In this document: positions 1 to 47,872 of the stretch, piece by piece
How the letters are laid out: each line of letters starts with the position of its first letter
How positions within the stretch are numbered: the first letter of the stretch is position 1
NCBI GenBank assembly: GCA_035699625.1
Contig: DASSPM010000008.1
Location: 1-47,872 of the forward strand
From: Candidatus Limnocylindrales bacterium
GTDB taxonomy: Bacteria; Chloroflexota; Limnocylindria; Limnocylindrales; CSP1-4
Length of the DNA: 47,872 bases
Direction of reading: 5' to 3'
The notes under the pieces: model-generated
What the model saw: only the letters and a program-made list of their open reading frames with translations
Told to the model about the DNA's origin: nothing
Database searches by the model: none
Program-made: the position numbers and the translations under genes

Positions 1-1278
1 CACGGCCACCACCGCCAGCACGCTCACCCAGCCGCCGGCCTCGACCGCGGCCAGGATGACGTAGGCCTTGGCGAAGAAGCCGGCCAGCGGCGGGATGCCC
101 ACCAGCGAGAGCAGGAAGAGCGTCATCACCGCGCCCGCCACCGGCGCCCGGCGCCCCAGCCCGGCGAAGGTCTCGATCTGGCTGGTCACGCCGCGGCGGC
201 CCTGGAGCATGGCCACCACGGCGAAGGCACCGAGGTTCATGAAGGCGTAGGCGGCGGCGTAGAAGATGACCCCGAAGAGGCCCGCCCGCTCCGCCTCCGA
301 GCCGGCCGGCGAGCCGGCATAGGCGGCCAGGCCGACGAGCATGTAGCCGGTATGGGCGATGGAGCTGTAGGCGAGCATGCGCTTGATGTTGTCCTGGGTC
401 AGGGCGACCAGGTTGCCCAAGGTCATGGTCGTCGCCGCCAGGGCCACCACGAAGGGCGTCCAGTCGGCCTTGACCGGCCCGAGCGCGTCCACGAAGAGGC
501 GCAGGATGAGCGCGAAGGCGGCCACCTTGGGGCCGACCGAGAGGTAGCCCGTGATGGGCGTGGGCGAGCCCTGGTAGGCGTCGGGCGTCCAGTAGTGGAA
601 GGGCACCGCGGCGATCTTGAAGGCGGCGCCGGTCGTCAGCAGCGCCAGGCCCATGGCGAGGCCGGGCGGGAAGGGCGCCGCGCCCGTGCCCACGCCGGCG
701 AGCGCCTGGGCGACCTCGGCGATGCGCGTGCTGCCGCTGAAGCCCCAGGTGAAGGCCAGCCCGAAGAGGAAGATGGCGCTCGAGAATGAGCCCAGCAGGA
801 AGTACTTGATGGCGCCCTCGGTCGAGTAGCCGTCGCCCTTGGCGTAGCCGGCCAGCATGTAGCCCGGCAGGACCATCAGCTCGAGGCCCAGGAAGAGCAC
901 CAGCAGGTCGCGCGAGCCGGCGATGAGCATGGCGCCGCTGATGGCGAAGAGGAGCGTCGCGCAGAGCTCGGCCATGGGCAGCCGCCGCACGCGCAGGTAC
1001 TCCGGGGCAAAGAGGATGGTCAGCAGGGCCACGGCCAGGAAGAGCAGGTCGAGGAAGCTGGTCAGCGCATCGCGCACGTAGGCGCCGCCGAAGGCCTCGC
1101 GCGTGCCGCCGCCCGCGGCCAGGCCGACCACGGCCATGCCCACCACGGTGCCCAGGCCGGCCAGCCCGCCGGTGATGTCGTCGCGGCGGGGGGCCAGGAT
1201 GTCGGCCAAGATGACCGCCAGGGCGAGGCCGACGACATAGATCAGCGGCGCGATGGCCGACAGCTCAGCGCCGGTCAT
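1..1278 (-). CDS. nuoN: NADH-quinone oxidoreductase subunit N (3' end runs off window)
   Basis: Manual translation from ATG at 1278 (not in ORF track because no stop in window): MTGAELSAIAPLIYV...EGAIKYFLLGSFSS...FKIAAVPFHYWTPDAYQGSPTP...NIKRMLAYSSIAHTGY...SLVGIPPLAGFFAK, diagnostic antiporter-like NuoN motifs; follows nuoM. Confidence 0.95.
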   Translation of the reverse strand, partial: MTGAELSAIAPLIYVVGLALAVILADILAPRRDDITGGLAGLGTVVGMAVVGLAAGGGTREAFGGAYVRDALTSFLDLLFLAVALLTILFAPEYLRVRRLPMAELCATLLFAISGAMLIAGSRDLLVLFLGLELMVLPGYMLAGYAKGDGYSTEGAIKYFLLGSFSSAIFLFGLAFTWGFSGSTRIAEVAQALAGVGTGAAPFPPGLAMGLALLTTGAAFKIAAVPFHYWTPDAYQGSPTPITGYLSVGPKVAAFALILRLFVDALGPVKADWTPFVVALAATTMTLGNLVALTQDNIKRMLAYSSIAHTGYMLVGLAAYAGSPAGSEAERAGLFGVIFYAAAYAFMNLGAFAVVAMLQGRRGVTSQIETFAGLGRRAPVAGAVMTLFLLSLVGIPPLAGFFAKAYVILAAVEAGGWVSVLAVVAV

Positions 1279-1291
1279 GCCCCTGCTCCCA

Positions 1292-2818
1292 TCAGCGCAG
1301 CCCCGCCAGCGTGACGCGGTCGATGGCCTCGAGCACGTCGGTCACCGGCGCGTGCAGCAGCTCCAGCACGAGACCCGGGAAGACGCCGAAGACCAGCGTC
1401 AGCGCCGCCAGCGGCGCCAGCGTGGCCAGCTCGACCGGCCGCATGTCGGTCAGGTGGTGGCCCAGGCCGCGCAGGAAATCGGAGAGCTCGCCGAAGACGA
1501 CGCGCTGGAACATCCACATCAGGTACGCCGCCGAGAGGATGACCACGACCGTGGCCACGGCCGCCGCGGCCGGGTTGACGGCGAAGGTGCCGACCAGCAC
1601 CAGGAACTCGCCCACGAAGCCGGCCAGGCCGGGCAGGCCCAGGCTGGCCAGCATGAAGAAGCCGAAGACGGCGGCGTAGACCGGCGTCGGCGCGGCCAAG
1701 CCGCCCATGCGCGCGATGGTCCGGTCGTGGGTGCGCTCGTAGATGACGCCCACGAGCAGGAAGAGGGCGCCCGTGATGAGGCCGTGGTTGACCATCTGCA
1801 GGATGGCCCCCTCGAGCGCCTGGGGCTGGAAGACGAAGATGCCCAGGGTCACGAAGCCCATGTGGCTGACCGAGGAGTAGGCCACCAGCTTCTTGAGGTC
1901 GGGCTGCACGAGGGCCACGATGGCGCCGTAGATGACGGCGATGAGCGAGAGCACGATGATGGCCGGCGCGAAGGTGTGTGCCGCGTCGGGATAGAGCGGC
2001 AGTGCGAAGCGGATGAAGCCGTAGCCGCCCAGCTTCAGCAGCACCCCCGCCAGGATCACCGAGCCAGCCGTGGGTGCCTCGACGTGCGCGTCGGGCAGCC
2101 AGGTGTGGAACGGGAACATCGGCACCTTGATGGCGAAGGCCAGGAAGAAGGCCACGAAGGCGAACAGCTGCAGCTCCTGGGCGAAGCCGGCCGTGGCCAT
2201 ATGGCTCACCAGGCGCTCGTAGTCGAAGGCGCCGGCCCAGGACCCCGTCGCGGCCTGGTAGGCAAAGGCGGTGGCCAGGATGGCCACCAGCATCAGCAGC
2301 GAGCCGACGAGCGTGTAGAGGACGAACTTGATGGTGGCGTAGATGCGGTTGGCGCCGCCCCAGATGCCGATGATCAGGTACATCGGCACGAGCACGACTT
2401 CCCAGAAGACGTAGAAGAGGAAGAGGTCGAGGGCGACGAAGACGCCGAGCATGCCGACCTCGAGCACGAGGAAGGAGATCATGTACTCCTTCACGCGCTC
2501 CTGGATGGGCCCGAAGCTGGCCAGGATGCTGATCCAGGTGAGCAGCGTGGTGAGCACCACCATGGCCACGGCCAGGCCGTCCACGCCCATCTTGAACTGC
2601 ACGCCGAAGGCGGGGATCCAGTCGGCGGCAACGACGTACTGGAAGCCGCTCGCCTTGGGGTCGAGGCCGGCCAGCAGCAGCAGCGAGAGGCCGAAGCTGA
2701 CCAGCGAGGCGGCCAGCGCGCCCCAGCGGATGAGGTCGCTCCGCTCGCGCGGCACGAAGGCCAGCGCCACGGCACCCGCCAGGGGCACGAAGGTGATGGC
2801 CGGCAGCAGCCACTCCAT
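1292..2818 (-). CDS. nuoM: NADH-quinone oxidoreductase subunit M
   Basis: C-terminal part of ORF 1292..4576 from MEWLLPAITF (ATG 2818, overlaps the nuoL stop as TGATG); motifs LFYVFWEVVLVP, AFAIKVPMFPFHTWLPDAHVEAPT, LKKLVAYSSVSHMG. Confidence 0.95.
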   Translation of the reverse strand: MEWLLPAITFVPLAGAVALAFVPRERSDLIRWGALAASLVSFGLSLLLLAGLDPKASGFQYVVAADWIPAFGVQFKMGVDGLAVAMVVLTTLLTWISILASFGPIQERVKEYMISFLVLEVGMLGVFVALDLFLFYVFWEVVLVPMYLIIGIWGGANRIYATIKFVLYTLVGSLLMLVAILATAFAYQAATGSWAGAFDYERLVSHMATAGFAQELQLFAFVAFFLAFAIKVPMFPFHTWLPDAHVEAPTAGSVILAGVLLKLGGYGFIRFALPLYPDAAHTFAPAIIVLSLIAVIYGAIVALVQPDLKKLVAYSSVSHMGFVTLGIFVFQPQALEGAILQMVNHGLITGALFLLVGVIYERTHDRTIARMGGLAAPTPVYAAVFGFFMLASLGLPGLAGFVGEFLVLVGTFAVNPAAAAVATVVVILSAAYLMWMFQRVVFGELSDFLRGLGHHLTDMRPVELATLAPLAALTLVFGVFPGLVLELLHAPVTDVLEAIDRVTLAGLR

Positions 2819-4785
2819 CAGCGGCCCGCCACGAAGAGGAAGCCGCCGGCCATCACGAGCAGGCCGAGGGCGATGAAGAAGGCATAGTTCTGGACGCGGC
2901 CCGTCTGGACCTGGCGCACCTGGCGGCCGCTCTGCTGGGTGAGCCAGCCGATGCCGTTGACGGCCCCGTCGATGACGTGCACGTCGAACCACCACATGGC
3001 GTGAGCGACGACGCCGCCGATGCGCACGAAGAGCAGGTCGTTGAGCTCGTCGAACCACCACTTGTGGTAGGACGCCGTGTAGAGCGGCCGCAGCTTGAAG
3101 GTGAGGCGCTCCACCAGCGCCGGCCGCGGCGCGGCCTCCCGGCCGAAGAGCGGCAGCAGGCCGAAGAAGCGCACGGCGACGAGGATGCCCAGCAGCCCGG
3201 CGGCGATGCTGACCGCCATCAGCACGCCGTCGATGCCGAAGAACTGGAACGAGGCAGCATGGTGCCCGAGCGCTTCCCGGGCTTCGTGGAAGACCGGTTC
3301 CAGCCAGCCGTGCAGGAAGCCGTCCTCGGGCGGGAAGCCGATGAGCGCGCCGAGGATCAGCGTCGGCACGGCCAGCAGCCAGAGCGGCAGGGTCATCACC
3401 GGCGGCGACTCGTGCACCTTGGGCTCGACGTGTGGATCGACGTGCGACGGCCCGTAGAACGTCTTGCCCATCAGCCGGAACATGTAGAAGGCGGTCAGCG
3501 CGGCGACCACCACGCCGATGCCCCAGACCCAGTAGAAGCCGGTCTTGAAGGCCTCGCCCAGGATCTCGTCCTTGCTGAAGAAGCCCGAGAGCAGGGGGAA
3601 GCCCGAGATGGCCAGCGCGGCGATGAGCATGGTCAGGTGCGTCTGCGGGATCTTCCGCCAGAGCCCGCCCATGCGGTTCATGTCCTGCTCCTCGTGCACG
3701 GCATGGATGACCGAGCCGGAGCCGAGGAAGAGGAGGCCCTTGAAGAAGCCGTGGGTCATGAGGTGGAAGATGGCCGCCGTGAAGGCGCCCACGCCGAGGG
3801 CCGCGAACATGTAGCCCAGCTGGCTCAGCGTGGAGTAGGCCAGGACGCGCTTGATGTCGTTCTGGGTGAGCGCGATCGACGCGGCCAGGATGGCCGTGAA
3901 GATGCCCACCGCGGCGACCACCACCATGGCCGTCGGTGCCTGGGCGAAGATGGGGCTGGTGCGGGCGACCATGTAGACACCGGCGTTGACCATGGTCGCG
4001 GCATGGATGAGGGCCGAGACCGGGGTCGGGCCTTCCATCGCGTCGGGCAGCCAGACGTGCAGCGGGAACTGCGCGCTCTTGCCCACGGCGCCGGCGAAGA
4101 GGAGCAGCGCCATGACCGTCACGGCCATGGGCGAGAGCGCCCCGTCGTGCACCAGCTCGGGGATGCGCTCGAAGACCTCGCCGAAGTCGAGCGTGCCCAC
4201 GACGGTCCAGATCATCATGATGCCCAGCCCGAAGCCGAGGTCGCCCACGCGGTTGACGATGAAGGCCTTCTTGGCCGCCAGGGCCGCGCTGCGCCGCGTG
4301 TACCAGTAGCCGATGAGCAGATAGCTGCACAGGCCGACCAGCTCCCAGGCGGCGAAGAGGAGCAGGAAGTTGTCGGCCAGGACGAGCAGCAGCATGCTGA
4401 ACATGAAGAGGTTGAGGTAGGCGAAGAAGCGCCAGCGACCCGGCTCGTGGGCCATGTAGCCGATCGAGTAGACGTGCACCAGCATGCCCACCGTGGTGAC
4501 CACGATGAGCAGCGCCGCGGTCAGGTTGTCGACCAGGAAGTTGGCCGCCACGCTGAACTCCCCGGCCGGGATCCACTCGTAGAGCGTGAACCGCAGGCCG
4601 TGCTCGCCGTAGGCGCCGCTGAGGGCGCTGAAGACGACCACCATGCCGATCAGCCAGGTCAGCACGATGGCTGGCACGGCGATGATCCAGGCGCGCGTGG
4701 TGAGCCGCCGGCCGACGGCCGCGGTGAGCGCGAAGCCACCCAGCGGCAGGGCCAGCAGGAGCGAGACGAGCAGCTCGTGGGACAC
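2818..4785 (-). CDS. nuoL: NADH-quinone oxidoreductase subunit L
   Basis: 655 aa; WELVGLCSYLLIG, GKSAQFPLHVWLPDAMEGPTPVSALIHAATMV, DIKRVLAYSTLSQLGYM, C-terminal QTGRVQNYA. Confidence 0.96.
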   Translation of the reverse strand: MSHELLVSLLLALPLGGFALTAAVGRRLTTRAWIIAVPAIVLTWLIGMVVVFSALSGAYGEHGLRFTLYEWIPAGEFSVAANFLVDNLTAALLIVVTTVGMLVHVYSIGYMAHEPGRWRFFAYLNLFMFSMLLLVLADNFLLLFAAWELVGLCSYLLIGYWYTRRSAALAAKKAFIVNRVGDLGFGLGIMMIWTVVGTLDFGEVFERIPELVHDGALSPMAVTVMALLLFAGAVGKSAQFPLHVWLPDAMEGPTPVSALIHAATMVNAGVYMVARTSPIFAQAPTAMVVVAAVGIFTAILAASIALTQNDIKRVLAYSTLSQLGYMFAALGVGAFTAAIFHLMTHGFFKGLLFLGSGSVIHAVHEEQDMNRMGGLWRKIPQTHLTMLIAALAISGFPLLSGFFSKDEILGEAFKTGFYWVWGIGVVVAALTAFYMFRLMGKTFYGPSHVDPHVEPKVHESPPVMTLPLWLLAVPTLILGALIGFPPEDGFLHGWLEPVFHEAREALGHHAASFQFFGIDGVLMAVSIAAGLLGILVAVRFFGLLPLFGREAAPRPALVERLTFKLRPLYTASYHKWWFDELNDLLFVRIGGVVAHAMWWFDVHVIDGAVNGIGWLTQQSGRQVRQVQTGRVQNYAFFIALGLLVMAGGFLFVAGR

Positions 4786-4787
4786 GG

Positions 4788-5099
4788 CTACTGGCGCATC
4801 CGGTCGTACTCGTCCACCAGCGGCGTGCGCCGGTTGCGGTAGATGGCGATGACGATGGCCAGGCCGACCGTCGCCTCGGCCGCCGCCACGGCCATGACCA
4901 TCAGGGCGATGACCGAGGCGTCGCCGCGCAGCGGCGGGATGAAGGCGCCGAAGGCGACGATGGCCAGGTTGACCGCGTTGAGCATCAGCTCGATGGACAT
5001 GAGCATGGCGATGGCGTTGCGCCGGGAGAGGAAGCCGAAGGCGCCGATCGAGAAGAGCAGCACCGAGAGCATCAGGTAGGCCTCGAGCGACTGGCTCAC
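4788..5099 (-). CDS. nuoK: NADH-quinone oxidoreductase subunit K
   Basis: GTG 5099 overlapping the nuoJ stop (GTGA); [20 protein letters not shown]...[19 protein letters not shown], 103 aa. Confidence 0.95.
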
Positions 5100-5677
5100 G
5101 GACCGGCCTCCGGCTCGCTCACCGGTCGCTGCTGCACGATGGACTGCGGCTCGTCCTCGCGCTTGGCCAGGAAGACGCCGCCCACGACCGCGGCCAGGAG
5201 CAGCACGCTGACCACCTCGAAGGGCAGCACGTAGCGGTCGAAGAGGAGGCGCGCCAGCTCGTCGGTGCGCGTGGCCCCGCCCGGCGTGGTCGCCTGCGGC
5301 CAGTCCGTGCCGCTGACGGCGACGACCAGCAGCACGGCCAGCACGATCACGGCGACGCCGGCCAGAGCCGCCTGCGGGTGGAAGACGAGCCTGGCGGGCC
5401 CGACCTTGGTCTGGGTGAGCATGATGGCGAAGAGGACGAGCACGCTGATGGCGCCGATGTAGACGAGCACCTGTGCCGCACCCACGAGCGCCGCGCCGAG
5501 CAGCACGTAGATGCCGGCCAGGGCGGCGAAGGAGAAGATCATCCAGAGCCCGGAGCGGATGATGTCGCGGCCCAGCACGACCAGCAGCGCCGACCCCAGC
5601 ATGATGGCCGCGAAGGCGAGGAAGAGGAGGTCCTCCCAGCGCCACTCCAGGATGGGGATGGTGGGCGGCAGCGTCAC
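5096..5677 (-). CDS. nuoJ: NADH-quinone oxidoreductase subunit J
   Basis: [19 protein letters not shown] and [18 protein letters not shown] motifs; position between the I region and nuoK. Confidence 0.93.
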
Positions 5678-5695
5678 GCCGGCTCCGGACCGCCC

Positions 5696-8293
5696 CTAGC
5701 GGGCATGGGCGTGGCCGCCCCCGGCCGCGCCGTGGTCGTGGCCGTCGTGGGCATGGCCGTCGCCGTGCCCATCGCGCGCGTGGCCGTTGCCCGTGACGCT
5801 CGTCGGCAGCATCGGCAGCAGCCGGTCCGGGCGGACCTGGCGGCCGGAGGCCTGCGCGCGCTGCAGCCAGTCGCGCTCGCGGCGCACGTAGCTGATCTCC
5901 GTGTCGCGATCGATCGCGCTGATGGCCAGCAGGTCGATCATCGGCTCGGCTCGGCTCTCGTGGCTCAGCTCGAAGTCGGGGCCGCAGCGCAGCGCGTCAT
6001 AGGGGCAGGCATCGACGCAGATGCCGCACAGGATGCAGCGGCTCTCGTCCACGTCGTACTGCTCGAGCACGCGCGGCTTGGGCATCAGCGCGCCGGTCGG
6101 GCAGGTCTCGGCGCAGCGGCCGCAGGAGACACAGGGCGTCGTGTTGAGACTCATGTCGAGCGGCGTGGTGACCAGCGTGTCGAAGCCGGTGCGCATGAAG
6201 TCGTAGCAGGCGGCGCCCACGACCTCCTTGCAGACGTTGGCGCAGCGGCCGCAGTCGATGCAGCGCGACGGCTCGCGCAGGATGAAGGCGTGGCTGTCGT
6301 CGCGGATGTAGTCGTGGTTGGTGCCGGTGAAGCGGTTCTCGCCCACGCTGCGGAAGCTGAAGGCGCCGCCGTTCTGCGGTTCGAGCGTCTTGAGCGTGGT
6401 GCCGTACTCGATGCCCTGGCGGCGCAGGTCGCAATAGCCGATGGCCTCGCAGGTGCACTGCAGGCAGCGCTTGGACTCGGCCATCGCCTCCTGCTGCGAG
6501 TAGGGGATCTCGTACTCGACGTAGCTCTCGCGGCGGATCTCGGGCGACATCGCCTTGAGCCGGATGCGCGGCTCCTTGAGCTCGCCCGTGAAGGGCACGA
6601 TGGAGAGGAACTCGGGCTGCGGCTCGGCCAGCGTCTGGCGCGTCCGGATGGCCTCCAGGTCCTCGCCCTGCAGGTAGGCGTCGATGGCGTAGGCGGCACG
6701 CCGCCCCTCGGCGTTGGCCTGCACCACGGTGGCCGAGCCGACGCGCACGTCGCCCGTGCCGAAGACGCCCGGGCGGCCCGTGGCGAAGGTCACCGCGTCG
6801 GCCTTGAGGCGGTTGTTCTTCGTCGCTGCCACGCCGTCCGCGCCGCGCTCCAGCCAGGAGAGGTCCGGGCCCTGGCCGATGGCCAGCAGCACCCGGTCGC
6901 ACTCGATGACGAACTCCGTGCCGGGCATCGGCTCGGGGCGCCGCCGGCCCGAGGCGTCGGGCTCGCCGAGGCGCATGCGCTGGAACTCGACGCCCGTGAC
7001 CTTGCCGCCGTCGTCGGCCAGGACGCGCGTCGGCGCGGCCTGGAAGATGGCCGTGGCGCCCTCCTCGATGGCCTCGTGGACCTCGTTCGCGGCGGGCATG
7101 TCCTTCATGTCGCGGCGGTAGACGAGGGTCACCTCGGCCGCGCCCTGGCGGACCGAGGTGCGCGTGCAGTCCATCGAGGTGAAGCCGCCGCCGATGACCA
7201 CCACGCGCTTGCCCTTGTGCCCGGGATAGGGCAGGCCGAGCGTGGCGATGCGCAGGTACTCGAGGCCGTCGAGCACCCCGTCCGCGTCCTCGCCGGGGAT
7301 GCCCAGCTTGTTCGTGTCGTAGCAGCCGATGGCGATGCAGATCGCGTCGAAGCCCTGGTTCTGCAGATCGTCCAGGGTGAAGTCACGGCCCAGCGCGGCA
7401 TTGGTGACCAGCTTCCCGCCCAGCTGCCAGACCGCGTCGTACTCCGGGTCGAGGATCTCCTCCTTGGGCAACCGGTACTGCGGGATGCCGTAGCGGAGCA
7501 TGCCGCCCTGCTCCGGGTCGCGCTCGAAGACGGTCACCTCGTGGCCGGCGATGAGCAGGTAGTAGGCAGCCGACATGCCCGCCGGGCCCGAGCCGATGAC
7601 GGCCACGCGCTTGCCGCTCTTGGGCTTGACCTCGAAGGGCACGGGCGCCCGGGCACCGGCCTTCTGGAGCTTGAGCACCTGGTCGCCCGCGTAGCGGTGG
7701 CTGTCGCGGATGGCGATGGCCTCCTCCACCTCGTCGCGCCGGCAATGCTCCTCGCAGGGTGCCGGGCAGACGCGGCCGAGCACGCTGGGGAAGGGGATGG
7801 TGCGCTTGAAGATGCGCGCCGACTCGACGAAGTTGCCCTCGGTGTTGGCCTTCAGGAAGCCCGGGATGTCGATGTGGCTGGGGCACTTGTTCTGGCAGGG
7901 CGGCAGGCAGTAGGCGTTGTGGTCGCTGAAGATCAGCTCCAGGTTCGTCTTGCGCAGCTGGCGGATGCGCGGCGTCTGCGTGCGCACGACCATGCCCGGC
8001 TCGGCCTGCCGCGAGCAGCTGATGGGCGGCTGGCCCTCGCCGTCGACGTCCACGACGCACATGCGGCAGGCACCGAAGCCGGGCAGCTTGGGCTCGTAGC
8101 AGAGGGTCGGGATCTCGATGCCGTTGTCGCGGCAGACCTCGAGGATGGTCTGGCCGGCGCGGCCCGTGACCTGGCGCCCGTCGACCTCGATGGTGAAGGC
8201 GGGCGCGCTCAGCGGGCGCTGCGGCGCCTGCGTCTCGAGCAGGCGCTCGATGGAGGCGTCGGCGGCGGAGGCGTGGGGCAGCAGCTCGGTCAT
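5696..8293 (-). CDS. NuoG/StnC-like Fe-S flavoprotein: 2Fe-2S + inserted GltD-like FAD/NADP(H) domain + 2x4Fe-4S, fused to a C-terminal NuoI half
   Basis: ORF 5696..8383, probable start ATG 8293 (MTELLP). PTLCY...GACRMC...ISC (N1b-type); SDHNAYC; PCQNKCP...[12 protein letters not shown]; VIGSGPAG; [11 protein letters not shown]...YRR; [13 protein letters not shown]; [23 protein letters not shown]; then [29 protein letters not shown]. Confidence 0.88.
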
Positions 8294-8339
8294 CGGTCGC
8301 GCACTCTGGGTCGGGGGACCTCGCGCTCGGTGGCCATGG

Positions 8340-9671
8340 TCATCGCACCGGGGCGGCGGCGGTCCGGAGCGGACGGCAGACACCTGCCGGACAGGTGCTC
8401 CGGACGATGTGGTCTTCGAACTCCTGGGCGAAGTATCGCATCCCGCTCATGAGCGGGTTGGGCGCCGTGATGCCGTGGCCGCAGAGCGAGCCGTCGCGGA
8501 TGTCCGCCGAGAGGTCGCTCGCCAGCTGCAGGTCCGTCGGGCGCGGCCGGCCGCCGCTGAAGCGCTCGCCGATCTCGGTCAGGCGGCGCACGCCGATGCG
8601 GCAGGGGATGCACTTGCCGCACGACTCGTCGCTCATGAAGCGGCTCATCAGCGTGGCCAGGTCGACGATGCAGGCGCGCTCGTCGGCCACCACCAGGGAA
8701 CCCGAGCCCATGATCGCGCCAGCCTCGGCGAGGCTGCCGTACCCGAGCGCCACGTCCAGCCCGGCCGCGGGCAGGAAGCCGCCCGACGGGCCGCCCACGA
8801 GGACCGCCTTGAGCGTCGCGCCATCGGCCACGCCGCCGCCGATCTCCTCCACCAGGCTGCCCACGCTGGTGCCCAGCGGGACCTCGACGATGCCCGGCTT
8901 GGCCACGGCGCCGGTCAGCTGCACGAGCGTGGTGCCGCTCACCTCGTCGGTGCCCATGGCGCGGTAGGCCTCGGCGCCGTTGGCCACGATCCAGGGCACG
9001 GCGGCCAGCGTCTCCACGTTGTTGACCAGCGTCGGCTCGCCCCACAGGCCGGCGGTCGCCGGGTAGGGCGGCCGCTGGTCGGGCATGGCGCGCTTGCCCT
9101 CGAGGGCGCGCAGCAGCACGGTCTCCTCGCCCAGCACGAAGGCGCCGGCCAGCGGGCGCAGCTCGATGTGCAGGTCGAAGCCGGCGCCCAGCGCGTCCGA
9201 GCCGATGTAGCCGGCCTCCTCGGCCGTGCGGATGGCCGCGGCCAGGCGGCGTGCGGCGAGGCCGTAGCCGGCCTTGACGACGAGGTAGGCCTGTGTCGCG
9301 CCCACGGCGAAGGCGGCCAGCGCGAGGCCCTCCACGACCGCGTGCGGGTCGAGCTCCATGAGCGTCCGGTCGAGGCTGGCCCCCGGGTCCGCCTCGTAGC
9401 CGTTGGCCACGGCGTAGTGGCGCTCGCCCGGTGCGGCGCGGCAGGCGCGCCACTTCTCGCCGGTCGGGAAGCCGGCGCCGCCCCGGCCGCGCAGCCCGGA
9501 GGCCGTCACGCGGCGGATGAGGCCCTCCGGTCCGATGTCGGCCACGGCCGCCTTCCAGGACGACCAGGCGCCGGCCTTCTCGGCCGCGGCGAGGCCCGCC
9601 TCGGGGTCGTAGCGACCGGCACGCCCGAGCAGCACGCGCGGCCAGCGGCGCGGTCCCTTGAGCAGCTCCAT
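8340..9671 (-). CDS. nuoF: NuoF/HydB-like FMN-NADH binding subunit
   Basis: From MELLKGP (ATG 9671, overlapping the upstream stop); GLRGRGGAGFPTGEKW, GEETVLLRALEGK, PTLVNNVETL, GGPSGG, ESCGKCIPCRIG...SLCGHG (N3), ends HIVRSTCPAGVC. Confidence 0.9.
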   Translation of the reverse strand: MELLKGPRRWPRVLLGRAGRYDPEAGLAAAEKAGAWSSWKAAVADIGPEGLIRRVTASGLRGRGGAGFPTGEKWRACRAAPGERHYAVANGYEADPGASLDRTLMELDPHAVVEGLALAAFAVGATQAYLVVKAGYGLAARRLAAAIRTAEEAGYIGSDALGAGFDLHIELRPLAGAFVLGEETVLLRALEGKRAMPDQRPPYPATAGLWGEPTLVNNVETLAAVPWIVANGAEAYRAMGTDEVSGTTLVQLTGAVAKPGIVEVPLGTSVGSLVEEIGGGVADGATLKAVLVGGPSGGFLPAAGLDVALGYGSLAEAGAIMGSGSLVVADERACIVDLATLMSRFMSDESCGKCIPCRIGVRRLTEIGERFSGGRPRPTDLQLASDLSADIRDGSLCGHGITAPNPLMSGMRYFAQEFEDHIVRSTCPAGVCRPLRTAAAPVR

Positions 9672-10504
9672 CAGGCGCGCCCCGCCGGTGCCGCGGCGGC
9701 CCGGAGGCGCTCGGCGAGGGCGCGCGCGCCGTCGGCGTCGAGGCCCTCCTGGGGCGCGCCGTCGAGGGTCACGAAGGGTCCGCCCGGCGACTCGCCCTGG
9801 CAGTCGGCCGGTGCCAGCCGGGCGACGCCGTCGGGGCTGACGCCGCCCACGCTGGTGCCCAGCGCCTCCTCCAGCGCGGCCACGATGCGGCCGGCGCCGC
9901 GCATGGCGCAGGCGGCGCAGCGGCAGACGCCGATCTCGTGCGTCGTGGGCGGCTCCAGGCGCAGGTGCTCGTAGCTGGTGGCCGTGCCGTAGAGCTCGCT
10001 GTACCAGGCGCCGGTCTGGTGGCTGATGTGCTTGAGCGCCGCCACGGGCAGGTGGCCGTAGGCCTCCTGGGTCCGCTCCAGGATGCGCAGCATCCGCTTG
10101 GGGTCGTACTCCTCCTCTTCCAGGATGCGCTCCAGCGGCCCGAGGTCGACCGGCACGAAGTCGCTGAAGGCCTCGTCCGGCACGGGCCGCCCGGAGCGCC
10201 GCAGGGCCGACTCCTCGCGCCGCTCGGCGTACTGCTCGGCCGGGCCCCAGTGGACGTGGAAGCGGTTCTTGGTGTCCACGCCGCCCATGTCGATGATCTC
10301 GATGGGGCAGGCCTGCGCGCACTGGAAGCAGGTCTCGCACTTGAGGTTGCCGTACTCGTCGTAGAGCAGGATGAGGCGGCCGCGGTGGCGCGGGGCGATC
10401 TCCTGGACCTCCTCGGGGTACTGCACCGTGGCCTTGCGCTGGAGCATGCGCAGCAGCGTGCGGGCCATGCCCTTCACGACGCCGATGCCGGGCATCAGGC
10501 TCAT
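9671..10504 (-). CDS. Fusion of NuoI N-terminal half and NuoE-like 2Fe-2S thioredoxin-fold domain
   Basis: ATVQYPEE...PRHRGRL...CETCFQCAQACP (one ferredoxin motif only), then ILERTQEAYGHLP...LYGTATSY...HEIGVCRCAAC...DG...DCQG (NuoE-like). Confidence 0.85.
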   Translation of the reverse strand: MSLMPGIGVVKGMARTLLRMLQRKATVQYPEEVQEIAPRHRGRLILLYDEYGNLKCETCFQCAQACPIEIIDMGGVDTKNRFHVHWGPAEQYAERREESALRRSGRPVPDEAFSDFVPVDLGPLERILEEEEYDPKRMLRILERTQEAYGHLPVAALKHISHQTGAWYSELYGTATSYEHLRLEPPTTHEIGVCRCAACAMRGAGRIVAALEEALGTSVGGVSPDGVARLAPADCQGESPGGPFVTLDGAPQEGLDADGARALAERLRAAAAPAGRA

Positions 10505-10508
10505 CTGG

Positions 10509-11924
10509 TCACCGCAGCTGCTCGACGACGACGACCGCGGCGGCCGTCACGAAGAGGTTCAGCAGCGCCGCCGGCAGCAGCCACTTCCAGGCGAAGCCCA
10601 TCAGCTGGTCGACGCGCACCCGCGGCAACGTGCCGCGCATCCAGACGAAGACGAAGACGAAGAAGTAGGTCTTGGCCAGGAACCAGATGAGCCCCAGCAC
10701 GACCTCGAAGCTGAGCGTCAGCCAGAGGCCGACGAGGGCGCCGGCGAGGACGTTGAAGAGGATGAAGCCGACCACCAGCGACTTCAGGAAGGACCAGTCG
10801 CTCCTGAGCATCCAGATGGGCAGGGTCAGCAGCAGGATGGCCAGCGGCGGCACGATGAGCACGCCGAATAGGAGCAGGTGGCCCAGGCGCGAGGGGTCGA
10901 TGGTGGGGTCGACGCCGATGCCGAACTGCGAGAGCAGCAGGCCGAGGTCGATGGGTGCCGTCCAGCCGCCCAGGAAGAGCACCACCGTGAGCGCCGAGAG
11001 GATGAAGACGTTGACGTACTCGGCGAAGAAGAAGAAACCGAAGCGCATGCCGCTGTACTCGGTGGCGAAGCCGGCCACGATCTCGCTGTCGGCCTCGGTC
11101 AGGTCGAAGGGCGCCCGGTTGCCCTCCGCCGTGGCGGCGATGAAGAAGATCAGGAAGGCCAGCGGCTGCTGCCAGACGTACCAGTCGAGGAAGGTCAGGC
11201 TGCGCAGGATGGGCGGCCCGCTGGTCAGACCCGACTGGTTGAGCACGATCTGGTTGAGGCTCATCGTGCCGGCCAGGATGATCACGCCGACCACGGCCAG
11301 CGTGAGCGGGATCTCGTAGCTGATGATCTGGGCCGCCGCGCGCAGGCCGCCCAGCAGCGAGTACTTGTTGAAGCTCGACCAGCCGGCCATGAGCAGGCCC
11401 AGCACGGTCAGGCCGCCCATGGCGAAGAAGTAGAGCAGGCCGATGTTCATGTCCATGCCGATGAGGCCGGGCGCGAAGGGCAGCACCAGGAAGGCCAGCA
11501 CGGACGAGAGGTAGGTCACGATGGGCGCCAGGGTGAAGACCGCCACGTCCGCGCCCGTGGGCGTGTAGTCCTCCTTGGCCAGCACCTTGAAGCCGTGGAT
11601 GGCCGACTGGAGGAGGCCCCAGGGCCCGACCCGGTTGGGCCCCAGGCGGAGGTTCATCAGGGCGATGAACTTCATCTCCATGTAGATGATCACGAAGGCC
11701 GTGGGCACGGTGAAGAGGAGCACGGCCGTGGCGGCCACGATGAAGCGGACGATGCCGATGTTGTCGACCGCCAGCTGGATCAGCCAGCCCAGCAGGAAGG
11801 GGATGATGCCCGTGGCCACGCCGGCCACCAGGACGATCGTCAGGAGCAGCAGGAGCAGCAGCAGCGGCAGGACGATCTTGCCCGCCAGCGTGAGGCGGCT
11901 CCAGGGCCGCGCCAGGACGCTCAC
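10509..11924 (-). CDS. nuoH: NADH-quinone oxidoreductase subunit H (long, with extra hydrophobic segments)
   Basis: GTG 11924 overlapping the nuoD stop; RLGPNRVGPWGLLQ, KYSLLGGLRAAAQIISYEIP, AEGNRAPFDLTEADSEIVAGFATEYSG, RGTLPRVRVDQLM. Confidence 0.94.
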   Translation of the reverse strand: MSVLARPWSRLTLAGKIVLPLLLLLLLLTIVLVAGVATGIIPFLLGWLIQLAVDNIGIVRFIVAATAVLLFTVPTAFVIIYMEMKFIALMNLRLGPNRVGPWGLLQSAIHGFKVLAKEDYTPTGADVAVFTLAPIVTYLSSVLAFLVLPFAPGLIGMDMNIGLLYFFAMGGLTVLGLLMAGWSSFNKYSLLGGLRAAAQIISYEIPLTLAVVGVIILAGTMSLNQIVLNQSGLTSGPPILRSLTFLDWYVWQQPLAFLIFFIAATAEGNRAPFDLTEADSEIVAGFATEYSGMRFGFFFFAEYVNVFILSALTVVLFLGGWTAPIDLGLLLSQFGIGVDPTIDPSRLGHLLLFGVLIVPPLAILLLTLPIWMLRSDWSFLKSLVVGFILFNVLAGALVGLWLTLSFEVVLGLIWFLAKTYFFVFVFVWMRGTLPRVRVDQLMGFAWKWLLPAALLNLFVTAAAVVVVEQLR

Positions 11925-13144
11925 TTGTCCACGCCGCCCATGATCGGGTCGAGGCTGGCCATGATGGCCATCGTGTCGGCGATGAGGTTGCCCGGCATGA
12001 GCAGCCCGACCGTCTGGAGGTTGAAGTAGGACGGGTCGTGGATGCGGAAGCGGAAGGGCTGGTCGGAGCCGTCGCTCATGGCGTAGACGGCGTACTGGCC
12101 GCGCGGGCTCTCGAGCGCGGCGAAGGCGCGCCCGGGCGGGATGCGCAGCAGGCGCGGCAGCTTGGCCATGACCGGCCCGTCGGGCATCTGGTGCAGCACC
12201 TGGTCGATGATGTGGATGCTCTGGCGGATCTCGTCCAGGTGGAGCAGGTAGCGCGCGTAGCTGTCGCCTTCGGTGCGCGTCGGGATGCCGAACTCGAGCT
12301 CGGGGTAGACGCTGTAGGGATGCGCCCGGCGCACGTCGTAGGGGATGCCCGTGGCGCGCAGGGGCGGACCCGTGAGGCACATGCGCAGGGCCGTGGCGCG
12401 GTCGATGGTGCCCAGGCCGCGCACGCGCTTGACGAAGATCTCGTTCTCGTTGATGAGCGTCTGGCTGTCCTCGATGCGATGCGCGGCGCGGCTCATCCAG
12501 TCGCCCAGCCGGCTCAGGAAGTCGTGGTTGAGGTCGCCGTTGACGCCGCCGATGCGCAGGTAGTTGAAGAGCAGCCGCTGACCGGTCAGCGAGGCCAGCA
12601 TCTCGACGATCTCGTCACGCTCGATGAAGCCGTAGAGGATGGGCGTCAGGCCGCCCAGGTCGAGCGCCAGCCAGCCCATGAAGAGGGCGTGGCTGGAGAT
12701 GCGGTTGAGCTCCCAGGCCAGGACGCGGATGTACTCGGCGCGGCGGGGCACCTTGAGCTCGAGCAGCTTCTCGGCCGCCAGCACCGGCAGCGCCTCGCTG
12801 AACATCGAGGCGATGTACTCCAGCGGGTCGCAGTTGCTGATGGCCATGTGCCAGTCGCAGTTCTCGCAGATCTTCTCGACGCCGCGGTGGAGGTAGCCCA
12901 GCACGGGGTCCAGGTCGACCACCCGCTCGCCGTCGATCTTGAGCACGACGCGCAGCACGCCGTGGGTCGAGGGGTGCTGCGGCCCGAGGTTGATGAGCAT
13001 CTCGCCGTCGCGCAGCGTGTAGAACTCGGCCTCGCGCTCGGTCTGCGGCGGGTAGGGCGGCACCGCGTCGTAGATGGTGGCGGGCGTGTCGACGATGACC
13101 GTCGGGTCGTCGAGCGAGCGGACGCGGGTCGGGTCGGCGGCCAT
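11921..13144 (-). CDS. nuoD: NADH-quinone oxidoreductase subunit D
   Basis: ATG 13144; NLGPQHPSTHGVLR, GYLHRGVEK, ELNRISSH, ESPRG, RFRIHDPS; no NiFe-binding CxxC motifs seen. Confidence 0.95.
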   Translation of the reverse strand: MAADPTRVRSLDDPTVIVDTPATIYDAVPPYPPQTEREAEFYTLRDGEMLINLGPQHPSTHGVLRVVLKIDGERVVDLDPVLGYLHRGVEKICENCDWHMAISNCDPLEYIASMFSEALPVLAAEKLLELKVPRRAEYIRVLAWELNRISSHALFMGWLALDLGGLTPILYGFIERDEIVEMLASLTGQRLLFNYLRIGGVNGDLNHDFLSRLGDWMSRAAHRIEDSQTLINENEIFVKRVRGLGTIDRATALRMCLTGPPLRATGIPYDVRRAHPYSVYPELEFGIPTRTEGDSYARYLLHLDEIRQSIHIIDQVLHQMPDGPVMAKLPRLLRIPPGRAFAALESPRGQYAVYAMSDGSDQPFRFRIHDPSYFNLQTVGLLMPGNLIADTMAIMASLDPIMGGVDK

Positions 13145-13695
13145 CAGTCCAGCTGGCTCCGGCGCAGGAGGACCTCGTCGGGCGCGTCGGCGGGCGGCGC
13201 GGTCTGCTCCATGTGGCGCACGCCCATGCCCGGCGAGCGGGCGGCGTCGTCGGGCAGCAGGAAGTCCTTGCGCAGCGGGAAGGACTTGTAGTCGGGCGGC
13301 ATGTAGATGCGGCGCAGGTCCCGGTTGCCCTCGAAGATGATGCCGAACATGTCGTAGGCCTCGCGCTCGCCCCACTCCGCGCCCTTCCAGAGGAAGGTCA
13401 CCGAGGGGACGCGCGGGTCGTCGCGCGGCAGGTCGTCGGCGATGACGCGCAGCCAGTCGGGCGAGGTCGCCGACCAGAGATGGTAGACGACCTGCATCTT
13501 GCGGCCCGTGTCGACACCGCAGATGTCGGCCAGCAGCGTGAAGCGCAGGTCGGGGTCGTCGTGCAGCGTGCGCATCACGTCGATCACGTCGCCCGCGGCG
13601 ATGCGCAGCTCGGTCGTGTCCTGCTTCTGCCAGACGGGTCCGAGGAGGCGGTCGCCGAGGCGGGCTTCGAGGCGGCGCTTGAGGGCGCTGTCCGT
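13144..13695 (-). CDS. nuoC: NADH-quinone oxidoreductase subunit C (start uncertain; probably ACG at 13695)
   Basis: LADICGVD, VPSVTFLWKGAEWGEREAYDMFGIIFEGNRDLRRIYMP...FPLRKDF. The reading frame stays NuoC-like for 36 codons upstream of the first canonical start (13587), up to a strong AAAGGAG. Confidence 0.9.
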   Translation of the reverse strand, partial: TDSALKRRLEARLGDRLLGPVWQKQDTTELRIAAGDVIDVMRTLHDDPDLRFTLLADICGVDTGRKMQVVYHLWSATSPDWLRVIADDLPRDDPRVPSVTFLWKGAEWGEREAYDMFGIIFEGNRDLRRIYMPPDYKSFPLRKDFLLPDDAARSPGMGVRHMEQTAPPADAPDEVLLRRSQLD

Positions 13696-13714
13696 CGCGG
13701 GCTCCTTTCGGTGG

Positions 13715-14527
13715 TCAGACGCCGGCCGGCACCGACGGCCCGATCTGGCGCTCGCGCCAGTGGCCGCGCCGCTCGCGGATGAGCTGCTGCAGCTTGAGCA
13801 TGCCGTAGATGAGGCCCTCCGGGCGCGGCGGGCAGCCGGGCACGTAGACGTCCACGGGCATGATCCGGTCGATGCCCTCGACCGTGGCGTAGGAGCGCTT
13901 GTAGCGGCCGCCCGAGCAGGTGCAGTCGCCCATGGCCACGCACCACTTGGGCTCGGGCATCTGCTCCCAGAGGCGCAGCAGCGGACCGGCCATCTTGGTC
14001 GTCAGCGTGCCGGCCACGATGAGCACGTCCGCCTGGCGCGGGCTGGCCCGGAAGGGGAACATGCCGAAGCGGTCCATGTCGTTGCGACTGGTGGCTGCCG
14101 ACATCATCTCCATGGCGCAGCAGGCGAGGCCCGAGAGGAGCGGCCAGAGGCTGTTGAGACGGATCAGGTCGAGCACGTAGTCGGCCGTCGTGGGGATGAC
14201 CTCCAGGGCGCCCGACCAGCGCGCGTTGTCGCTGTGGTCGCCGTGCATGGCCAGCTCGCGCAGGTGGGTCACGGCCGGCGGCCCGGCGTAGGCCGTGGGG
14301 TCGGCCGCCTCCCAGAAGGTGTTGGGCACCACGATCGGCTCGGCCACCGCCCGCTCGCCGCTCGCCTCGAGGCTCATCACGGCCGGTTCATTGCTCGGCT
14401 GGTCGGAGGACATGGGGGTCTGCTCGGCGGCGTCGGACGCGGCGGAAATGGCGGTCGGCTCGGCGGGGGCCGGCTCGGCGGGGGCCGGCTCGCTGCGGGC
14501 GCGGCGGCCGCGCTTGGTCACTTCCAC
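13715..14527 (-). CDS. nuoB: NADH-quinone oxidoreductase subunit B with long N-terminal extension
   Basis: [50 protein letters not shown]; start GTG 14527 or 14521 overlapping the nuoA end. Confidence 0.93.
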
Positions 14528-14880
14528 GTCAGGACCCCCTTGCGCCAGGCGTAGCCCAGCCCGAAGAGCAGGATGGCCACGAAGACGAACATGCTCACCA
14601 GGCCGCCCAGCAGCACGTCCTGGAAGACGAGCGCCCAGAGGTAGATGAAGACGACCTCGATGTCGAAGGCCACGAAGAGCAGGGCATAGATGTAGAAGGA
14701 GAGGCCGAAGCGGCCCCAGGTGTCGCCGTACGTGTCGATGCCCGACTCGTAGGGCAGCCCCTTGTGGCGGTCGCCCTTGTTGCGGTGGCTGAGCAGCCAC
14801 GCCATGACGATCGTGATGAGCACGAAGGTGAACCCGGCGAACGCGAAGCCGAGCACGTACCAGATGCCAGGACCGGTCAC
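14518..14880 (-). CDS. nuoA: NADH-quinone oxidoreductase subunit A
   Basis: 120 aa, 3 TM; [37 protein letters not shown]. Confidence 0.95.
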
Positions 14881-14958
14881 GAAGGCCTCACAGACAGCAG
14901 ACGTGCAGGGTCGTCACCCGTCCGAGTCTTGCTCCGGGTCGTCACTGCACGCACGCTC

Positions 14959-14964
14959 ATTCTA
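14959..14964 (-). promoter_or_regulatory. Probable sigma70-type -10 element (TAGAAT) of the nuo operon
   Basis: Minus strand reads TAGAAT about 80 nt upstream of nuoA; AT-rich hexamers are rare in this GC-rich sequence. Confidence 0.55.
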
Positions 14965-14967
14965 GCG

Positions 14968-16071
14968 TCAGCGCCGCCTCGGCCGCGGCGCCAGGAGGAG
15001 CGGCACACCCGGCCCGACGAGCGTGTGGCCGCCGAGCAGGATGGGCAGGTCGGCGCGCTCGGCGGCGCTGCGCGTGAGCGCGGCCAGCCAGGCATCCCGC
15101 ACGCCGTCGGGCCGCAGCAGGTCGCTGCCGAAGCGGTCCTCGGGGGGCGGCCAGGCCGACTCGTCGGCGCCGAGCCGGTCGGCCAGGAGGACGCGCGAGT
15201 CGATGATGGCGCCGTCGGCCAGTTCGGCCACCGCGGCCCCCAGCGCTGCCGGCCCGCCGCGGGCGTCGAGCAGCCGGCCCAGGCTCGCGCGCGGCGGCCT
15301 GGCTCTGGGGAGGGTGGTCTCCGCGGGCCGGCCGCCGATGGCCAGCGGGCTCGAAGCACGCAGGCCGCGCTCCTCGGCCAGGAAGCGCACGCGGCAGCGC
15401 ACGTTCCGCTCCAGCCAGCGCAGCGTGGCCGCGGACGAGCGGCCGAAGAGGAGCAGCTCGCGGCGCGGATCGGCCGCCAGCGCCCGCAGCTCGTCGGCGC
15501 GCGGCACGGCCAGCCCCTCGGTGCGAGCGAGGCGGCGCAGGGGCGCCGGCGCCGTCGGGGCCAGCGCCAGCAGGGCGATGTCGAGCGGCGAGTCGAGGTC
15601 GAGGGCCAGGCGCCTCCGCCCGGGCAGCTCGGCGACCGTGAAGCCGGCCCGCTCCTCGAGCCAGCGCGGCAGGGCGTTATCGCTGGGCAGCGGCGGCACG
15701 TCGCGCAGGACGGCCGCGGCCGCCACGGCGCAGACGTCCGAGGAGTGGCGGTTGTTGGTCAGGGCGCGGCGCCCCGTGCCGCCGGCGGCCGCCAGCAGGC
15801 GCTGCGCGTCGCCAGGGGAGAGGCGCGCCACCGCGCCGGCACCGAGCAGGACCAGGCCACCGCGCAGGCGCCCGGCGGCGTCGGCCAGCCACTCGCCGAA
15901 GGTGGCGCGCAGCTCAGGCTCGAGAACCGCCACGCGCGTCGCTCCCGCGGCCCGGAAGAGCTGGTCGTGGTGCTCGGCCAGCAGCGAGCGCGCGTGCGCG
16001 AGCAGCTGCGTCAGCGGACCGTCCCCTGGCGCCGCCGGGCGGTGCAGGATGATGACGTCGACGTCGGGCAT
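14968..16071 (-). CDS. Hypothetical protein, possible CofC-like nucleotidyltransferase fold
   Basis: 367 aa ORF with GC-biased codon usage; TNNRHSSD, LPSDNALPRWL, and LDLDSPLDI resembling the DxDTxxDL motif of CofC/GT-A proteins. Confidence 0.5.
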   Translation of the reverse strand: MPDVDVIILHRPAAPGDGPLTQLLAHARSLLAEHHDQLFRAAGATRVAVLEPELRATFGEWLADAAGRLRGGLVLLGAGAVARLSPGDAQRLLAAAGGTGRRALTNNRHSSDVCAVAAAAVLRDVPPLPSDNALPRWLEERAGFTVAELPGRRRLALDLDSPLDIALLALAPTAPAPLRRLARTEGLAVPRADELRALAADPRRELLLFGRSSAATLRWLERNVRCRVRFLAEERGLRASSPLAIGGRPAETTLPRARPPRASLGRLLDARGGPAALGAAVAELADGAIIDSRVLLADRLGADESAWPPPEDRFGSDLLRPDGVRDAWLAALTRSAAERADLPILLGGHTLVGPGVPLLLAPRPRRR

Positions 16072-16099
16072 CTCCCGGCGAGTCTAGGTCGGAGGAGCG

Positions 16100-16702
16100 G
16101 TGGGCGGACGGGTGCGCGCCTACATCGGGCTGGGCGCCAACGTGGGCGACGCGCCGGCCACGCTGGCCGCGGCGGTGCACGCCCTGGCGGCGCTGCCGGG
16201 CGTGCGCCTGCGGGGAGTCTCGCCGCTCTACCGCACGCGGCCGGTCGGAGTGACCGACCAGCCCGACTTCCACAACGCGGTGGTCGCCCTGGACGTCCCC
16301 GCCGGGCCCGACCCGGCCACCGGCGCGCTGGCGCTGCTGCTCGCGCTGAAGGGCCTCGAGGCCGCCTTCGGGCGGCGCGAGCGAGGGCGCTGGGGCCCGC
16401 GCGAGCTCGACCTCGACCTGCTCGTCTTCGGACGCCACCGGCTGCGCGTCGAGCGGCCGCCCGCGGCGCGCAGCGCCGACCCGATGCGGCCATCCGTGCA
16501 GTGGCTCGAGGTGCCACATCCCGCCGCGCGGGACCGGCTCTTCGTGCTCGCCCCACTGGCCGACCTGGCGCCCGGCCTGCGTCCTCCCGGCTGGGGCGAG
16601 AACGTCGCCTCGGCGCGGGCCCGCCAGGAGTCCGTGGCGGGCGCCAGCGCGGCGGCTCGCGTCGGGGAGTGGCGACCGTTGGGCTGGCGGATGTCCGCCT
16701 GA
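16100..16702 (+). CDS. folK: 2-amino-4-hydroxy-6-hydroxymethyldihydropteridine diphosphokinase
   Basis: AYIGLGANVG, YRTRPVG..DQPDFHNAV, RWGPRELDLDLL, VPHP..RDRLFVLAPL. Confidence 0.93.
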   Translation: MGGRVRAYIGLGANVGDAPATLAAAVHALAALPGVRLRGVSPLYRTRPVGVTDQPDFHNAVVALDVPAGPDPATGALALLLALKGLEAAFGRRERGRWGPRELDLDLLVFGRHRLRVERPPAARSADPMRPSVQWLEVPHPAARDRLFVLAPLADLAPGLRPPGWGENVASARARQESVAGASAAARVGEWRPLGWRMSA

Positions 16703-16854
16703 AACAGGCCAACGCCGCCGGCCCGGCTGGCCTCGGCCTGCAAGAGCGCGACCTGCGCCTCAAGCAGCGGGCCGAGTTCCCGATCGCCGCCTACTGCACC
16801 GGCGAGGACACGCCCTGGCTGACCCCGACGCCCGAGACGATCCGGCCCGCCGTA

Positions 16855-17196
16855 TCAGCGATACCGGTTCAGGACGAGGATCCGACCATCCACGGCCGCG
16901 CCGTGAGCCGCAGCCACGTTGCCGACGGCGGTCGCGATGTCGGCATAGGTCATGTCGCGCCGCGGGTCGTTGTCCCGGTACACCAGGAGCAGTCCCACAT
17001 GCTGCGCCGAGGCTCGAGCCAGTGGCTCGAAGTCCACGGCATTGCCGGTCAGCACGACCCCCGCCTGCCGCTGCGCGAACGCCCACACCTCTGCGTCGCC
17101 GGTCCCGGGCTCAGGGTCGACGACTTCGTGCCCGCCTGCCAGGAGGCGGCTCCGTAGCTCCTTGCTGCGGAGGTTCTCGTCAAGGCAGAGCCGCAA
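16855..17196 (-). CDS. DUF5615-type PIN-like protein (putative toxin)
   Basis: 113 aa; LDENL, DAEVWAFA...VLTGNAVDF, HVGLLLV; overlaps the end of the upstream gene. Confidence 0.75.
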   Translation of the reverse strand: MRLCLDENLRSKELRSRLLAGGHEVVDPEPGTGDAEVWAFAQRQAGVVLTGNAVDFEPLARASAQHVGLLLVYRDNDPRRDMTYADIATAVGNVAAAHGAAVDGRILVLNRYR

Positions 17197-17710
17197 CGCT
17201 CCGCTCGTATCGCTGGGCGACGATCCGGTTCTCGGCTTCCTCGGCCGCGATCAGGTCCCTGGCCGCCTCGGCGTAGCGCTGTGCCTCGATGACCGCCTCC
17301 AGCGGCAGCTCGTACTCGACGGCGGCCTCTTCGGGCGTCCACCGTTCGATCTCGATCGTGCGCGCCAGATCGCCGGCGGTCAGATTCCGGCCCTTGATCC
17401 AGAGCTGGCGCCGCCAGGGGTGGTCGCGCCGGACGAGCCAGACCCAGTCGCCTTCCGGGCGTGGCAGGCCGGCGATCAGGGGCTCTTCATAGCCGTCGGG
17501 AAGACGGTCCGCGTCGACCGCGATGACGCGTTTGCCACGCTGAAGGGCGTCGAGCACCCAGCGAAACGTCTCGAGGCTGGCTGAGACCGCATCGCTGAGG
17601 ACGCCGCGGTAGTAGAGCGCGGCGACCTGCCGAACGTGCAGGTCGGTCGACTCCGGCACATCCGCGGTGATGCGGTGCCGCGGACGGGCTGTTGGCTTCG
17701 GTGAGGCCAT
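17180..17710 (-). CDS. Putative antitoxin: RHH-like N-terminus + DUF433-like HTH domain
   Basis: From MASPKP (ATG 17710); RITADVP...SDAVSASL (RHH-like); HPWRRQLWIKGRNL...TPEEAAVEYELPLEAVIEAQRY (DUF433-like); directly upstream of the PIN gene. Confidence 0.65.
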   Translation of the reverse strand: MASPKPTARPRHRITADVPESTDLHVRQVAALYYRGVLSDAVSASLETFRWVLDALQRGKRVIAVDADRLPDGYEEPLIAGLPRPEGDWVWLVRRDHPWRRQLWIKGRNLTAGDLARTIEIERWTPEEAAVEYELPLEAVIEAQRYAEAARDLIAAEEAENRIVAQRYERSVAALP

Positions 17711-17716
17711 GTCTTC

Positions 17717-17745
17717 ATTCTGGTGACAGATCGTCACCACGTCAA
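17717..17745 (-). promoter_or_regulatory. Promoter TTGACG-N17-CAGAAT with a 7-bp inverted repeat in the spacer; likely leaderless TA transcript
   Basis: -35 at 17745-17740, -10 at 17722-17717, only 6 nt to the ATG; TGGTGAC-agatc-GTCACCA at 17721-17739. Confidence 0.7.
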
Positions 17746-17771
17746 CCGATCGAGATGGCCGGGGGATGTGC

Positions 17772-18746
17772 TTACAGGCGCACCCGCGGCGGGCTCTCGC
17801 GGTCGAACATGTGGACCGTGTCGATGAAGCGCACCTGCTTGGTCTGGTAGGCCATCACCAGCGAGTGCGTGCGGGCGCCGCCGCCGAAGAAGCGCACGCC
17901 GTGCAGCAGGTCGCCGTCGGTCACGCCGGTGGCGGAGAAGACGAGCGACTCGCCGGGCGCCAGGTCCTCGGTGCGGAAGATGCGCTCGGGGTCGGTGTGG
18001 CCCATGCGCGCCGCGCGCTCGCGCTCCTCGTCGTTGCGGAAGCGGAAGCGGGCCTGGATCTCGCCGCCCAGGCAGCGCAGCGCGGCCGCCGCCAGGACGC
18101 CCTCCGGGGCGCCTCCCGTGCCCATCACGGCGTGCACGCCGGTGCCCGAGACGGCGCAGCTGATGGCCGCCGAGAGGTCGCCGTCGCTGATCAGCTTGAT
18201 GCGCGCACCGGCATCGCGCACCTCGCCGATGAGCTGCTCGTGGCGCGGCCGGTCGAGGATGATGACGGTGATGTCGTTGGGCTTGCGTCCGAGCGCGGCA
18301 GCGATGCGCTGCACGTTCTCTGCCGGCGACAGGCGGATGTCCACCTGGCCGGCCACGACCGGTCCGACGCAGAGCTTCTCGAGGTAGGTATCGGGCGCGT
18401 TCATCAGGCCGCCTCGCTCCGAGGCCGCCAGCACGGTGATGGCGTTGGCCTGGCCCTTGGCCACCAGGTTGGTCCCCTCCAGGGGGTCCACGGCGATGTC
18501 CACCTCGACCTGGCCGTCGCGCCGCTGCCCGACCTGCTCGCCGATGAAGAGCATCGGCGCCTCGTCCCGCTCGCCCTCGCCGATGACGATGGTGCCGTTC
18601 ATCTCGACCTCGTCCATGGCCGCGCGCATCGCCTCGACGGCGTCGCGGTCTGCGGCCATGTTGTCGCCGCGGCCCATGCGCCGCGAGCAGGCCAGGGCGG
18701 CGGCTTCGGTGATGCGCACCATCTCGAGCGCGAGGAGCTGCTCCAT
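17772..18746 (-). CDS. glpX: Fructose-1,6-bisphosphatase class II
   Basis: Start MEQLL after AGGAGG; EAAAL...GRGD..AAD, VIGEGERDEAPML, DIAVDPLEGT, DGDLS, GGAPEGVLAAAA. Confidence 0.95.
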   Translation of the reverse strand: MEQLLALEMVRITEAAALACSRRMGRGDNMAADRDAVEAMRAAMDEVEMNGTIVIGEGERDEAPMLFIGEQVGQRRDGQVEVDIAVDPLEGTNLVAKGQANAITVLAASERGGLMNAPDTYLEKLCVGPVVAGQVDIRLSPAENVQRIAAALGRKPNDITVIILDRPRHEQLIGEVRDAGARIKLISDGDLSAAISCAVSGTGVHAVMGTGGAPEGVLAAAALRCLGGEIQARFRFRNDEERERAARMGHTDPERIFRTEDLAPGESLVFSATGVTDGDLLHGVRFFGGGARTHSLVMAYQTKQVRFIDTVHMFDRESPPRVRL

Positions 18747-18828
18747 CGGGCCTCCTGGGATGTCGCTGCGGCGCTGGGCCACGCCGGTTGGCCGATCGGT
18801 CATCGGGCGACGCCGCTCACAGCGCGGC

Positions 18829-20376
18829 TCAGTGCCGGAAGTGCCGGCGGCCGGTGAAGACCATGGCCATGTGGTGGCGATCGGCGACCTCGATGGCCAT
18901 GCTGTCGCGGCGTGAGCCGCCGGGCTGGATGATGGCCGTCACGCCGCGCTCGGCGGCGAGCTGGATGGCGTCGGCGAAAGGGAAGTAGGCGTCCGAGGCG
19001 AGGCAGCTGAGCTTGGCCCGGTCGGCTGCCCGGTGGAGGGCGATCTCGGTCGCCACGAGGCGGCTGGCCTGGCCGGCGCCGACGCCCACGATGGCCATGT
19101 TGCGCACCAGCACGACGGCATTGCTGCTGACGTGTCGGACCGCCCGCCAGGCAAAGAGCATGTCGGTCAGCTCCTCCAGGTTCGGGCGCCGCTGGGTGAC
19201 GACCTGCAGCTGCGCCCGGTCGACCTCGCTGGTGTCGAGCGTCTCGACCAGCAGGCCGCCGCTGATGCGCTTGAAGTCGAGCCGGGCGATGCCGTAGTCG
19301 ACCAGGCCGTCGGTCGGCGAGGGCGGCACCGTGAGCACCAGCAGGTCGGGCCTGGTCGTCAGCAGGGCGCGCGCCGCGTCGCTCACGCCGGGCGCCACGA
19401 CGGCCTCGTAGGCGCCCACCACGATGGCCTCGGCGGTCGCTTCGTCGAGCTCGGCGTTGAGCCCGATGGTGGCGCCGAAGGCGGTGGCCGGATCGCACTC
19501 GTAGGCGCGCTGGAAGGCCTCGTAGATGGAGTCGCCCGAGGCGAGCCCGACCGGGTTGGTGCGCTTGACGATGGTCACCGTCGGCTTGGTGAAGTCGGTC
19601 GCGATGCGGAAGGCGGCGTCCATGTCGAGGAGGTCGTTGAAGGTGGGCGGCTCGCCCTGCAGCTGGGTCGAGTCGGCCAGCGAGCCCGAGCGATGGGTCG
19701 TCTCGCGGTAGAAGGCGGCCTGCTGCTGCGGGTTCTCGCCGTAGCGCAGGTCGGTCAGCTTCTCGAGCGACATGGTCAGCCGGTCCGGGAAGCGGGCGTT
19801 GCTGATGTGGTTGAGGTAGCCGGCCACCTCGGCGTTGTAGGCGGCGACCATGGCGAAGGCGTCCGAGGCGAGCTGCTGGCGGAACTCGGGCGTGACCAGG
19901 CCGTGCTCGCGCAGCTCGGCCACCAGGCGCGGGTAGTGCGAGGGGTCGCACACGGCGGCCACGCCGGCGAAGTTGCGCGCGGCCGCCGAGAGGAGGGCCA
20001 CGCCGCCCACGTCGATCATCTCGATGGCCTCGTCGATGGGCACCACGCGCGCTCCCACCTGGGGGGCGAAGGGGCGCACGTTGACGACCACGATGTCCAG
20101 CAGGCCGATGTCCTGATCGGCCAGCTCGGCCAGCTGGTCGGGCCGGTCGCGGCGGGCCAGGATGCCGGCGTAGACGGCGGGGTGGAAGGTCTTGACCTGG
20201 CCGCCGACGAGGTGCGGCACGTTGGTCAGGGCGGTCACCGGCGCGACCTCGATGCCCTCTGCCGCGAGCGCCTCGCGGGTCCCGTCGGTGGCGAAGATCT
20301 CGATGCCGAGGCCCAGCAGCTCGCGCGCCAGGTCGCCGATCCCGTCGCGCTTGGCGACCGAGAGCAGGGCTCGCAA
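18829..20376 (-). CDS. purH: PurH-like AICAR formyltransferase/IMP cyclohydrolase, divergent active sites
   Basis: 515 aa; VKTFHP..GILARRD, IDVGG, LRYGENPQQ, ASDAYFPF.D, IIQPGGS, FTGRRHFRH. Confidence 0.88.
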   Translation of the reverse strand: MRALLSVAKRDGIGDLARELLGLGIEIFATDGTREALAAEGIEVAPVTALTNVPHLVGGQVKTFHPAVYAGILARRDRPDQLAELADQDIGLLDIVVVNVRPFAPQVGARVVPIDEAIEMIDVGGVALLSAAARNFAGVAAVCDPSHYPRLVAELREHGLVTPEFRQQLASDAFAMVAAYNAEVAGYLNHISNARFPDRLTMSLEKLTDLRYGENPQQQAAFYRETTHRSGSLADSTQLQGEPPTFNDLLDMDAAFRIATDFTKPTVTIVKRTNPVGLASGDSIYEAFQRAYECDPATAFGATIGLNAELDEATAEAIVVGAYEAVVAPGVSDAARALLTTRPDLLVLTVPPSPTDGLVDYGIARLDFKRISGGLLVETLDTSEVDRAQLQVVTQRRPNLEELTDMLFAWRAVRHVSSNAVVLVRNMAIVGVGAGQASRLVATEIALHRAADRAKLSCLASDAYFPFADAIQLAAERGVTAIIQPGGSRRDSMAIEVADRHHMAMVFTGRRHFRH

Positions 20377-20446
20377 CAGGGACTCCCTCCGTCCCTCGGC
20401 AGCGGGAAGATCCCCCGTGGGCCGGGGCGCACCGAGGCTGGCGGCG

Positions 20447-20455
20447 AGTATAGCA
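20447..20455 (-). promoter_or_regulatory. Extended -10 (TGCTATACT) upstream of purH-like gene
   Basis: TGn-TATACT about 70 nt upstream of the TTG start; the identical 9-mer precedes csoR (39331-39339). Confidence 0.6.
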
Positions 20456-20587
20456 ACGACCCTTGGCCGGCCGCCCTGCCGCCGACCGGCGTCGGCTCCC
20501 GCCCCGGGTTGTCCGGCCGGCGCGGCCCGCCGCTCGGGACTTCGCTATCCTGCGAGCCTGCCCCGCTCGTGAGCATAGAGGAGACCC

Positions 20588-21046
20588 GTGACGCGCCCGC
20601 CCTGGGAATACCTCTTCGTCGCCTTCAGCCCCGGCGAGATCCGCGGCGTCTCGCAGCCCGGCTTCCCGGACCTCTTCACGCCGCTCTGGGTGGCCTCGCT
20701 GGCGCTGCTCGTGGTGCAGGTCGTCATCTACAACGTGCGCACCCGGCAGCTGCGCCGCTTCGAGCCCCTGGTGACGATGCAGGAGTGGCTCCTCTGGACC
20801 GGCCTCATCACCTTCTTCATGGTCATCGTCGAGGCCGTCTTCAACTGGTACTTCATCTTCGTCGTGATCACCCTCGGCCTGGGGCTGGCGGCCTACGTCT
20901 GGGTCCGCTTCGTGCGTTTCCCGCCGCTCATCGAGGTCTACAACGAACGGCTCCGCCGGGCACGCTTCTTCAGCCAGGAGAAGTACAAGCACCCCGAGGC
21001 GACCATCCGCCCCGGCCGCACGAAGCGCCGGCGCCGGCGGCGCTGA
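20588..21046 (+). CDS. Hypothetical membrane protein (about 3 TM, poly-Arg C-terminus)
   Basis: GAGGAG RBS, TATCCT -10-like hexamer at 20546, three hydrophobic segments, strong GC3 bias. Confidence 0.8.
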   Translation: MTRPPWEYLFVAFSPGEIRGVSQPGFPDLFTPLWVASLALLVVQVVIYNVRTRQLRRFEPLVTMQEWLLWTGLITFFMVIVEAVFNWYFIFVVITLGLGLAAYVWVRFVRFPPLIEVYNERLRRARFFSQEKYKHPEATIRPGRTKRRRRRR

Positions 21047-21055
21047 GCGCGCGGC

Positions 21056-21559
21056 GTGGACATCCGTCGCTTCGGGCCGGGCCAGCGGCGCCCGGAGGGG
21101 CCGCCGGGCACGACCGGCATCACCGGCAAGCCCATCTACGAGGATGGCCGCGGCCTGGTGGCCGAGCTGGCCTTCGCCCGCCACGCCATGATCGCCCCGC
21201 ACAGCAACCCCAACACGGCCCTCTTCGTGGTCATCAGCGGCGGCGGCTACGTCCAGGTGGGCGAGGAGCGGGCGCGCATTAGCCATGGCGAGGCGGTCGT
21301 CTGGCCGGCCGGCGTGCCGCATGGCGCCTACACCGAGGGCACCGAGATGCGGGCCATCGTGGTCGAGCTGTCGGGTGCCGACGATGCCCGGGCGCGGGGC
21401 ATCATCGAGGGTAGCGCCGCCCACGCCCTGGTCGCCGGCGAGTCGCCCGGTGTCGCGGATGAACCGGGCAGCCCGAGCGTGAGCCAGGCCACGGGCAGCC
21501 TGGCCGAGATCGAGCGTGAGCCCGAGGATTACGACCGCTCGAGCGGCGAGCCGCTCTAG
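21056..21559 (+). CDS. Cupin domain protein
   Basis: IAPHSNP...FVVISGGGYVQVG...GEAVVWPAGVPHG (cupin motifs 1 and 2). Confidence 0.8.
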   Translation: MDIRRFGPGQRRPEGPPGTTGITGKPIYEDGRGLVAELAFARHAMIAPHSNPNTALFVVISGGGYVQVGEERARISHGEAVVWPAGVPHGAYTEGTEMRAIVVELSGADDARARGIIEGSAAHALVAGESPGVADEPGSPSVSQATGSLAEIEREPEDYDRSSGEPL

Positions 21560-22257
21560 CGGGAAACGTCGGGCGCGCTGCTCTCCAGCGCGGGGTCGGA
21601 CGAGCCGCCCCGGCCGGCCGCGGCGATGACCGCGCCGAGCTGCCCGAGGATGCGCGCCGTGGCGCCCCAGATGCGGTAGCCCGCCACCGGGTAGGCGCCG
21701 TAGCGCAGCCGCCAGCCGCCCCGGTCGTCCTCGACCAGCTCGATGGGCGCGGGCGGTACGAAGCTGGCCACGGGCGGCTCGAGGATGGCCGCCACCTCCC
21801 GGGGATCGGGCACCAGCCGTGGTGCACGTTCGGCCATGGCCAGCACGGGCAGGATGCGGAAGCCGGTCACGCGCACCTCGACCGGTCCCAGCTCCCCGAC
21901 CAGGCGCACGCCGGCCTGCGCCGCGTCAAGGCCGACCTCCTCGCGTGCCTCCCGCAGGGCGGCCTCGGCCGGCGAGGCGTCGTCGTCCTCCAGCACGCCA
22001 CCGGGGAAGCTCACCTCGCCCGCGTGGCGCAGGTCGCCGGCGGGGCGTTCCGTGAGCACCACGCGGGCCATGCCCTCGGCGTCCGGGTAGAGCAGGACCA
22101 GCACCGCGCCGGTGCGCATCGCCCCGCCGGGCGGCGCCGGCGGCAGACCCAGCTGCCCGGTGGGTCCGGCCACCAGCAGCGGCGCCAGCGCGGCGGGCGG
22201 CTGGGGCAGTGGATCGGGCAGCGACGCGAGGCGTGCTCGAACGACCTCGAAGCGCAC
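21556..22257 (-). CDS. NUDIX hydrolase, CoA pyrophosphatase type
   Basis: AVLVLL...VVLTER...RHAGEVSFPGG...AALREAREEVGL, IWGATARIL; start GTG 22257. Confidence 0.88.
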   Translation of the reverse strand: MRFEVVRARLASLPDPLPQPPAALAPLLVAGPTGQLGLPPAPPGGAMRTGAVLVLLYPDAEGMARVVLTERPAGDLRHAGEVSFPGGVLEDDDASPAEAALREAREEVGLDAAQAGVRLVGELGPVEVRVTGFRILPVLAMAERAPRLVPDPREVAAILEPPVASFVPPAPIELVEDDRGGWRLRYGAYPVAGYRIWGATARILGQLGAVIAAAGRGGSSDPALESSAPDVSR

Positions 22258-22271
22258 CCTCCCGGCCCGCC

Positions 22272-22754
22272 TCAGCCGGCCGGCGGGCGGCCGCCCCAGC
22301 GCGCCAGCTCGGCCTCGATGTCGAGCGGTGCCACGATGCCGCGCTTGTCGTACTCGCCCCACGCCTCGCGCGGCAGCATCCACATCAGCTCGAACTCGTT
22401 GCCGTCTGGGTCGCGGCCGTAGAGCGACTTGGTGGCGCCGTGGTCGGAGGCGCCGGTCAGCGCGCCCAGCGCAGAGAGCTGCTGCGCCGCCGCGGCGAGG
22501 TCCTCGATGCGCGGCACCTCCCAGGCCAGGTGGTAGAGGCCGGTCGCGCCGCGCGGCGGCCGCGGTGCCTCCGGGCCGAGCGCCAGCAGGCCCAGGTCGT
22601 GGTGGTTGCTCGAGCCGCGCGCCCGCAGGAAGGCCATCCGGCCGCCCTCGCGGGCGATCTCCTCGAAGTCGAAGGCGCGCCGGTAGAAGTCGCTCGCGAC
22701 GTCGAGGTCGCGCACGAAGAGGACTGCGTGGTTGAGTCGGGCGACGGGGATCAT
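22272..22754 (-). CDS. VOC/glyoxalase family protein
   Basis: LNHAVLFVRDL..S..FY, HHDLGL, GLYHLAWEV, SLYGRDPDGNEFEL. Confidence 0.88.
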   Translation of the reverse strand: MIPVARLNHAVLFVRDLDVASDFYRRAFDFEEIAREGGRMAFLRARGSSNHHDLGLLALGPEAPRPPRGATGLYHLAWEVPRIEDLAAAAQQLSALGALTGASDHGATKSLYGRDPDGNEFELMWMLPREAWGEYDKRGIVAPLDIEAELARWGGRPPAG

Positions 22755-23992
22755 GGCGAGCCTCCAGGTGCTGGCGTGGGGTCGGATGCGGGGAGCCGGA
22801 AGCGGAGGCCGAGCAGCGGCGGCTCGGCGGCCACGCCGCGCGCGAAGACAAGGACGGCGAAGCGGCCCATGGCCTGCGGGTCGAGGAAGCGCAGCACCGC
22901 GTTGCGCGCGTCGCGGTGGCCGGCCTCGCCCACGTCGGGGCGGGCACGGCGCGAGACGAGCAACTCGCCCAGCTCCAGCCCGGCCAGGAACTCCGCCTGC
23001 GTCGTGCGCCCGAGGAGCGTCAGGCCGGCCTCGGCGGCGGCCCGCTCCAGGGCGCCCGTCTCCACGTGCGCCGTCAGGTCCTGCTCGCCCACCGCGCGGT
23101 ACGGGTCGTCGCCGGCGTGGTGGCCGCGGTAGGTGCGCAGCGTGCCCGCCGGCATGCGCGCGTGCAGCGCGGCGGCCGGACCGCCGTAGTCGATGATCAG
23201 CAGGAAGCCGCGCTCCAGCGTGGGCGCGACCCGCTGCAGCCAATCGATCGCGGCCAGCGAGACCTCGGCGCACTCGCCCTCGGCGAGCTGCAGCCCGCTC
23301 GCCGCCAGGGCCGGTTCGAGGCGCTCGTCGGAGAGCGGCCCTGGCTCGTCGGCGAACCAGCTCTCGCGCCAGGTGACGTGCAGCTCGACCAGGCGGCCGG
23401 CGATGCGCGCCAGGCGGTGCACCGGCAGCGCGTCGAGCAGCTCGTTGGCCACCAGGCAGCCGACGAAAGGCGTGGTCGGGTCGGCCCAGCGCAGCTGCTC
23501 GCCCAGGCCGGCCGCCGCGAAGGCCGCCTCGATGGCGCGCCGGCGCTCCGGACCCGACTCGACCGGTTCGTAGCGCAGCGCCTCGGCCAGGGGAGAGGCG
23601 TCCAGCCGCAGCCCGGCCAGGACGCTCGTGCCGAGCGCACCGGTGCCCGCCCCGTGGTCACGCAGCACGAACGGCTCCGGCCGCCCGAGGCGCTGCCACA
23701 TCTCCTCGAGCTGGCGCGCCAGGGCGTGGCCGAAGATGGGGTCCGTTTCGGGGGCGGTCAGGAAGTCGCCCGTGCGCGTGGCGCGGTCGCTGCGCCGCCG
23801 GTAGTAGCCCAGGCCGGGCTCGTAGAGGGCGAGCTGCATGAAGCGGGCGAAGGGGATGCGTCCCTCCGGCGCCCGCTCGATCGCGTCACGGATGCGCTCC
23901 ACGAGCGGGGCGTGGCTCTCGGCCCAGCGCGCAGCGGCGGCCGCGGGCGCGGGCTGCGTGCCGAGTGGTCCGGTCGTCCTCACGGCGCCCAT
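22751..23992 (-). CDS. SAM-dependent methyltransferase, MidA/NDUFAF7 family
   Basis: IPFARFMQLALYEPGLGYY, GDFLTAPE..PIFG, HGAGTG, VANELLDALP, LIIDYG, GEQDLTAHV; start ATG 23992 is approximate. Confidence 0.88.
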   Translation of the reverse strand: MGAVRTTGPLGTQPAPAAAAARWAESHAPLVERIRDAIERAPEGRIPFARFMQLALYEPGLGYYRRRSDRATRTGDFLTAPETDPIFGHALARQLEEMWQRLGRPEPFVLRDHGAGTGALGTSVLAGLRLDASPLAEALRYEPVESGPERRRAIEAAFAAAGLGEQLRWADPTTPFVGCLVANELLDALPVHRLARIAGRLVELHVTWRESWFADEPGPLSDERLEPALAASGLQLAEGECAEVSLAAIDWLQRVAPTLERGFLLIIDYGGPAAALHARMPAGTLRTYRGHHAGDDPYRAVGEQDLTAHVETGALERAAAEAGLTLLGRTTQAEFLAGLELGELLVSRRARPDVGEAGHRDARNAVLRFLDPQAMGRFAVLVFARGVAAEPPLLGLRFRLPASDPTPAPGGSP

Positions 23993-24035
23993 GATGCCCC
24001 TCGTGCGGCGCCGGCGCCGCGCACGCGGCGGCGGC

Positions 24036-26762
<2,727 letters not shown>

Positions 26763-26782
26763 GGTCGCTGGGATGCTCCTGG

Positions 26783-27853
26783 TCAGGCGACCCCGGCGCG
26801 CGCCCCCGAGGCGCGCCCGGAGCGTGGATCGGGCTGGCGCACGTGCGCCGCGAAGTGCCGGAAGCGGCGTACCGCCTCCGCGTCCAGGCCGCTCGGCAGC
26901 ACGACCCGGGCCTTGACGTAGAGGTCGCCGTGGCCCTCGGCACGGAAGCGCGGCATGCCCTGCCCAACGAGTCGGAAGGTGCGGCCGTCCTGCGTCTCGG
27001 GCGGCACGCGCAGCAGGACGCGCCCCTTGAGCGTCTCCACCGGCACCTCAGCGCCGAGCAGCGCCTCCTCGAGGGTCAGCGGCAGCTCGCGCTGCAGGTC
27101 CACTCCGCGGCGCCGGAAGACCGGGTGCTCGCGCACGGTGACGCGCACGTAGATGTCGCCCGGCGTGCTGCCCCGGGAGGCGGTGCCGCTGAGGCGGATG
27201 CGCTGGCCGGTCTCGACGCCGCGCGGGATGGTCACCTCGAGGCGCCGCCCGTCGAGCTGCACGATGCGGCTGGTGCCGTGGTAGGCCTCCTCCAGGCTGA
27301 TCTCCGCCTCGGCCTGCACGTCGTTGCGCGCCGCCGGCGCCTGCCGCCGCCGGGAGGTCGCGCCCGGCCCGGCACGGCCGCCCTGTTCGTCGAGTCCCAG
27401 CCCCGAGAGGATGTCGTCGAAGCCGAGGCCGGGCCCGCGCCGCGTGCTGCTGCGGCTTGGCCCGGGGGCCCCGCCACCCGCGAAGAAGGTGCGGAAGAAG
27501 TCGCTGAAGCCGGCCAGGTCCTCGGCGTTGCCGTGGTACTCGAAGCGGACGTTGCCCGGCCCGAAGCCGCCGAAACCGGTGCCCGGTCGGAACGGCCCGC
27601 GCGCGCCCGCGGCACCGGCCTGCTGGTAGGCCTCCCAGTTCGCGCCGAGCGTGTCGTAGGCCTTGCGCTTCTCGGCGTCGCCCAGCACGGCGTGCGCCTC
27701 GTTGACCTCCTTGAAGCGCTTCTCCGCGGCGGCGTCGCCCTTGTTCACGTCCGGGTGGTACTGCCGCGCCAGCTTGCGGTAGGCCTTCTTGATCTCGGCC
27801 GCGCTCGCGGTGCGGGGTACACCCAGGATGGCGTAGTAGTCCTTGTACTCCAT
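26783..27853 (-). CDS. DnaJ-class chaperone (CbpA-like: J domain + C-terminal domain, no Zn finger)
   Basis: KDYYAILGV...[14 protein letters not shown]; G/F-rich linker; no CxxCxGxG repeats. Confidence 0.92.
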
Positions 27854-27892
27854 CGCCGCCCCCTCCCGGTGGTCAGCCGGTGAGGCCTCCTC

Positions 27893-30403
<2,511 letters not shown>

Positions 30404-30414
30404 GGTGTTCTCCT

Positions 30415-30807
30415 TCAGGACCGGTACGCGGTCCGGGCCATGCGCCGGATGGGGCGTCGCGGCGCCGGCCGCTCGGCAGCCGCCTCGGGGGCGGCCTCCT
30501 CGTCCCAGACGGGTCGCTCCTCGAAGAGGGTCTCGAGGATGCGGGTCCCGAGGCGCTCTTCGAGCTCGAAGAGGATGCGGATCCCGGCCAGGTTGACGCC
30601 GAGGTCCTGGGTCAGGTGCCGGATCCAGAGGACCCGGCGGATGTCGTTCTCGGAGTAGAGACGGATGTTGGTGGGCGTGCGCGCCGGGCAGATGAGGCCC
30701 TCGTCCTCGTAGATGCGCAGGGTGCGTGGATGGGCGCTGACGAGGCTGGCGGCCACGCTGATGACGTAGACCGGCCTGCTCGGGTCCCGTCCTGCCCGGT
30801 CGCGCAC
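30415..30807 (-). CDS. hspR: MerR-family heat-shock repressor (HspR-like)
   Basis: PVYVISVAASLVSAHPRTLRIYEDEGL..PART...RLYS..D...GVNLAGI; located inside a chaperone operon; start GTG 30807. Confidence 0.8.
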   Translation of the reverse strand: MRDRAGRDPSRPVYVISVAASLVSAHPRTLRIYEDEGLICPARTPTNIRLYSENDIRRVLWIRHLTQDLGVNLAGIRILFELEERLGTRILETLFEERPVWDEEAAPEAAAERPAPRRPIRRMARTAYRS

Positions 30808-30826
30808 GTTCTCGCCGTCCCTCCGC

Positions 30827-31336
30827 TCAGCGGCCGTTCTGGGCCGACTGCGCGGAGCCCGACGTAGCCTCGACGGGAGTCGCTGCATCGCTGGCGCTGA
30901 TCCTGATCTGGCGCGGCTTGGCGGCCTCCGCCTTGGGGATCGTCAGCCGCAGCATGCCGTTCTCGAAGCTGGCCGTGGCCTTGTCCGGCTGCACGTCGCC
31001 GGGCAGCGTCACGGTGCGGCTGAAGGTGCCGCGGCGGATCTCCTGGTAGAGGTAGCCCGCCTCTTCCTCCTGCCGCTCCGAGCCGTTGGAGCCACTGATG
31101 GTCAGCGTGTCGCCGGTGACCGTGATCTCGACGTCGTCCGGCTTGACGCCGGGCAGCGCCGCCTCGACCACGAGCGAGTCGGCGGTCGAACGGATGTCGA
31201 GTGCCAGGCCCATGTTCGGGCCGCTCGACTCCTGCCAGCTGCGCGGTCGGACGAAGGACTCCTCGAAGAGCTTGTCCATCGCCTGGCGCAGCGTGAGCAG
31301 TTCGCCGAACGGCGACGTCCTTCGGACGATGCTCAT
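30827..31336 (-). CDS. Hsp20/alpha-crystallin small heat-shock protein
   Basis: AGGAGG RBS; LALDI...VEAALPGVKPDDVEI, RGTFSRTVTLP..V..DKATASFENGMLRLTIPK. Confidence 0.95.
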   Translation of the reverse strand: MSIVRRTSPFGELLTLRQAMDKLFEESFVRPRSWQESSGPNMGLALDIRSTADSLVVEAALPGVKPDDVEITVTGDTLTISGSNGSERQEEEAGYLYQEIRRGTFSRTVTLPGDVQPDKATASFENGMLRLTIPKAEAAKPRQIRISASDAATPVEATSGSAQSAQNGR

Positions 31337-31465
31337 TCCTGCACCTCCTGATCGGTGCCGGGCGTCGCATCGTGGCGGCAGGCCCGGCCTTGAGGCCCCG
31401 GGGCGGTGCTCCGGGACGGTCATCTGGACCCTGCCCGCAGGCAGGACCGTGGGTCGAACGGCGGC

Positions 31466-31495
31466 AGCCTATACCCTGACAATGGTGTTGTCAAG
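31466..31495 (-). promoter_or_regulatory. Promoter TTGACA-N17-TAGGCT overlapped by HAIR-like operator CTTGACA-N7-TGTCAGG
   Basis: -35 at 31494-31489, -10 at 31471-31466; perfect TGACAA/TTGTCA inverted repeat at 31477-31493. Confidence 0.75.
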
Positions 31496-31552
31496 AATGC
31501 TGCGGGGATCTCGCCCATCAGAGGCGGGCCCGCCGCTGACCGGGCTGGGCCC

Positions 31553-32233
31553 TCAGACCGCGCTCGCCGTGCTCGCTTCGCCGATCAGCTCGCGGTGCAG
31601 GTCGACCTCGCACTCGGTGCGCGTGATGGCCAGCACCTTGTCGCCCGCCTGGAAGCTGGTCTCCGGCGTGATGGGCTGGGCCACGTCGTCGCGGATGAGC
31701 ACGAACATGGTGCAGCCATCGGGCAGGTCGATGTCCGTCGGGCGGCGCCCGATGGCCGGCGAGTCCTCGGCGATCTGGGCCTCGATGACCTCCAGCTCGC
31801 CGCCCTGCAACTGGGCCAGGTGGAGCAGCTCGTGCACCGGGATGTCCTGCTCGATGGCGCCCAGGATCATGCGCGTCGGGCTGATGATCTCGTCCACGCC
31901 GAGGTGCCGGAAGAGCGGCTCGTTCTTGGGGTTGTTGACGCGCGCGATGGTGCGAGGCACGTCGAAGTGGTGCTTGGCCATCTGGCAGACGACGAGGTTG
32001 TCCTCGTCGTCGCCGGTGACCGCGGCCACGATGGTGGCCCGGTTGGCGCCGGCCTCGGCGAGGTGCTTGCCCTCGCAGCCGTCGCGTGCCAGGACGATGC
32101 TGCCGACCTCGTCGGCGATCTGGCGAGCGCGACCGGGGTCCTTCTCCATGAGCACCAGCTCGTGGCCCGCAGCCAGCAGCTCCCTGGTCAGGTAATAGCC
32201 GACCTTGCCCCCGCCGACGACGATGACGTACAC
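31553..32233 (-). CDS. trkA: TrkA-family potassium uptake regulator (RCK-N + RCK-C)
   Basis: VIVVGGGKVG, AVTGDDEDNLVVCQ, TIARVNNP, C-terminal RCK-C domain. Confidence 0.9.
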   Translation of the reverse strand: MYVIVVGGGKVGYYLTRELLAAGHELVLMEKDPGRARQIADEVGSIVLARDGCEGKHLAEAGANRATIVAAVTGDDEDNLVVCQMAKHHFDVPRTIARVNNPKNEPLFRHLGVDEIISPTRMILGAIEQDIPVHELLHLAQLQGGELEVIEAQIAEDSPAIGRRPTDIDLPDGCTMFVLIRDDVAQPITPETSFQAGDKVLAITRTECEVDLHRELIGEASTASAV

Positions 32234-32235
32234 GC

Positions 32236-32769
32236 TCAGACCTCCTCGCCGACCACACGCGCCGGCGTCACCCGGTCGTCGGCAGCGCCGGTGCCCGCGG
32301 CGACCGCCTCGGGGGCATCGTGATGGTGGTGGGCCGTCGGCATGGCCACGCCCTGCACGCCTTCCTCGCCGGGCATACCGGCGAAACGGGCCAGGGCGTC
32401 CACGAGCATCGTCGTGCGGCAGATGGTGGCCAACCCGAGCGCCGTGTAGGCCTGCGCGCGCACGGGATCGTTGACCTTGGCCACGACGTGCTTGATGCCC
32501 AGCTGCTCCGCTGCCAGCTGCGCCGCCAGCACATTGCGGTTGTCGCCCTCGGTCAGGGCGAAGAACCAGTCGGCGCCCTCGGCGCCCGCGCGGCGGAGGA
32601 CGTCCTCGTCCGTCCCGTCACCCCGGACGGCGGCACCCGGGAAGTCGGGCTCGAGCCGCCTGAAGGCGTCCGTGCTGTGGTCGATGATGGTCACCTCGTG
32701 GCCGCTGCGGGCGAGCGTCTCGGCCAGGCCGGCGCCGACGCGCCCACAGCCCACGATGATGCTGCGCAT
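32236..32769 (-). CDS. TrkA-N (RCK-N only) protein
   Basis: IIVGCGRVG, GDGTDEDVLRRAG, ALTEGDNRN, VAKVNDP; no RCK-C domain, short His-containing tail. Confidence 0.88.
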   Translation of the reverse strand: MRSIIVGCGRVGAGLAETLARSGHEVTIIDHSTDAFRRLEPDFPGAAVRGDGTDEDVLRRAGAEGADWFFALTEGDNRNVLAAQLAAEQLGIKHVVAKVNDPVRAQAYTALGLATICRTTMLVDALARFAGMPGEEGVQGVAMPTAHHHHDAPEAVAAGTGAADDRVTPARVVGEEV

Positions 32770-32778
32770 GTCGTTCTC

Positions 32779-33297
32779 CTAGCGGCGTGTGGGCCGGTCG
32801 CCGTCGGCGCTCGCGCCGACCATCGTCCGGCCGCGCGCGTTGGTCTCGCTGGGCATCGCCTCGCGCACCACGGTCACGGCGCAGGGCGCGTTCTGGAGCA
32901 CATAGGGCACGGTGCGGCCGATGGCGAAGTCGCCCCCGAAGCGCTTTCGGTAGGGCAGGCCGATGATGATCATGTCGGCGCCCAGCTCGCTCGCCTCGTC
33001 GACCAACGCCGCCCCCACGTCGCGTGCCTGGAGCAGGTCCGTCTCGAGCTTCACCTGCTGGCGCTCGGCCACGCCTTCGGCCAGGTCGAGGATGGCCGAG
33101 GCCGCCTCGTCGCGGCCGGCGATGTCCTCGTCGAGGTCGTGCCGCCAGTCCACCTCGACCACGTGCACCGCGATGAGGGCGGCTTTGTAGGGCTTCGCCA
33201 GTTCGCATGCGAAGCGCACCACGAGCTCGTCGGTCGGCCCGCCGTTGAGGCCGAGGACGGCTCGCTCGAACGGGCCCTCGCCCGTGTTCTCAGCCAT
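32779..33297 (-). CDS. Universal stress protein (USP)
   Basis: AVLGLNG...LIAVHVVEV, ADMIIIG, GRTVPYVLQNAPCAVTVVR. Confidence 0.88.
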   Translation of the reverse strand: MAENTGEGPFERAVLGLNGGPTDELVVRFACELAKPYKAALIAVHVVEVDWRHDLDEDIAGRDEAASAILDLAEGVAERQQVKLETDLLQARDVGAALVDEASELGADMIIIGLPYRKRFGGDFAIGRTVPYVLQNAPCAVTVVREAMPSETNARGRTMVGASADGDRPTRR

Positions 33298-33357
33298 CGC
33301 CGGAAGGGTACCATCGGCGCCCCTCGCGGCCGCAGCCTTCGGCTCGGCCGCCGCCTC

Positions 33358-35367
33358 TCAGTGCTGTTGCGTCTCGCGCCGGTAGGGCACCGTGGCCACC
33401 ACCGTGTGCGGCCGCCCCAGCAGCGCCTGCTTGAGCTGGTTGGCGACCTGGTTGTAGAGCAGCCGCTCCCACCAGTGCCGGCCCACGTACTCGGGCACGA
33501 CGACGATGGTGATGGTGTCGGGCTCGTTGGCCGGCGCGGCCACGTCGAGGTAGGCCACGAAGGGGTTGATGAGCGCCCGATAGGGTGACTCGACGATGAC
33601 CAGCGGCACGCCGGGGATCTGGCGTTCCCAGTCGCGGCGTAGGTCGGCCACGCTCTCGGCATCCTCGGTGACATGCACGCCGCGCACGTCCTCTGCCACC
33701 GAGCGGCCGAAGTTGATGGCCTGCACCACCGCCCGGTTGAGCCCGGGCACGGGCACGATGACACGCTCGCGGCGGTGAGGCGGACCGATGACCTGGTCCG
33801 GCCGCAGCGCCAGCTCCTGCGCCTGATGGTCGTACTGCCGGCGCACGAAGAGCATCAGCCCCACGAGCACCGGGATGAGCACCAGCACGATGAGCGAGCC
33901 GGGCGCCTTGGCCAGCGTGACGATGACCGCCACCGTGCCCGTCAGCGCGGCGCCGAACGAGTTGATGGCCAGCCGGTACCACCAGCCGCGCGAGCGCTCG
34001 CGCAACCAGTGGCGGACCATGCCTGACTGGCTGATGGTGAAGTCGATGAAGACGCCCACCGCGTAGAGCGGGATGAGCAGGTGCGTCTCGCCCCGGAAGA
34101 GTGTCACCAGCCCCGCGGCCACGATGCCCAGGATGACGATGCCCAGCGTGAACGCCAGGCGGTCGCCCCGGAACGAGAACTGGCGCGGCATGTAGCCGTC
34201 CTCGGCCAGGATGGCCGCCAGGCGCGGGAAGGCGTTGAAGCTGGTGTTGGCGGCCAGGAAGAGGAGCAGCGCCGTGAAGGCCTGGAAGAGGAAGAAGGGG
34301 ATGGTGCCCTCGCCGTAGACCCGACCGGCGACCTGGCTGATGACCGTCCGGACCTGGGGATGCTCCACGTGCGTGATGCCGAAGTTGACGGCCAGGAAGG
34401 TGATGCCGATGAAGAGCGTGGCCAGCAGCGCGGCCATGATCATCAGCGTCGTCGCGGCATTCTTCGATTCGGGCGGCTTGAAGGCGCGCACGCCGGTGGC
34501 GATGGCCTCCGTCCCGGTCAGCGCGACCGAGCCGGCGGCGAAGGCGCGCAGCAGCAGCAGGAAGCCCACGGCCTCGAGCGTTCCCGCCGTCGCCTGGACC
34601 TGCTGCTCGGTGTAGGGCGTCCGCTCGCCGAGGACGACGATGCGGTAGGCGCCGATGCCGATCATGAGCAGCGCGCTGAAGAGGAAGAGGTACGTCGGCA
34701 GGGCGAAGATGTTGCCCGCCTCGCGGATGCCGCGCAGGTTGCCGAGGGTGATAAGGCCGATGGCGGCGGCGCCGATGAGCACCCGCTCGTCGACCAGGGA
34801 GGGCACCGCGGAGGTGATCTGCTCGACCGCCGAGGAGGTCGAGACCGCGACCGTCATGACGTAGTCGATGAGCAGCGCCGAGGCCGCCACCAGCGATGCC
34901 ATCCGTCCGAAGTTGCGCTTCGAGACGGAGTACGAGCCGCCGCCCGTGGGGTAGGCGTAGACGACCTGGCGGTAGCTGATGGCGACCACGGCCAGCAGCA
35001 CGGCGATGGCGATGCTGACCTGCAGCCCGAGGACCAGGGCCACGACACCGCCGAGGACCAGCACGCGCAGGATCTCCTCGGTGGCGTAGGCCGAGGAGCT
35101 GATGGCGTCCGAGCTGAAGATGGCCAGCGCCTTCTTCTTGGAGAGCCGCTCCTCGAGGTCCTGGTCGGAGCTCAACGGCCGGCCCAGCACGAAGTGGCGG
35201 AACTGCGCCCAGAGGCGCGCCACCGGGCGGCGTTCCTCGTGCGCCTTCTCCTTGGCCACCAGCACGCCCGGCGCGGCGTAGCGGAAGTACTCGGCATGGG
35301 GACGCTCCACGCGCACACGCCGGTCGCCCGGTTTGCGTCCGCTGAGGGGCCGCCGACCGCCGATCAC
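33358..35367 (-). CDS. APC-family transporter, KimA/YdaO-like (probable K+ transporter)
   Basis: IFSSDAISSSAYATEE, SYRQVVYAYPTGGGSY, LLIDYVMTVAVS, ALTGTEAI, ANTSFNAFP, GDRLAF; cytoplasmic C-terminus VESPYR...WWERLLYNQ. Confidence 0.85.
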   Translation of the reverse strand: MIGGRRPLSGRKPGDRRVRVERPHAEYFRYAAPGVLVAKEKAHEERRPVARLWAQFRHFVLGRPLSSDQDLEERLSKKKALAIFSSDAISSSAYATEEILRVLVLGGVVALVLGLQVSIAIAVLLAVVAISYRQVVYAYPTGGGSYSVSKRNFGRMASLVAASALLIDYVMTVAVSTSSAVEQITSAVPSLVDERVLIGAAAIGLITLGNLRGIREAGNIFALPTYLFLFSALLMIGIGAYRIVVLGERTPYTEQQVQATAGTLEAVGFLLLLRAFAAGSVALTGTEAIATGVRAFKPPESKNAATTLMIMAALLATLFIGITFLAVNFGITHVEHPQVRTVISQVAGRVYGEGTIPFFLFQAFTALLLFLAANTSFNAFPRLAAILAEDGYMPRQFSFRGDRLAFTLGIVILGIVAAGLVTLFRGETHLLIPLYAVGVFIDFTISQSGMVRHWLRERSRGWWYRLAINSFGAALTGTVAVIVTLAKAPGSLIVLVLIPVLVGLMLFVRRQYDHQAQELALRPDQVIGPPHRRERVIVPVPGLNRAVVQAINFGRSVAEDVRGVHVTEDAESVADLRRDWERQIPGVPLVIVESPYRALINPFVAYLDVAAPANEPDTITIVVVPEYVGRHWWERLLYNQVANQLKQALLGRPHTVVATVPYRRETQQH

Positions 35368-36086
35368 AGGCCGTGGCTCAGGCGTTCGATGAGGCGCGGC
35401 GGCAGGCCGGCCTGGCGCATCAGGCGCTGTGTCTCGGCCACGTCGTACTCGACGCGCCGCCAGGTGACCGTGGCGGCCTCCGTGTCGATGAGCAGCGCCG
35501 AAGCGCGCGGATCACCGTCCCGCGGCTGCCCGACGCTACCGGGATTGATCATCGTGCGCCGCCCATCGAGGCTGAGCGTCGAGCCGTCGGACGGGGCCAG
35601 CGTCTCCAGCACGCCGTCCTCCTCCCGGAAGACGAGCGGTACATGGGTGTGGCCCACGAGGCAGTGCCTCGTCTCGAATGCGTCGAGGTTGGCGCGGGCG
35701 ACCGGGGTCGAGTAGAGGTACTCCCAGACGGGGTCGCGCGGGCTGCCGTGCACGAGCGTGAAGCCGGCCTCGACGTGGCGCTCCGGCAGCTCCGCCAGCC
35801 AGGCGCGGCTCGACTCAGAGAGCTGGCCGGCTGACCAGAGGACGGCGGTCCGGGCGTCGTCGTTGAACCAGTCGGCATCGATGCGCCCGAGCGCAGCGGC
35901 GTCGTGGTTGCCGCACACGCCGAGCGCGCCCTCGTCCCGCAGCCTGGCCACGACCGCATCCGGCTCGGGACCGTAGCCGACGATGTCGCCGAGCTGCCAG
36001 ATGGCGTCGTAGGGCGCGAGGGCTGCGAGGACTGCCGCGAGGGCGGGCACATTGCCGTGGATGTCCGAGAGGACAGCGATGCGCAT
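35364..36086 (-). CDS. Calcineurin-like metallophosphoesterase
   Basis: SDIHGN, LGDIVGYG, GNHD, VHGSP, VGHTH, NPGSVGQPRDGDPRAS. Confidence 0.92.
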   Translation of the reverse strand: MRIAVLSDIHGNVPALAAVLAALAPYDAIWQLGDIVGYGPEPDAVVARLRDEGALGVCGNHDAAALGRIDADWFNDDARTAVLWSAGQLSESSRAWLAELPERHVEAGFTLVHGSPRDPVWEYLYSTPVARANLDAFETRHCLVGHTHVPLVFREEDGVLETLAPSDGSTLSLDGRRTMINPGSVGQPRDGDPRASALLIDTEAATVTWRRVEYDVAETQRLMRQAGLPPRLIERLSHGL

Positions 36087-36093
36087 GCGCCGG

Positions 36094-36873
36094 TCAGGAT
36101 AGCGAGCGCGGGACGACCACGACCCGATGGCCCTCCAGGCCGGGCAGTCGCACCTCGTGGACGCGGGGTTCCCCACCGCCCAGGCGGCCCAGCACGGGAC
36201 GGGTAGCGGCCACCTCCCGATCCAGCTGCGGGCCGCCGCTCTTCCAGGCCAGCAGGGCGCCGCCGGGCGCGAGCAGGGGCAGGGCAAGCTCCGCCAGCTG
36301 GGGCAGCCCGGCCACGGCGCGGGCCGTGACCAGCGGCCAGCGGGCGGCGTGCTCTGCCCGTGCGGCAAGGCCCTCGGCCCGCTCGGGCAGCACGTCGATC
36401 TCGGGTGGCTCCTCGCCGGCGTCGCGCAGCGCGAGGCCCGCCGCCGCCGCTGCCACCGCCAGGAAGCGAGCCTTCTTGGTCGTCGACTCGACCAGCGCCA
36501 CGCGGCGGACCGGCAGGGCCAGCGCCAGGGGCAGGCCGGGGTAGCCGCCGCCGCTGCCGATGTCGAGCAGGCCGTCGGGTCCGGGCCGCGGCAGGTCGTG
36601 CAGCATCGGCAGGGCGCTGAGGCTGTCCGCGACGTGTCCCAGGGCCACCTTCTCGGGCGTTCGCAGCGCGGTCAGGTTGATGGCCTCGTTCCAGGCCAGG
36701 AGCAGTCGAGCCTGCGCCTCGATCGCCGCGCGCACGCCGGGCGACAGGACGATGCCGAGCGCGTCCAGCAGCGGGTCGAGGGCCGCCTGGAACGAGGCGG
36801 GCAGCGCCGGCAGCATGGACGGATCGGTCGGCAGCGGCGCCCGGGATGCCGACGGGAGCGGCTGCCGGCCCAT
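36094..36873 (-). CDS. rsmG: 16S rRNA m7G527 methyltransferase
   Basis: WNEAINLTA, HVADSL, LDIGSGGGYPGLPL, VTARAV; start uncertain (36873 or nearby). Confidence 0.9.
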   Translation of the reverse strand: MGRQPLPSASRAPLPTDPSMLPALPASFQAALDPLLDALGIVLSPGVRAAIEAQARLLLAWNEAINLTALRTPEKVALGHVADSLSALPMLHDLPRPGPDGLLDIGSGGGYPGLPLALALPVRRVALVESTTKKARFLAVAAAAAGLALRDAGEEPPEIDVLPERAEGLAARAEHAARWPLVTARAVAGLPQLAELALPLLAPGGALLAWKSGGPQLDREVAATRPVLGRLGGGEPRVHEVRLPGLEGHRVVVVPRSLS

Positions 36874-37110
36874 CGACGCGCGCTCCTCGTGCGCTGCGGT
36901 CGATGCTCGGGCCGGTCGCCGCTCCCGACGACGAGAGTCGTTTCGCACCGGACCTTTCAGTCTTCCGCAGCCCGTCTGGTCTCCGGCCGGGTCACCCCGA
37001 CCGCCTCGCGGGCCACGTTACCCTACTCGGTCGCCCGGCGCCGCCCTCTGCGGCGCCGCGCGGTGCAGGTCCCGTATGCTCGGCGTCCTGCAGCCGGCGG
37101 GTCAAGCGGC

Positions 37111-37151
37111 TTATCCACGAATCGGCCGCTCACCGCGCATGTCGTGGATAA
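37111..37151. promoter_or_regulatory. Two inverted DnaA-box-like sequences (TTATCCACG)
   Basis: TTATCCACGA at 37111-37120 and TCGTGGATAA at 37142-37151; each is 8/9 identical to TTATCCACA. Confidence 0.5.
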
Positions 37152-37234
37152 CCGTCACCCGGCGGGCCGGGCGCTGTGGACGTGCGCCCACGGCGCAGTG
37201 CCCGGGCAGTGCGCCGACCCGGGGGCGGACGCGC

Positions 37235-38872
37235 TCAGTCGGCCAGGGCGAGGACGCCGTCGACCGGCCGAAGCCGACGCAGGCGGAGCCCGGCCAGCGC
37301 GCGGCCGGCGGGCAGGAGCGACGGCGCCGGTCGGGCGGGCGCCAGGACGAGCTCGGGCGTCGCGGGCGCAGCGGCCACCTCGGGCGTCTGTGCCAGCCGC
37401 AGCCCCTCGGCAGCCAGGGCGCGTTGGAGGGCCTGCCGCACGAGCTCCGGCTCCACGCCGGGCCGGGCCGGCAGGGCGAGCACGAAGGTCGAGCCGCGGC
37501 CCAGTTCGGAGGCGACATCGAGATCGCCGCCCATGGCCCGCGCCAGCTCTCTGGCGATGGTCAGGCCGAGGCCGCTGCCGGTGATGCGCGTCACCCCGGC
37601 GGTGCGGTAGAAGCGCTCGAAGATGCGCGCTCGATCCTCGTGCTCCAAGCCGGGGCCGTCGTCACGCACGGTGAAGATGGCGGCCGGCCCGTCGAACGCG
37701 AGTTGGACCTCGACGCGGCCGCCGTCGGGCGTGAATTTGACGGCGTTCCCGGCAAGGTTGAGGAGGATCTGCTCCACCCGGCGGCGGTCGGCGAAGACGG
37801 TGCGCAACCGCGAGCCGAGGCTGGCAGCGAGGCGTGTGCCGCGCTGCAGGGCGATGGGCATGAGGCGGTCGAGCACGGTCTGGCCGGCTTCCGCGGCCGA
37901 GAAGGGCCCCGGCTCCATGTCGAGCCGGCCCGAATCGAGGCGGCTCATCTCGAGCAGGTCGCTGACGAGGCTCGAGAGCGTGCCGACCAGGTCGCGGCTG
38001 CGCCCCAGGAACTCGCGCCGGTCGGCCGGATCGGCCACCCGGCCCTCATCGATGAGGTCGAGATAGCCACCCAGGGAGGTGAGCGGCGTGCGCAGCTCGT
38101 GGACCACGGTGCTCACGAACCGGTCACGCTGCGCGTCGCGGGCGCGCAGTTCAGCGAGGTCGCGCTCGTCGAAGTAGTGCCGCGTGGCGGTGGCCAGGGC
38201 GGCGGCAGCGTGCCGCGCCATGGCCGGTGTCATGGCTGCCATGCCGGCCTCGGCACGGGCCCGGCTGGAGAAGACGAGCCCGAGCGTCGAGTGGCCGCCG
38301 GGCACCGATACCAGGCGCTGGTGGGGTCGTGCCGGGAAACGGCGAGCGGGGCTGCGCCCGTGGGCGCCGATGAGGGCCACTTCGGCTGGCGGCTGGGTGG
38401 CGCGCATGGCGCGCGGTCGCGGCGAGCCGGCGTCAAGCCAGGCGGCGAAGGCCTCGGCGGCCCCACGCTCGCTGGCGGCCGCGATCACGACGATGCGTCG
38501 ATCTCCCCCACGCGAGCCCTCGGCTAGGACGGCACAGCGGGCCGCACCGACGCTCGAGGCGATGACGTCAAGCAGGCTGGCCAGGCGCTCCTCTGCCGGC
38601 CGGTCGGCGGCGAGGGCGTCGAGCGAGTGGGCCAGCAGGTTGGTCTCGGTCTGGAGGGCCCGGTCCGACGCGCGCCGCGGCGCGGCGCGGCGGTCCACCA
38701 CGTGCGGCGGCGGCGTGACGCAGGGGATGTGCTGCGAATGGGCCAACTGGCTGGACCTCGTGACGTGGCTGGGTCGTTCCCGGGTGGCGGCGCGCTGACC
38801 CCTCTGGACCACCACGCACCGACCATCCTCTGCCCGACCCTCGCCGGGCGGTATGACCCGGAAGGGGGCCAC
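37235..38872 (-). CDS. Cytoplasmic sensor histidine kinase (HisKA + HATPase_c, degenerate GAF-like N-terminus)
   Basis: VVHELRTPLTSL, QILLNLAGNAVKFT, VRDDGPG, IFERFY, GSGLGLTI; real start probably near 38701. Confidence 0.85.
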   Translation of the reverse strand: MAPFRVIPPGEGRAEDGRCVVVQRGQRAATRERPSHVTRSSQLAHSQHIPCVTPPPHVVDRRAAPRRASDRALQTETNLLAHSLDALAADRPAEERLASLLDVIASSVGAARCAVLAEGSRGGDRRIVVIAAASERGAAEAFAAWLDAGSPRPRAMRATQPPAEVALIGAHGRSPARRFPARPHQRLVSVPGGHSTLGLVFSSRARAEAGMAAMTPAMARHAAAALATATRHYFDERDLAELRARDAQRDRFVSTVVHELRTPLTSLGGYLDLIDEGRVADPADRREFLGRSRDLVGTLSSLVSDLLEMSRLDSGRLDMEPGPFSAAEAGQTVLDRLMPIALQRGTRLAASLGSRLRTVFADRRRVEQILLNLAGNAVKFTPDGGRVEVQLAFDGPAAIFTVRDDGPGLEHEDRARIFERFYRTAGVTRITGSGLGLTIARELARAMGGDLDVASELGRGSTFVLALPARPGVEPELVRQALQRALAAEGLRLAQTPEVAAAPATPELVLAPARPAPSLLPAGRALAGLRLRRLRPVDGVLALAD

Positions 38873-38954
38873 ATCCGGCGGCGGAAGTACCCCCGCGCCA
38901 GGGCGCGCCGTCCGGCGCGGCCGCGGCTGCCTGCTGGCGCCGACGGGCGTGCCG

Positions 38955-39299
38955 TCAGTCGGCGGGAGCGCGTACCCCGCGCACCGGGCGACCCAGCGTG
39001 CGGCGCACGACGTCCATGACCTCCTCGGTGTAGGCCGCGGCGTCGCCTGTCTCGACCGCCGTGCGCAGGCAGCCTGCCACGTGATCCTCCATGACCATGA
39101 GCGAGACGGACTCCACAGCCGCCCGCAGCGCCGCGGTCTGCTGCAGGATGTCGATGCAGTACTCGTCGCGCTCGATCATGCGCGCGATGCCCCGCACCTG
39201 GCCTTCGATGCGCGAGAGGCGGCGCAGAAGCTGGGCACGGTCCTTCGAGTAGCTATGGCGGAAGTCGTGCCGATCGTGATCGGGGCTGGCGGGCGACAT
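38955..39299 (-). CDS. csoR: CsoR-family metal-sensing transcriptional repressor
   Basis: RLSRIEGQVRGIARMIE...YCIDILQQ...DHVAGC (Cys-His-Cys Cu(I) ligand set). Confidence 0.88.
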   Translation of the reverse strand: MSPASPDHDRHDFRHSYSKDRAQLLRRLSRIEGQVRGIARMIERDEYCIDILQQTAALRAAVESVSLMVMEDHVAGCLRTAVETGDAAAYTEEVMDVVRRTLGRPVRGVRAPAD

Positions 39300-39318
39300 C
39301 GTCTGGGGTCCCCTTCGG

Positions 39319-39339
39319 ATACTGGGTGGGAGTATAGCA
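39319..39339 (-). promoter_or_regulatory. CsoR/RcnR-type operator ATACT-GGGTGGG-AGTAT overlapping extended -10 TGCTATACT
   Basis: Inverted ATACT/AGTAT arms around a G-tract at 39319-39335, about 20 nt upstream of csoR; matches the known TACT-G-tract-AGTA pattern. Confidence 0.75.
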
Positions 39340-39403
39340 CCGGCGGCACGGCGATCGGTGTCGACAGGCCGCTCGGGCCGGCGACCGGGTAGACTTGCGG
39401 TCG

Positions 39404-39760
39404 ATGGATGGCGTCGACTGGCTCCGGACCCAGCTGGCCGCCTTCCGATGCGCCGCCTGCGGACGCGCCTACGGGGCCGCCCACATCCGCGTCCTGGCGC
39501 AGCGTGACGAGCTCTTCTTCGTCGACCTGGCCTGCCCGGAGTGTCGCAGCGCAGCCGTCGCCATCGTCAGCGTGGAGCTCGAGGGCGAGGAGGCGCAGCT
39601 GGAGGTCGGCGAGCTCGCCGAGGCGGCCGGCTTCGCCGAGTCCCCGCCCGTGAGCGCCGACGACGTGCTCGAGATGCATGCCTTCCTGCGCCGCTTCGAC
39701 GGCGACTTCCGGCGTCTCTTCGGCCCGCAGGGGCCGGCGGACGACCGGCGCCACGCGTGA
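39404..39760 (+). CDS. Hypothetical Zn-ribbon protein
   Basis: CAAC...CPEC pair; acidic C-terminus DDVLEMHAFLRRFDGDF; TAGACT -10-like hexamer at 39390, 8 nt before the ATG. Confidence 0.75.
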   Translation: MDGVDWLRTQLAAFRCAACGRAYGAAHIRVLAQRDELFFVDLACPECRSAAVAIVSVELEGEEAQLEVGELAEAAGFAESPPVSADDVLEMHAFLRRFDGDFRRLFGPQGPADDRRHA

Positions 39761-40299
39761 GCGGGCGGCCGTTCGCCCACGCCAGCGAGGCCGAGTTGGC
39801 GCGCATCCTCGACTACTACCAGGTCGCCTGGGAATACGAGCCGCGCACCTTCCCCATCCTGTGGAACCTCGAGGGCAAGGTGGTCGAGTCCTTCTCGCCC
39901 GACTTCTACCTGCCTGAGCTCGACCTCTACGTCGAGCTGACCACACTCAAGCAGAGCCTGGTGCGCAAGAAGAACCGCAAGCTACGCCGCCTGCGCGAGC
40001 TCTATCCCGGCATCCGTATCAAGCTCTTCTATGCCAAGGACTTCAAGGCGCTGCTGCTCAAGTACGGGCGCATCGACCTGGAGGCCTCGCTGAGCGGACC
40101 CGAGGGCCAGGCAGGCACCGCCGACGAGTCGGAGCCGGATCGGCCCGACACGAGCCGCATCGGAGGCCCGGTCGAGCCCGAGCTGGTCGCGGCGACTGTG
40201 CTCCCGGTCGCGCACCGCCGGGCGCTGGGGCCCGCAGCCACGCGGCGCGAGCGCAGGCGCCGGGCGCTGCGCCGCGCCGCCCAGCTGAGTGCCGACTGA
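39757..40299 (+). CDS. Hypothetical protein with PD-(D/E)xK nuclease-like motif
   Basis: GTG overlapping the upstream stop; FAHASEAELARILDYY...WEYEP...FSPDFYLPELDLYVELTT. Confidence 0.7.
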   Translation: MSGRPFAHASEAELARILDYYQVAWEYEPRTFPILWNLEGKVVESFSPDFYLPELDLYVELTTLKQSLVRKKNRKLRRLRELYPGIRIKLFYAKDFKALLLKYGRIDLEASLSGPEGQAGTADESEPDRPDTSRIGGPVEPELVAATVLPVAHRRALGPAATRRERRRRALRRAAQLSAD

Positions 40300-40861
40300 G
40301 ATGCGCAGCATCGACCTGCAGGGCGACGTGGCCGAGGTACTCGTCTCCGCGGAGCGCATCCAGTCGAAGGTCGCCGAGCTGGGCGCGCTCATCAGCAGCG
40401 ACTACGCCGACCGCTCGGTGACGCTGGTGAGCGTGCTCAAGGGCTCGCTGCCCTTCATGGCCGACCTGATGCGGGCCATCAGCATCCCCGTGCGCATCGA
40501 TCTCATGGAGGTCAGCTCCTACGGGGGCACCGCCACGGAGACCTCCGGCCTGGTGCGCATCCTCAAGGACCTGAGCTCGTCGATCGAAGGCCTCGACGTG
40601 CTCATCGTGGAGGACATCATCGACACCGGGCTGACGCTCAACTATCTGCTCCGCTACCTGCGTGGCAAGAACCCGCGCACGCTGCGCATCTGCACCCTGC
40701 TCGACAAGCCGGCGCGCCGCCTGGTGGAGATCCCCATCGACTACAAGGGCTTCGAGATCCCCGACCGGTTCGTGGTCGGCTACGGCCTCGACTACGGCGA
40801 GCACTACCGGAACCTGCCTTTCATCGGCGTGCTCAAGCCCGAGGTCTATACCAGCTCGTGA
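40289..40861 (+). CDS. hpt: Hypoxanthine phosphoribosyltransferase
   Basis: VLKGSLPFMADL, VLIVEDIIDTGLTL, LLDKP, FVVGYGLDY...YRNLP; start 40289 or 40301. Confidence 0.96.
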   Translation: MPTEMRSIDLQGDVAEVLVSAERIQSKVAELGALISSDYADRSVTLVSVLKGSLPFMADLMRAISIPVRIDLMEVSSYGGTATETSGLVRILKDLSSSIEGLDVLIVEDIIDTGLTLNYLLRYLRGKNPRTLRICTLLDKPARRLVEIPIDYKGFEIPDRFVVGYGLDYGEHYRNLPFIGVLKPEVYTSS

Positions 40862-41274
40862 ACCGCCGCACGCTGGGCCGGGGCCGGTGGCTGGCCGGCA
40901 TCGGTGCCGTGGTGGCGCTGGCCGGGTGCCTGCTGCCCTGGGGCCGCACCCTCGGCCTGGGCCTGCCGCCCGAGACGACCGGCGCCTTCGACGGCAGCGG
41001 CATCCTGGTCTTCCTGGCCGCCGTGGCCGTCCTGGCGCTGGTGGCGCTGCCCTACGCCGCGGGCGACCAACCCATCGGCATCGACCGGCCCATCAGCTTC
41101 GCCCTCGCCCTCGCCCTGGGCGCCGTCGGTCTCGTGTTCCGACTGGTCCAGCTCGTCCAGCTCGAGGTGGTCGGACTGCCCGACCGCTCGCCCGGCCTGT
41201 GGCTGGCAGGCGCGGGCCTGCTGGTCATGGCCTGGGGCGTGGCGGAGCTCTTCGGGGAGCGCGCGTCGGCCTGA
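40858..41274 (+). CDS. Hypothetical membrane protein (about 4 TM)
   Basis: GTGA overlap with the hpt stop; four hydrophobic segments. Confidence 0.75.
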   Translation: MNRRTLGRGRWLAGIGAVVALAGCLLPWGRTLGLGLPPETTGAFDGSGILVFLAAVAVLALVALPYAAGDQPIGIDRPISFALALALGAVGLVFRLVQLVQLEVVGLPDRSPGLWLAGAGLLVMAWGVAELFGERASA

Positions 41275-41295
41275 CGGTCAGGGCGCTGCCGATCA

Positions 41296-42468
41296 TCAGT
41301 GCGTGCCGCCCGCGGGCGGGATGTCGGCGGCTCCCGGTCCTACCTCCAGGTACCAATATCTGACGGCACCGTCGGCCAGGGTGGCACGGAGCTCGTAGGT
41401 GCCTTCGGCGAATGGCCGCCCGTCGGGAGCCACCACGACCACGAATTCAGGACGGCGAGGATCGGGCCGCAGGAGCTCGCCGACCGGAGCTTCGACCGGT
41501 TCGAGCCGCACGAGCTTCAGTTCGCGAACCTCGCCGCCTGCCAGGTCGGTGCCCACCGCGAAGACACGTCGCACGCTCACTGGGAGGCAGGCAGCCAGGG
41601 GCGCCTCCGAGGGCACCGATGGTCGCGCCAGGCTCGCCTGCCAGATCTGCGCCGCGCTGCACCGTTCACGAGCGGCGGTGACGGCCCGGCTGATGAGCCC
41701 ATCGGGCCCGTAGGTCAAGAGGTCCGTCCCGGGCTCGGCCGCAAGCAGCCCCGCGGGAGTGAACGTCCAGCCCGGACCGGAGGGTCCGACTCGGATCGGC
41801 GGCTGCCGTCCAGCCGAAGGATCCTCGGCGACATGGAGGGGCACCGCCAGCACGGCCGGCCGGCCGGCATCCTCGCTTAGCAGGTCGAGCCGATAGAGGC
41901 CCGGGGGCCAGCCGGCGATGTCGTCCTCGGCAAGGTGTCGGCGGAGGCCGACCACCTCGAATGTGTCGACTTGCCAGGGTAGCTCGAGCCGGACGAGCGG
42001 CAGGCGGAGCGGAGGCCGTCCGTCCGGGAAGCGCCAGAGGCGGATGTCTCGCAGGGGTACTCCGGCGGGTCGGTTGATGCCGAGGGCCACGAGCTGGTCG
42101 GCAGGCCCCAGCGGCACCGCGCCGGACGCCAGGTCCGCCAATGTCGAGGGGTGCTGCGGGACGATGGCGAGCGGGCCGCTGAACCCGAAGTGCACCACCC
42201 AGCCTGTCGGCCAGACTTCCCAGGCGGGGGCAGGCGGGAATCGACCAAGGAGGTTCGGCCGATAGTGCGGCCCGGGAGCGCGAGTCGGCGCGGCCGTCGT
42301 ATCCGCCCTGACGGGCGTAGCCGGGGCGGGCGGCGCCGCCGGCGCGGGCTCGCCACCCCACGGCTTGAGCACGGCCAGGACCAGGAAGAGGCCTACCGCC
42401 GACGCCAGGAAGGTGCCCCAGGCGGTGCCGCCGGGACCCGGCGTCGGGACGCGCTGAAGGGAGGCCAT
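41296..42468 (-). CDS. Hypothetical membrane-anchored extracytoplasmic protein
   Basis: N-terminal hydrophobic helix (FLASAVGLFLVLAVLKPWG), Pro/Ala/Thr linker, two similar beta-rich segments. Confidence 0.6.
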   Translation of the reverse strand: MASLQRVPTPGPGGTAWGTFLASAVGLFLVLAVLKPWGGEPAPAAPPAPATPVRADTTAAPTRAPGPHYRPNLLGRFPPAPAWEVWPTGWVVHFGFSGPLAIVPQHPSTLADLASGAVPLGPADQLVALGINRPAGVPLRDIRLWRFPDGRPPLRLPLVRLELPWQVDTFEVVGLRRHLAEDDIAGWPPGLYRLDLLSEDAGRPAVLAVPLHVAEDPSAGRQPPIRVGPSGPGWTFTPAGLLAAEPGTDLLTYGPDGLISRAVTAARERCSAAQIWQASLARPSVPSEAPLAACLPVSVRRVFAVGTDLAGGEVRELKLVRLEPVEAPVGELLRPDPRRPEFVVVVAPDGRPFAEGTYELRATLADGAVRYWYLEVGPGAADIPPAGGTH

Positions 42469-42482
42469 GGGCCGGCTCGGGG

Positions 42483-43196
42483 TCAGTCCTCCCCCAGGTA
42501 CGCCTTGCGCACGCCTTCGTCCTGCCGCAGCCGCTCGGCGCTGTCCACCAGGACGATCTCGCCCGTCTGCAAGATGTAGCCCCGCTTGGCGATGGCAAGC
42601 GCCATGAGCGCGTTCTGCTCTACAAGCAGGACGGTGGTGCCCTGTTCGTTGATGGTCTTGACGATCTCGAAGATCTGCTCGACGAGGATCGGTGCGAGCC
42701 CCATCGAGGGCTCGTCGAGGAGCAGCACCTTTGGTGCCGCCATGAGCGCTCGGCCGATGGCCAACATCTGCTGCTCACCCCCGGAAAGCGTGCCGGCACG
42801 CTGCGTGCGTCGCTCGCGCAGACGGGGAAAGAGCTCGTAGACGCGCTCGAAGTCTTGGGCGATCTCGGCCTTGTCGCGTCGCGCGAAGGCGCCCATCTCG
42901 AGGTTCTCGTGGACGGACATGCGGGCGAAGACACGGCGACCCTCCGGCGCCTGGCAGACACCGAGCTGAACGATCTTATGCGGCGGCACCCCGTCGATAC
43001 GCTGACCGCGCAGCGTGACCGATCCTTCCAGCGGCCGCAGCAGCCCGGAGATGGTGCGCAGCGTGGTGGACTTGCCGGCCCCGTTCGCGCCGATCAGGGT
43101 GACGATCTCGCCCTCTTCGACCGAGAGGCTGATGCCCTTGAGGGCGTGGATGGCGCCGTAATAGGTGTGGACGTCCTGGAGCTCTAGCAGGGCCAC
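42483..43196 (-). CDS. livF: Branched-chain amino acid ABC transporter ATPase
   Basis: GANGAGKST, PEGRRVF, LSGGEQQMLAI, LLLDEPSMGLAP. Confidence 0.93.
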   Translation of the reverse strand: MALLELQDVHTYYGAIHALKGISLSVEEGEIVTLIGANGAGKSTTLRTISGLLRPLEGSVTLRGQRIDGVPPHKIVQLGVCQAPEGRRVFARMSVHENLEMGAFARRDKAEIAQDFERVYELFPRLRERRTQRAGTLSGGEQQMLAIGRALMAAPKVLLLDEPSMGLAPILVEQIFEIVKTINEQGTTVLLVEQNALMALAIAKRGYILQTGEIVLVDSAERLRQDEGVRKAYLGED

Positions 43197-43199
43197 CGA

Positions 43200-44057
43200 T
43201 CAGGCCTCCGCCGCGCCGCGTCCGAGGTAGGCCTCGATCACCTTCGGGTCACGGCGCACCTCGTCGGGCGTGCCTTCGGCCAGGACTTCGCCATGGTCCA
43301 GCACGGTGACGCGCTCGCTGATACCCATGACGACGCGCATGTCGTGCTCGATGAGCAGGACCGTCAGGTCGAGCTCGGTCCGCAGTTGCCGGATGAAGGC
43401 GATCATGCCGCGCGTCTCGCCGGTGTTCATGCCTGCCGTGGGCTCGTCCAGCAGCAGCAGTTTGGGTCGGCTGGCGATGGCGCGTGCGATCTCCAGCCGG
43501 CGCTGGTCGCCGTACGGCAGGTGACGGGCCCAGGTGTCGGCATATCGCCGGAGGCCGACCAGGTCGAGCAGCGCCATCGCCTTTTCCTTGGCGTCTGCCT
43601 CCTCCGCCAGCATGCTTGGGGTGCGCAGCACGGCGTCCCACCAGTGGCTTCGCAGGTGGCTGTGCATACCGACCAGGACGTTGTCCAGGGCCGACATCGT
43701 GCTAAAGAGCCGGATGTTCTGGAAGGTGCGTCCGATGCCCAGGCGTGTCACCTCGTGGGGCGATCTCGAGCGTGCCCCCTTTCCCTTCTGCCAGACGATG
43801 GGCTGCCCGTCGAACGTGATCTCGCCCTGCGACGGTGTGTAGTAGCCGGTCATCATGTTGAAGAAGGTCGTCTTGCCGGCACCGTTGGGACCGATGATCG
43901 AGACGATGGAGCCGCGCGGGATGTCGAAGTCGACCGAGTTGACCGCGAGCAGACCGCCGAAGCGCTTGCTCACGTCGCGCGCACGCAGCAGCAGCCGGTC
44001 ATCAGGCACCTGCCCGGTCAGCGGGACCGCGCGCGCGCCGTCGCTGGCTACGGTCAT
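43200..44057 (-). CDS. livG: Branched-chain amino acid ABC transporter ATPase
   Basis: ATG 44057; GPNGAGKTT, RTFQNIRLF, LPYGDQRRLEIARA, LIEHDM, YLG. Confidence 0.93.
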   Translation of the reverse strand: MTVASDGARAVPLTGQVPDDRLLLRARDVSKRFGGLLAVNSVDFDIPRGSIVSIIGPNGAGKTTFFNMMTGYYTPSQGEITFDGQPIVWQKGKGARSRSPHEVTRLGIGRTFQNIRLFSTMSALDNVLVGMHSHLRSHWWDAVLRTPSMLAEEADAKEKAMALLDLVGLRRYADTWARHLPYGDQRRLEIARAIASRPKLLLLDEPTAGMNTGETRGMIAFIRQLRTELDLTVLLIEHDMRVVMGISERVTVLDHGEVLAEGTPDEVRRDPKVIEAYLGRGAAEA

Positions 44058-45487
44058 GACTGGTCCTCCGCCTCGCGTGACTCCTGCGACGGCGTCTCCT
44101 GGCCCGGCGCCTCGGCCTCGGCAGCCTCGGCCTCGAGCGCCTGCTCGGTAGCGGCGTCGGCAGCGGTCTGCTCGGCGACCGTGGCCAGGGCCGCCTGGTC
44201 GGCGATGACCGCGGCCGAGGCGATGGCCTGGTCGGGCGGCGCCTCGTGCAACTCCACCCGCCGCTGGGTACTCGGTATCAAGCCCTCCGGTCTGAAGCGC
44301 ATCATGAACACGAGCACCAGGCCCAGGATGAGGAAGTTGAACTGGGCCGGGTTGATGCGGGCGAGCTCGGGGCTGTCCAGGGCGCGGCCGATGTCCCCGA
44401 AGCGCTGGCCGATCCAGGGCAGCAGCGTCTTGTCCACGTAGACGACGGTGATGGCCCCGAGGAGCACGCCCCAGATGTTGCCCATGCCGCCCAGGATGAT
44501 CATGATCACCACCAGGATCGACGTCGAGAATTGGAAGAAGTCCGACGTCGTGGCGCCCTGGTAGGAGGCCTGCAGCGCGCCGCCGAAGCCAGCGAAGCTG
44601 GCGCCCAGGCCGAAGGCCAGCAGCTTCGTGCGGACCGTGTTGACGCCCATCATCTCCGCCGCGATCTCGTCCTCGCGGATGGCCATCCAGGCACGGCCCA
44701 TGCGCGACCGCTCGAGGTTGCGGGCGATGACGATCGACATGAGCACGATGACCATGCCCAGGTAGACGGCGTTGAAGCCCGAGATAGCGCCGAAGCGGAT
44801 GCCCAGGATCGTTGGGGGGTCGATGGGATTGATGCCCAGCGGGCCACCGGTCAGATTGGCGTTGACGAGCTTGATCGGTCCCAACGCAAAGTCGACGTTG
44901 ATCAGGTTCTTGAAGATGATGGGCACGATCTCGCCGAAGCCGAGCGTCACGATGGCCAGGTAGTCTCCCCGCAGTCGCAGCGTGGGCGCACCCAGCAACG
45001 CGCCGAAGGTGGCAGCAACGATGGCCGCCAACCAGAGCACGATCCAGAACGGCAGATGGATGCCCGGAGATCCGGGCAGCACGTCGGGGTTGAGCACCAA
45101 CGAGACGCCGTGCCAGTGCGGCGAGGCCAGGAAGGCGGCCGTATAGGCGCCCAGCGCGTAGAACGCGACGTAGCCGAGGTCGAGCAGCCCGGCGAAGCCG
45201 ATGACGATGTTGAGGCCGATCGCCAGTGCGGCGAAGATGAGCATGAAGACCATGACCGTGTCGTCCGGCAGCGGCAGCGGCAGCGCCGACTGGCGCGGCA
45301 GGAAGACGTAGCGGTAGATGAACGGGTAGACCACCACGAGCGCGAGGAGGAGGGTCACCAGCGCAGTGCGCCGTGGCGCACGCCGGAAGGCCGCGGCGTA
45401 CTCGTCGGGGATCTCGGCCAGGCCGCGCACGATGCCCCGCAGCCAGACGCCGAGGGCTCCCCCGCCGGCTGGCCGCGCGGCGCTCAT
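44054..45487 (-). CDS. livM: Branched-chain amino acid ABC transporter permease
   Basis: ATG 45487; GLNIVIGFAGLLDLGYVAFY, LRLRGDYLAIVTLGFGEI, GRAWMAIREDE. Confidence 0.92.
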   Translation of the reverse strand: MSAARPAGGGALGVWLRGIVRGLAEIPDEYAAAFRRAPRRTALVTLLLALVVVYPFIYRYVFLPRQSALPLPLPDDTVMVFMLIFAALAIGLNIVIGFAGLLDLGYVAFYALGAYTAAFLASPHWHGVSLVLNPDVLPGSPGIHLPFWIVLWLAAIVAATFGALLGAPTLRLRGDYLAIVTLGFGEIVPIIFKNLINVDFALGPIKLVNANLTGGPLGINPIDPPTILGIRFGAISGFNAVYLGMVIVLMSIVIARNLERSRMGRAWMAIREDEIAAEMMGVNTVRTKLLAFGLGASFAGFGGALQASYQGATTSDFFQFSTSILVVIMIILGGMGNIWGVLLGAITVVYVDKTLLPWIGQRFGDIGRALDSPELARINPAQFNFLILGLVLVFMMRFRPEGLIPSTQRRVELHEAPPDQAIASAAVIADQAALATVAEQTAADAATEQALEAEAAEAEAPGQETPSQESREAEDQS

Positions 45488-46416
45488 GCGCGCTCCGCCA
45501 GCTGCTGGCCGAGCAGGCCGGTGGGGCGGAAGACGAGGATGGCGATGAGGATGCCGAAGACGATGGCGTTGGTCCACTGAGCCGACAGGTAACGATCACT
45601 GAAGGCGTTGATCAGCCCCAGCACCATCGCTCCGAGAACGGCTCCCTGGAGGTTGCCGATGCCGCCCAGGACAGCCGAGGTGAAGGCATTGAGTCCGAAG
45701 CGGAAGCCCAAGTTCCAGACGGTCGTGTTGTTGAAGAGGATCTGCACCACCCCGGCGGCGCCCGCCAGCCCGCCGGCGATGAGGAAGGTGATGGCGATGG
45801 TGCGGTTGACGTCGATGCCCATCAGCCCGGCCGTGTCGGCATCCTGTGCCGTTGCCCGCATGGCCTTGCCCTGGCGCGTGGAGGTCACGAACCAGGTCAG
45901 CACCGCCAGCAGCGGCAGCGTCACAGCCGCCACGAAGAGCTGCTTGTAGGTGATGCTGACGTTCGTGTCGAGCCCGAGCAGGGCGCTCAGCACGTTGACA
46001 TTCGGGATGACATCCTCGTAGCCCTTGTTGGCCGGTCCCGCCACCAGCAGGGCCACGTTCTGCAGCACGAAGCTCATGCCGATGGCCGAGATGAGGGGTG
46101 CCAGGCGTGGTGCGTGTCGCAGCGGCCGGTAGGCGAAGCGCTCGATGAAGACGTTCAGGCCTGCCGTGGCGACCATCGTCAGCGCGATGACCAGCAGGAT
46201 GAGCGCGGCGGCGACGAGGATGGGCATCCCCGAGTGCACGCCAAGGATGGCGAGCAGCCCGAGGGCCAGCATCGAGCCGAGCATGAAGACTTCGCCATGC
46301 GCGAAGTTGATCAGCTCGATGATGCCGTAGACGAGGGTGTAGCCGAGGGCGACGAGCGCGTAGATCAACCCGTTCGAGAGGCCGATGATGATCGTCTGGA
46401 TGATCTGCTCGTCCAT
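45484..46416 (-). CDS. livH: Branched-chain amino acid ABC transporter permease
   Basis: YALVALGYTLVYGIIELINFAHGE, GKAMRATAQD, AVLGGIGNLQGA. Confidence 0.93.
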   Translation of the reverse strand: MDEQIIQTIIIGLSNGLIYALVALGYTLVYGIIELINFAHGEVFMLGSMLALGLLAILGVHSGMPILVAAALILLVIALTMVATAGLNVFIERFAYRPLRHAPRLAPLISAIGMSFVLQNVALLVAGPANKGYEDVIPNVNVLSALLGLDTNVSITYKQLFVAAVTLPLLAVLTWFVTSTRQGKAMRATAQDADTAGLMGIDVNRTIAITFLIAGGLAGAAGVVQILFNNTTVWNLGFRFGLNAFTSAVLGGIGNLQGAVLGAMVLGLINAFSDRYLSAQWTNAIVFGILIAILVFRPTGLLGQQLAERA

Positions 46417-46453
46417 CGCTCGAGGTCAGCTTCTCCGAGAGGGGCGGACGGGT

Positions 46454-46494
46454 AAAAGAGAAAGCGATGGGGGCGGTCACCCGCCCCCATCGCT
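46454..46494 (-). terminator. Rho-independent terminator between the substrate-binding gene and livH
   Basis: Perfect 14-bp stem AGCGATGGGGGCGG/CCGCCCCCATCGCT (46463-46494) with a 4-nt loop, followed by TTTCTCTTTT on the minus strand. Confidence 0.85.
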
Positions 46495-46509
46495 GTCATC
46501 GATATGGCC

Positions 46510-47832
46510 TCAGGGGGCCGAGAGGACCTCCTTGAAGGCGGGCGGCCAGGATGTCTCCACCTGGTAGCCGGTCAAGGCGATGTTGGTCGTGTCGCCGTTG
46601 TCGTCGAAGCCCATCGGTCCGATGACCGTGTCGAGCCCTTCGGTGGCGAAGACGGCCTTCAGGACCTCCCAGCGGTCATTGGTGCCGGCCCGGGTGAGCG
46701 CATCCAGGGCGACGGCCGCAGCCGCATTGCCATAGGCCGTGTAGGTGGCCGGGCTATTGCCCGCGTGCGACGCCTTGTACTCATCGAACCAGGTCTTACC
46801 GGCGCCGGTCAGCTGATCGGGTCCGACGCCGCCGAAGGTCAGGTAGGTGCTGTTGCCGGCCGTTCCTGCCCCCTCGTACCACGACTTCTCGAAGACGCCG
46901 TCGCCGGACATGATCTTGAAGTCGGCGCCCAGGACGGCGCGCAGGTCCTTCCAGAGCTTGCCAGTGTTCTGGCCGGTGATGGAGCCGACGTAGACGAGGT
47001 CGGCGCCGGCGGTCTTGATCTTCTGGGCCAGGGCGGTGTAGTCGGTGGCCTTGGCGTCGAAACCCTCCGACCCGCCCCCGGCGGAGAGGACCTGCAGGCC
47101 GATCCTGCCGGCGTGGAGCGCGAAGGCGCGCGCCAGGCCCTTGCCGTAGACCTGCGTATCGTCAAGCACGTAGACCTTGGTGGCGCCGAGCCGCTTGGCC
47201 CACTCCGCACCCGCGGCGCCCTGCTTGTCGTCGGTGGTGATGACGCGGGTGTAGTTACGGTAGCCACCCGGGTAGTACTTGTCCGGCTCGCCGGGCTCGG
47301 TCACGCCCTCCACGGCCTTGGTCAGGCCGGGATAGGTGTTGGCCGGGCTGATCATCACCAGGCAGGCGGCGTTCAGGATGGGGATGGTCAGCTTCGCCGC
47401 GCCGGAGTTGTAGTGGCCGATGAAGACCATCGCGTCGGCGTCAGCGGCCGCCCTGTTGGCATTGGCCTGCGCGACCGCGCCGTCCCAGTCGCCGCCCTGT
47501 GCGGCGGACGAGTCGTCGAGGTCGAAGTACTTGATCGTGAAGCCGCCGATGGTCTTGCCCTCGAGCGTGTCCCGGATCTGCTCGACGAGCGTGTTCGTCT
47601 GCTCCGTGTTGGTGCCCTGGCGCGGCAGGCTGGAGTAGACGTGGATCTCGTTGCTGCTGCTGCCCTTCTTGTTCTTGCAGGCTTCCGGTTGGGTCGTCCC
47701 CCCGCCGGCGGTGGGCGACGCGCCGGGCGACCCCGGCGAGGTGCCCGGCGACGTGCCGGGTCCCGTGGTCGTGCAGGCGCTGGCGACGAGCATCGCCGCG
47801 AAGGCGATGGCGCCGAGCTTCCTCAGCTTCAT
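46510..47832 (-). CDS. LivK/LivJ-like ABC substrate-binding lipoprotein
   Basis: ATG 47832 after AAGGAGG; lipobox VASAC; IGHYNSG, MISPANT, DDTQVYGKGLA. Confidence 0.88.
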   Translation of the reverse strand: MKLRKLGAIAFAAMLVASACTTTGPGTSPGTSPGSPGASPTAGGGTTQPEACKNKKGSSSNEIHVYSSLPRQGTNTEQTNTLVEQIRDTLEGKTIGGFTIKYFDLDDSSAAQGGDWDGAVAQANANRAAADADAMVFIGHYNSGAAKLTIPILNAACLVMISPANTYPGLTKAVEGVTEPGEPDKYYPGGYRNYTRVITTDDKQGAAGAEWAKRLGATKVYVLDDTQVYGKGLARAFALHAGRIGLQVLSAGGGSEGFDAKATDYTALAQKIKTAGADLVYVGSITGQNTGKLWKDLRAVLGADFKIMSGDGVFEKSWYEGAGTAGNSTYLTFGGVGPDQLTGAGKTWFDEYKASHAGNSPATYTAYGNAAAAVALDALTRAGTNDRWEVLKAVFATEGLDTVIGPMGFDDNGDTTNIALTGYQVETSWPPAFKEVLSAP

Positions 47833-47872
47833 CTGCTGTGATCTCCTCCTTGCTCCCATTCCCCACGGTCCG

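Follow-up and report, generated by a model that had tools for sequence, protein, structure and literature searches.

Genes of the operon and the two NuoI segments

The window analysed here is a 47,872-nucleotide stretch of DNA (GCA_035699625.1, DASSPM010000008.1:1-47872) from an uncultured member of the Limnocylindria (Chloroflexota). It carries a complex I operon on the minus strand, the only one found in the host MAG, which reads nuoA-B-C-D-H, three cassette genes, nuoJ-K-L-M-N. The flanking genes, all on the minus strand, were assigned by Pfam to 14518-14880 (nuoA), 13715 to about 14500 (nuoB), 13144-13587 (nuoC), 11921-13144 (nuoD), 10509-11924 (nuoH), 5096-5677 (nuoJ), 4788-5099 (nuoK), 2818-4785 (nuoL), 1292-2818 (nuoM) and 1-1278 (nuoN, which runs off the contig). 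The frame of nuoM was settled by paralogy to NuoL and NuoN; another frame at 1275-2813 was discarded as a stop-free shadow frame with no Pfam match. The ten Nuo subunits encoded by these flanking genes are ordinary, and the N2 cysteines of NuoB are visible in the sequence.

The first cassette gene, I(N)::E (9671..10504, minus strand; 277 aa; assigned by Pfam, NCBIfam and homologues), starts with an ATG at 10504, 4 nt past the nuoH stop, and its own stop overlaps the ATG of the F-like gene (TGATG; 8340..9671, minus strand; 443 aa; Pfam and PDB matches). The third gene, G' (5696..8293, minus strand; Pfam, NCBIfam and PDB matches), encodes 865 aa from the ATG at 8293, and its longest ORF (5696-8383) would start at a GTG at 8383 and encode 895 aa. 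At several loci F and G' seem to be spanned by a single open frame (1100-1550 aa), but these frames were rejected as mere stop-free shadows in high-GC DNA; the two genes are in the same frame at 1 of 64 loci (L048).

The initial annotation described the ORF after nuoH as beginning like NuoI, with one cysteine motif, before turning into NuoE, and this is what profile searches returned: residues 12-78 of I(N)::E match positions 1-66 of the 121-position NuoI model TIGR01971 (HMM), and PF01257 matches residues 125-267 (E 3.7e-25). The NuoI N-half, I(N) (residues 1-95; 10220..10504, minus strand), aligns with residues 7-89 of M. smegmatis NuoI and contains the N-terminal amphipathic helix, PRHRGR and the motif C56-x2-C59-x2-C62-x3-C66-P, and ends in ...GPAEQYAER; CETCFQCAQACP corresponds to residues 56-67 of the 277-aa ORF 9671-10504(-), nt 10304-10339. 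Its four Cys and the Pro are invariant in 64/64 aligned genomes, and full-length homologues of the fusion share 65-76% identity with it. The NuoE/NfnC-like part (residues 125-267; 9704..10132, minus strand) comprises a helical N-domain and a thioredoxin-like domain that retains Cys194, 196, 199 and 235. This protein is short of one canonical 2Fe-2S ligand, and in most relatives the second Cys pair or the entire domain is absent.

G' is composed of several redox domains followed by the NuoI C-half, I(C). A 2Fe-2S domain of the A1/N1b type (7973..8197, minus strand; PF13510), with invariant Cys95, 106, 109 and 123, precedes a GltD/NfnL-like domain (residues 159-575; 6659..7909, minus strand; PF14691, PF07992; NF009454 at 556 bits; alignment to 9bov_A), in which we recognized two [4Fe-4S] sites, a FAD site (GSGPAG) and an NADPH site (GGGFTSMD...VYRR). 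The predicted FAD and NADPH motifs are invariant in aligned relatives, and NADP(H) binding by G' is predicted from them. There follow a C640-x2-C-x-C-x5-C651 motif at the position of cluster A3 (6431..6466, minus strand; invariant in 61/61) and a complete 2x[4Fe-4S] domain, A2/A4, of the HydA FS4B/FS4A type (6098..6262, minus strand; aligned to 9bov_A and T. maritima HydA), whose ligands C708, 711, 714 and 718 (motif A) and C751, 754, 757 and 761-P (motif B) are invariant.

I(C) (residues 775 to about 830; 5894..6061, minus strand; TIGR01971 and TYKY/NuoI matches; invariant in 61/61) starts 13 residues past the A2/A4 domain and carries YDVDESR-C783-x2-C786-x2-C789-x3-C793-P (motif C) and GPDFEL. 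The stretch flagged earlier lies within it, at residues 775-810 of ORF 5696-8383(-), nt about 5954-6061, and residues 771-814 match positions 71-114 of TIGR01971 (HMM). The second half of NuoI is thus in the last gene before nuoJ, as had been proposed, but it is not the very C-terminus of that protein: about 65 residues trail it, among them a variable His/Gly-rich tail (5699..5794, minus strand; sequence and alignment) present in family f1 only.

The two halves as one NuoI

The halves cover TIGR01971 in a complementary way and without overlap (1-66 and 71-115 of 121), each has one CxxCxxCxxxCP motif, and the NuoI flanks (N-terminal helix, PRxRG, YxxDxxRC, GPxFE) are spread over the two proteins. 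When joined in silico they gave a single uninterrupted alignment over positions 1-115, and the 10 best families were all NuoI/NdhI. When mapped onto an intact Chloroflexota NuoI and onto M. smegmatis NuoI, the breakpoint shows neither loss nor duplication of sequence. Scored singly, the halves reached 44-45 and 44-50 bits against NuoI models, neither over a family cut-off; the joined halves scored 94.1 bits with TIGR01971 (curated cut-off 113) and 100.5 with NF004537 (cut-off 163), compared with 142-145 bits for the intact NuoI of four relatives, so this NuoI is a divergent one. The initial annotation had placed one 4Fe-4S motif of NuoI in each of two genes, and its coordinates check out: at the level of sequence, it is confirmed that the NuoI of this host is encoded in two halves and that each of them is joined to a protein from an inserted module.

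The assignment of motif C could be questioned by pairing it in cis, in which case I(C) and the preceding motif B of G' would form an ordinary dicluster domain, I(N) would bind one cluster or none, and no cluster would lie between polypeptides. Pfam Fer4_7 and Fer4_9 do align across residues 751-797, spanning motifs B and C. However, the homologue of motif B in NfnA and HydA is the second motif of their A2/A4 domain, and motif A, with which it pairs, is complete and does not vary; since the two motifs together align with all of the A2/A4 (FS4B/FS4A) dicluster domain in those proteins, motif C is left without a cis partner. I(C) also has the flanks specific to NuoI (YxxDxxRC, GPxFE) and, in keeping with the match to the second half of NuoI noted in the initial annotation, it resembles NuoI more than generic ferredoxins: scanned alone, its 9 best NCBIfam matches were all NuoI/NdhI (45.6 bits) versus 24.4 bits for a generic ferredoxin model, and in the PDB it matched residues 152-198 of TYKY/NuoI as a single stretch at about 52 bits, against ≤28 bits for single polyferredoxin repeats. 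Cis pairing would moreover leave the invariant Cys and Pro of I(N) unexplained, and we regard it as very unlikely.

AlphaFold2 models were computed for I(N)::E as a single chain with 40 homologues and for G' residues 630-845 with 41 homologues. The NuoE-like part of I(N)::E was predicted at pLDDT 80-94, and residues 24-114, which include the cluster-binding core of I(N), at pLDDT <50. The G' segment had a mean pLDDT of 31.8, with values <50 over almost its entire length, the complete A2/A4 domain among it; because this domain is certain to be a complete fold in solved relatives, low confidence in an Fe-S domain is not evidence of an incomplete half-domain.

Conservation was assessed in 64 aligned genomes from four families, with only usable loci counted (61-64). 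All 16 Cys of the four motifs (I(N) and motifs A, B and C of G') are invariant across these families, the eight Cys of the NuoI halves among them, and the NuoI-half segments are almost invariant within families, with differences that track phylogeny. The fusion occurs in about 116 of the 121 genomes of the class, and the synteny I(N)-E, F, G-GltD-I(C), for which a search of other genomes had been proposed, is conserved among the relatives, which amount to at least 555 species-level genomes. An intact nuoI, which could have served the complex from elsewhere, was found nowhere in the host MAG and is absent from 117/121 class genomes (present in 4); closed or near-closed relatives have the two halves only. 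In family f3 the operon is at two loci, with both NuoI halves kept and nuoH followed directly by nuoJ; the idea that f3 has a soluble variant was ruled out by the membrane genes at the second locus. The host MAG is fragmented (170 contigs, 87% complete), which could suggest a misassembled or pseudogenised nuoI. Against this, the same fusions, frames and synteny recur across the class, closed chromosomes included, and the cluster ligands are invariant; recurrence and conservation exclude misassembly, and the probability that the arrangement is an artefact of either kind is negligible.

Affiliation of the inserted cassette

A module inserted between the halves had been described as E/F/G; the insertion is borne out by synteny, but the identity with canonical NuoEFG is not. 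For all three cassette proteins the closest solved relatives are NfnABC/StnABC (C. saccharolyticus 9bov, S. ovata 8oh5, T. sibiricus 9n5u; PMC11829005, PMC10482914, PMC12018979), which are soluble bifurcating transhydrogenases, and the canonical NuoEFG cut-offs were missed (nuoF_fam 403 vs 559 bits, nuoE_fam 60 vs 142, NuoG 91 vs 470). The F-like protein (Pfam Complex1_51K, SLBB and NADH_4Fe-4S) has its best PDB matches in 9bov_B, 8oh5_B and 9n5u_B at 425-441 bits (9bov_B 441), versus ≤306 bits for the NuoF of complex I; judged by these matches it is an NfnB/StnB-type NADH/FMN subunit with an N3/B1 cluster. G' aligns to 9bov_A over residues 65-793 (E 4.6e-167) and has the order of NfnA: 2Fe-2S, GltD/NfnL-like FAD/NADPH domain, A3 motif, A2/A4 dicluster. 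By PDB and family scores, then, the cassette is of the Nfn/Stn (Bfu-family) type, not canonical NuoEFG.

The cassette shares with NfnB and NfnC an F-like core with FMN/NADH sites and B1 and an NfnC/NuoE-like N-domain, and differs from soluble NfnABC/StnABC in being encoded within a complex I operon. Only residues 103-528 of the 584 in 9bov_B find a counterpart in the F-like protein, which in 64/64 genomes lacks both the N-terminal domain and the ferredoxin-reducing B3/B4 C-terminal domain of NfnB. Unlike NfnC, the NuoE-like protein has a probably degenerate cluster and is fused to the NuoI N-half. Unlike NfnA, G' carries the NuoI C-half where NfnA has its Mo-type domain and cluster A5 (Pfam and NCBIfam scans returned no molybdopterin-type domain in G'), and its invariant His229 aligns with Lys170 of Csac NfnA, the Lys ligand of cluster A7. 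This Lys is kept in all three solved soluble structures compared and is reported to be conserved across Bfu family members (PMC11829005). In terms of published definitions, G' has the features of an Nfn-Bfu large subunit (2Fe-2S, NfnL/GltD-like domain with A6/A7, NuoG-type A2-A4) and departs from NfnA/StnC (A7 with three Cys and a Lys; C-terminal Fdh/NuoG-like domain with A5), and the F-like protein lacks what defines BfuB (B2-B5, in an N-terminal thioredoxin-like and a C-terminal 2x[4Fe-4S] domain).

This kinship raises the possibility that the module still bifurcates or confurcates, with reduced ferredoxin and NAD(P)H oxidised together to drive quinone reduction, as in the 'Nuo-Bfu' complex I predicted in Geobacter, Deferribacteres, Planctomycetes and Nitrospirae (Schut et al. 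2022, PMC9304861). The cassette is of the Bfu family by sequence, and such Bfu-type complex I enzymes have been predicted. However, two parts of BfuB are gone, the ferredoxin-interacting B3/B4 domain and the N-terminal one, the ligands of C1, the BfuC [2Fe-2S] cluster that belongs to the flavobicluster, are degenerate or their domain is missing in many genomes, and by the published criterion Bfu homologues without B2-B5 do not bifurcate (PMC9304861). Because of these losses no bifurcation is expected, and we consider it highly improbable; the enzyme most likely works without bifurcation, as an NADH- and NADPH:quinone oxidoreductase.

Proposed origin, assembly and electron path

In 2x[4Fe-4S] ferredoxin folds each cluster is held by three Cys from one motif and one from the other. 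In complex I it is NuoI that binds N6a and N6b and links NuoG with NuoB. Because of this established ligation pattern of the fold we infer that N6a and N6b would each be ligated in trans, with three Cys supplied by one polypeptide and the fourth by its partner. The halves probably reassemble in this way, with the rebuilt NuoI clasping a non-bifurcating NADH and NADPH dehydrogenase onto the quinone module. The ancestor would have had the 11-gene core layout nuoABCD-H-I-JKLMN, and a three-gene cassette from a soluble flavoenzyme of the NfnABC/StnABC type (Bfu family) would have come to lie inside nuoI, in the inter-motif loop, after ...GERYAER and before YxxDxxRC. In the sequence, the N-half now heads the NfnC/NuoE-like protein and the C-half sits on the NfnA/StnC-like protein, where soluble relatives carry the Mo-type domain. 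The rebuilt NuoI would serve as both wire and clasp, holding the input module on NuoB/D/H and replacing the interface that normally comes from the NuoG C-terminal domain, which is missing here.

By homology to 9bov, NADH electrons would pass from FMN via B1/N3 and A1 to A2, NADPH electrons from FAD via A7, A6 and A3 to A2, and both streams from A4 via N6a/N6b and N2 to quinone, powering an unchanged proton-pumping membrane arm. The path described for NfnABC includes a 'dead-end' A2-A4-A5 branch (PMC11829005). The exit cluster could be A3 in place of A4.

The same architecture could serve another physiology, in which the GltD-like site is an output or exchange site and not a respiratory NADPH input, for instance in reverse flow to NADPH driven by the pmf, in NADH/NADPH transhydrogenation via hub A2, or in the reduction of another acceptor. 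The parent enzyme is a reversible transhydrogenase, homology places both nucleotide sites on a common Fe-S hub, and His in place of Lys at A7 hints at a retuned potential. Against this reading, NAD(P)H to quinone reduction is strongly downhill and PntAB already supplies NADPH in the lineage, and the sequence gives no indication of direction; we judge it rather unlikely. PntAB was present in 9 of 10 relatives examined, so that a complex I oxidising NADPH would have to be regulated if a futile cycle is to be avoided.

As the initial annotation had stated, a complex I of this build appears to be undescribed: neither a split NuoI nor an Nfn-type complex I turned up in a full-text literature search. 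Like the canonical 14-subunit enzyme (NuoA-N / Nqo1-14; 4HEA, 8E9G, 7AWT), the complex has a complete NuoI sequence with both CxxCxxCxxxCP motifs; unlike it, NuoI is in two polypeptides, the NuoG C-terminal domain is absent, a GltD-type FAD/NADPH domain is added and the gene order is H-I(N)E-F-G'I(C)-J, and the input module probably docks via FS4A/A4, which NuoG lacks, rather than via N5. The nearest printed items are the predicted Nuo-Bfu (2022) and the GltD-containing mbx-like operons (2015). In Nuo-Bfu, as here, a Bfu-family module replaces NuoEFG in a proton-pumping complex I-like operon, but it is described as a 14-subunit enzyme (A-N) whose bifurcating BfuBC core is complete and uses ferredoxin, and the description mentions neither a split NuoI nor an NADPH/GltD domain (PMC9304861), whereas the host operon has a trimmed core, a split NuoI and a predicted additional NADPH site. 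The mbx-like operons likewise tie a GltD-type NAD(P)H flavoprotein to a membrane complex of the complex I family, with the GltD-related flavoprotein at the NuoI position, replacing the NuoI homologue, in a complex of the Mrp/Mbx type (Degli Esposti 2015, PMC4758237); the host, in contrast, has a true Nuo operon in which both NuoI halves are kept and fused to the module.

We somewhat favour a fuller account, in which a whole transhydrogenase operon landed in the nuoI of an 11-subunit complex I, giving a natural split ferredoxin with N6a and N6b each ligated by two polypeptides, a second, independent invention of an N-module, docking via the hydrogenase/FDH-type A4 branch, and one pump that draws directly on the NADH and NADPH pools. 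Few enzymes have been studied as closely as complex I, whose 14 core subunits and chain of clusters are regarded as near-universal; the architecture proposed here departs from that plan in a connecting subunit built from two fusion proteins, in the loss of the NuoG C-terminal domain and in a predicted GltD-type NADPH site of its own. If true, this would offer a route by which an 11-subunit complex I gains an electron-input module, which bears on the question of N-module origin, and a rare natural case of Fe-S clusters common to two polypeptides within a ferredoxin fold, useful for split-ferredoxin design. Limnocylindria (Ellin6529/CSP1-4) are a dominant uncultured group of soils and lakes, very abundant in soil and freshwater, and a proton-pumping NADPH:quinone oxidoreductase, if true, would alter redox-balance models for them. 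Annotation pipelines label proteins of the I(N)::E type 'NuoE' or 'NAD(P)H-dependent oxidoreductase subunit E', names that make the split NuoI invisible in annotations.

Two halves of NuoI flank an inserted gene cassette

The window is one entire 47.9-kb contig of a 2.4 Mb metagenome-assembled genome (MAG; 87% complete, ~72% G+C), with every relevant gene encoded on the minus strand. Matches to Pfam and NCBIfam placed nuoA, B, C, D and H at 10509-14880 and nuoJ, K, L, M and N at 1-5677. The nuoH-nuoJ interval holds three genes, encoding I(N)::E (9671-10504; 277 aa; the NuoI N-half, I(N), with a NuoE/NfnC-like part), an F-like protein of NfnB/StnB type (8340-9671; 443 aa) and G' (5696-8293 or 8383; 865 or 895 aa; an NfnA/StnC-like protein ending with the NuoI C-half, I(C)). 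The genes are tightly packed: I(N)::E starts 4 nt past the nuoH stop, and the F-like start codon is inside the I(N)::E stop codon (TGATG).

HMM matches in both proteins showed that the initial annotation had located the two halves correctly, and the split NuoI is confirmed. Residues 12-78 of I(N)::E correspond to positions 1-66 of 121 in the NuoI model TIGR01971 and contain one motif (C56-x2-C-x2-C-x3-C66-P), followed at residues 125-267 by a NuoE-type thioredoxin-like ferredoxin (PF01257). The other motif (C783-x2-C-x2-C-x3-C793-P, with GPDFEL) lies in G' within residues 771-814, which correspond to TIGR01971 positions 71-114. I(C) had been read as NuoI and not a generic ferredoxin, and scanning it alone bore this out: its nine best NCBIfam matches are all NuoI/NdhI models (45.6 bits, versus 24.4 bits for the generic ferredoxin model), and in the PDB a single stretch aligns with TYKY/NuoI residues 152-198 (~52 bits). 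Polyferredoxins also score high, only through summed repeats of ≤28 bits each. When concatenated in silico, the halves gave one unbroken alignment across TIGR01971 positions 1-115, scoring 94 bits against a curated cut-off of 113, so this NuoI is divergent. Alignment with the intact NuoI of another Chloroflexota genome (...VSPGERYAER/YEINLLRCIYCGYC..., slash at the cut) places the cut between R95 of the N-half and Y775 of the C-half, no residue being lost or duplicated; the M. smegmatis NuoI alignment agrees. A His/Gly-rich tail (5699-5794; ...HAHAR) ends G'; it is variable, occurs only in family f1 of the class, and may bind metal or merely be low-complexity sequence.

Conservation of the split across Limnocylindria

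Of 121 genomes sampled across the class, ~116 encode a protein that runs across the I(N)/E junction, and in 3 more it is cut by contig ends. Families f1, f2 and f4 retain the gene order B-C-D-H-I(N)E-F-G'I(C)-J-K-L. In family f3 the operon is divided into two loci with both halves kept; in genome G004 these are B-D-I(N)E'-F-G'I(C) (L020, 6021-12337) and C-H-J-K-L-M-N, with nuoJ directly after nuoH (L024, 7725-14900). In our gene alignment sample, I(N) keeps its four Cys and Pro without exception (64 of 64 genomes), and so does I(C) (61 of 61 usable sequences). Conserved fusions, order and ligands across class genomes exclude misassembly or pseudogenisation, in agreement with the initial reading of the split as real.

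That reading also had no intact nuoI serving the complex, and none was found: the two halves are the MAG's two best matches, with no further NuoI-like gene present, and genomes that are closed or nearly so (1-4 contigs) contain the two halves and no other NuoI. An intact NuoI above cut-off occurred in only 4 of the 121 class genomes; in the 2 inspected (loci L025, G022:C21, and L026, G075:C2) it is part of a canonical 14-gene nuo operon that these genomes have in addition to the split-NuoI one.

A public species-level genome collection contained at least 555 loci. Among the best 80, almost every label is Chloroflexota or Candidatus Limnocylindrales, with CSP1-4 and closed chromosomes represented. 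Two records bear other-phylum labels. The f3-type fusion also turned up in a phylum-wide sample, in a few families not belonging to the class. Family f10, of another Chloroflexota class, has f3-type clusters (L169, 6528-11484; L170, 7140-11820) in which I(N)E', F and G'I(C) come directly after nuoB and no nuoD intervenes, and the split design thus extends past Limnocylindria within Chloroflexota.

Identity and proposed function of the cassette

The initial annotation described an E/F/G module inserted in nuoI. The insert is a trimmed Nfn/Stn cassette and not canonical NuoEFG: all three proteins score well under the NuoE/F/G equivalog cut-offs, and source annotations name I(N)::E "NuoE" or "NAD(P)H-dependent oxidoreductase subunit E". 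G' best matches Caldicellulosiruptor NfnA (9bov_A; E 4.6e-167; residues 65-793 versus 6-699 of 1178), followed by StnC (8oh5_C) and T. sibiricus NfnA (9n5u_A). The alignment holds through ...CPTGAL, after which NfnA enters its Mo-type domain cluster (TVCTFCGMGC), whereas G' switches to the NuoI C-half. Invariant features of G' among aligned genomes are the 2Fe-2S ligands, the six Cys of the GltD-type clusters, the FAD (GxGPAG) and NADPH (GGGFT..D...VYRR) motifs, a C-x2-C-x-C-x5-C motif and the HydA-type dicluster domain (both motifs). Against NfnB/StnB, the F-like protein reaches 425-441 bits, versus ≤306 bits against any complex I NuoF. It aligns to NfnB residues 103-528 of 584 only and so is without the N-terminal thioredoxin-like and C-terminal 2x[4Fe-4S] (B3/B4) domains, the latter being the domain that reduces ferredoxin in soluble Nfn/Stn; no C-terminal extension was found in any of 64 genomes. 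The NuoE/NfnC-like domain has degenerate 2Fe-2S ligands: the window protein keeps four Cys, without one canonical position, most relatives are missing the second Cys pair, and in ~15 f1 and all f3 genomes (E' of the 239-aa f3 protein) the entire thioredoxin-like 2Fe-2S domain is lost and the helical N-domain alone remains. A Lys ligand of cluster A7 is reported to be conserved in all members of the bifurcating (Bfu) family (PMC11829005); C. saccharolyticus NfnA Lys170 aligns with His229 of G' (window 7697-7699), invariant in 61 Limnocylindria genomes, which may retune the A7 potential.

By homology, motifs A and B of G' form the complete dicluster set (A2/A4), leaving G' and I(N)::E with one orphan motif each. 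A cluster in a 2x[4Fe-4S] ferredoxin fold is ligated by three Cys of one motif plus a fourth supplied by the partner motif; the halves would reassemble in trans, with N6a and N6b each common to two polypeptides. The rebuilt NuoI would act as both wire and clasp, its N-half tethered to the F-binding NfnC/NuoE N-domain; I(C) lies 13 residues past the last ferredoxin domain of G'. In canonical complex I the NuoG C-terminal domain helps hold the N-module on the Q-module, and the clasp would make up for its absence here. AlphaFold2 single-chain models were confident only in the NuoE-like part and N-terminal helix; I(N) residues 24-114 (pLDDT <50) and G' 630-845 (pLDDT <50 nearly throughout, even in the certainly complete A2/A4 domain) have no bearing on whether trans assembly occurs.

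In NfnABC, electrons follow FAD-A7-A6-A3-A2-A1-[B1-FMN-C1]-B3-B4-ferredoxin, and A2-A4-A5 is described as a non-functional remnant of a formate-dehydrogenase ancestor (PMC11829005). Relative to NfnABC, the window enzyme has the B3/B4 exit deleted and the A5 domain swapped for NuoI-C. Electrons from NADH (FMN-B1-A1) and from NADPH, putatively oxidised at the GltD-like site (FAD-A7-A6-A3), would meet at A2 and, by the simplest path, leave via A4 to N6a/N6b, N2 and quinone; A3 is a possible exit cluster instead. With exit at A4, the module would dock at a position where canonical NuoG has no cluster, and would do without the N5 route of ordinary complex I, which would fit independent acquisition of the input module. 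Bfu homologues without B2-B5 do not bifurcate (Schut et al. 2022, PMC9304861); by this criterion no bifurcation is expected, C1 cluster decay agrees, and the sequence predicts a plain NADH- and NADPH:quinone oxidoreductase. PntAB was found in 9 of 10 relatives, so the NADPH site is not the sole link between the cell's two pools. The initial interpretation is supported, with trans ligation, NADPH oxidation and A4 exit as the steps we infer.

Schut et al. (PMC9304861) predicted, for Geobacter and other organisms, "Nuo-Bfu" enzymes with a complete bifurcating BfuABC substituting for NuoEFG; these are described with 14 subunits (A-N) and no mention of a split NuoI or NADPH domain. Degli Esposti 2015 (PMC4758237) described mbx-like operons with GltD-like flavoproteins at the NuoI homologue's place. 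A split NuoI, or a complex I bearing an Nfn-type module, appears in neither paper, and full-text literature search gave no such description either; the enzyme is of high interest to bioenergetics.

Other features of the operon and its DNA

NuoH (10509-11924; 471 aa) has a hydrophobic insertion of ~85 residues at about 328-411, probably extra transmembrane helices; families f1 and f2 have this insertion, and f4 lacks it, showing an alignment gap. The product of nuoB (13715-14800; putative start codon) has a long Pro/Ala-rich N-terminal extension ahead of the conserved domain, the Pfam match beginning at residue 127 of 261. A methyltransferase of PF02636, to which NDUFAF7/MidA, an assembly factor of complex I, also belongs, is encoded ~8 kb from nuoA (22754-24190, minus strand) and, in family f3, directly downstream of the G'I(C) gene (L020, 4862-6217, minus strand).

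At 72% G+C, off-frame "shadow" ORFs run for hundreds of codons without a stop (e.g., window 1275-2813, minus strand) and give even 47%-identity tblastn matches between genomes, so ORF length or cross-genome matches alone are unsafe in the window. At L048 (G053:C15), F-like and G' share one open frame (182-4849; 1556 aa), a possible natural fusion; similar long frames at other loci were rejected as only stop-free shadow frames.

Follow-up and report, generated by a model that had tools for sequence, protein, structure and literature searches.

The 865-aa protein encoded at positions 5696-8293 on the minus strand of the window (the whole stretch of 47,872 nt that was analysed) is, judged by its sequence, a StnC/NfnA homologue that ends in half of a NuoI. 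It is not a NuoG, since it fails the NuoG family model. Its gene lies in an operon with the order nuoA-B-C-D-H-[NuoI(N)::NuoE]-[NuoF]-[StnC-like::NuoI(C)]-J-K-L-M-N, the only nuo operon found in the 87%-complete genome of a Chloroflexota soil bacterium. We consider it rather likely that the operon encodes a non-bifurcating, two-flavin, proton-pumping NAD(P)H:menaquinone oxidoreductase, in which a three-gene cassette of the Nfn-Bfu/Stn type (BfuC/StnA-like, BfuB/StnB-like and BfuA/StnC-like) sits inside nuoI and the two halves of NuoI would be re-assembled. The recruitment of a Stn-like module to a proton-pumping complex I had been proposed in a sequence-only reading of this DNA, and that proposal is supported by the ancestry of the proteins, by their hallmark motifs, by the operon being the sole nuo operon and by a gene order that is the same in 80 of 80 loci. 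Of the three functions listed in that reading (NADPH:quinone oxidoreductase, dual NADH/NADPH input and NADP+ reduction driven by the proton motive force), each is compatible with the sequence.

The open reading frame was analysed by translation, Pfam and NCBIfam profiles, PDB sequence search and Foldseek. Counted from the first in-frame ATG, it runs for 865 codons without internal stops to the stop codon at 5696-5698. Its GC3 of 0.96 and its codon-position GC pattern are typical of a real gene in a window of about 71% GC; with the translation and the Pfam domains, this confirms that the feature reported here earlier is real. The plus-strand frame at 5378-8452 (1024 aa) was ruled out by composition as a GC-rich shadow frame. 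An alternative in-frame GTG is present at 8383 and would overlap nuoF.

The protein begins with a HydA/NuoG-type [2Fe-2S] domain (residues 33-125, positions 7919-8197, minus strand; Fer2_4 at residues 33-107, E 1e-20), which has the ligands Cys65, 76, 79 and 93 and ends with His125 of the HxxxC motif, these five residues being invariant in an alignment of 43 sequences from two phyla (Limnocylindria and Thermoleophilia). There follows a GltD/NfnB-type module (residues 126-545, positions 6659-7918, minus strand), composed of a di-cluster domain (Fer4_20 at residues 129-207, E 2e-18) and FAD and NADPH Rossmann folds (Pyr_redox_2 at residues 229-530, E 7e-30). It has two [4Fe-4S] sites, H-x3-C-x3-C-x3-CP and CPAPCEEHC, the FAD motif GSGPAG, and the NADPH motif GGGFTS followed by YRR (VYRRDM). 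NfnB and GltD chains matched this module at E 1e-64 to 1e-81 in the PDB sequence search, and the GltD/NfnB models TIGR01316-01318 gave 313-323 bits over residues 131-542, a domain-level match that lies below the whole-protein cut-offs of 472-483. In an AF2 monomer computed from the 43-sequence alignment, pLDDT was 80-97 over the module and also good over the [2Fe-2S] part, and Foldseek found the module's fold at TM 0.77-0.79 normalised to NfnI-L, NfnB and GltD; the model is unreliable at residues 613-803 (cluster region and NuoI C-half), where pLDDT is below 50.

Downstream lies a NuoG/HydA-type cluster region (residues 606-735, positions 6089-6478, minus strand), collinear with StnC/NfnA, with C610-x2-C-x-C-x5-C621 and then motifs at 678-688 and 721-732; all its cysteines are invariant in the 43-sequence alignment, and its motif pair has been described for StnC (PMC7483475). 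Pfam gave a weak Fer4_Nqo3 match at residues 671-736 and placed Fer4/Fer4_7 at 714-769. The protein continues with the C-terminal half of NuoI (residues 736-800, positions 5894-6088, minus strand) and finishes in a tail (positions 5699-5893, minus strand) whose end is Gly/His-rich and of low complexity; 115 of 120 close homologues have 3-9 His within their last 45 residues. Neither Pfam nor NCBIfam detected a molybdopterin-type domain in the 865 residues. The NuoG model TIGR01973 gave 91.9 bits for the whole protein against a curated cut-off of 470 bits, and its matches in the genome are limited to model positions 1-100 and 116-205 of 606. The protein does occupy the functional position of NuoG, beside nuoF in the nuo operon and with N1b-, N5- and N4-type cluster motifs.

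Most of what had been read from the letters is thereby borne out: NuoG-type motifs surround a GltD-like domain (Fer2_4, Fer4_20, Pyr_redox_2 and Fer4 all appear in the profile scan), both Rossmann motifs and YRR are present in the translation, and the molybdopterin-like domain is indeed absent. Two details change. The domain had been put at about 520 aa, which comes close to the whole insert of about 480 aa, measured from the 2Fe-2S domain to the next cluster motif, but GltD proper spans about 415-420 aa (residues 131-545); and the last of the motifs ascribed to NuoG, CxxCxxCxxxCP at residues 753-764, is the second motif of NuoI.

We compared the proteins with the StnC/NfnA (BfuA) references, namely Sporomusa ovata StnABC (8oh5), Caldicellulosiruptor saccharolyticus NfnABC (9bov) and Thermococcus sibiricus NfnABC (9n5u). 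In the PDB sequence search, residues 35-763 aligned with 9bov_A 6-699 (E 4e-167) and residues 34-764 with StnC 8oh5_C 5-700 (E 3e-149), and all three cassette proteins matched StnABC/NfnABC chains better than complex I chains. [quoted passage not shown] All Fe-S ligands and the Gly motifs for FAD and NADPH are invariant among the 43 sequences. YRR is the majority residue in that alignment, and Limnocylindria and Ktedonobacteria retain it; it has been lost from P0136, a Thermoleophilia sequence with a degenerate second Rossmann region, which shows that the complex can persist lacking this motif. Cryo-EM structures of StnC, which has the same YRR and Rossmann motifs, show bound FAD and NADPH (PMC10482914).

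NuoI is divided between two polypeptides. The NuoI model TIGR01971, 121 positions long, matched as two complementary halves on two ORFs: positions 1-66 (45.1 bits, E 1e-11) in a 277-aa NuoI(N-half)::NuoE fusion at 9671-10504 on the minus strand, identified by translation, Pfam and PDB matches as well, and positions 71-115 (43.8 bits, E 3e-11) in the StnC-like protein, whose gene lies two genes downstream. The N-half (QYPEE..CETCFQCAQACP) occupies about 10250-10504, and residues 9-93 of the fusion match NuoI chains. The C-half, which includes the second NuoI motif at residues 753-764, matches the second half of NuoI/TYKY chains (E ~1e-13 to 1e-15) and is kept in all lineages. A single-polypeptide NuoI with both CxxCxxCxxxCP motifs and more than 113 bits is not what the operon encodes; all eight NuoI cysteines are present when both halves are counted together. 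With the first ferredoxin motif at the front of the NuoE-like protein and the second at the end of the StnC-like protein, the halves would re-form the 2x[4Fe-4S] domain (N6a/N6b) on the Q-module, and they may also tether an input module that is without the C-terminal docking domain of NuoG.

The NuoE/StnA-like part of the fusion (about 9674-10177, minus strand) was recognised by Pfam 2Fe-2S_thioredx at residues 125-267, and residues 118-267 match 9bov_C, HydC and StnA in the PDB sequence search. Its [2Fe-2S] site has the fourth cysteine replaced, reading ADCQGES instead of CxxxC. The NuoF-like FMN/NADH subunit (443 aa, positions 8340-9671, minus strand), whose start overlaps the nuoE stop by 1 nt, was established by Pfam, PDB search and motif check; it scored 425-441 bits against 9bov_B, StnB and NfnB, versus 284-306 bits against bacterial and 246-266 bits against mitochondrial complex I NuoF. 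NuoE and NuoF are, on these comparisons, of Stn/Bfu ancestry. The NuoF-like subunit aligns to residues 104-528 only of the 584 of StnB and is thus truncated at both ends: it has neither the N-terminal thioredoxin-like nor the C-terminal 2x[4Fe-4S] domain of the StnB/HydB type. It keeps the FMN/NADH loops, the GEE motif and the N3 cysteines, and its nucleotide loop is altered throughout the family to N-x-Y-D/E-x-D-P. Bifurcation requires B3 and B4, and non-bifurcating homologues are without B2-B5 (PMC11829005). Since the NuoF-like subunit here is without B2-B5 and the NuoE-like one has an incomplete [2Fe-2S] site, C1, the module should not bifurcate.

The remainder of a respiratory complex I surrounds the cassette. 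Upstream are nuoA, B, C, D and H (10509-14880, with nuoA at 14518-14880, minus strand; Pfam Oxidored_q4, Oxidored_q6, Complex1_30kDa, Complex1_49kDa and NADHdh), nuoH ending at 10509, 4 nt before the start of NuoI(N)::NuoE. Downstream are nuoJ (5096-5677), nuoK, nuoL (2818-4785), nuoM (1292-2818) and nuoN (all within 1-5677, minus strand; Pfam Oxidored_q3, Oxidored_q2, Proton_antipo_N and Proton_antipo_M), nuoJ lying 18 nt downstream of the stop of StnC-like::NuoI(C) and nuoN running past the window end. With the two halves of NuoI the set A, B, C, D, H, I, J, K, L, M, N is present, NuoN being cut by the window end, and NuoB has the N2 ligand motifs. The genes are tightly packed or overlapping and no terminator-like site was found between them on the coding strand; this spacing suggests that they are co-transcribed. 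A profile search of the 87%-complete genome found no second nuoI, nuoG or nuoH. Nor were PntB or a [NiFe]-hydrogenase large subunit found in this 87%-complete genome. As 59 of the 61 class genomes carry PntAB, the missing PntB probably reflects genome incompleteness and lends no support to a role in NADPH supply; the argument that the organism has no transhydrogenase was dropped for this reason. A tie to trace-gas hydrogen oxidation likewise finds no support here, as the genome has no match to the hydrogenase large subunit.

The arrangement is conserved beyond this genome. All sampled genomes of Limnocylindria, an abundant class in soil and freshwater, carry the StnC-like::NuoI(C) fusion gene, and the cassette has the same order between nuoH and nuoJ in 80/80 retrieved loci of the class; of the two fusion junctions, NuoI-N/NuoE is read in frame in 70 of 74 and StnC-like/NuoI-C in 79 of 79. 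That homologues might usually occur outside nuo operons, a point which would have counted against the sequence-only reading, does not apply to this close family; only the distant soluble StnC proteins (40-47% identity) are encoded outside such operons. The same operon occurs in Thermoleophilia (Actinomycetota), there with a full Bfu-type NuoF, and the relative L091 from that class has the complete bifurcating pair, BfuB with B2-B5 and BfuC with its [2Fe-2S] C1. Ktedonobacteria have a canonical complex I and, in addition, the cassette genes with a linked nuoB in a cluster of four, the A-C-D-H and L-M-N genes lying at two other loci. One such carrier, Thermogemmatispora carboxidivorans (WP_052888283.1), is in culture. 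Short matches of 810-880 aa in a search of representative sequences, ending in ...DHCARL, do not have this architecture; they are likely to be StnC/Fdh-like proteins whose translation was cut short at a selenocysteine codon.

In the two-flavin oxidoreductase that we favour, the StnC-like protein would be the large Fe-S flavoprotein of a rebuilt complex I electron-input module in which the NuoF-like subunit would provide an FMN site for NADH and the GltD domain an FAD site for NADPH. The solved structures of the homologous Stn and Nfn enzymes suggest that both sites are wired through the [2Fe-2S] cluster and the 4Fe-4S chain, from which electrons would pass to NuoI, N2 and menaquinone, the quinone type being assumed. 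Like any complex I, the enzyme would in principle be reversible. As its input module comes from a family of NADPH/NADH transhydrogenases, the pump probably handles NADPH as well as NADH. Against this explanation, ungated electron transfer along a wire between NADPH and NADH sites would amount to uncoupled transhydrogenation, and the PntAB of 59/61 class genomes means that an extra NADPH link is not obviously needed. More tentatively, the split-NuoI enzyme may represent a second, independent gain of a nucleotide-oxidising module by an 11-subunit complex I ancestor, and the complex would then join the NADPH pool directly to the proton motive force. On this view a bifurcating Nfn-Bfu cassette would have entered nuoI, Thermoleophilia, with their full BfuB, would have kept the form nearest to that ancestor, and the Limnocylindria and Ktedonobacteria forms would have been stripped to a two-flavin module, giving a proton-pumping NADPH:menaquinone oxidoreductase or, reversed, a pmf-driven NADP+ reductase. 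Such a coupling is not known to us from any characterised complex I.

A complex I that uses NADH only, with the GltD domain as a relic scaffold or a holder of two extra clusters and its nucleotide site unused or binding NADH, strikes us as unlikely. Inactive relics do persist in the family, the FdhF-like domain of StnC being catalytically dead and its C1/C2 clusters off pathway (PMC10482914); the second Rossmann region of P0136 is degenerate; and the organism needs an NADH dehydrogenase, this complex I being its sole one. However, the FAD GxGxxG, the NADPH GxG and both GltD cluster sites are invariant in Chloroflexota and Thermoleophilia, YRR is retained as described above, and Ktedonobacteria, although they have a complete canonical complex I of the NADH type, keep the module as well, which points to a function of its own. 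Lower still is the probability that we give to a main role in reverse or sideways, in which pmf-driven flow from menaquinol, or flow from NADH, would reduce NADP+ at the GltD flavin, although complex I is reversible. Nfn and Stn reduce NADP+ by means of this GltD/NfnB fold (PMC10482914), and Ktedonobacteria carriers are described as atmospheric H2/CO oxidisers (PMC6776052, PMC13374853); PntAB in 59/61 class genomes and the genome's want of a [NiFe]-hydrogenase large subunit match speak against such a role, and sequence cannot tell the direction of electron flow.

The Bfu ancestry of all three proteins and the published prediction of Nuo-Bfu complexes (PMC9304861) would fit a ferredoxin-coupled, confurcating enzyme in which NADH or NADPH and reduced ferredoxin together drive quinone reduction. 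We think this very improbable for this organism, because the NuoF of the window is without B2-B5, its NuoE is without one cysteine of C1, and deletion of B3/B4 abolishes bifurcation by HydABC (PMC11829005). The nearest characterised relatives are soluble, as would be expected if the genes encoded a soluble Stn-like transhydrogenase merely placed among nuo genes and acting outside complex I, but the halves of the genome's only NuoI are covalently fused to the outer subunits of the cassette, the StnC-like protein is without the FdhF-like domain on which the Stn tetramer is built, the cassette lies between nuoH and nuoJ in 80/80 loci, and in Ktedonobacteria it travels with nuoB, which makes this explanation hardly credible.

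Every characterised complex I that we know of takes electrons from NADH via NuoEFG (bacteria, mitochondria), from ferredoxin (NDH-1) or from F420H2 (Fpo). If the enzyme works as we propose, an NADPH-type flavoprotein wired into the cluster chain would give electrons a new way into the proton pump and bring the anabolic NADPH pool into direct connection with respiration and the proton motive force. A NuoI split between two other subunits would be a new mode of docking for an input module, and it bears on the modular assembly of complex I in evolution. The system is not a curiosity, being the only complex I found in this genome, present in all sampled Limnocylindria and shared with Thermoleophilia and Ktedonobacteria. 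As T. carboxidivorans is cultured and its canonical complex I offers an internal control, the question is testable at the bench.

Among known systems, StnC/NfnA is closest, with identical domain order ([2Fe-2S], a GltD/NfnB-type module after the His of HxxxC, CxxCxCx5C and two ferredoxin-type motifs), about 36-47% identity over residues 35-763 and StnA-/StnB-like partners. Its FdhF-like C-terminal domain (~480 aa, the tetramer core) is replaced here by the C-half of NuoI; the B subunit is without B2-B5, and the C subunit has an incomplete cluster site and bears the N-half of NuoI. A further difference is the placement of the genes in a nuo operon, Stn and Nfn being soluble enzymes. NfnB/NfnL, GltD, SudA and the N-terminal module of dihydropyrimidine dehydrogenase have in common with the inserted module its overall fold, two [4Fe-4S] sites and FAD/NADPH Rossmann folds with YRR, but in our case the module is embedded within a larger Fe-S protein, and its flavin is probably non-bifurcating, by analogy with StnC. 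Canonical NuoG (Nqo3/75 kDa) shares the nuoG position, the N1b-type [2Fe-2S] domain and the N4/N5-type motifs; our protein differs from it by a 420-aa inserted flavoprotein and by having no molybdopterin-like domain. The motifs and signature residues of canonical NuoI (Nqo9/TYKY), QYPEE, YD.D..RC and P.FE, are kept, although distributed over two polypeptides, and the gene order is H-E-F-G instead of E-F-G-H-I. In the open-access literature that we searched in full text, neither a split NuoI nor a nuo operon with a GltD/StnC-type subunit was described. The nearest published proposals come from two directions. Nuo-Bfu, as presented by Schut et al. 2022, is a predicted 14-subunit (A-N) complex I with BfuABC for NuoEFG, reported from Deferribacteres, Proteobacteria, Planctomycetes and Nitrospirae and predicted to be ferredoxin-confurcating; the passages cited place a Bfu-derived module mid nuo cluster and mention neither a GltD domain nor a split NuoI (PMC9304861). 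The window matches that operon position, but it has 13 genes, a truncated BfuB whose bifurcation domains are gone, and an Nfn-type module with a GltD domain lying inside a split nuoI. In Mbx-like operons, a gltD-like flavoprotein reportedly replaces NuoI (Degli Esposti 2015; PMC4758237), so that a GltD-type NAD(P)H flavoprotein stands at the NuoI position of a complex-I-like membrane enzyme in both cases; unlike that Mrp/Mbx-type arrangement, the operon described here keeps NuoI, in two halves, embeds the flavoprotein in a StnC-like subunit and includes NuoE-/NuoF-like partners together with the full Nuo membrane arm.

The window has a GC content of ~71%, so all frames are rich in long shadow ORFs. 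Codon-position GC (GC3 0.96) identifies the minus-strand frame 5696-8446 as a real gene, and the first in-frame ATG, at 8293, gives a protein of 865 aa; an overlapping plus-strand ORF of 1024 aa was rejected as a shadow frame. Pfam places Fer2_4 at residues 33-107, Fer4_20 at 129-207, Pyr_redox_2 at 229-530 and ferredoxin-type 4Fe-4S motifs at 714-769, with a weak match to Fer4_Nqo3 at 671-736. Among NCBIfam models, the top match is the GltD-like PRK12814 (residues 34-691), the NuoG model covers the N-terminal part only and NuoI is matched weakly at residues 741-784. These domains, together with the two Rossmann motifs read in the translation (VIGSGPAG, and a second one followed by YRR), confirm the GltD-like module that the sequence-only reading had described within a NuoG-type protein; as it had also noted, no molybdopterin-like domain is detected by Pfam or NCBIfam. 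The C-terminus (window 5699-5800, minus strand) is a Gly/His-rich low-complexity tail, which could serve metal binding or assembly. Three to nine His are found in the last 45 residues of 115 of the 120 closest homologues, and the tail is absent from the Ca. Limnocylindrus, Ktedonobacteria and Thermoleophilia versions.

Residues 35-763 are collinear, in one stretch, with residues 6-699 of NfnA from Caldicellulosiruptor NfnABC (9bov_A, E 4e-167) and with residues 5-700 of Sporomusa ovata StnC (8oh5_C, E 3e-149); NfnA of Thermococcus sibiricus (9n5u_A) is a third collinear chain. An AF2 model built from a 43-sequence alignment, confident in its [2Fe-2S] and GltD regions, has the same three chains as its top Foldseek matches; NfnI-L, NfnB and GltD come next (target-normalised TM 0.77-0.79). 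StnC consists of a [2Fe-2S] domain (1-101), a GltD domain (102-565), NuoG-type clusters and an inactive FdhF-like domain (683-1172) (PMC10482914); the window protein follows this layout as far as the position expected for the start of the FdhF-like domain. The two motifs that mark GltD integration in StnC are present in the window protein as H125-C129-C133-C137-P and C610-C613-C615-C621, and both are invariant in the 43-sequence alignment. The label StnC-like, used in the sequence-only reading, is correct. The genome encodes a second, stand-alone GltD-like gene (G000:C143:33147-34580), located within a 638-aa ORF with ferredoxin motifs and sharing 40% identity with residues 129-614 of the window protein. 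Among the representative-search matches, several StnC-like proteins of 810-850 aa (P0135, P0186, P0200, P0205, P0207 and P0156) end exactly at '...NN(V/I)DHCARL', where formate dehydrogenases have their selenocysteine; they are probably Fdh-type subunits with a GltD domain, cut short in gene calling at a TGA read as Sec.

The NuoF- and NuoE-like partners, too, are of Stn/Bfu ancestry, but reduced. The NuoF-like protein (443 aa) reaches 425-441 bits with 9bov_B, StnB and NfnB and 388-423 bits with HydB/Bfu-type hydrogenase subunits, versus 284-306 bits with bacterial and 246-266 bits with mitochondrial complex I NuoF. It aligns to residues 104-528 only of the 584 of StnB, and thus is without the N-terminal thioredoxin-like and C-terminal 2x[4Fe-4S] domains. 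Its FMN/NADH loops (GLRGRGGAGFPTG, GEE and PPYP..NNVET) are intact, as is the N3 motif with all its Cys, and a family-specific loop, N-G-Y-E-A-D-P, stands in place of N-x-D-E-x-(E/D)-P. In the NuoF-like genes of loci L102 (family f3, same class) and L103 (Ca. Limnocylindrus), Ala or Thr takes the place of the second Cys in the N3 motif CGKCxPC. The NuoE-like part is nearest to 9bov_C, HydC and StnA. Its N1a-type [2Fe-2S] site (window 9674-9900, minus strand) looks degenerate: it reads VCRCAAC ... ADCQGES, versus CxxxC for the second pair, with the fourth Cys replaced and an extra Cys within the first motif. L102 and L103 have no Cys at the second pair, and NuoE' of Ktedonobacteria lacks the whole thioredoxin-like domain. 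The bifurcating site of Bfu enzymes is [B1-FMN-C1], clusters B3 and B4 are required, and B2-B5 are absent from non-bifurcating relatives (PMC11829005); hence the window module should not bifurcate.

The nuo operon, in minus-strand order nuoA, B, C, D, H, 'nuoE', nuoF, the StnC-like gene, nuoJ, K, L, M, N, contains no separate nuoI or nuoG. When the whole 2.41-Mb assembly (87% complete) was searched with a NuoI model, the two best matches both fell in this operon and were complementary: model positions 1-66 are covered by the N-terminal ~85 residues of the 'nuoE' ORF (window 10271-10471), positions 71-115 by the C-terminal end of the StnC-like protein (window 5939-6073). The 'nuoE' ORF starts with a typical NuoI N-terminus including the first ferredoxin motif (MSLMPGIGVVKGMARTLL..VQYPEE..CETCFQCAQACP) and continues into a NuoE/StnA-like domain, while the end of the StnC-like protein matches the second half of NuoI/TYKY chains (E ~1e-13 to 1e-15) and can be aligned with the canonical Thermogemmatispora NuoI. 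We infer from these matches that NuoI would be assembled from two polypeptides. Since nuoH is present in a single copy and a NuoG model search revealed no canonical nuoG in the 87% complete assembly, this operon appears to encode the organism's only complex I. As for nuoB (window 13715-14518, minus strand), its longest ORF overlaps nuoA, and if it began at its first ATG, at ~14248 (MHGDHSD...), ~270 nt would separate it from nuoA; the true start is possibly GTG or TTG.

The fusion is real and conserved. Thousands of close homologues come from soil metagenomes and carry the name Chloroflexota or Candidatus Limnocylindrales. With NuoI(N) and NuoI(C) denoting the two halves, the order (A-)B-C-D-H-NuoI(N)-E-F-StnC-like-NuoI(C)-J-K-L-M-N was found, within contig reach, in 80 of 80 loci fetched, whose StnC-like proteins are 76-88% identical to that of the window. 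The NuoI(N)/NuoE junction is in a single frame in 70 of 74 loci and the StnC-like/NuoI(C) junction is contiguous in all 79. In a sample of 401 Chloroflexota genomes, the fusion is present in all those belonging to the family, order and class of the window, including the 1.1-1.4-Mb Candidatus Limnocylindrus genomes, and ~50 genomes of other families encode versions of 800-850 aa (46-51% identity) with the NuoI(C) end covered. Other arrangements also occur. In two family-f3 loci, ~1.6 kb separate the fusion gene from nuoJ (L102 11913-13556, L106 12029-13605) and match no window Nuo protein, implying an extra gene inserted in the operon. Two tandem StnC-like::NuoI(C) paralogues lie behind one NuoF-like gene in L104 (G030:C38) and L105 (G233:C1); matches to the [2Fe-2S] part of the downstream L105 paralogue fall in two separate frames, suggesting a frameshift. 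In L101 (G325:C8), matches to nuoB and nuoD stand directly before NuoI(N)::E and neither nuoC nor nuoH is matched, and L100 (G211:C115) has a second nuoA-B-C-D set ~6 kb past the fusion gene, with no J-N matches in that gap.

The more distant versions of 46-51% identity come from, among others, Ktedonobacterales MAGs and the cultured Thermogemmatispora carboxidivorans (WP_052888283.1). In Ktedonobacteria the module consists of four clustered genes, nuoB-[NuoI(N)::E']-F-[StnC-like::NuoI(C)], with unrelated flanking genes, and the variant complex I is spread over three loci: the nuoB module, nuoA-C-D-H and an L-M-N set (L093, L107, L109; near 4.766-4.770 Mb of the T. carboxidivorans contig G111:C1). 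Elsewhere these genomes have a complete 14-gene nuo operon of the canonical type, its nuoI intact; NuoD and NuoH of the window resemble its products less closely than those of the A-C-D-H cluster. In a second phylum, the Thermoleophilia protein P0136 is 43% identical to the window protein and belongs to an operon nuoA-B-C-D-H-[NuoI(N)::E]-[F]-[fusion]-J-K-L-M-N; its F protein is a full-length BfuB of 638 aa that includes the two extra domains, and the four Cys of its NuoE are all present.

With the architecture and ancestry of the module established, its most likely mode of working can be proposed from the homologous Stn and Nfn enzymes of known structure. NADPH electrons would enter at the GltD FAD and pass over the two GltD clusters to the NuoG-type clusters, the [2Fe-2S] cluster, and the NuoF cluster and FMN. 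In complex I, the NuoG-type chain passes electrons to NuoI, then N2, then quinone; in the window protein, the second NuoI motif stands only ~20 residues past the last NuoG-type motif, and the N2 ligands of the window NuoB are intact. On this basis we infer a two-flavin, non-bifurcating module: the NuoI-N2-menaquinone path of a proton-pumping complex would receive electrons both from NADH, at the FMN, and from NADPH, at the FAD. As the NuoG C-terminal domain is absent, its docking role would fall to the two covalent NuoI tethers.

An argument against such a two-flavin module is that, with an NADPH and an NADH site wired together, transhydrogenation could run uncoupled. PntAB is present in 59 of 61 genomes of the class, so the absence of PntB from the incomplete (87%) window genome carries no weight. 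It is unlikely that the enzyme uses NADH only and that its GltD domain is a relic; no variation is seen across the Limnocylindria, Ktedonobacteria and Thermoleophilia lineages in any Fe-S ligand or in the Gly motifs for FAD and NADPH. YRR is missing from P0136. An NADP+ reductase driven by the proton motive force is more doubtful still, and a reverse-flow role tied to H2 oxidation is unsupported here, no [NiFe]-hydrogenase large subunit being found in the 87% complete genome. A ferredoxin-confurcating enzyme of the Nuo-Bfu type is unlikely here but may apply to Thermoleophilia, and a soluble transhydrogenase is very unlikely, because the NuoI halves are fused to the module proteins.

In Schut et al. 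2022 (PMC9304861), 'Nuo-Bfu' complexes are predicted in other phyla and Nfn-Bfu is described as a soluble enzyme; gltD-like flavoproteins have been noted in place of NuoI in Mbx-like operons (Degli Esposti 2015, PMC4758237). We found neither a StnC/GltD-type subunit within a nuo operon nor a split NuoI described in the open-access literature. The function of the module is open to test in a cultured organism. Complex I and Nfn-Bfu/Stn, both known, are joined here via a split core subunit, which is a new variant combination.

Follow-up and report, generated by a model that had tools for sequence, protein, structure and literature searches.

A native Limnocylindria purH, displaced by an acquired copy and probably without PurH activity, is kept under purifying selection

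Why would a genome keep a full-length purH in which conserved catalytic positions have been replaced? The question was raised by an earlier note on the window, the whole 47,872-nucleotide stretch of DNA that was analysed here, which had read one open reading frame as a PurH homologue with substituted catalytic residues and had proposed a pseudoenzyme or a neofunctionalised paralogue. The gene and its two regions are as follows.

18829..20376, minus strand: divergent purH, 515 aa plus stop; TTG start at 20376-20374, stop at 18831-18829
19807..20376, minus strand: IMP-cyclohydrolase (IMPCH, MGS-like) N-terminal domain, residues 1-190, catalytic set altered
18832..19806, minus strand: AICAR-transformylase-fold region, residues 191-515, Lys271 retained, His267 replaced by Arg272

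The reading frame of the divergent purH is unbroken at full length on the minus strand of the window, and its codon bias is normal, as had been claimed; the GC3 of 0.97 matches that of glpX and clpB. The protein was aligned to the PurH of M. tuberculosis (3zzm), the PurH of C. jejuni (4ehi) and avian ATIC (1g8m). The alignment confirmed every substitution listed in the earlier note: SVSDK reads SVAKR (residues 6-10), STGGT reads ATDGT (29-33), VNLYPF reads VNVRPF (98-103), RAAAKN reads SAAARN (130-135), SYNN reads TFND (245-248), and KHxNPCG reads KRTNPVG (271-277), the Arg codon of the last motif lying at 19561-19563 as given there. Pfam hits to PF02142 (MGS, 47 bits) and PF01808 (AICARFT_IMPCHas, 318 bits) gave the two-domain architecture of PurH. 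On this sequence evidence the PurH fold of the protein is not in doubt, because its full-length identity to solved PurHs is 43%. On the equivalog models it scored 572.5 bits with NF002049 (cut-off 402) and 508.8 bits with TIGR00355 (cut-off 528). Both cut-offs were passed by the canonical copy described below and by the orthologue from family f4, which reached 661 bits (NF002049) and 587 bits (TIGR00355), the divergent PurH being about 90 bits lower. Here f1 denotes the CSP1-4-like family of this genome, and f2, f3 and f4 are other families of Limnocylindria.

Two expression signals lie upstream of the gene.

20383..20390, minus strand: strong Shine-Dalgarno sequence GGAGGGAG, 6 nt upstream of the TTG start
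20447..20455, minus strand: extended -10-like sequence TGCTATACT, a possible but weakly supported promoter element, read by eye and not called by the consensus scan

The Shine-Dalgarno core is found upstream of the gene in 98/98 orthologues. The good promoter previously described was the weakest part of the earlier reading: the sigma-70 consensus scan gave no site upstream of the divergent purH, and what is left is the -10-like sequence, and only 31 of 98 orthologous upstream regions have a similar motif in the 160 nt before the start. Rfam at gathering thresholds detected no riboswitch (ZTP or other) or RNA element in the whole window.

A search for a second, canonical purH in the same genome, which had been suggested as a check, found one on contig C77. 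It carries all canonical motifs and scores 655 bits, higher than the divergent copy. The C77 gene is fused to purN and lies behind purM; in relatives the cluster reads purF-purM-purN/H. The pur-linked copy of this genome is therefore that on C77, and the divergent purH is neither linked to the pathway nor the sole copy. The same two-copy pattern was seen in 23 of 24 other f1 genera sampled (41/44 other genomes), one of these being a single-contig chromosome (G020).

Which of the two copies is the older was decided from trees and from the following neighbours.

17772..18803, minus strand: glpX (class II fructose-1,6-bisphosphatase), PF03320, 450 bits; 25 nt downstream of purH and co-oriented
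20588..21046, plus strand: 152-aa membrane protein, divergently transcribed; neighbour of the native purH in f1, f2 and f4, marking positional orthology
16100..16702, plus strand: folK (HPPK), conserved locus marker; tail-to-tail with a PurH remnant in f2

Genomes of f3 and f4 have one PurH each, which shows 47-59% identity to the divergent PurH, compared with 40-44% for the canonical copy of f1, and retains KH.NPCG, VNLYPF, RAAAKN and LRYGENPHQ. In the maximum-likelihood tree the divergent proteins group with those of f2 (100/100), then with f4, then with f3, and the canonical copies fall with outside references. A tree of 205 sequences supported the monophyly of the native proteins (0.95) and placed the canonical clade as sister to the M. 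tuberculosis PurH (0.96). As to the donor of the PurN-PurH fusion, a first indication is an actinobacterial affinity. The locus of the 152-aa membrane protein, purH, glpX and folK is common to f1, f4 and f2. Because of the tree and the conserved locus, the divergent gene is the native, vertically inherited and positionally orthologous purH of the class Limnocylindria, and the canonical copy was acquired later. This reverses the earlier view of the divergent gene as a derived paralogue. Duplication within the class was rejected, the trees grouping the canonical copy with outside PurHs. The adjacency of glpX was also considered as a clue to a new role and set aside: the purH-glpX pair occurs in f4 with an intact PurH, and it is ancestral synteny.

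The catalytic residues of the IMPCH domain are, as we take them from the mutagenesis literature, Lys66, Tyr104, Asp125 and Lys137 (human numbering). In the divergent PurH, Tyr104 is replaced by Arg101 (codon 20076-20074), Lys137 by Arg134 (codon 19977-19975) and Arg64 by Gln60 (codon 20199-20197), and Lys62 (= Lys66) and Asp122 (= Asp125) are retained. The Lys266-His267 dyad of the transformylase reads Lys271-Arg272 (Arg codon 19563-19561), and the Cys of NPCG is Val276 (codon 19551-19549). The ligands of the AICAR phosphate and carboxamide, Arg207, Tyr208, Asn431, Arg451, Arg588 and Phe590, are all present as R211, Y212, N419, R439, R511 and F513. On the folate side, Asp546, Pro543, Phe544, Ser565 and Lys266 are kept, together with Asn431, Arg451 and Arg588. 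Of the 123 columns that are universally invariant in PurH, 94 are retained and 29 lost, the catalytic ones among the latter.

Not all of the substitutions in the earlier list are marks of inactivation. ATDGT and [ST]FN also occur in the sole, catalytically intact PurHs of f3 and f4, and active avian ATIC has Ala in place of the NPCG Cys. Judged by these sequences, the three are lineage traits or non-essential, and they were rejected as evidence of a defect. The remaining replacements are different. In a background set of 143 diverse, full-length PurHs, His267 was found in 143/143, Lys137 in 142, Arg64 in 141 and Tyr104 in 140; set against this background, the residue states of the divergent PurH are far from chance. 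Two unrelated PurHs among the 143 have Tyr104→Lys/Arg with the rest canonical, and therefore this change alone may not abolish cyclohydrolase activity. In the 93 distinct f1 orthologues, Tyr104 is never present (0/93; the position is K, R, A, S, T or Q), Lys137 is Arg in 93/93, and Arg64 is Gln in 88/93. The His→Arg change is real in the protein of the window, but it is not clade-wide: the position is H in 60, Q in 13, R in 12 and G in 8 of the 93, and the loss is confined to one sublineage. In this sublineage A, to which the window belongs, His267 and Arg207 were lost jointly, and various residues have replaced each of them. Of its 37 members, 33 have lost Arg207, which this genome still retains as Arg211 (codon 19746-19744); Phe590 and His592 vary in the sublineage. 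Sublineage B retains the Lys-His dyad and Arg207. Asn419, Ser438, Arg439, Asp462, Asp469, Ser488 and Arg511 are invariant in the orthologues. One mark of a pseudoenzyme, the loss of the catalytic residues of its family, can thus be read from the sequence of this protein.

A second mark is purifying selection, and dN/dS among the orthologues, also proposed as a check, showed it to be strong. Omega was 0.016-0.086 for close pairs and 0.17 when pooled, and the dN of the divergent copy was 0.86 times that of the canonical copy, that is, it evolves no faster. In sublineage A omega was 0.23, and the relaxation was limited to the middle region (0.26 vs 0.15 in B). The IMPCH domain gave 0.20-0.26. The C-terminal 115 residues (401-515) were the most constrained, with omega about 0.10, also within sublineage A. 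The divergences of the two copies are correlated (Mantel r 0.78, 0/5000 permutations). The gene is present in more than 100 genomes, and its frame is intact in all of the roughly 100 orthologues examined. Divergent-type proteins were also retained in f2 (9/9 genomes) and in the f4 genus g39, which have no canonical PurH and in which the IMPCH domain has decayed. Both lack purM, purF and hisF, an absence that rests on metagenome-assembled genomes (bins roughly 90% complete) and was consistent in 9/9 f2 genomes and one single-contig genome. The retention extends to streamlined genomes of 1.0-1.4 Mb. The genome of the window has hisF, a second source of AICAR.

With modest confidence, we favour the explanation that the divergent protein is a catalytically disabled native PurH, retained for a role other than that of PurH, one that relies on the conserved folate-side half at its C-terminus. 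The xenologous PurN-PurH fusion of the purF-purM-purN/H cluster has taken over the purine-biosynthetic job in f1. The native copy, freed of that job, first lost the IMPCH set of Tyr104, Lys137 and Arg64, and in sublineage A the transformylase site then lost its AICAR half as well, with His267 and Arg207. The protein of the window most likely performs neither PurH reaction, because the IMPCH set and then the His267/Arg207 site have been lost. Our best guess is that it would persist as a non-catalytic dimer, either ligand-binding (folate or nucleotide) or structural; this is speculative. The earlier choice between a pseudoenzyme and a neofunctionalised protein was a fair one, given the lost near-invariant positions, the purifying selection and the second purH; it is the origin as a paralogue that did not hold. 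Where a residue is invariant across all PurHs, it could serve folding and not ligand binding. The conserved positions specific to the native lineage were considered as an interaction surface and make a weak case, being largely hydrophobic and perhaps part of core packing. No informative neighbour, partner gene, regulator or output domain was found by the domain search or at the loci compared in f1, f2 and f4.

The second role may have been present already in the native enzyme. A stronger form of this guess, which we rate as unlikely, is that the native Limnocylindria PurH has a second, non-enzymatic role as a structural or ligand-gated dimer, conceivably in translation control like the Methanosarcina PurH-aEF2 ribosome dimerisation factor, which would keep it under selection. 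On that reading the enzyme function may have disappeared three times or more, namely in sublineage A of f1, in the streamlined family f2 and in the f4 genus g39, and the protein of the window would be a "pure" moonlighting form without catalysis, a natural separation-of-function variant. Sublineage B, with its Lys-His dyad and Arg207, may keep transformylase-type chemistry, which weakens the idea of an ancestral second role that is purely non-catalytic.

A neofunctionalised enzyme, unlikely in our judgement, is the first alternative to the disabled native PurH. The remodelled pockets would catalyse another reaction, such as folate-dependent transfer of a formyl group to a different acceptor, or the hydrolysis or interconversion of formyl-folate or a related nucleotide. 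Twenty-six positions that are free in functional PurHs have become fixed (>=95%) in the divergent clade, and they cluster in the loops 225-235 (E225, T226, H228, R229, D235) and 351-366. There is no variation at Lys266 or at the folate-side residues, the IMPCH pocket retains Lys66, Thr67, Asp125 and Asn138, and its positive charge shifts from Arg64 to position 104. However, neither the general-base position (H/Q/R/G at His267) nor position 104 (K/R/A/S/T/Q) has settled on a new catalytic residue, f2 does not share the residues fixed in the two loops, and no co-localised pathway genes were found at the compared loci.

The ligand sensor suggested in the earlier note, or a regulatory subunit, is quite unlikely. 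Such a protein would bind ZMP, IMP or folate and act on a partner, perhaps on the PurN-PurH fusion by forming hetero-oligomers with it. Regulation of an active enzyme by a pseudoenzyme paralogue is a familiar pattern. The sensor reading fits this pattern and the conservation of binding-type residues without a conserved catalytic base, but in f2 and g39 the protein persists although there is neither a canonical PurH nor a purine pathway for it to regulate. The protein also has neither an output domain nor a conserved partner gene, and the window contains no ZTP or other riboswitch.

Very doubtful is a working PurH isozyme, that is, an AICAR transformylase, a cyclohydrolase or both, either redundant or specific to certain conditions, for example one that recycles AICAR derived from histidine synthesis. 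The protein exceeds the NF002049 cut-off, most substrate-binding residues are kept, sublineage B has the dyad with Arg207, and hisF would supply the AICAR. Against this, His267, which all 143 diverse PurHs share, is Arg in this protein and R, Q or G across its sublineage, no orthologue has Tyr104 or Lys137, the TIGR00355 score is below the cut-off and about 90 bits under the functional f4 orthologue, and the protein persists in genomes without purF, purM or hisF. A decaying, functionless relic is highly improbable: the stepwise loss of catalytic residues and the further decay of the N-terminal domain in f2 would suit a slow-motion pseudogene, but this was rejected by omega (0.02-0.09 for close pairs, 0.23 in this sublineage) and by the universally intact frame, and the gene evolves more slowly than the essential canonical copy, is retained in streamlined genomes and keeps its Shine-Dalgarno sequence and high GC3.

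The divergent protein and many of its orthologues are annotated as 'bifunctional PurH' by NCBI and IMG. Because of this annotation, metabolic reconstructions would assign the final two steps of purine synthesis to purine-auxotrophic lineages such as f2, and f1 would seem to have two PurH isozymes. Limnocylindria is an abundant class of soil and freshwater Chloroflexota. A literature search on PurH paralogues and on purine auxotrophy in Limnocylindria returned nothing on the divergent protein. In this clean and well-replicated case of xenologous displacement, the native gene was not deleted and would have become a conserved pseudoenzyme, with stages that can be ordered from IMPCH loss through AICAR-site loss to N-domain decay. 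Its retention in genomes of 1.0-1.4 Mb without a known AICAR source points to an undiscovered role of the PurH fold, a timely subject beside the recent report of archaeal PurH moonlighting on the ribosome.

Compared with known systems, the divergent PurH is closest in architecture to the bacterial bifunctional PurHs (3ZZM, 4EHI), with the same two domains along its whole length at about 43% identity and an E value of 3e-98; it differs from them in lacking Tyr104, Lys137, Arg64 and His267, in not being pathway-linked and in falling below the TIGR00355 cut-off. The sole PurHs of f3 and f4 are its true orthologues, in the same clade and locus, with ATDGT, SFNN, ASDAYFPF and TGRRHF[KR]H in common and a nearly identical C-terminus, but they retain every catalytic residue. 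A general class of comparison is that of pseudoenzyme paralogues retained after gene displacement, for example the trypanosomatid 'prozymes'. The loss of catalytic residues and strong purifying selection are common to both; the divergent PurH shows no sign of partnering with the active enzyme, and it persists in genomes without an active homologue. PurH-domain variants outside the standard bifunctional role include archaeal PurV/PurJ (PMC6486802) and ForH of formycin biosynthesis (PDB 6NKO); those are single-domain and active, whereas the divergent PurH is full-length with both active sites altered. In M. acetivorans, PurH is a structural component, with empty active sites, of a ribosome dimerisation factor (PurH2-aEF2 2 heterotetramer), and it is also catalytically competent and essential for purine biosynthesis (PMC12605026). 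The third-best PDB match of the divergent PurH, 9ou7, is probably the structure of this factor. Nothing ties the divergent PurH to ribosomes, and its catalysis, unlike that of the archaeal protein, has probably been lost; what the archaeal case has in common with the role proposed here is a PurH fold put to a further, non-enzymatic use.

The divergent purH (18829-20376, minus strand) is an intact ORF of 515 codons with a TTG start and 0 internal stops. Pfam placed an MGS-like domain at residues 14-126 and the AICARFT/IMPCHase (AICAR transformylase/IMP cyclohydrolase) domain at 132-448. The protein scored 572.5 bits against NCBIfam NF002049 (cut-off 402) and 508.8 bits against the stricter equivalog TIGR00355, under its cut-off of 528. 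Its end-to-end alignment with the solved PurHs of M. tuberculosis (3zzm, E 3e-98) and C. jejuni (4ehi) confirmed every altered motif listed in the earlier note, and the transformylase His has given way to Arg through a codon at 19561-19563, as given there. Codon bias was indeed normal (GC3 0.97, similar to glpX and clpB), and a Shine-Dalgarno sequence, GGAGGGAG, lies 6 nt upstream of the start. The supposed good promoter was weak: a consensus scan upstream of purH found no site, leaving one element:

20455-20447, minus strand: extended -10-like TGCTATACT, read by eye from the upstream sequence of purH

Divergent to purH is a predicted 152-aa membrane protein (memb152; 20588-21046, plus strand) that has a poly-Arg C-terminus and matches no Pfam family; the pairing is conserved in the window's family (f1, CSP1-4-like) and two other Limnocylindria families (f2 and f4). 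Two conserved minus-strand ORFs, 17180-17740 (186 aa) and 14968-16071 (367 aa), also have no Pfam match.

The best 80 related loci in GTDB species genomes were all from Chloroflexota MAGs (labelled Limnocylindrales, Limnocylindria or CSP1-4; 66-76% identity). A library of 1.84 billion representative proteins contained a single close representative over the full length (68%, 741 bits), followed by a match of 467 bits and 47%; this steep drop shows the clade of divergent PurHs to be tight and taxonomically confined. The window's assembly, a MAG like all genomes compared, spans 2.41 Mb in 170 contigs (87% complete) and also carries a second, canonical purH, scoring 655.6 bits, above the window's copy:

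Contig C77, 680-2902, plus strand (locus L001, outside the window): purN-purH fusion, three domains in one ORF

This 741-aa ORF (Formyl_trans_N + MGS + AICARFT) lies downstream of purM and its purH has the motifs SVSDK, STGGT, VNLYPF, RAAAKN, SYNN and KHTNPCG; relatives with long contigs show the order purF-purM-purN/H. Both copies occur together across f1, including in G020, whose 3.68 Mb chromosome is one contig, so the two-copy state is no binning artefact. The fused frame was open in 21/21 f1 loci examined, and it joins the two folate-dependent transformylases of purine synthesis in one polypeptide. More than 120 metagenome protein clusters (681-784 aa) have all three domains and are labelled, if at all, just 'PurH'.

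A class-wide search of 151 genomes showed that f4 and a further family, f3, nearly always have one PurH per genome. These single copies keep all catalytic residues (KH.NPCG, VNLYPF, RAAAKN, GGRVKTLHP, LRYGENPHQ), share the lineage motifs ATDGT, SFNN, ASDAYFPF and TGRRHF[KR]H with the window's PurH, and are 47-59% identical to it, against 40-44% for f1's own canonical copy. The PMSF maximum-likelihood tree grouped f1-divergent with f2 (100/100), then f4, then f3, and placed f1 canonical copies among outside references. In a 205-sequence tree the native lineage was monophyletic (0.95), the canonical clade was sister to M. tuberculosis PurH (0.96), and 26 other lineages separated the two. The sole purH of f4 lies at memb152-purH-glpX-folK, exactly as in the window; f2's copy has the same locus minus glpX. 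The single copies, trees and common locus make the window's gene the vertically inherited, native purH of Limnocylindria, orthologous across the class, and the PurN-PurH fusion a xenologue that displaced it; the earlier 'paralogue' reading therefore falls. Divergence of the two copies within f1 is correlated (Mantel r 0.78, 0/5000 permutations), which indicates long coexistence.

Residue losses were counted in human ATIC numbering, anchored on an alignment with avian ATIC; the functional roles are those that the structural and mutagenesis literature assigns to these positions.

Residues at catalytic and ligand positions in 93 distinct f1 divergent orthologues and 143 diverse PurH representatives
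IMPCH Tyr104: f1 divergent 0/93 (K66, R16, A6, S3, Q1, T1); diverse 140/143
Lys137: f1 divergent Arg 93/93; diverse Lys 142/143
Arg64: f1 divergent Gln 88/93; diverse Arg 141/143
Arg of RAAAKN: f1 divergent 0/93; diverse 142/143
Transformylase His267: f1 divergent H60, Q13, R12, G8; diverse 143/143
AICAR-phosphate Arg207: f1 divergent 55/93; diverse 137/143

Across 40 functional PurHs, 123 columns never vary; the f1 divergent clade kept 94 of them and lost 29, the latter including all catalytic positions. The claim of substituted catalytic residues thus stands for Tyr104, Lys137 and His267, with Arg64 as a further loss. It does not extend to ATDGT and [ST]FN, lineage traits of functional f3/f4 enzymes, or to the NPCG Cys, which is Ala in active avian ATIC. 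Two unrelated library PurHs (P0021, P0140) have Lys or Arg at Tyr104 although their other catalytic positions are all canonical. This means that the Tyr is dispensable to some degree or that other lineages, too, have cyclohydrolase-impaired PurHs.

The loss was stepwise. The f1 orthologues form sublineages A (37 sequences, including the window's) and B (63). In sublineage A, 34/37 sequences carry R, Q or G at His267 and 33/37 carry P, A, S or E at Arg207, a variety that reads as a signature of relaxed constraint, and the C-terminal, AICAR-contacting Phe590 and His592 are starting to vary. Sublineage B keeps Lys-His in 61/63 and Arg207 in 55/63, with N274D and I452Q fixed. His267 and Arg207 were lost together (Fisher p 3.6e-12, sequences counted as independent and phylogeny ignored). 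The IMPCH Tyr is missing from both sublineages and AICAR-site loss is confined to A, so the cyclohydrolase set was lost first. This loss falls on the f1+f2 stem; only afterwards did the window's sublineage lose the AICAR half of its transformylase site.

Purifying selection continued. Omega (dN/dS) was 0.016-0.086 for close pairs of divergent purH (dS 0.09-0.4), and in 17 genomes with both copies its dN was 0.86 times the canonical value; with the intact ORF, this low omega rejects a pseudogene. Pooled omega of independent pairs was 0.20 for the IMPCH domain, 0.17 for residues 191-400 and 0.12 for 401-515. Sublineage A had an overall omega of 0.23, with relaxation limited to the middle region carrying the AICAR site (0.26 versus 0.15 in B); the C-terminal 115 residues stayed at about 0.10 in both. 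Lys266 was retained in 95/100 sequences, and Asn431, Ser450, Arg451, the Tyr/Pro/Phe/Asp of ASDAYFPF.D, Ser565 and Arg588 were invariant. Another 26 positions, free in functional PurHs, are newly fixed in the divergent clade and cluster in loops 225-235 and 351-366.

Retention did not depend on purine synthesis. None of the nine f2 genomes examined (1.0-1.4 Mb, ~90% complete) has purM, purF or hisF, so they lack both known AICAR sources, and f2 is probably a purine and histidine auxotroph. A 460-aa descendant of native PurH with the motif IRHTDPIG is still present (loci L044-L052, L133-L136; genomes G025-G040). Its N-terminal domain is unrecognisable (no Pfam MGS, 5/44 invariant columns kept), and its C-terminal half keeps 54/79. 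The f1 group L014/L090/L104 has K266R, N274D and Arg207 loss in common with this remnant, which branches beside L014 with weak support, so f2 may come from within f1. Independently of f2, purM, purF and hisF are also missing from the f4 genus g39 (L146, L147, L149; among them G120, a single-contig genome), where native PurH is kept although its IMPCH domain has decayed (VNLAPP, AAAAN). The g39 member G166 has a purF-purM-purN/H cluster (L148, G166:C7:1147713-1159320) whose PurH nests in the f1 canonical clade, which suggests gain by transfer; its purM is in two pieces, through a frameshift or assembly error. Retention in auxotrophs, twice, argues that native-lineage PurH, chiefly its C-terminal half, has a job other than making IMP.

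We infer that the window's protein is inactive in both PurH reactions. The earlier alternatives, pseudoenzyme or neofunctionalised protein, both accommodate a catalytic set lost under purifying selection. The chief competing idea is a new enzymatic activity, against which the divergent clade has no newly fixed catalytic residue. For this reason, and because the folate-side pocket is conserved, Asn431/Arg451/Arg588 are invariant and the C-terminus is hyper-conserved, the pseudoenzyme reading fits best, speculatively as a ligand-binding or structural dimer. NCBI and IMG name the orthologues as ordinary bifunctional PurH, and no literature on catalytically degenerate PurH in Limnocylindria was found. 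In M. acetivorans, a recent cryo-EM study showed PurH joined with aEF2 in a ribosome-dimerisation factor, the PurH active sites being empty (PMC12605026), so a second, structural function is within reach of the PurH fold; this is a precedent for the fold, not evidence on the window's protein. The window's protein would then be a putative conserved pseudoenzyme that arose from PurH following displacement by a xenologue.
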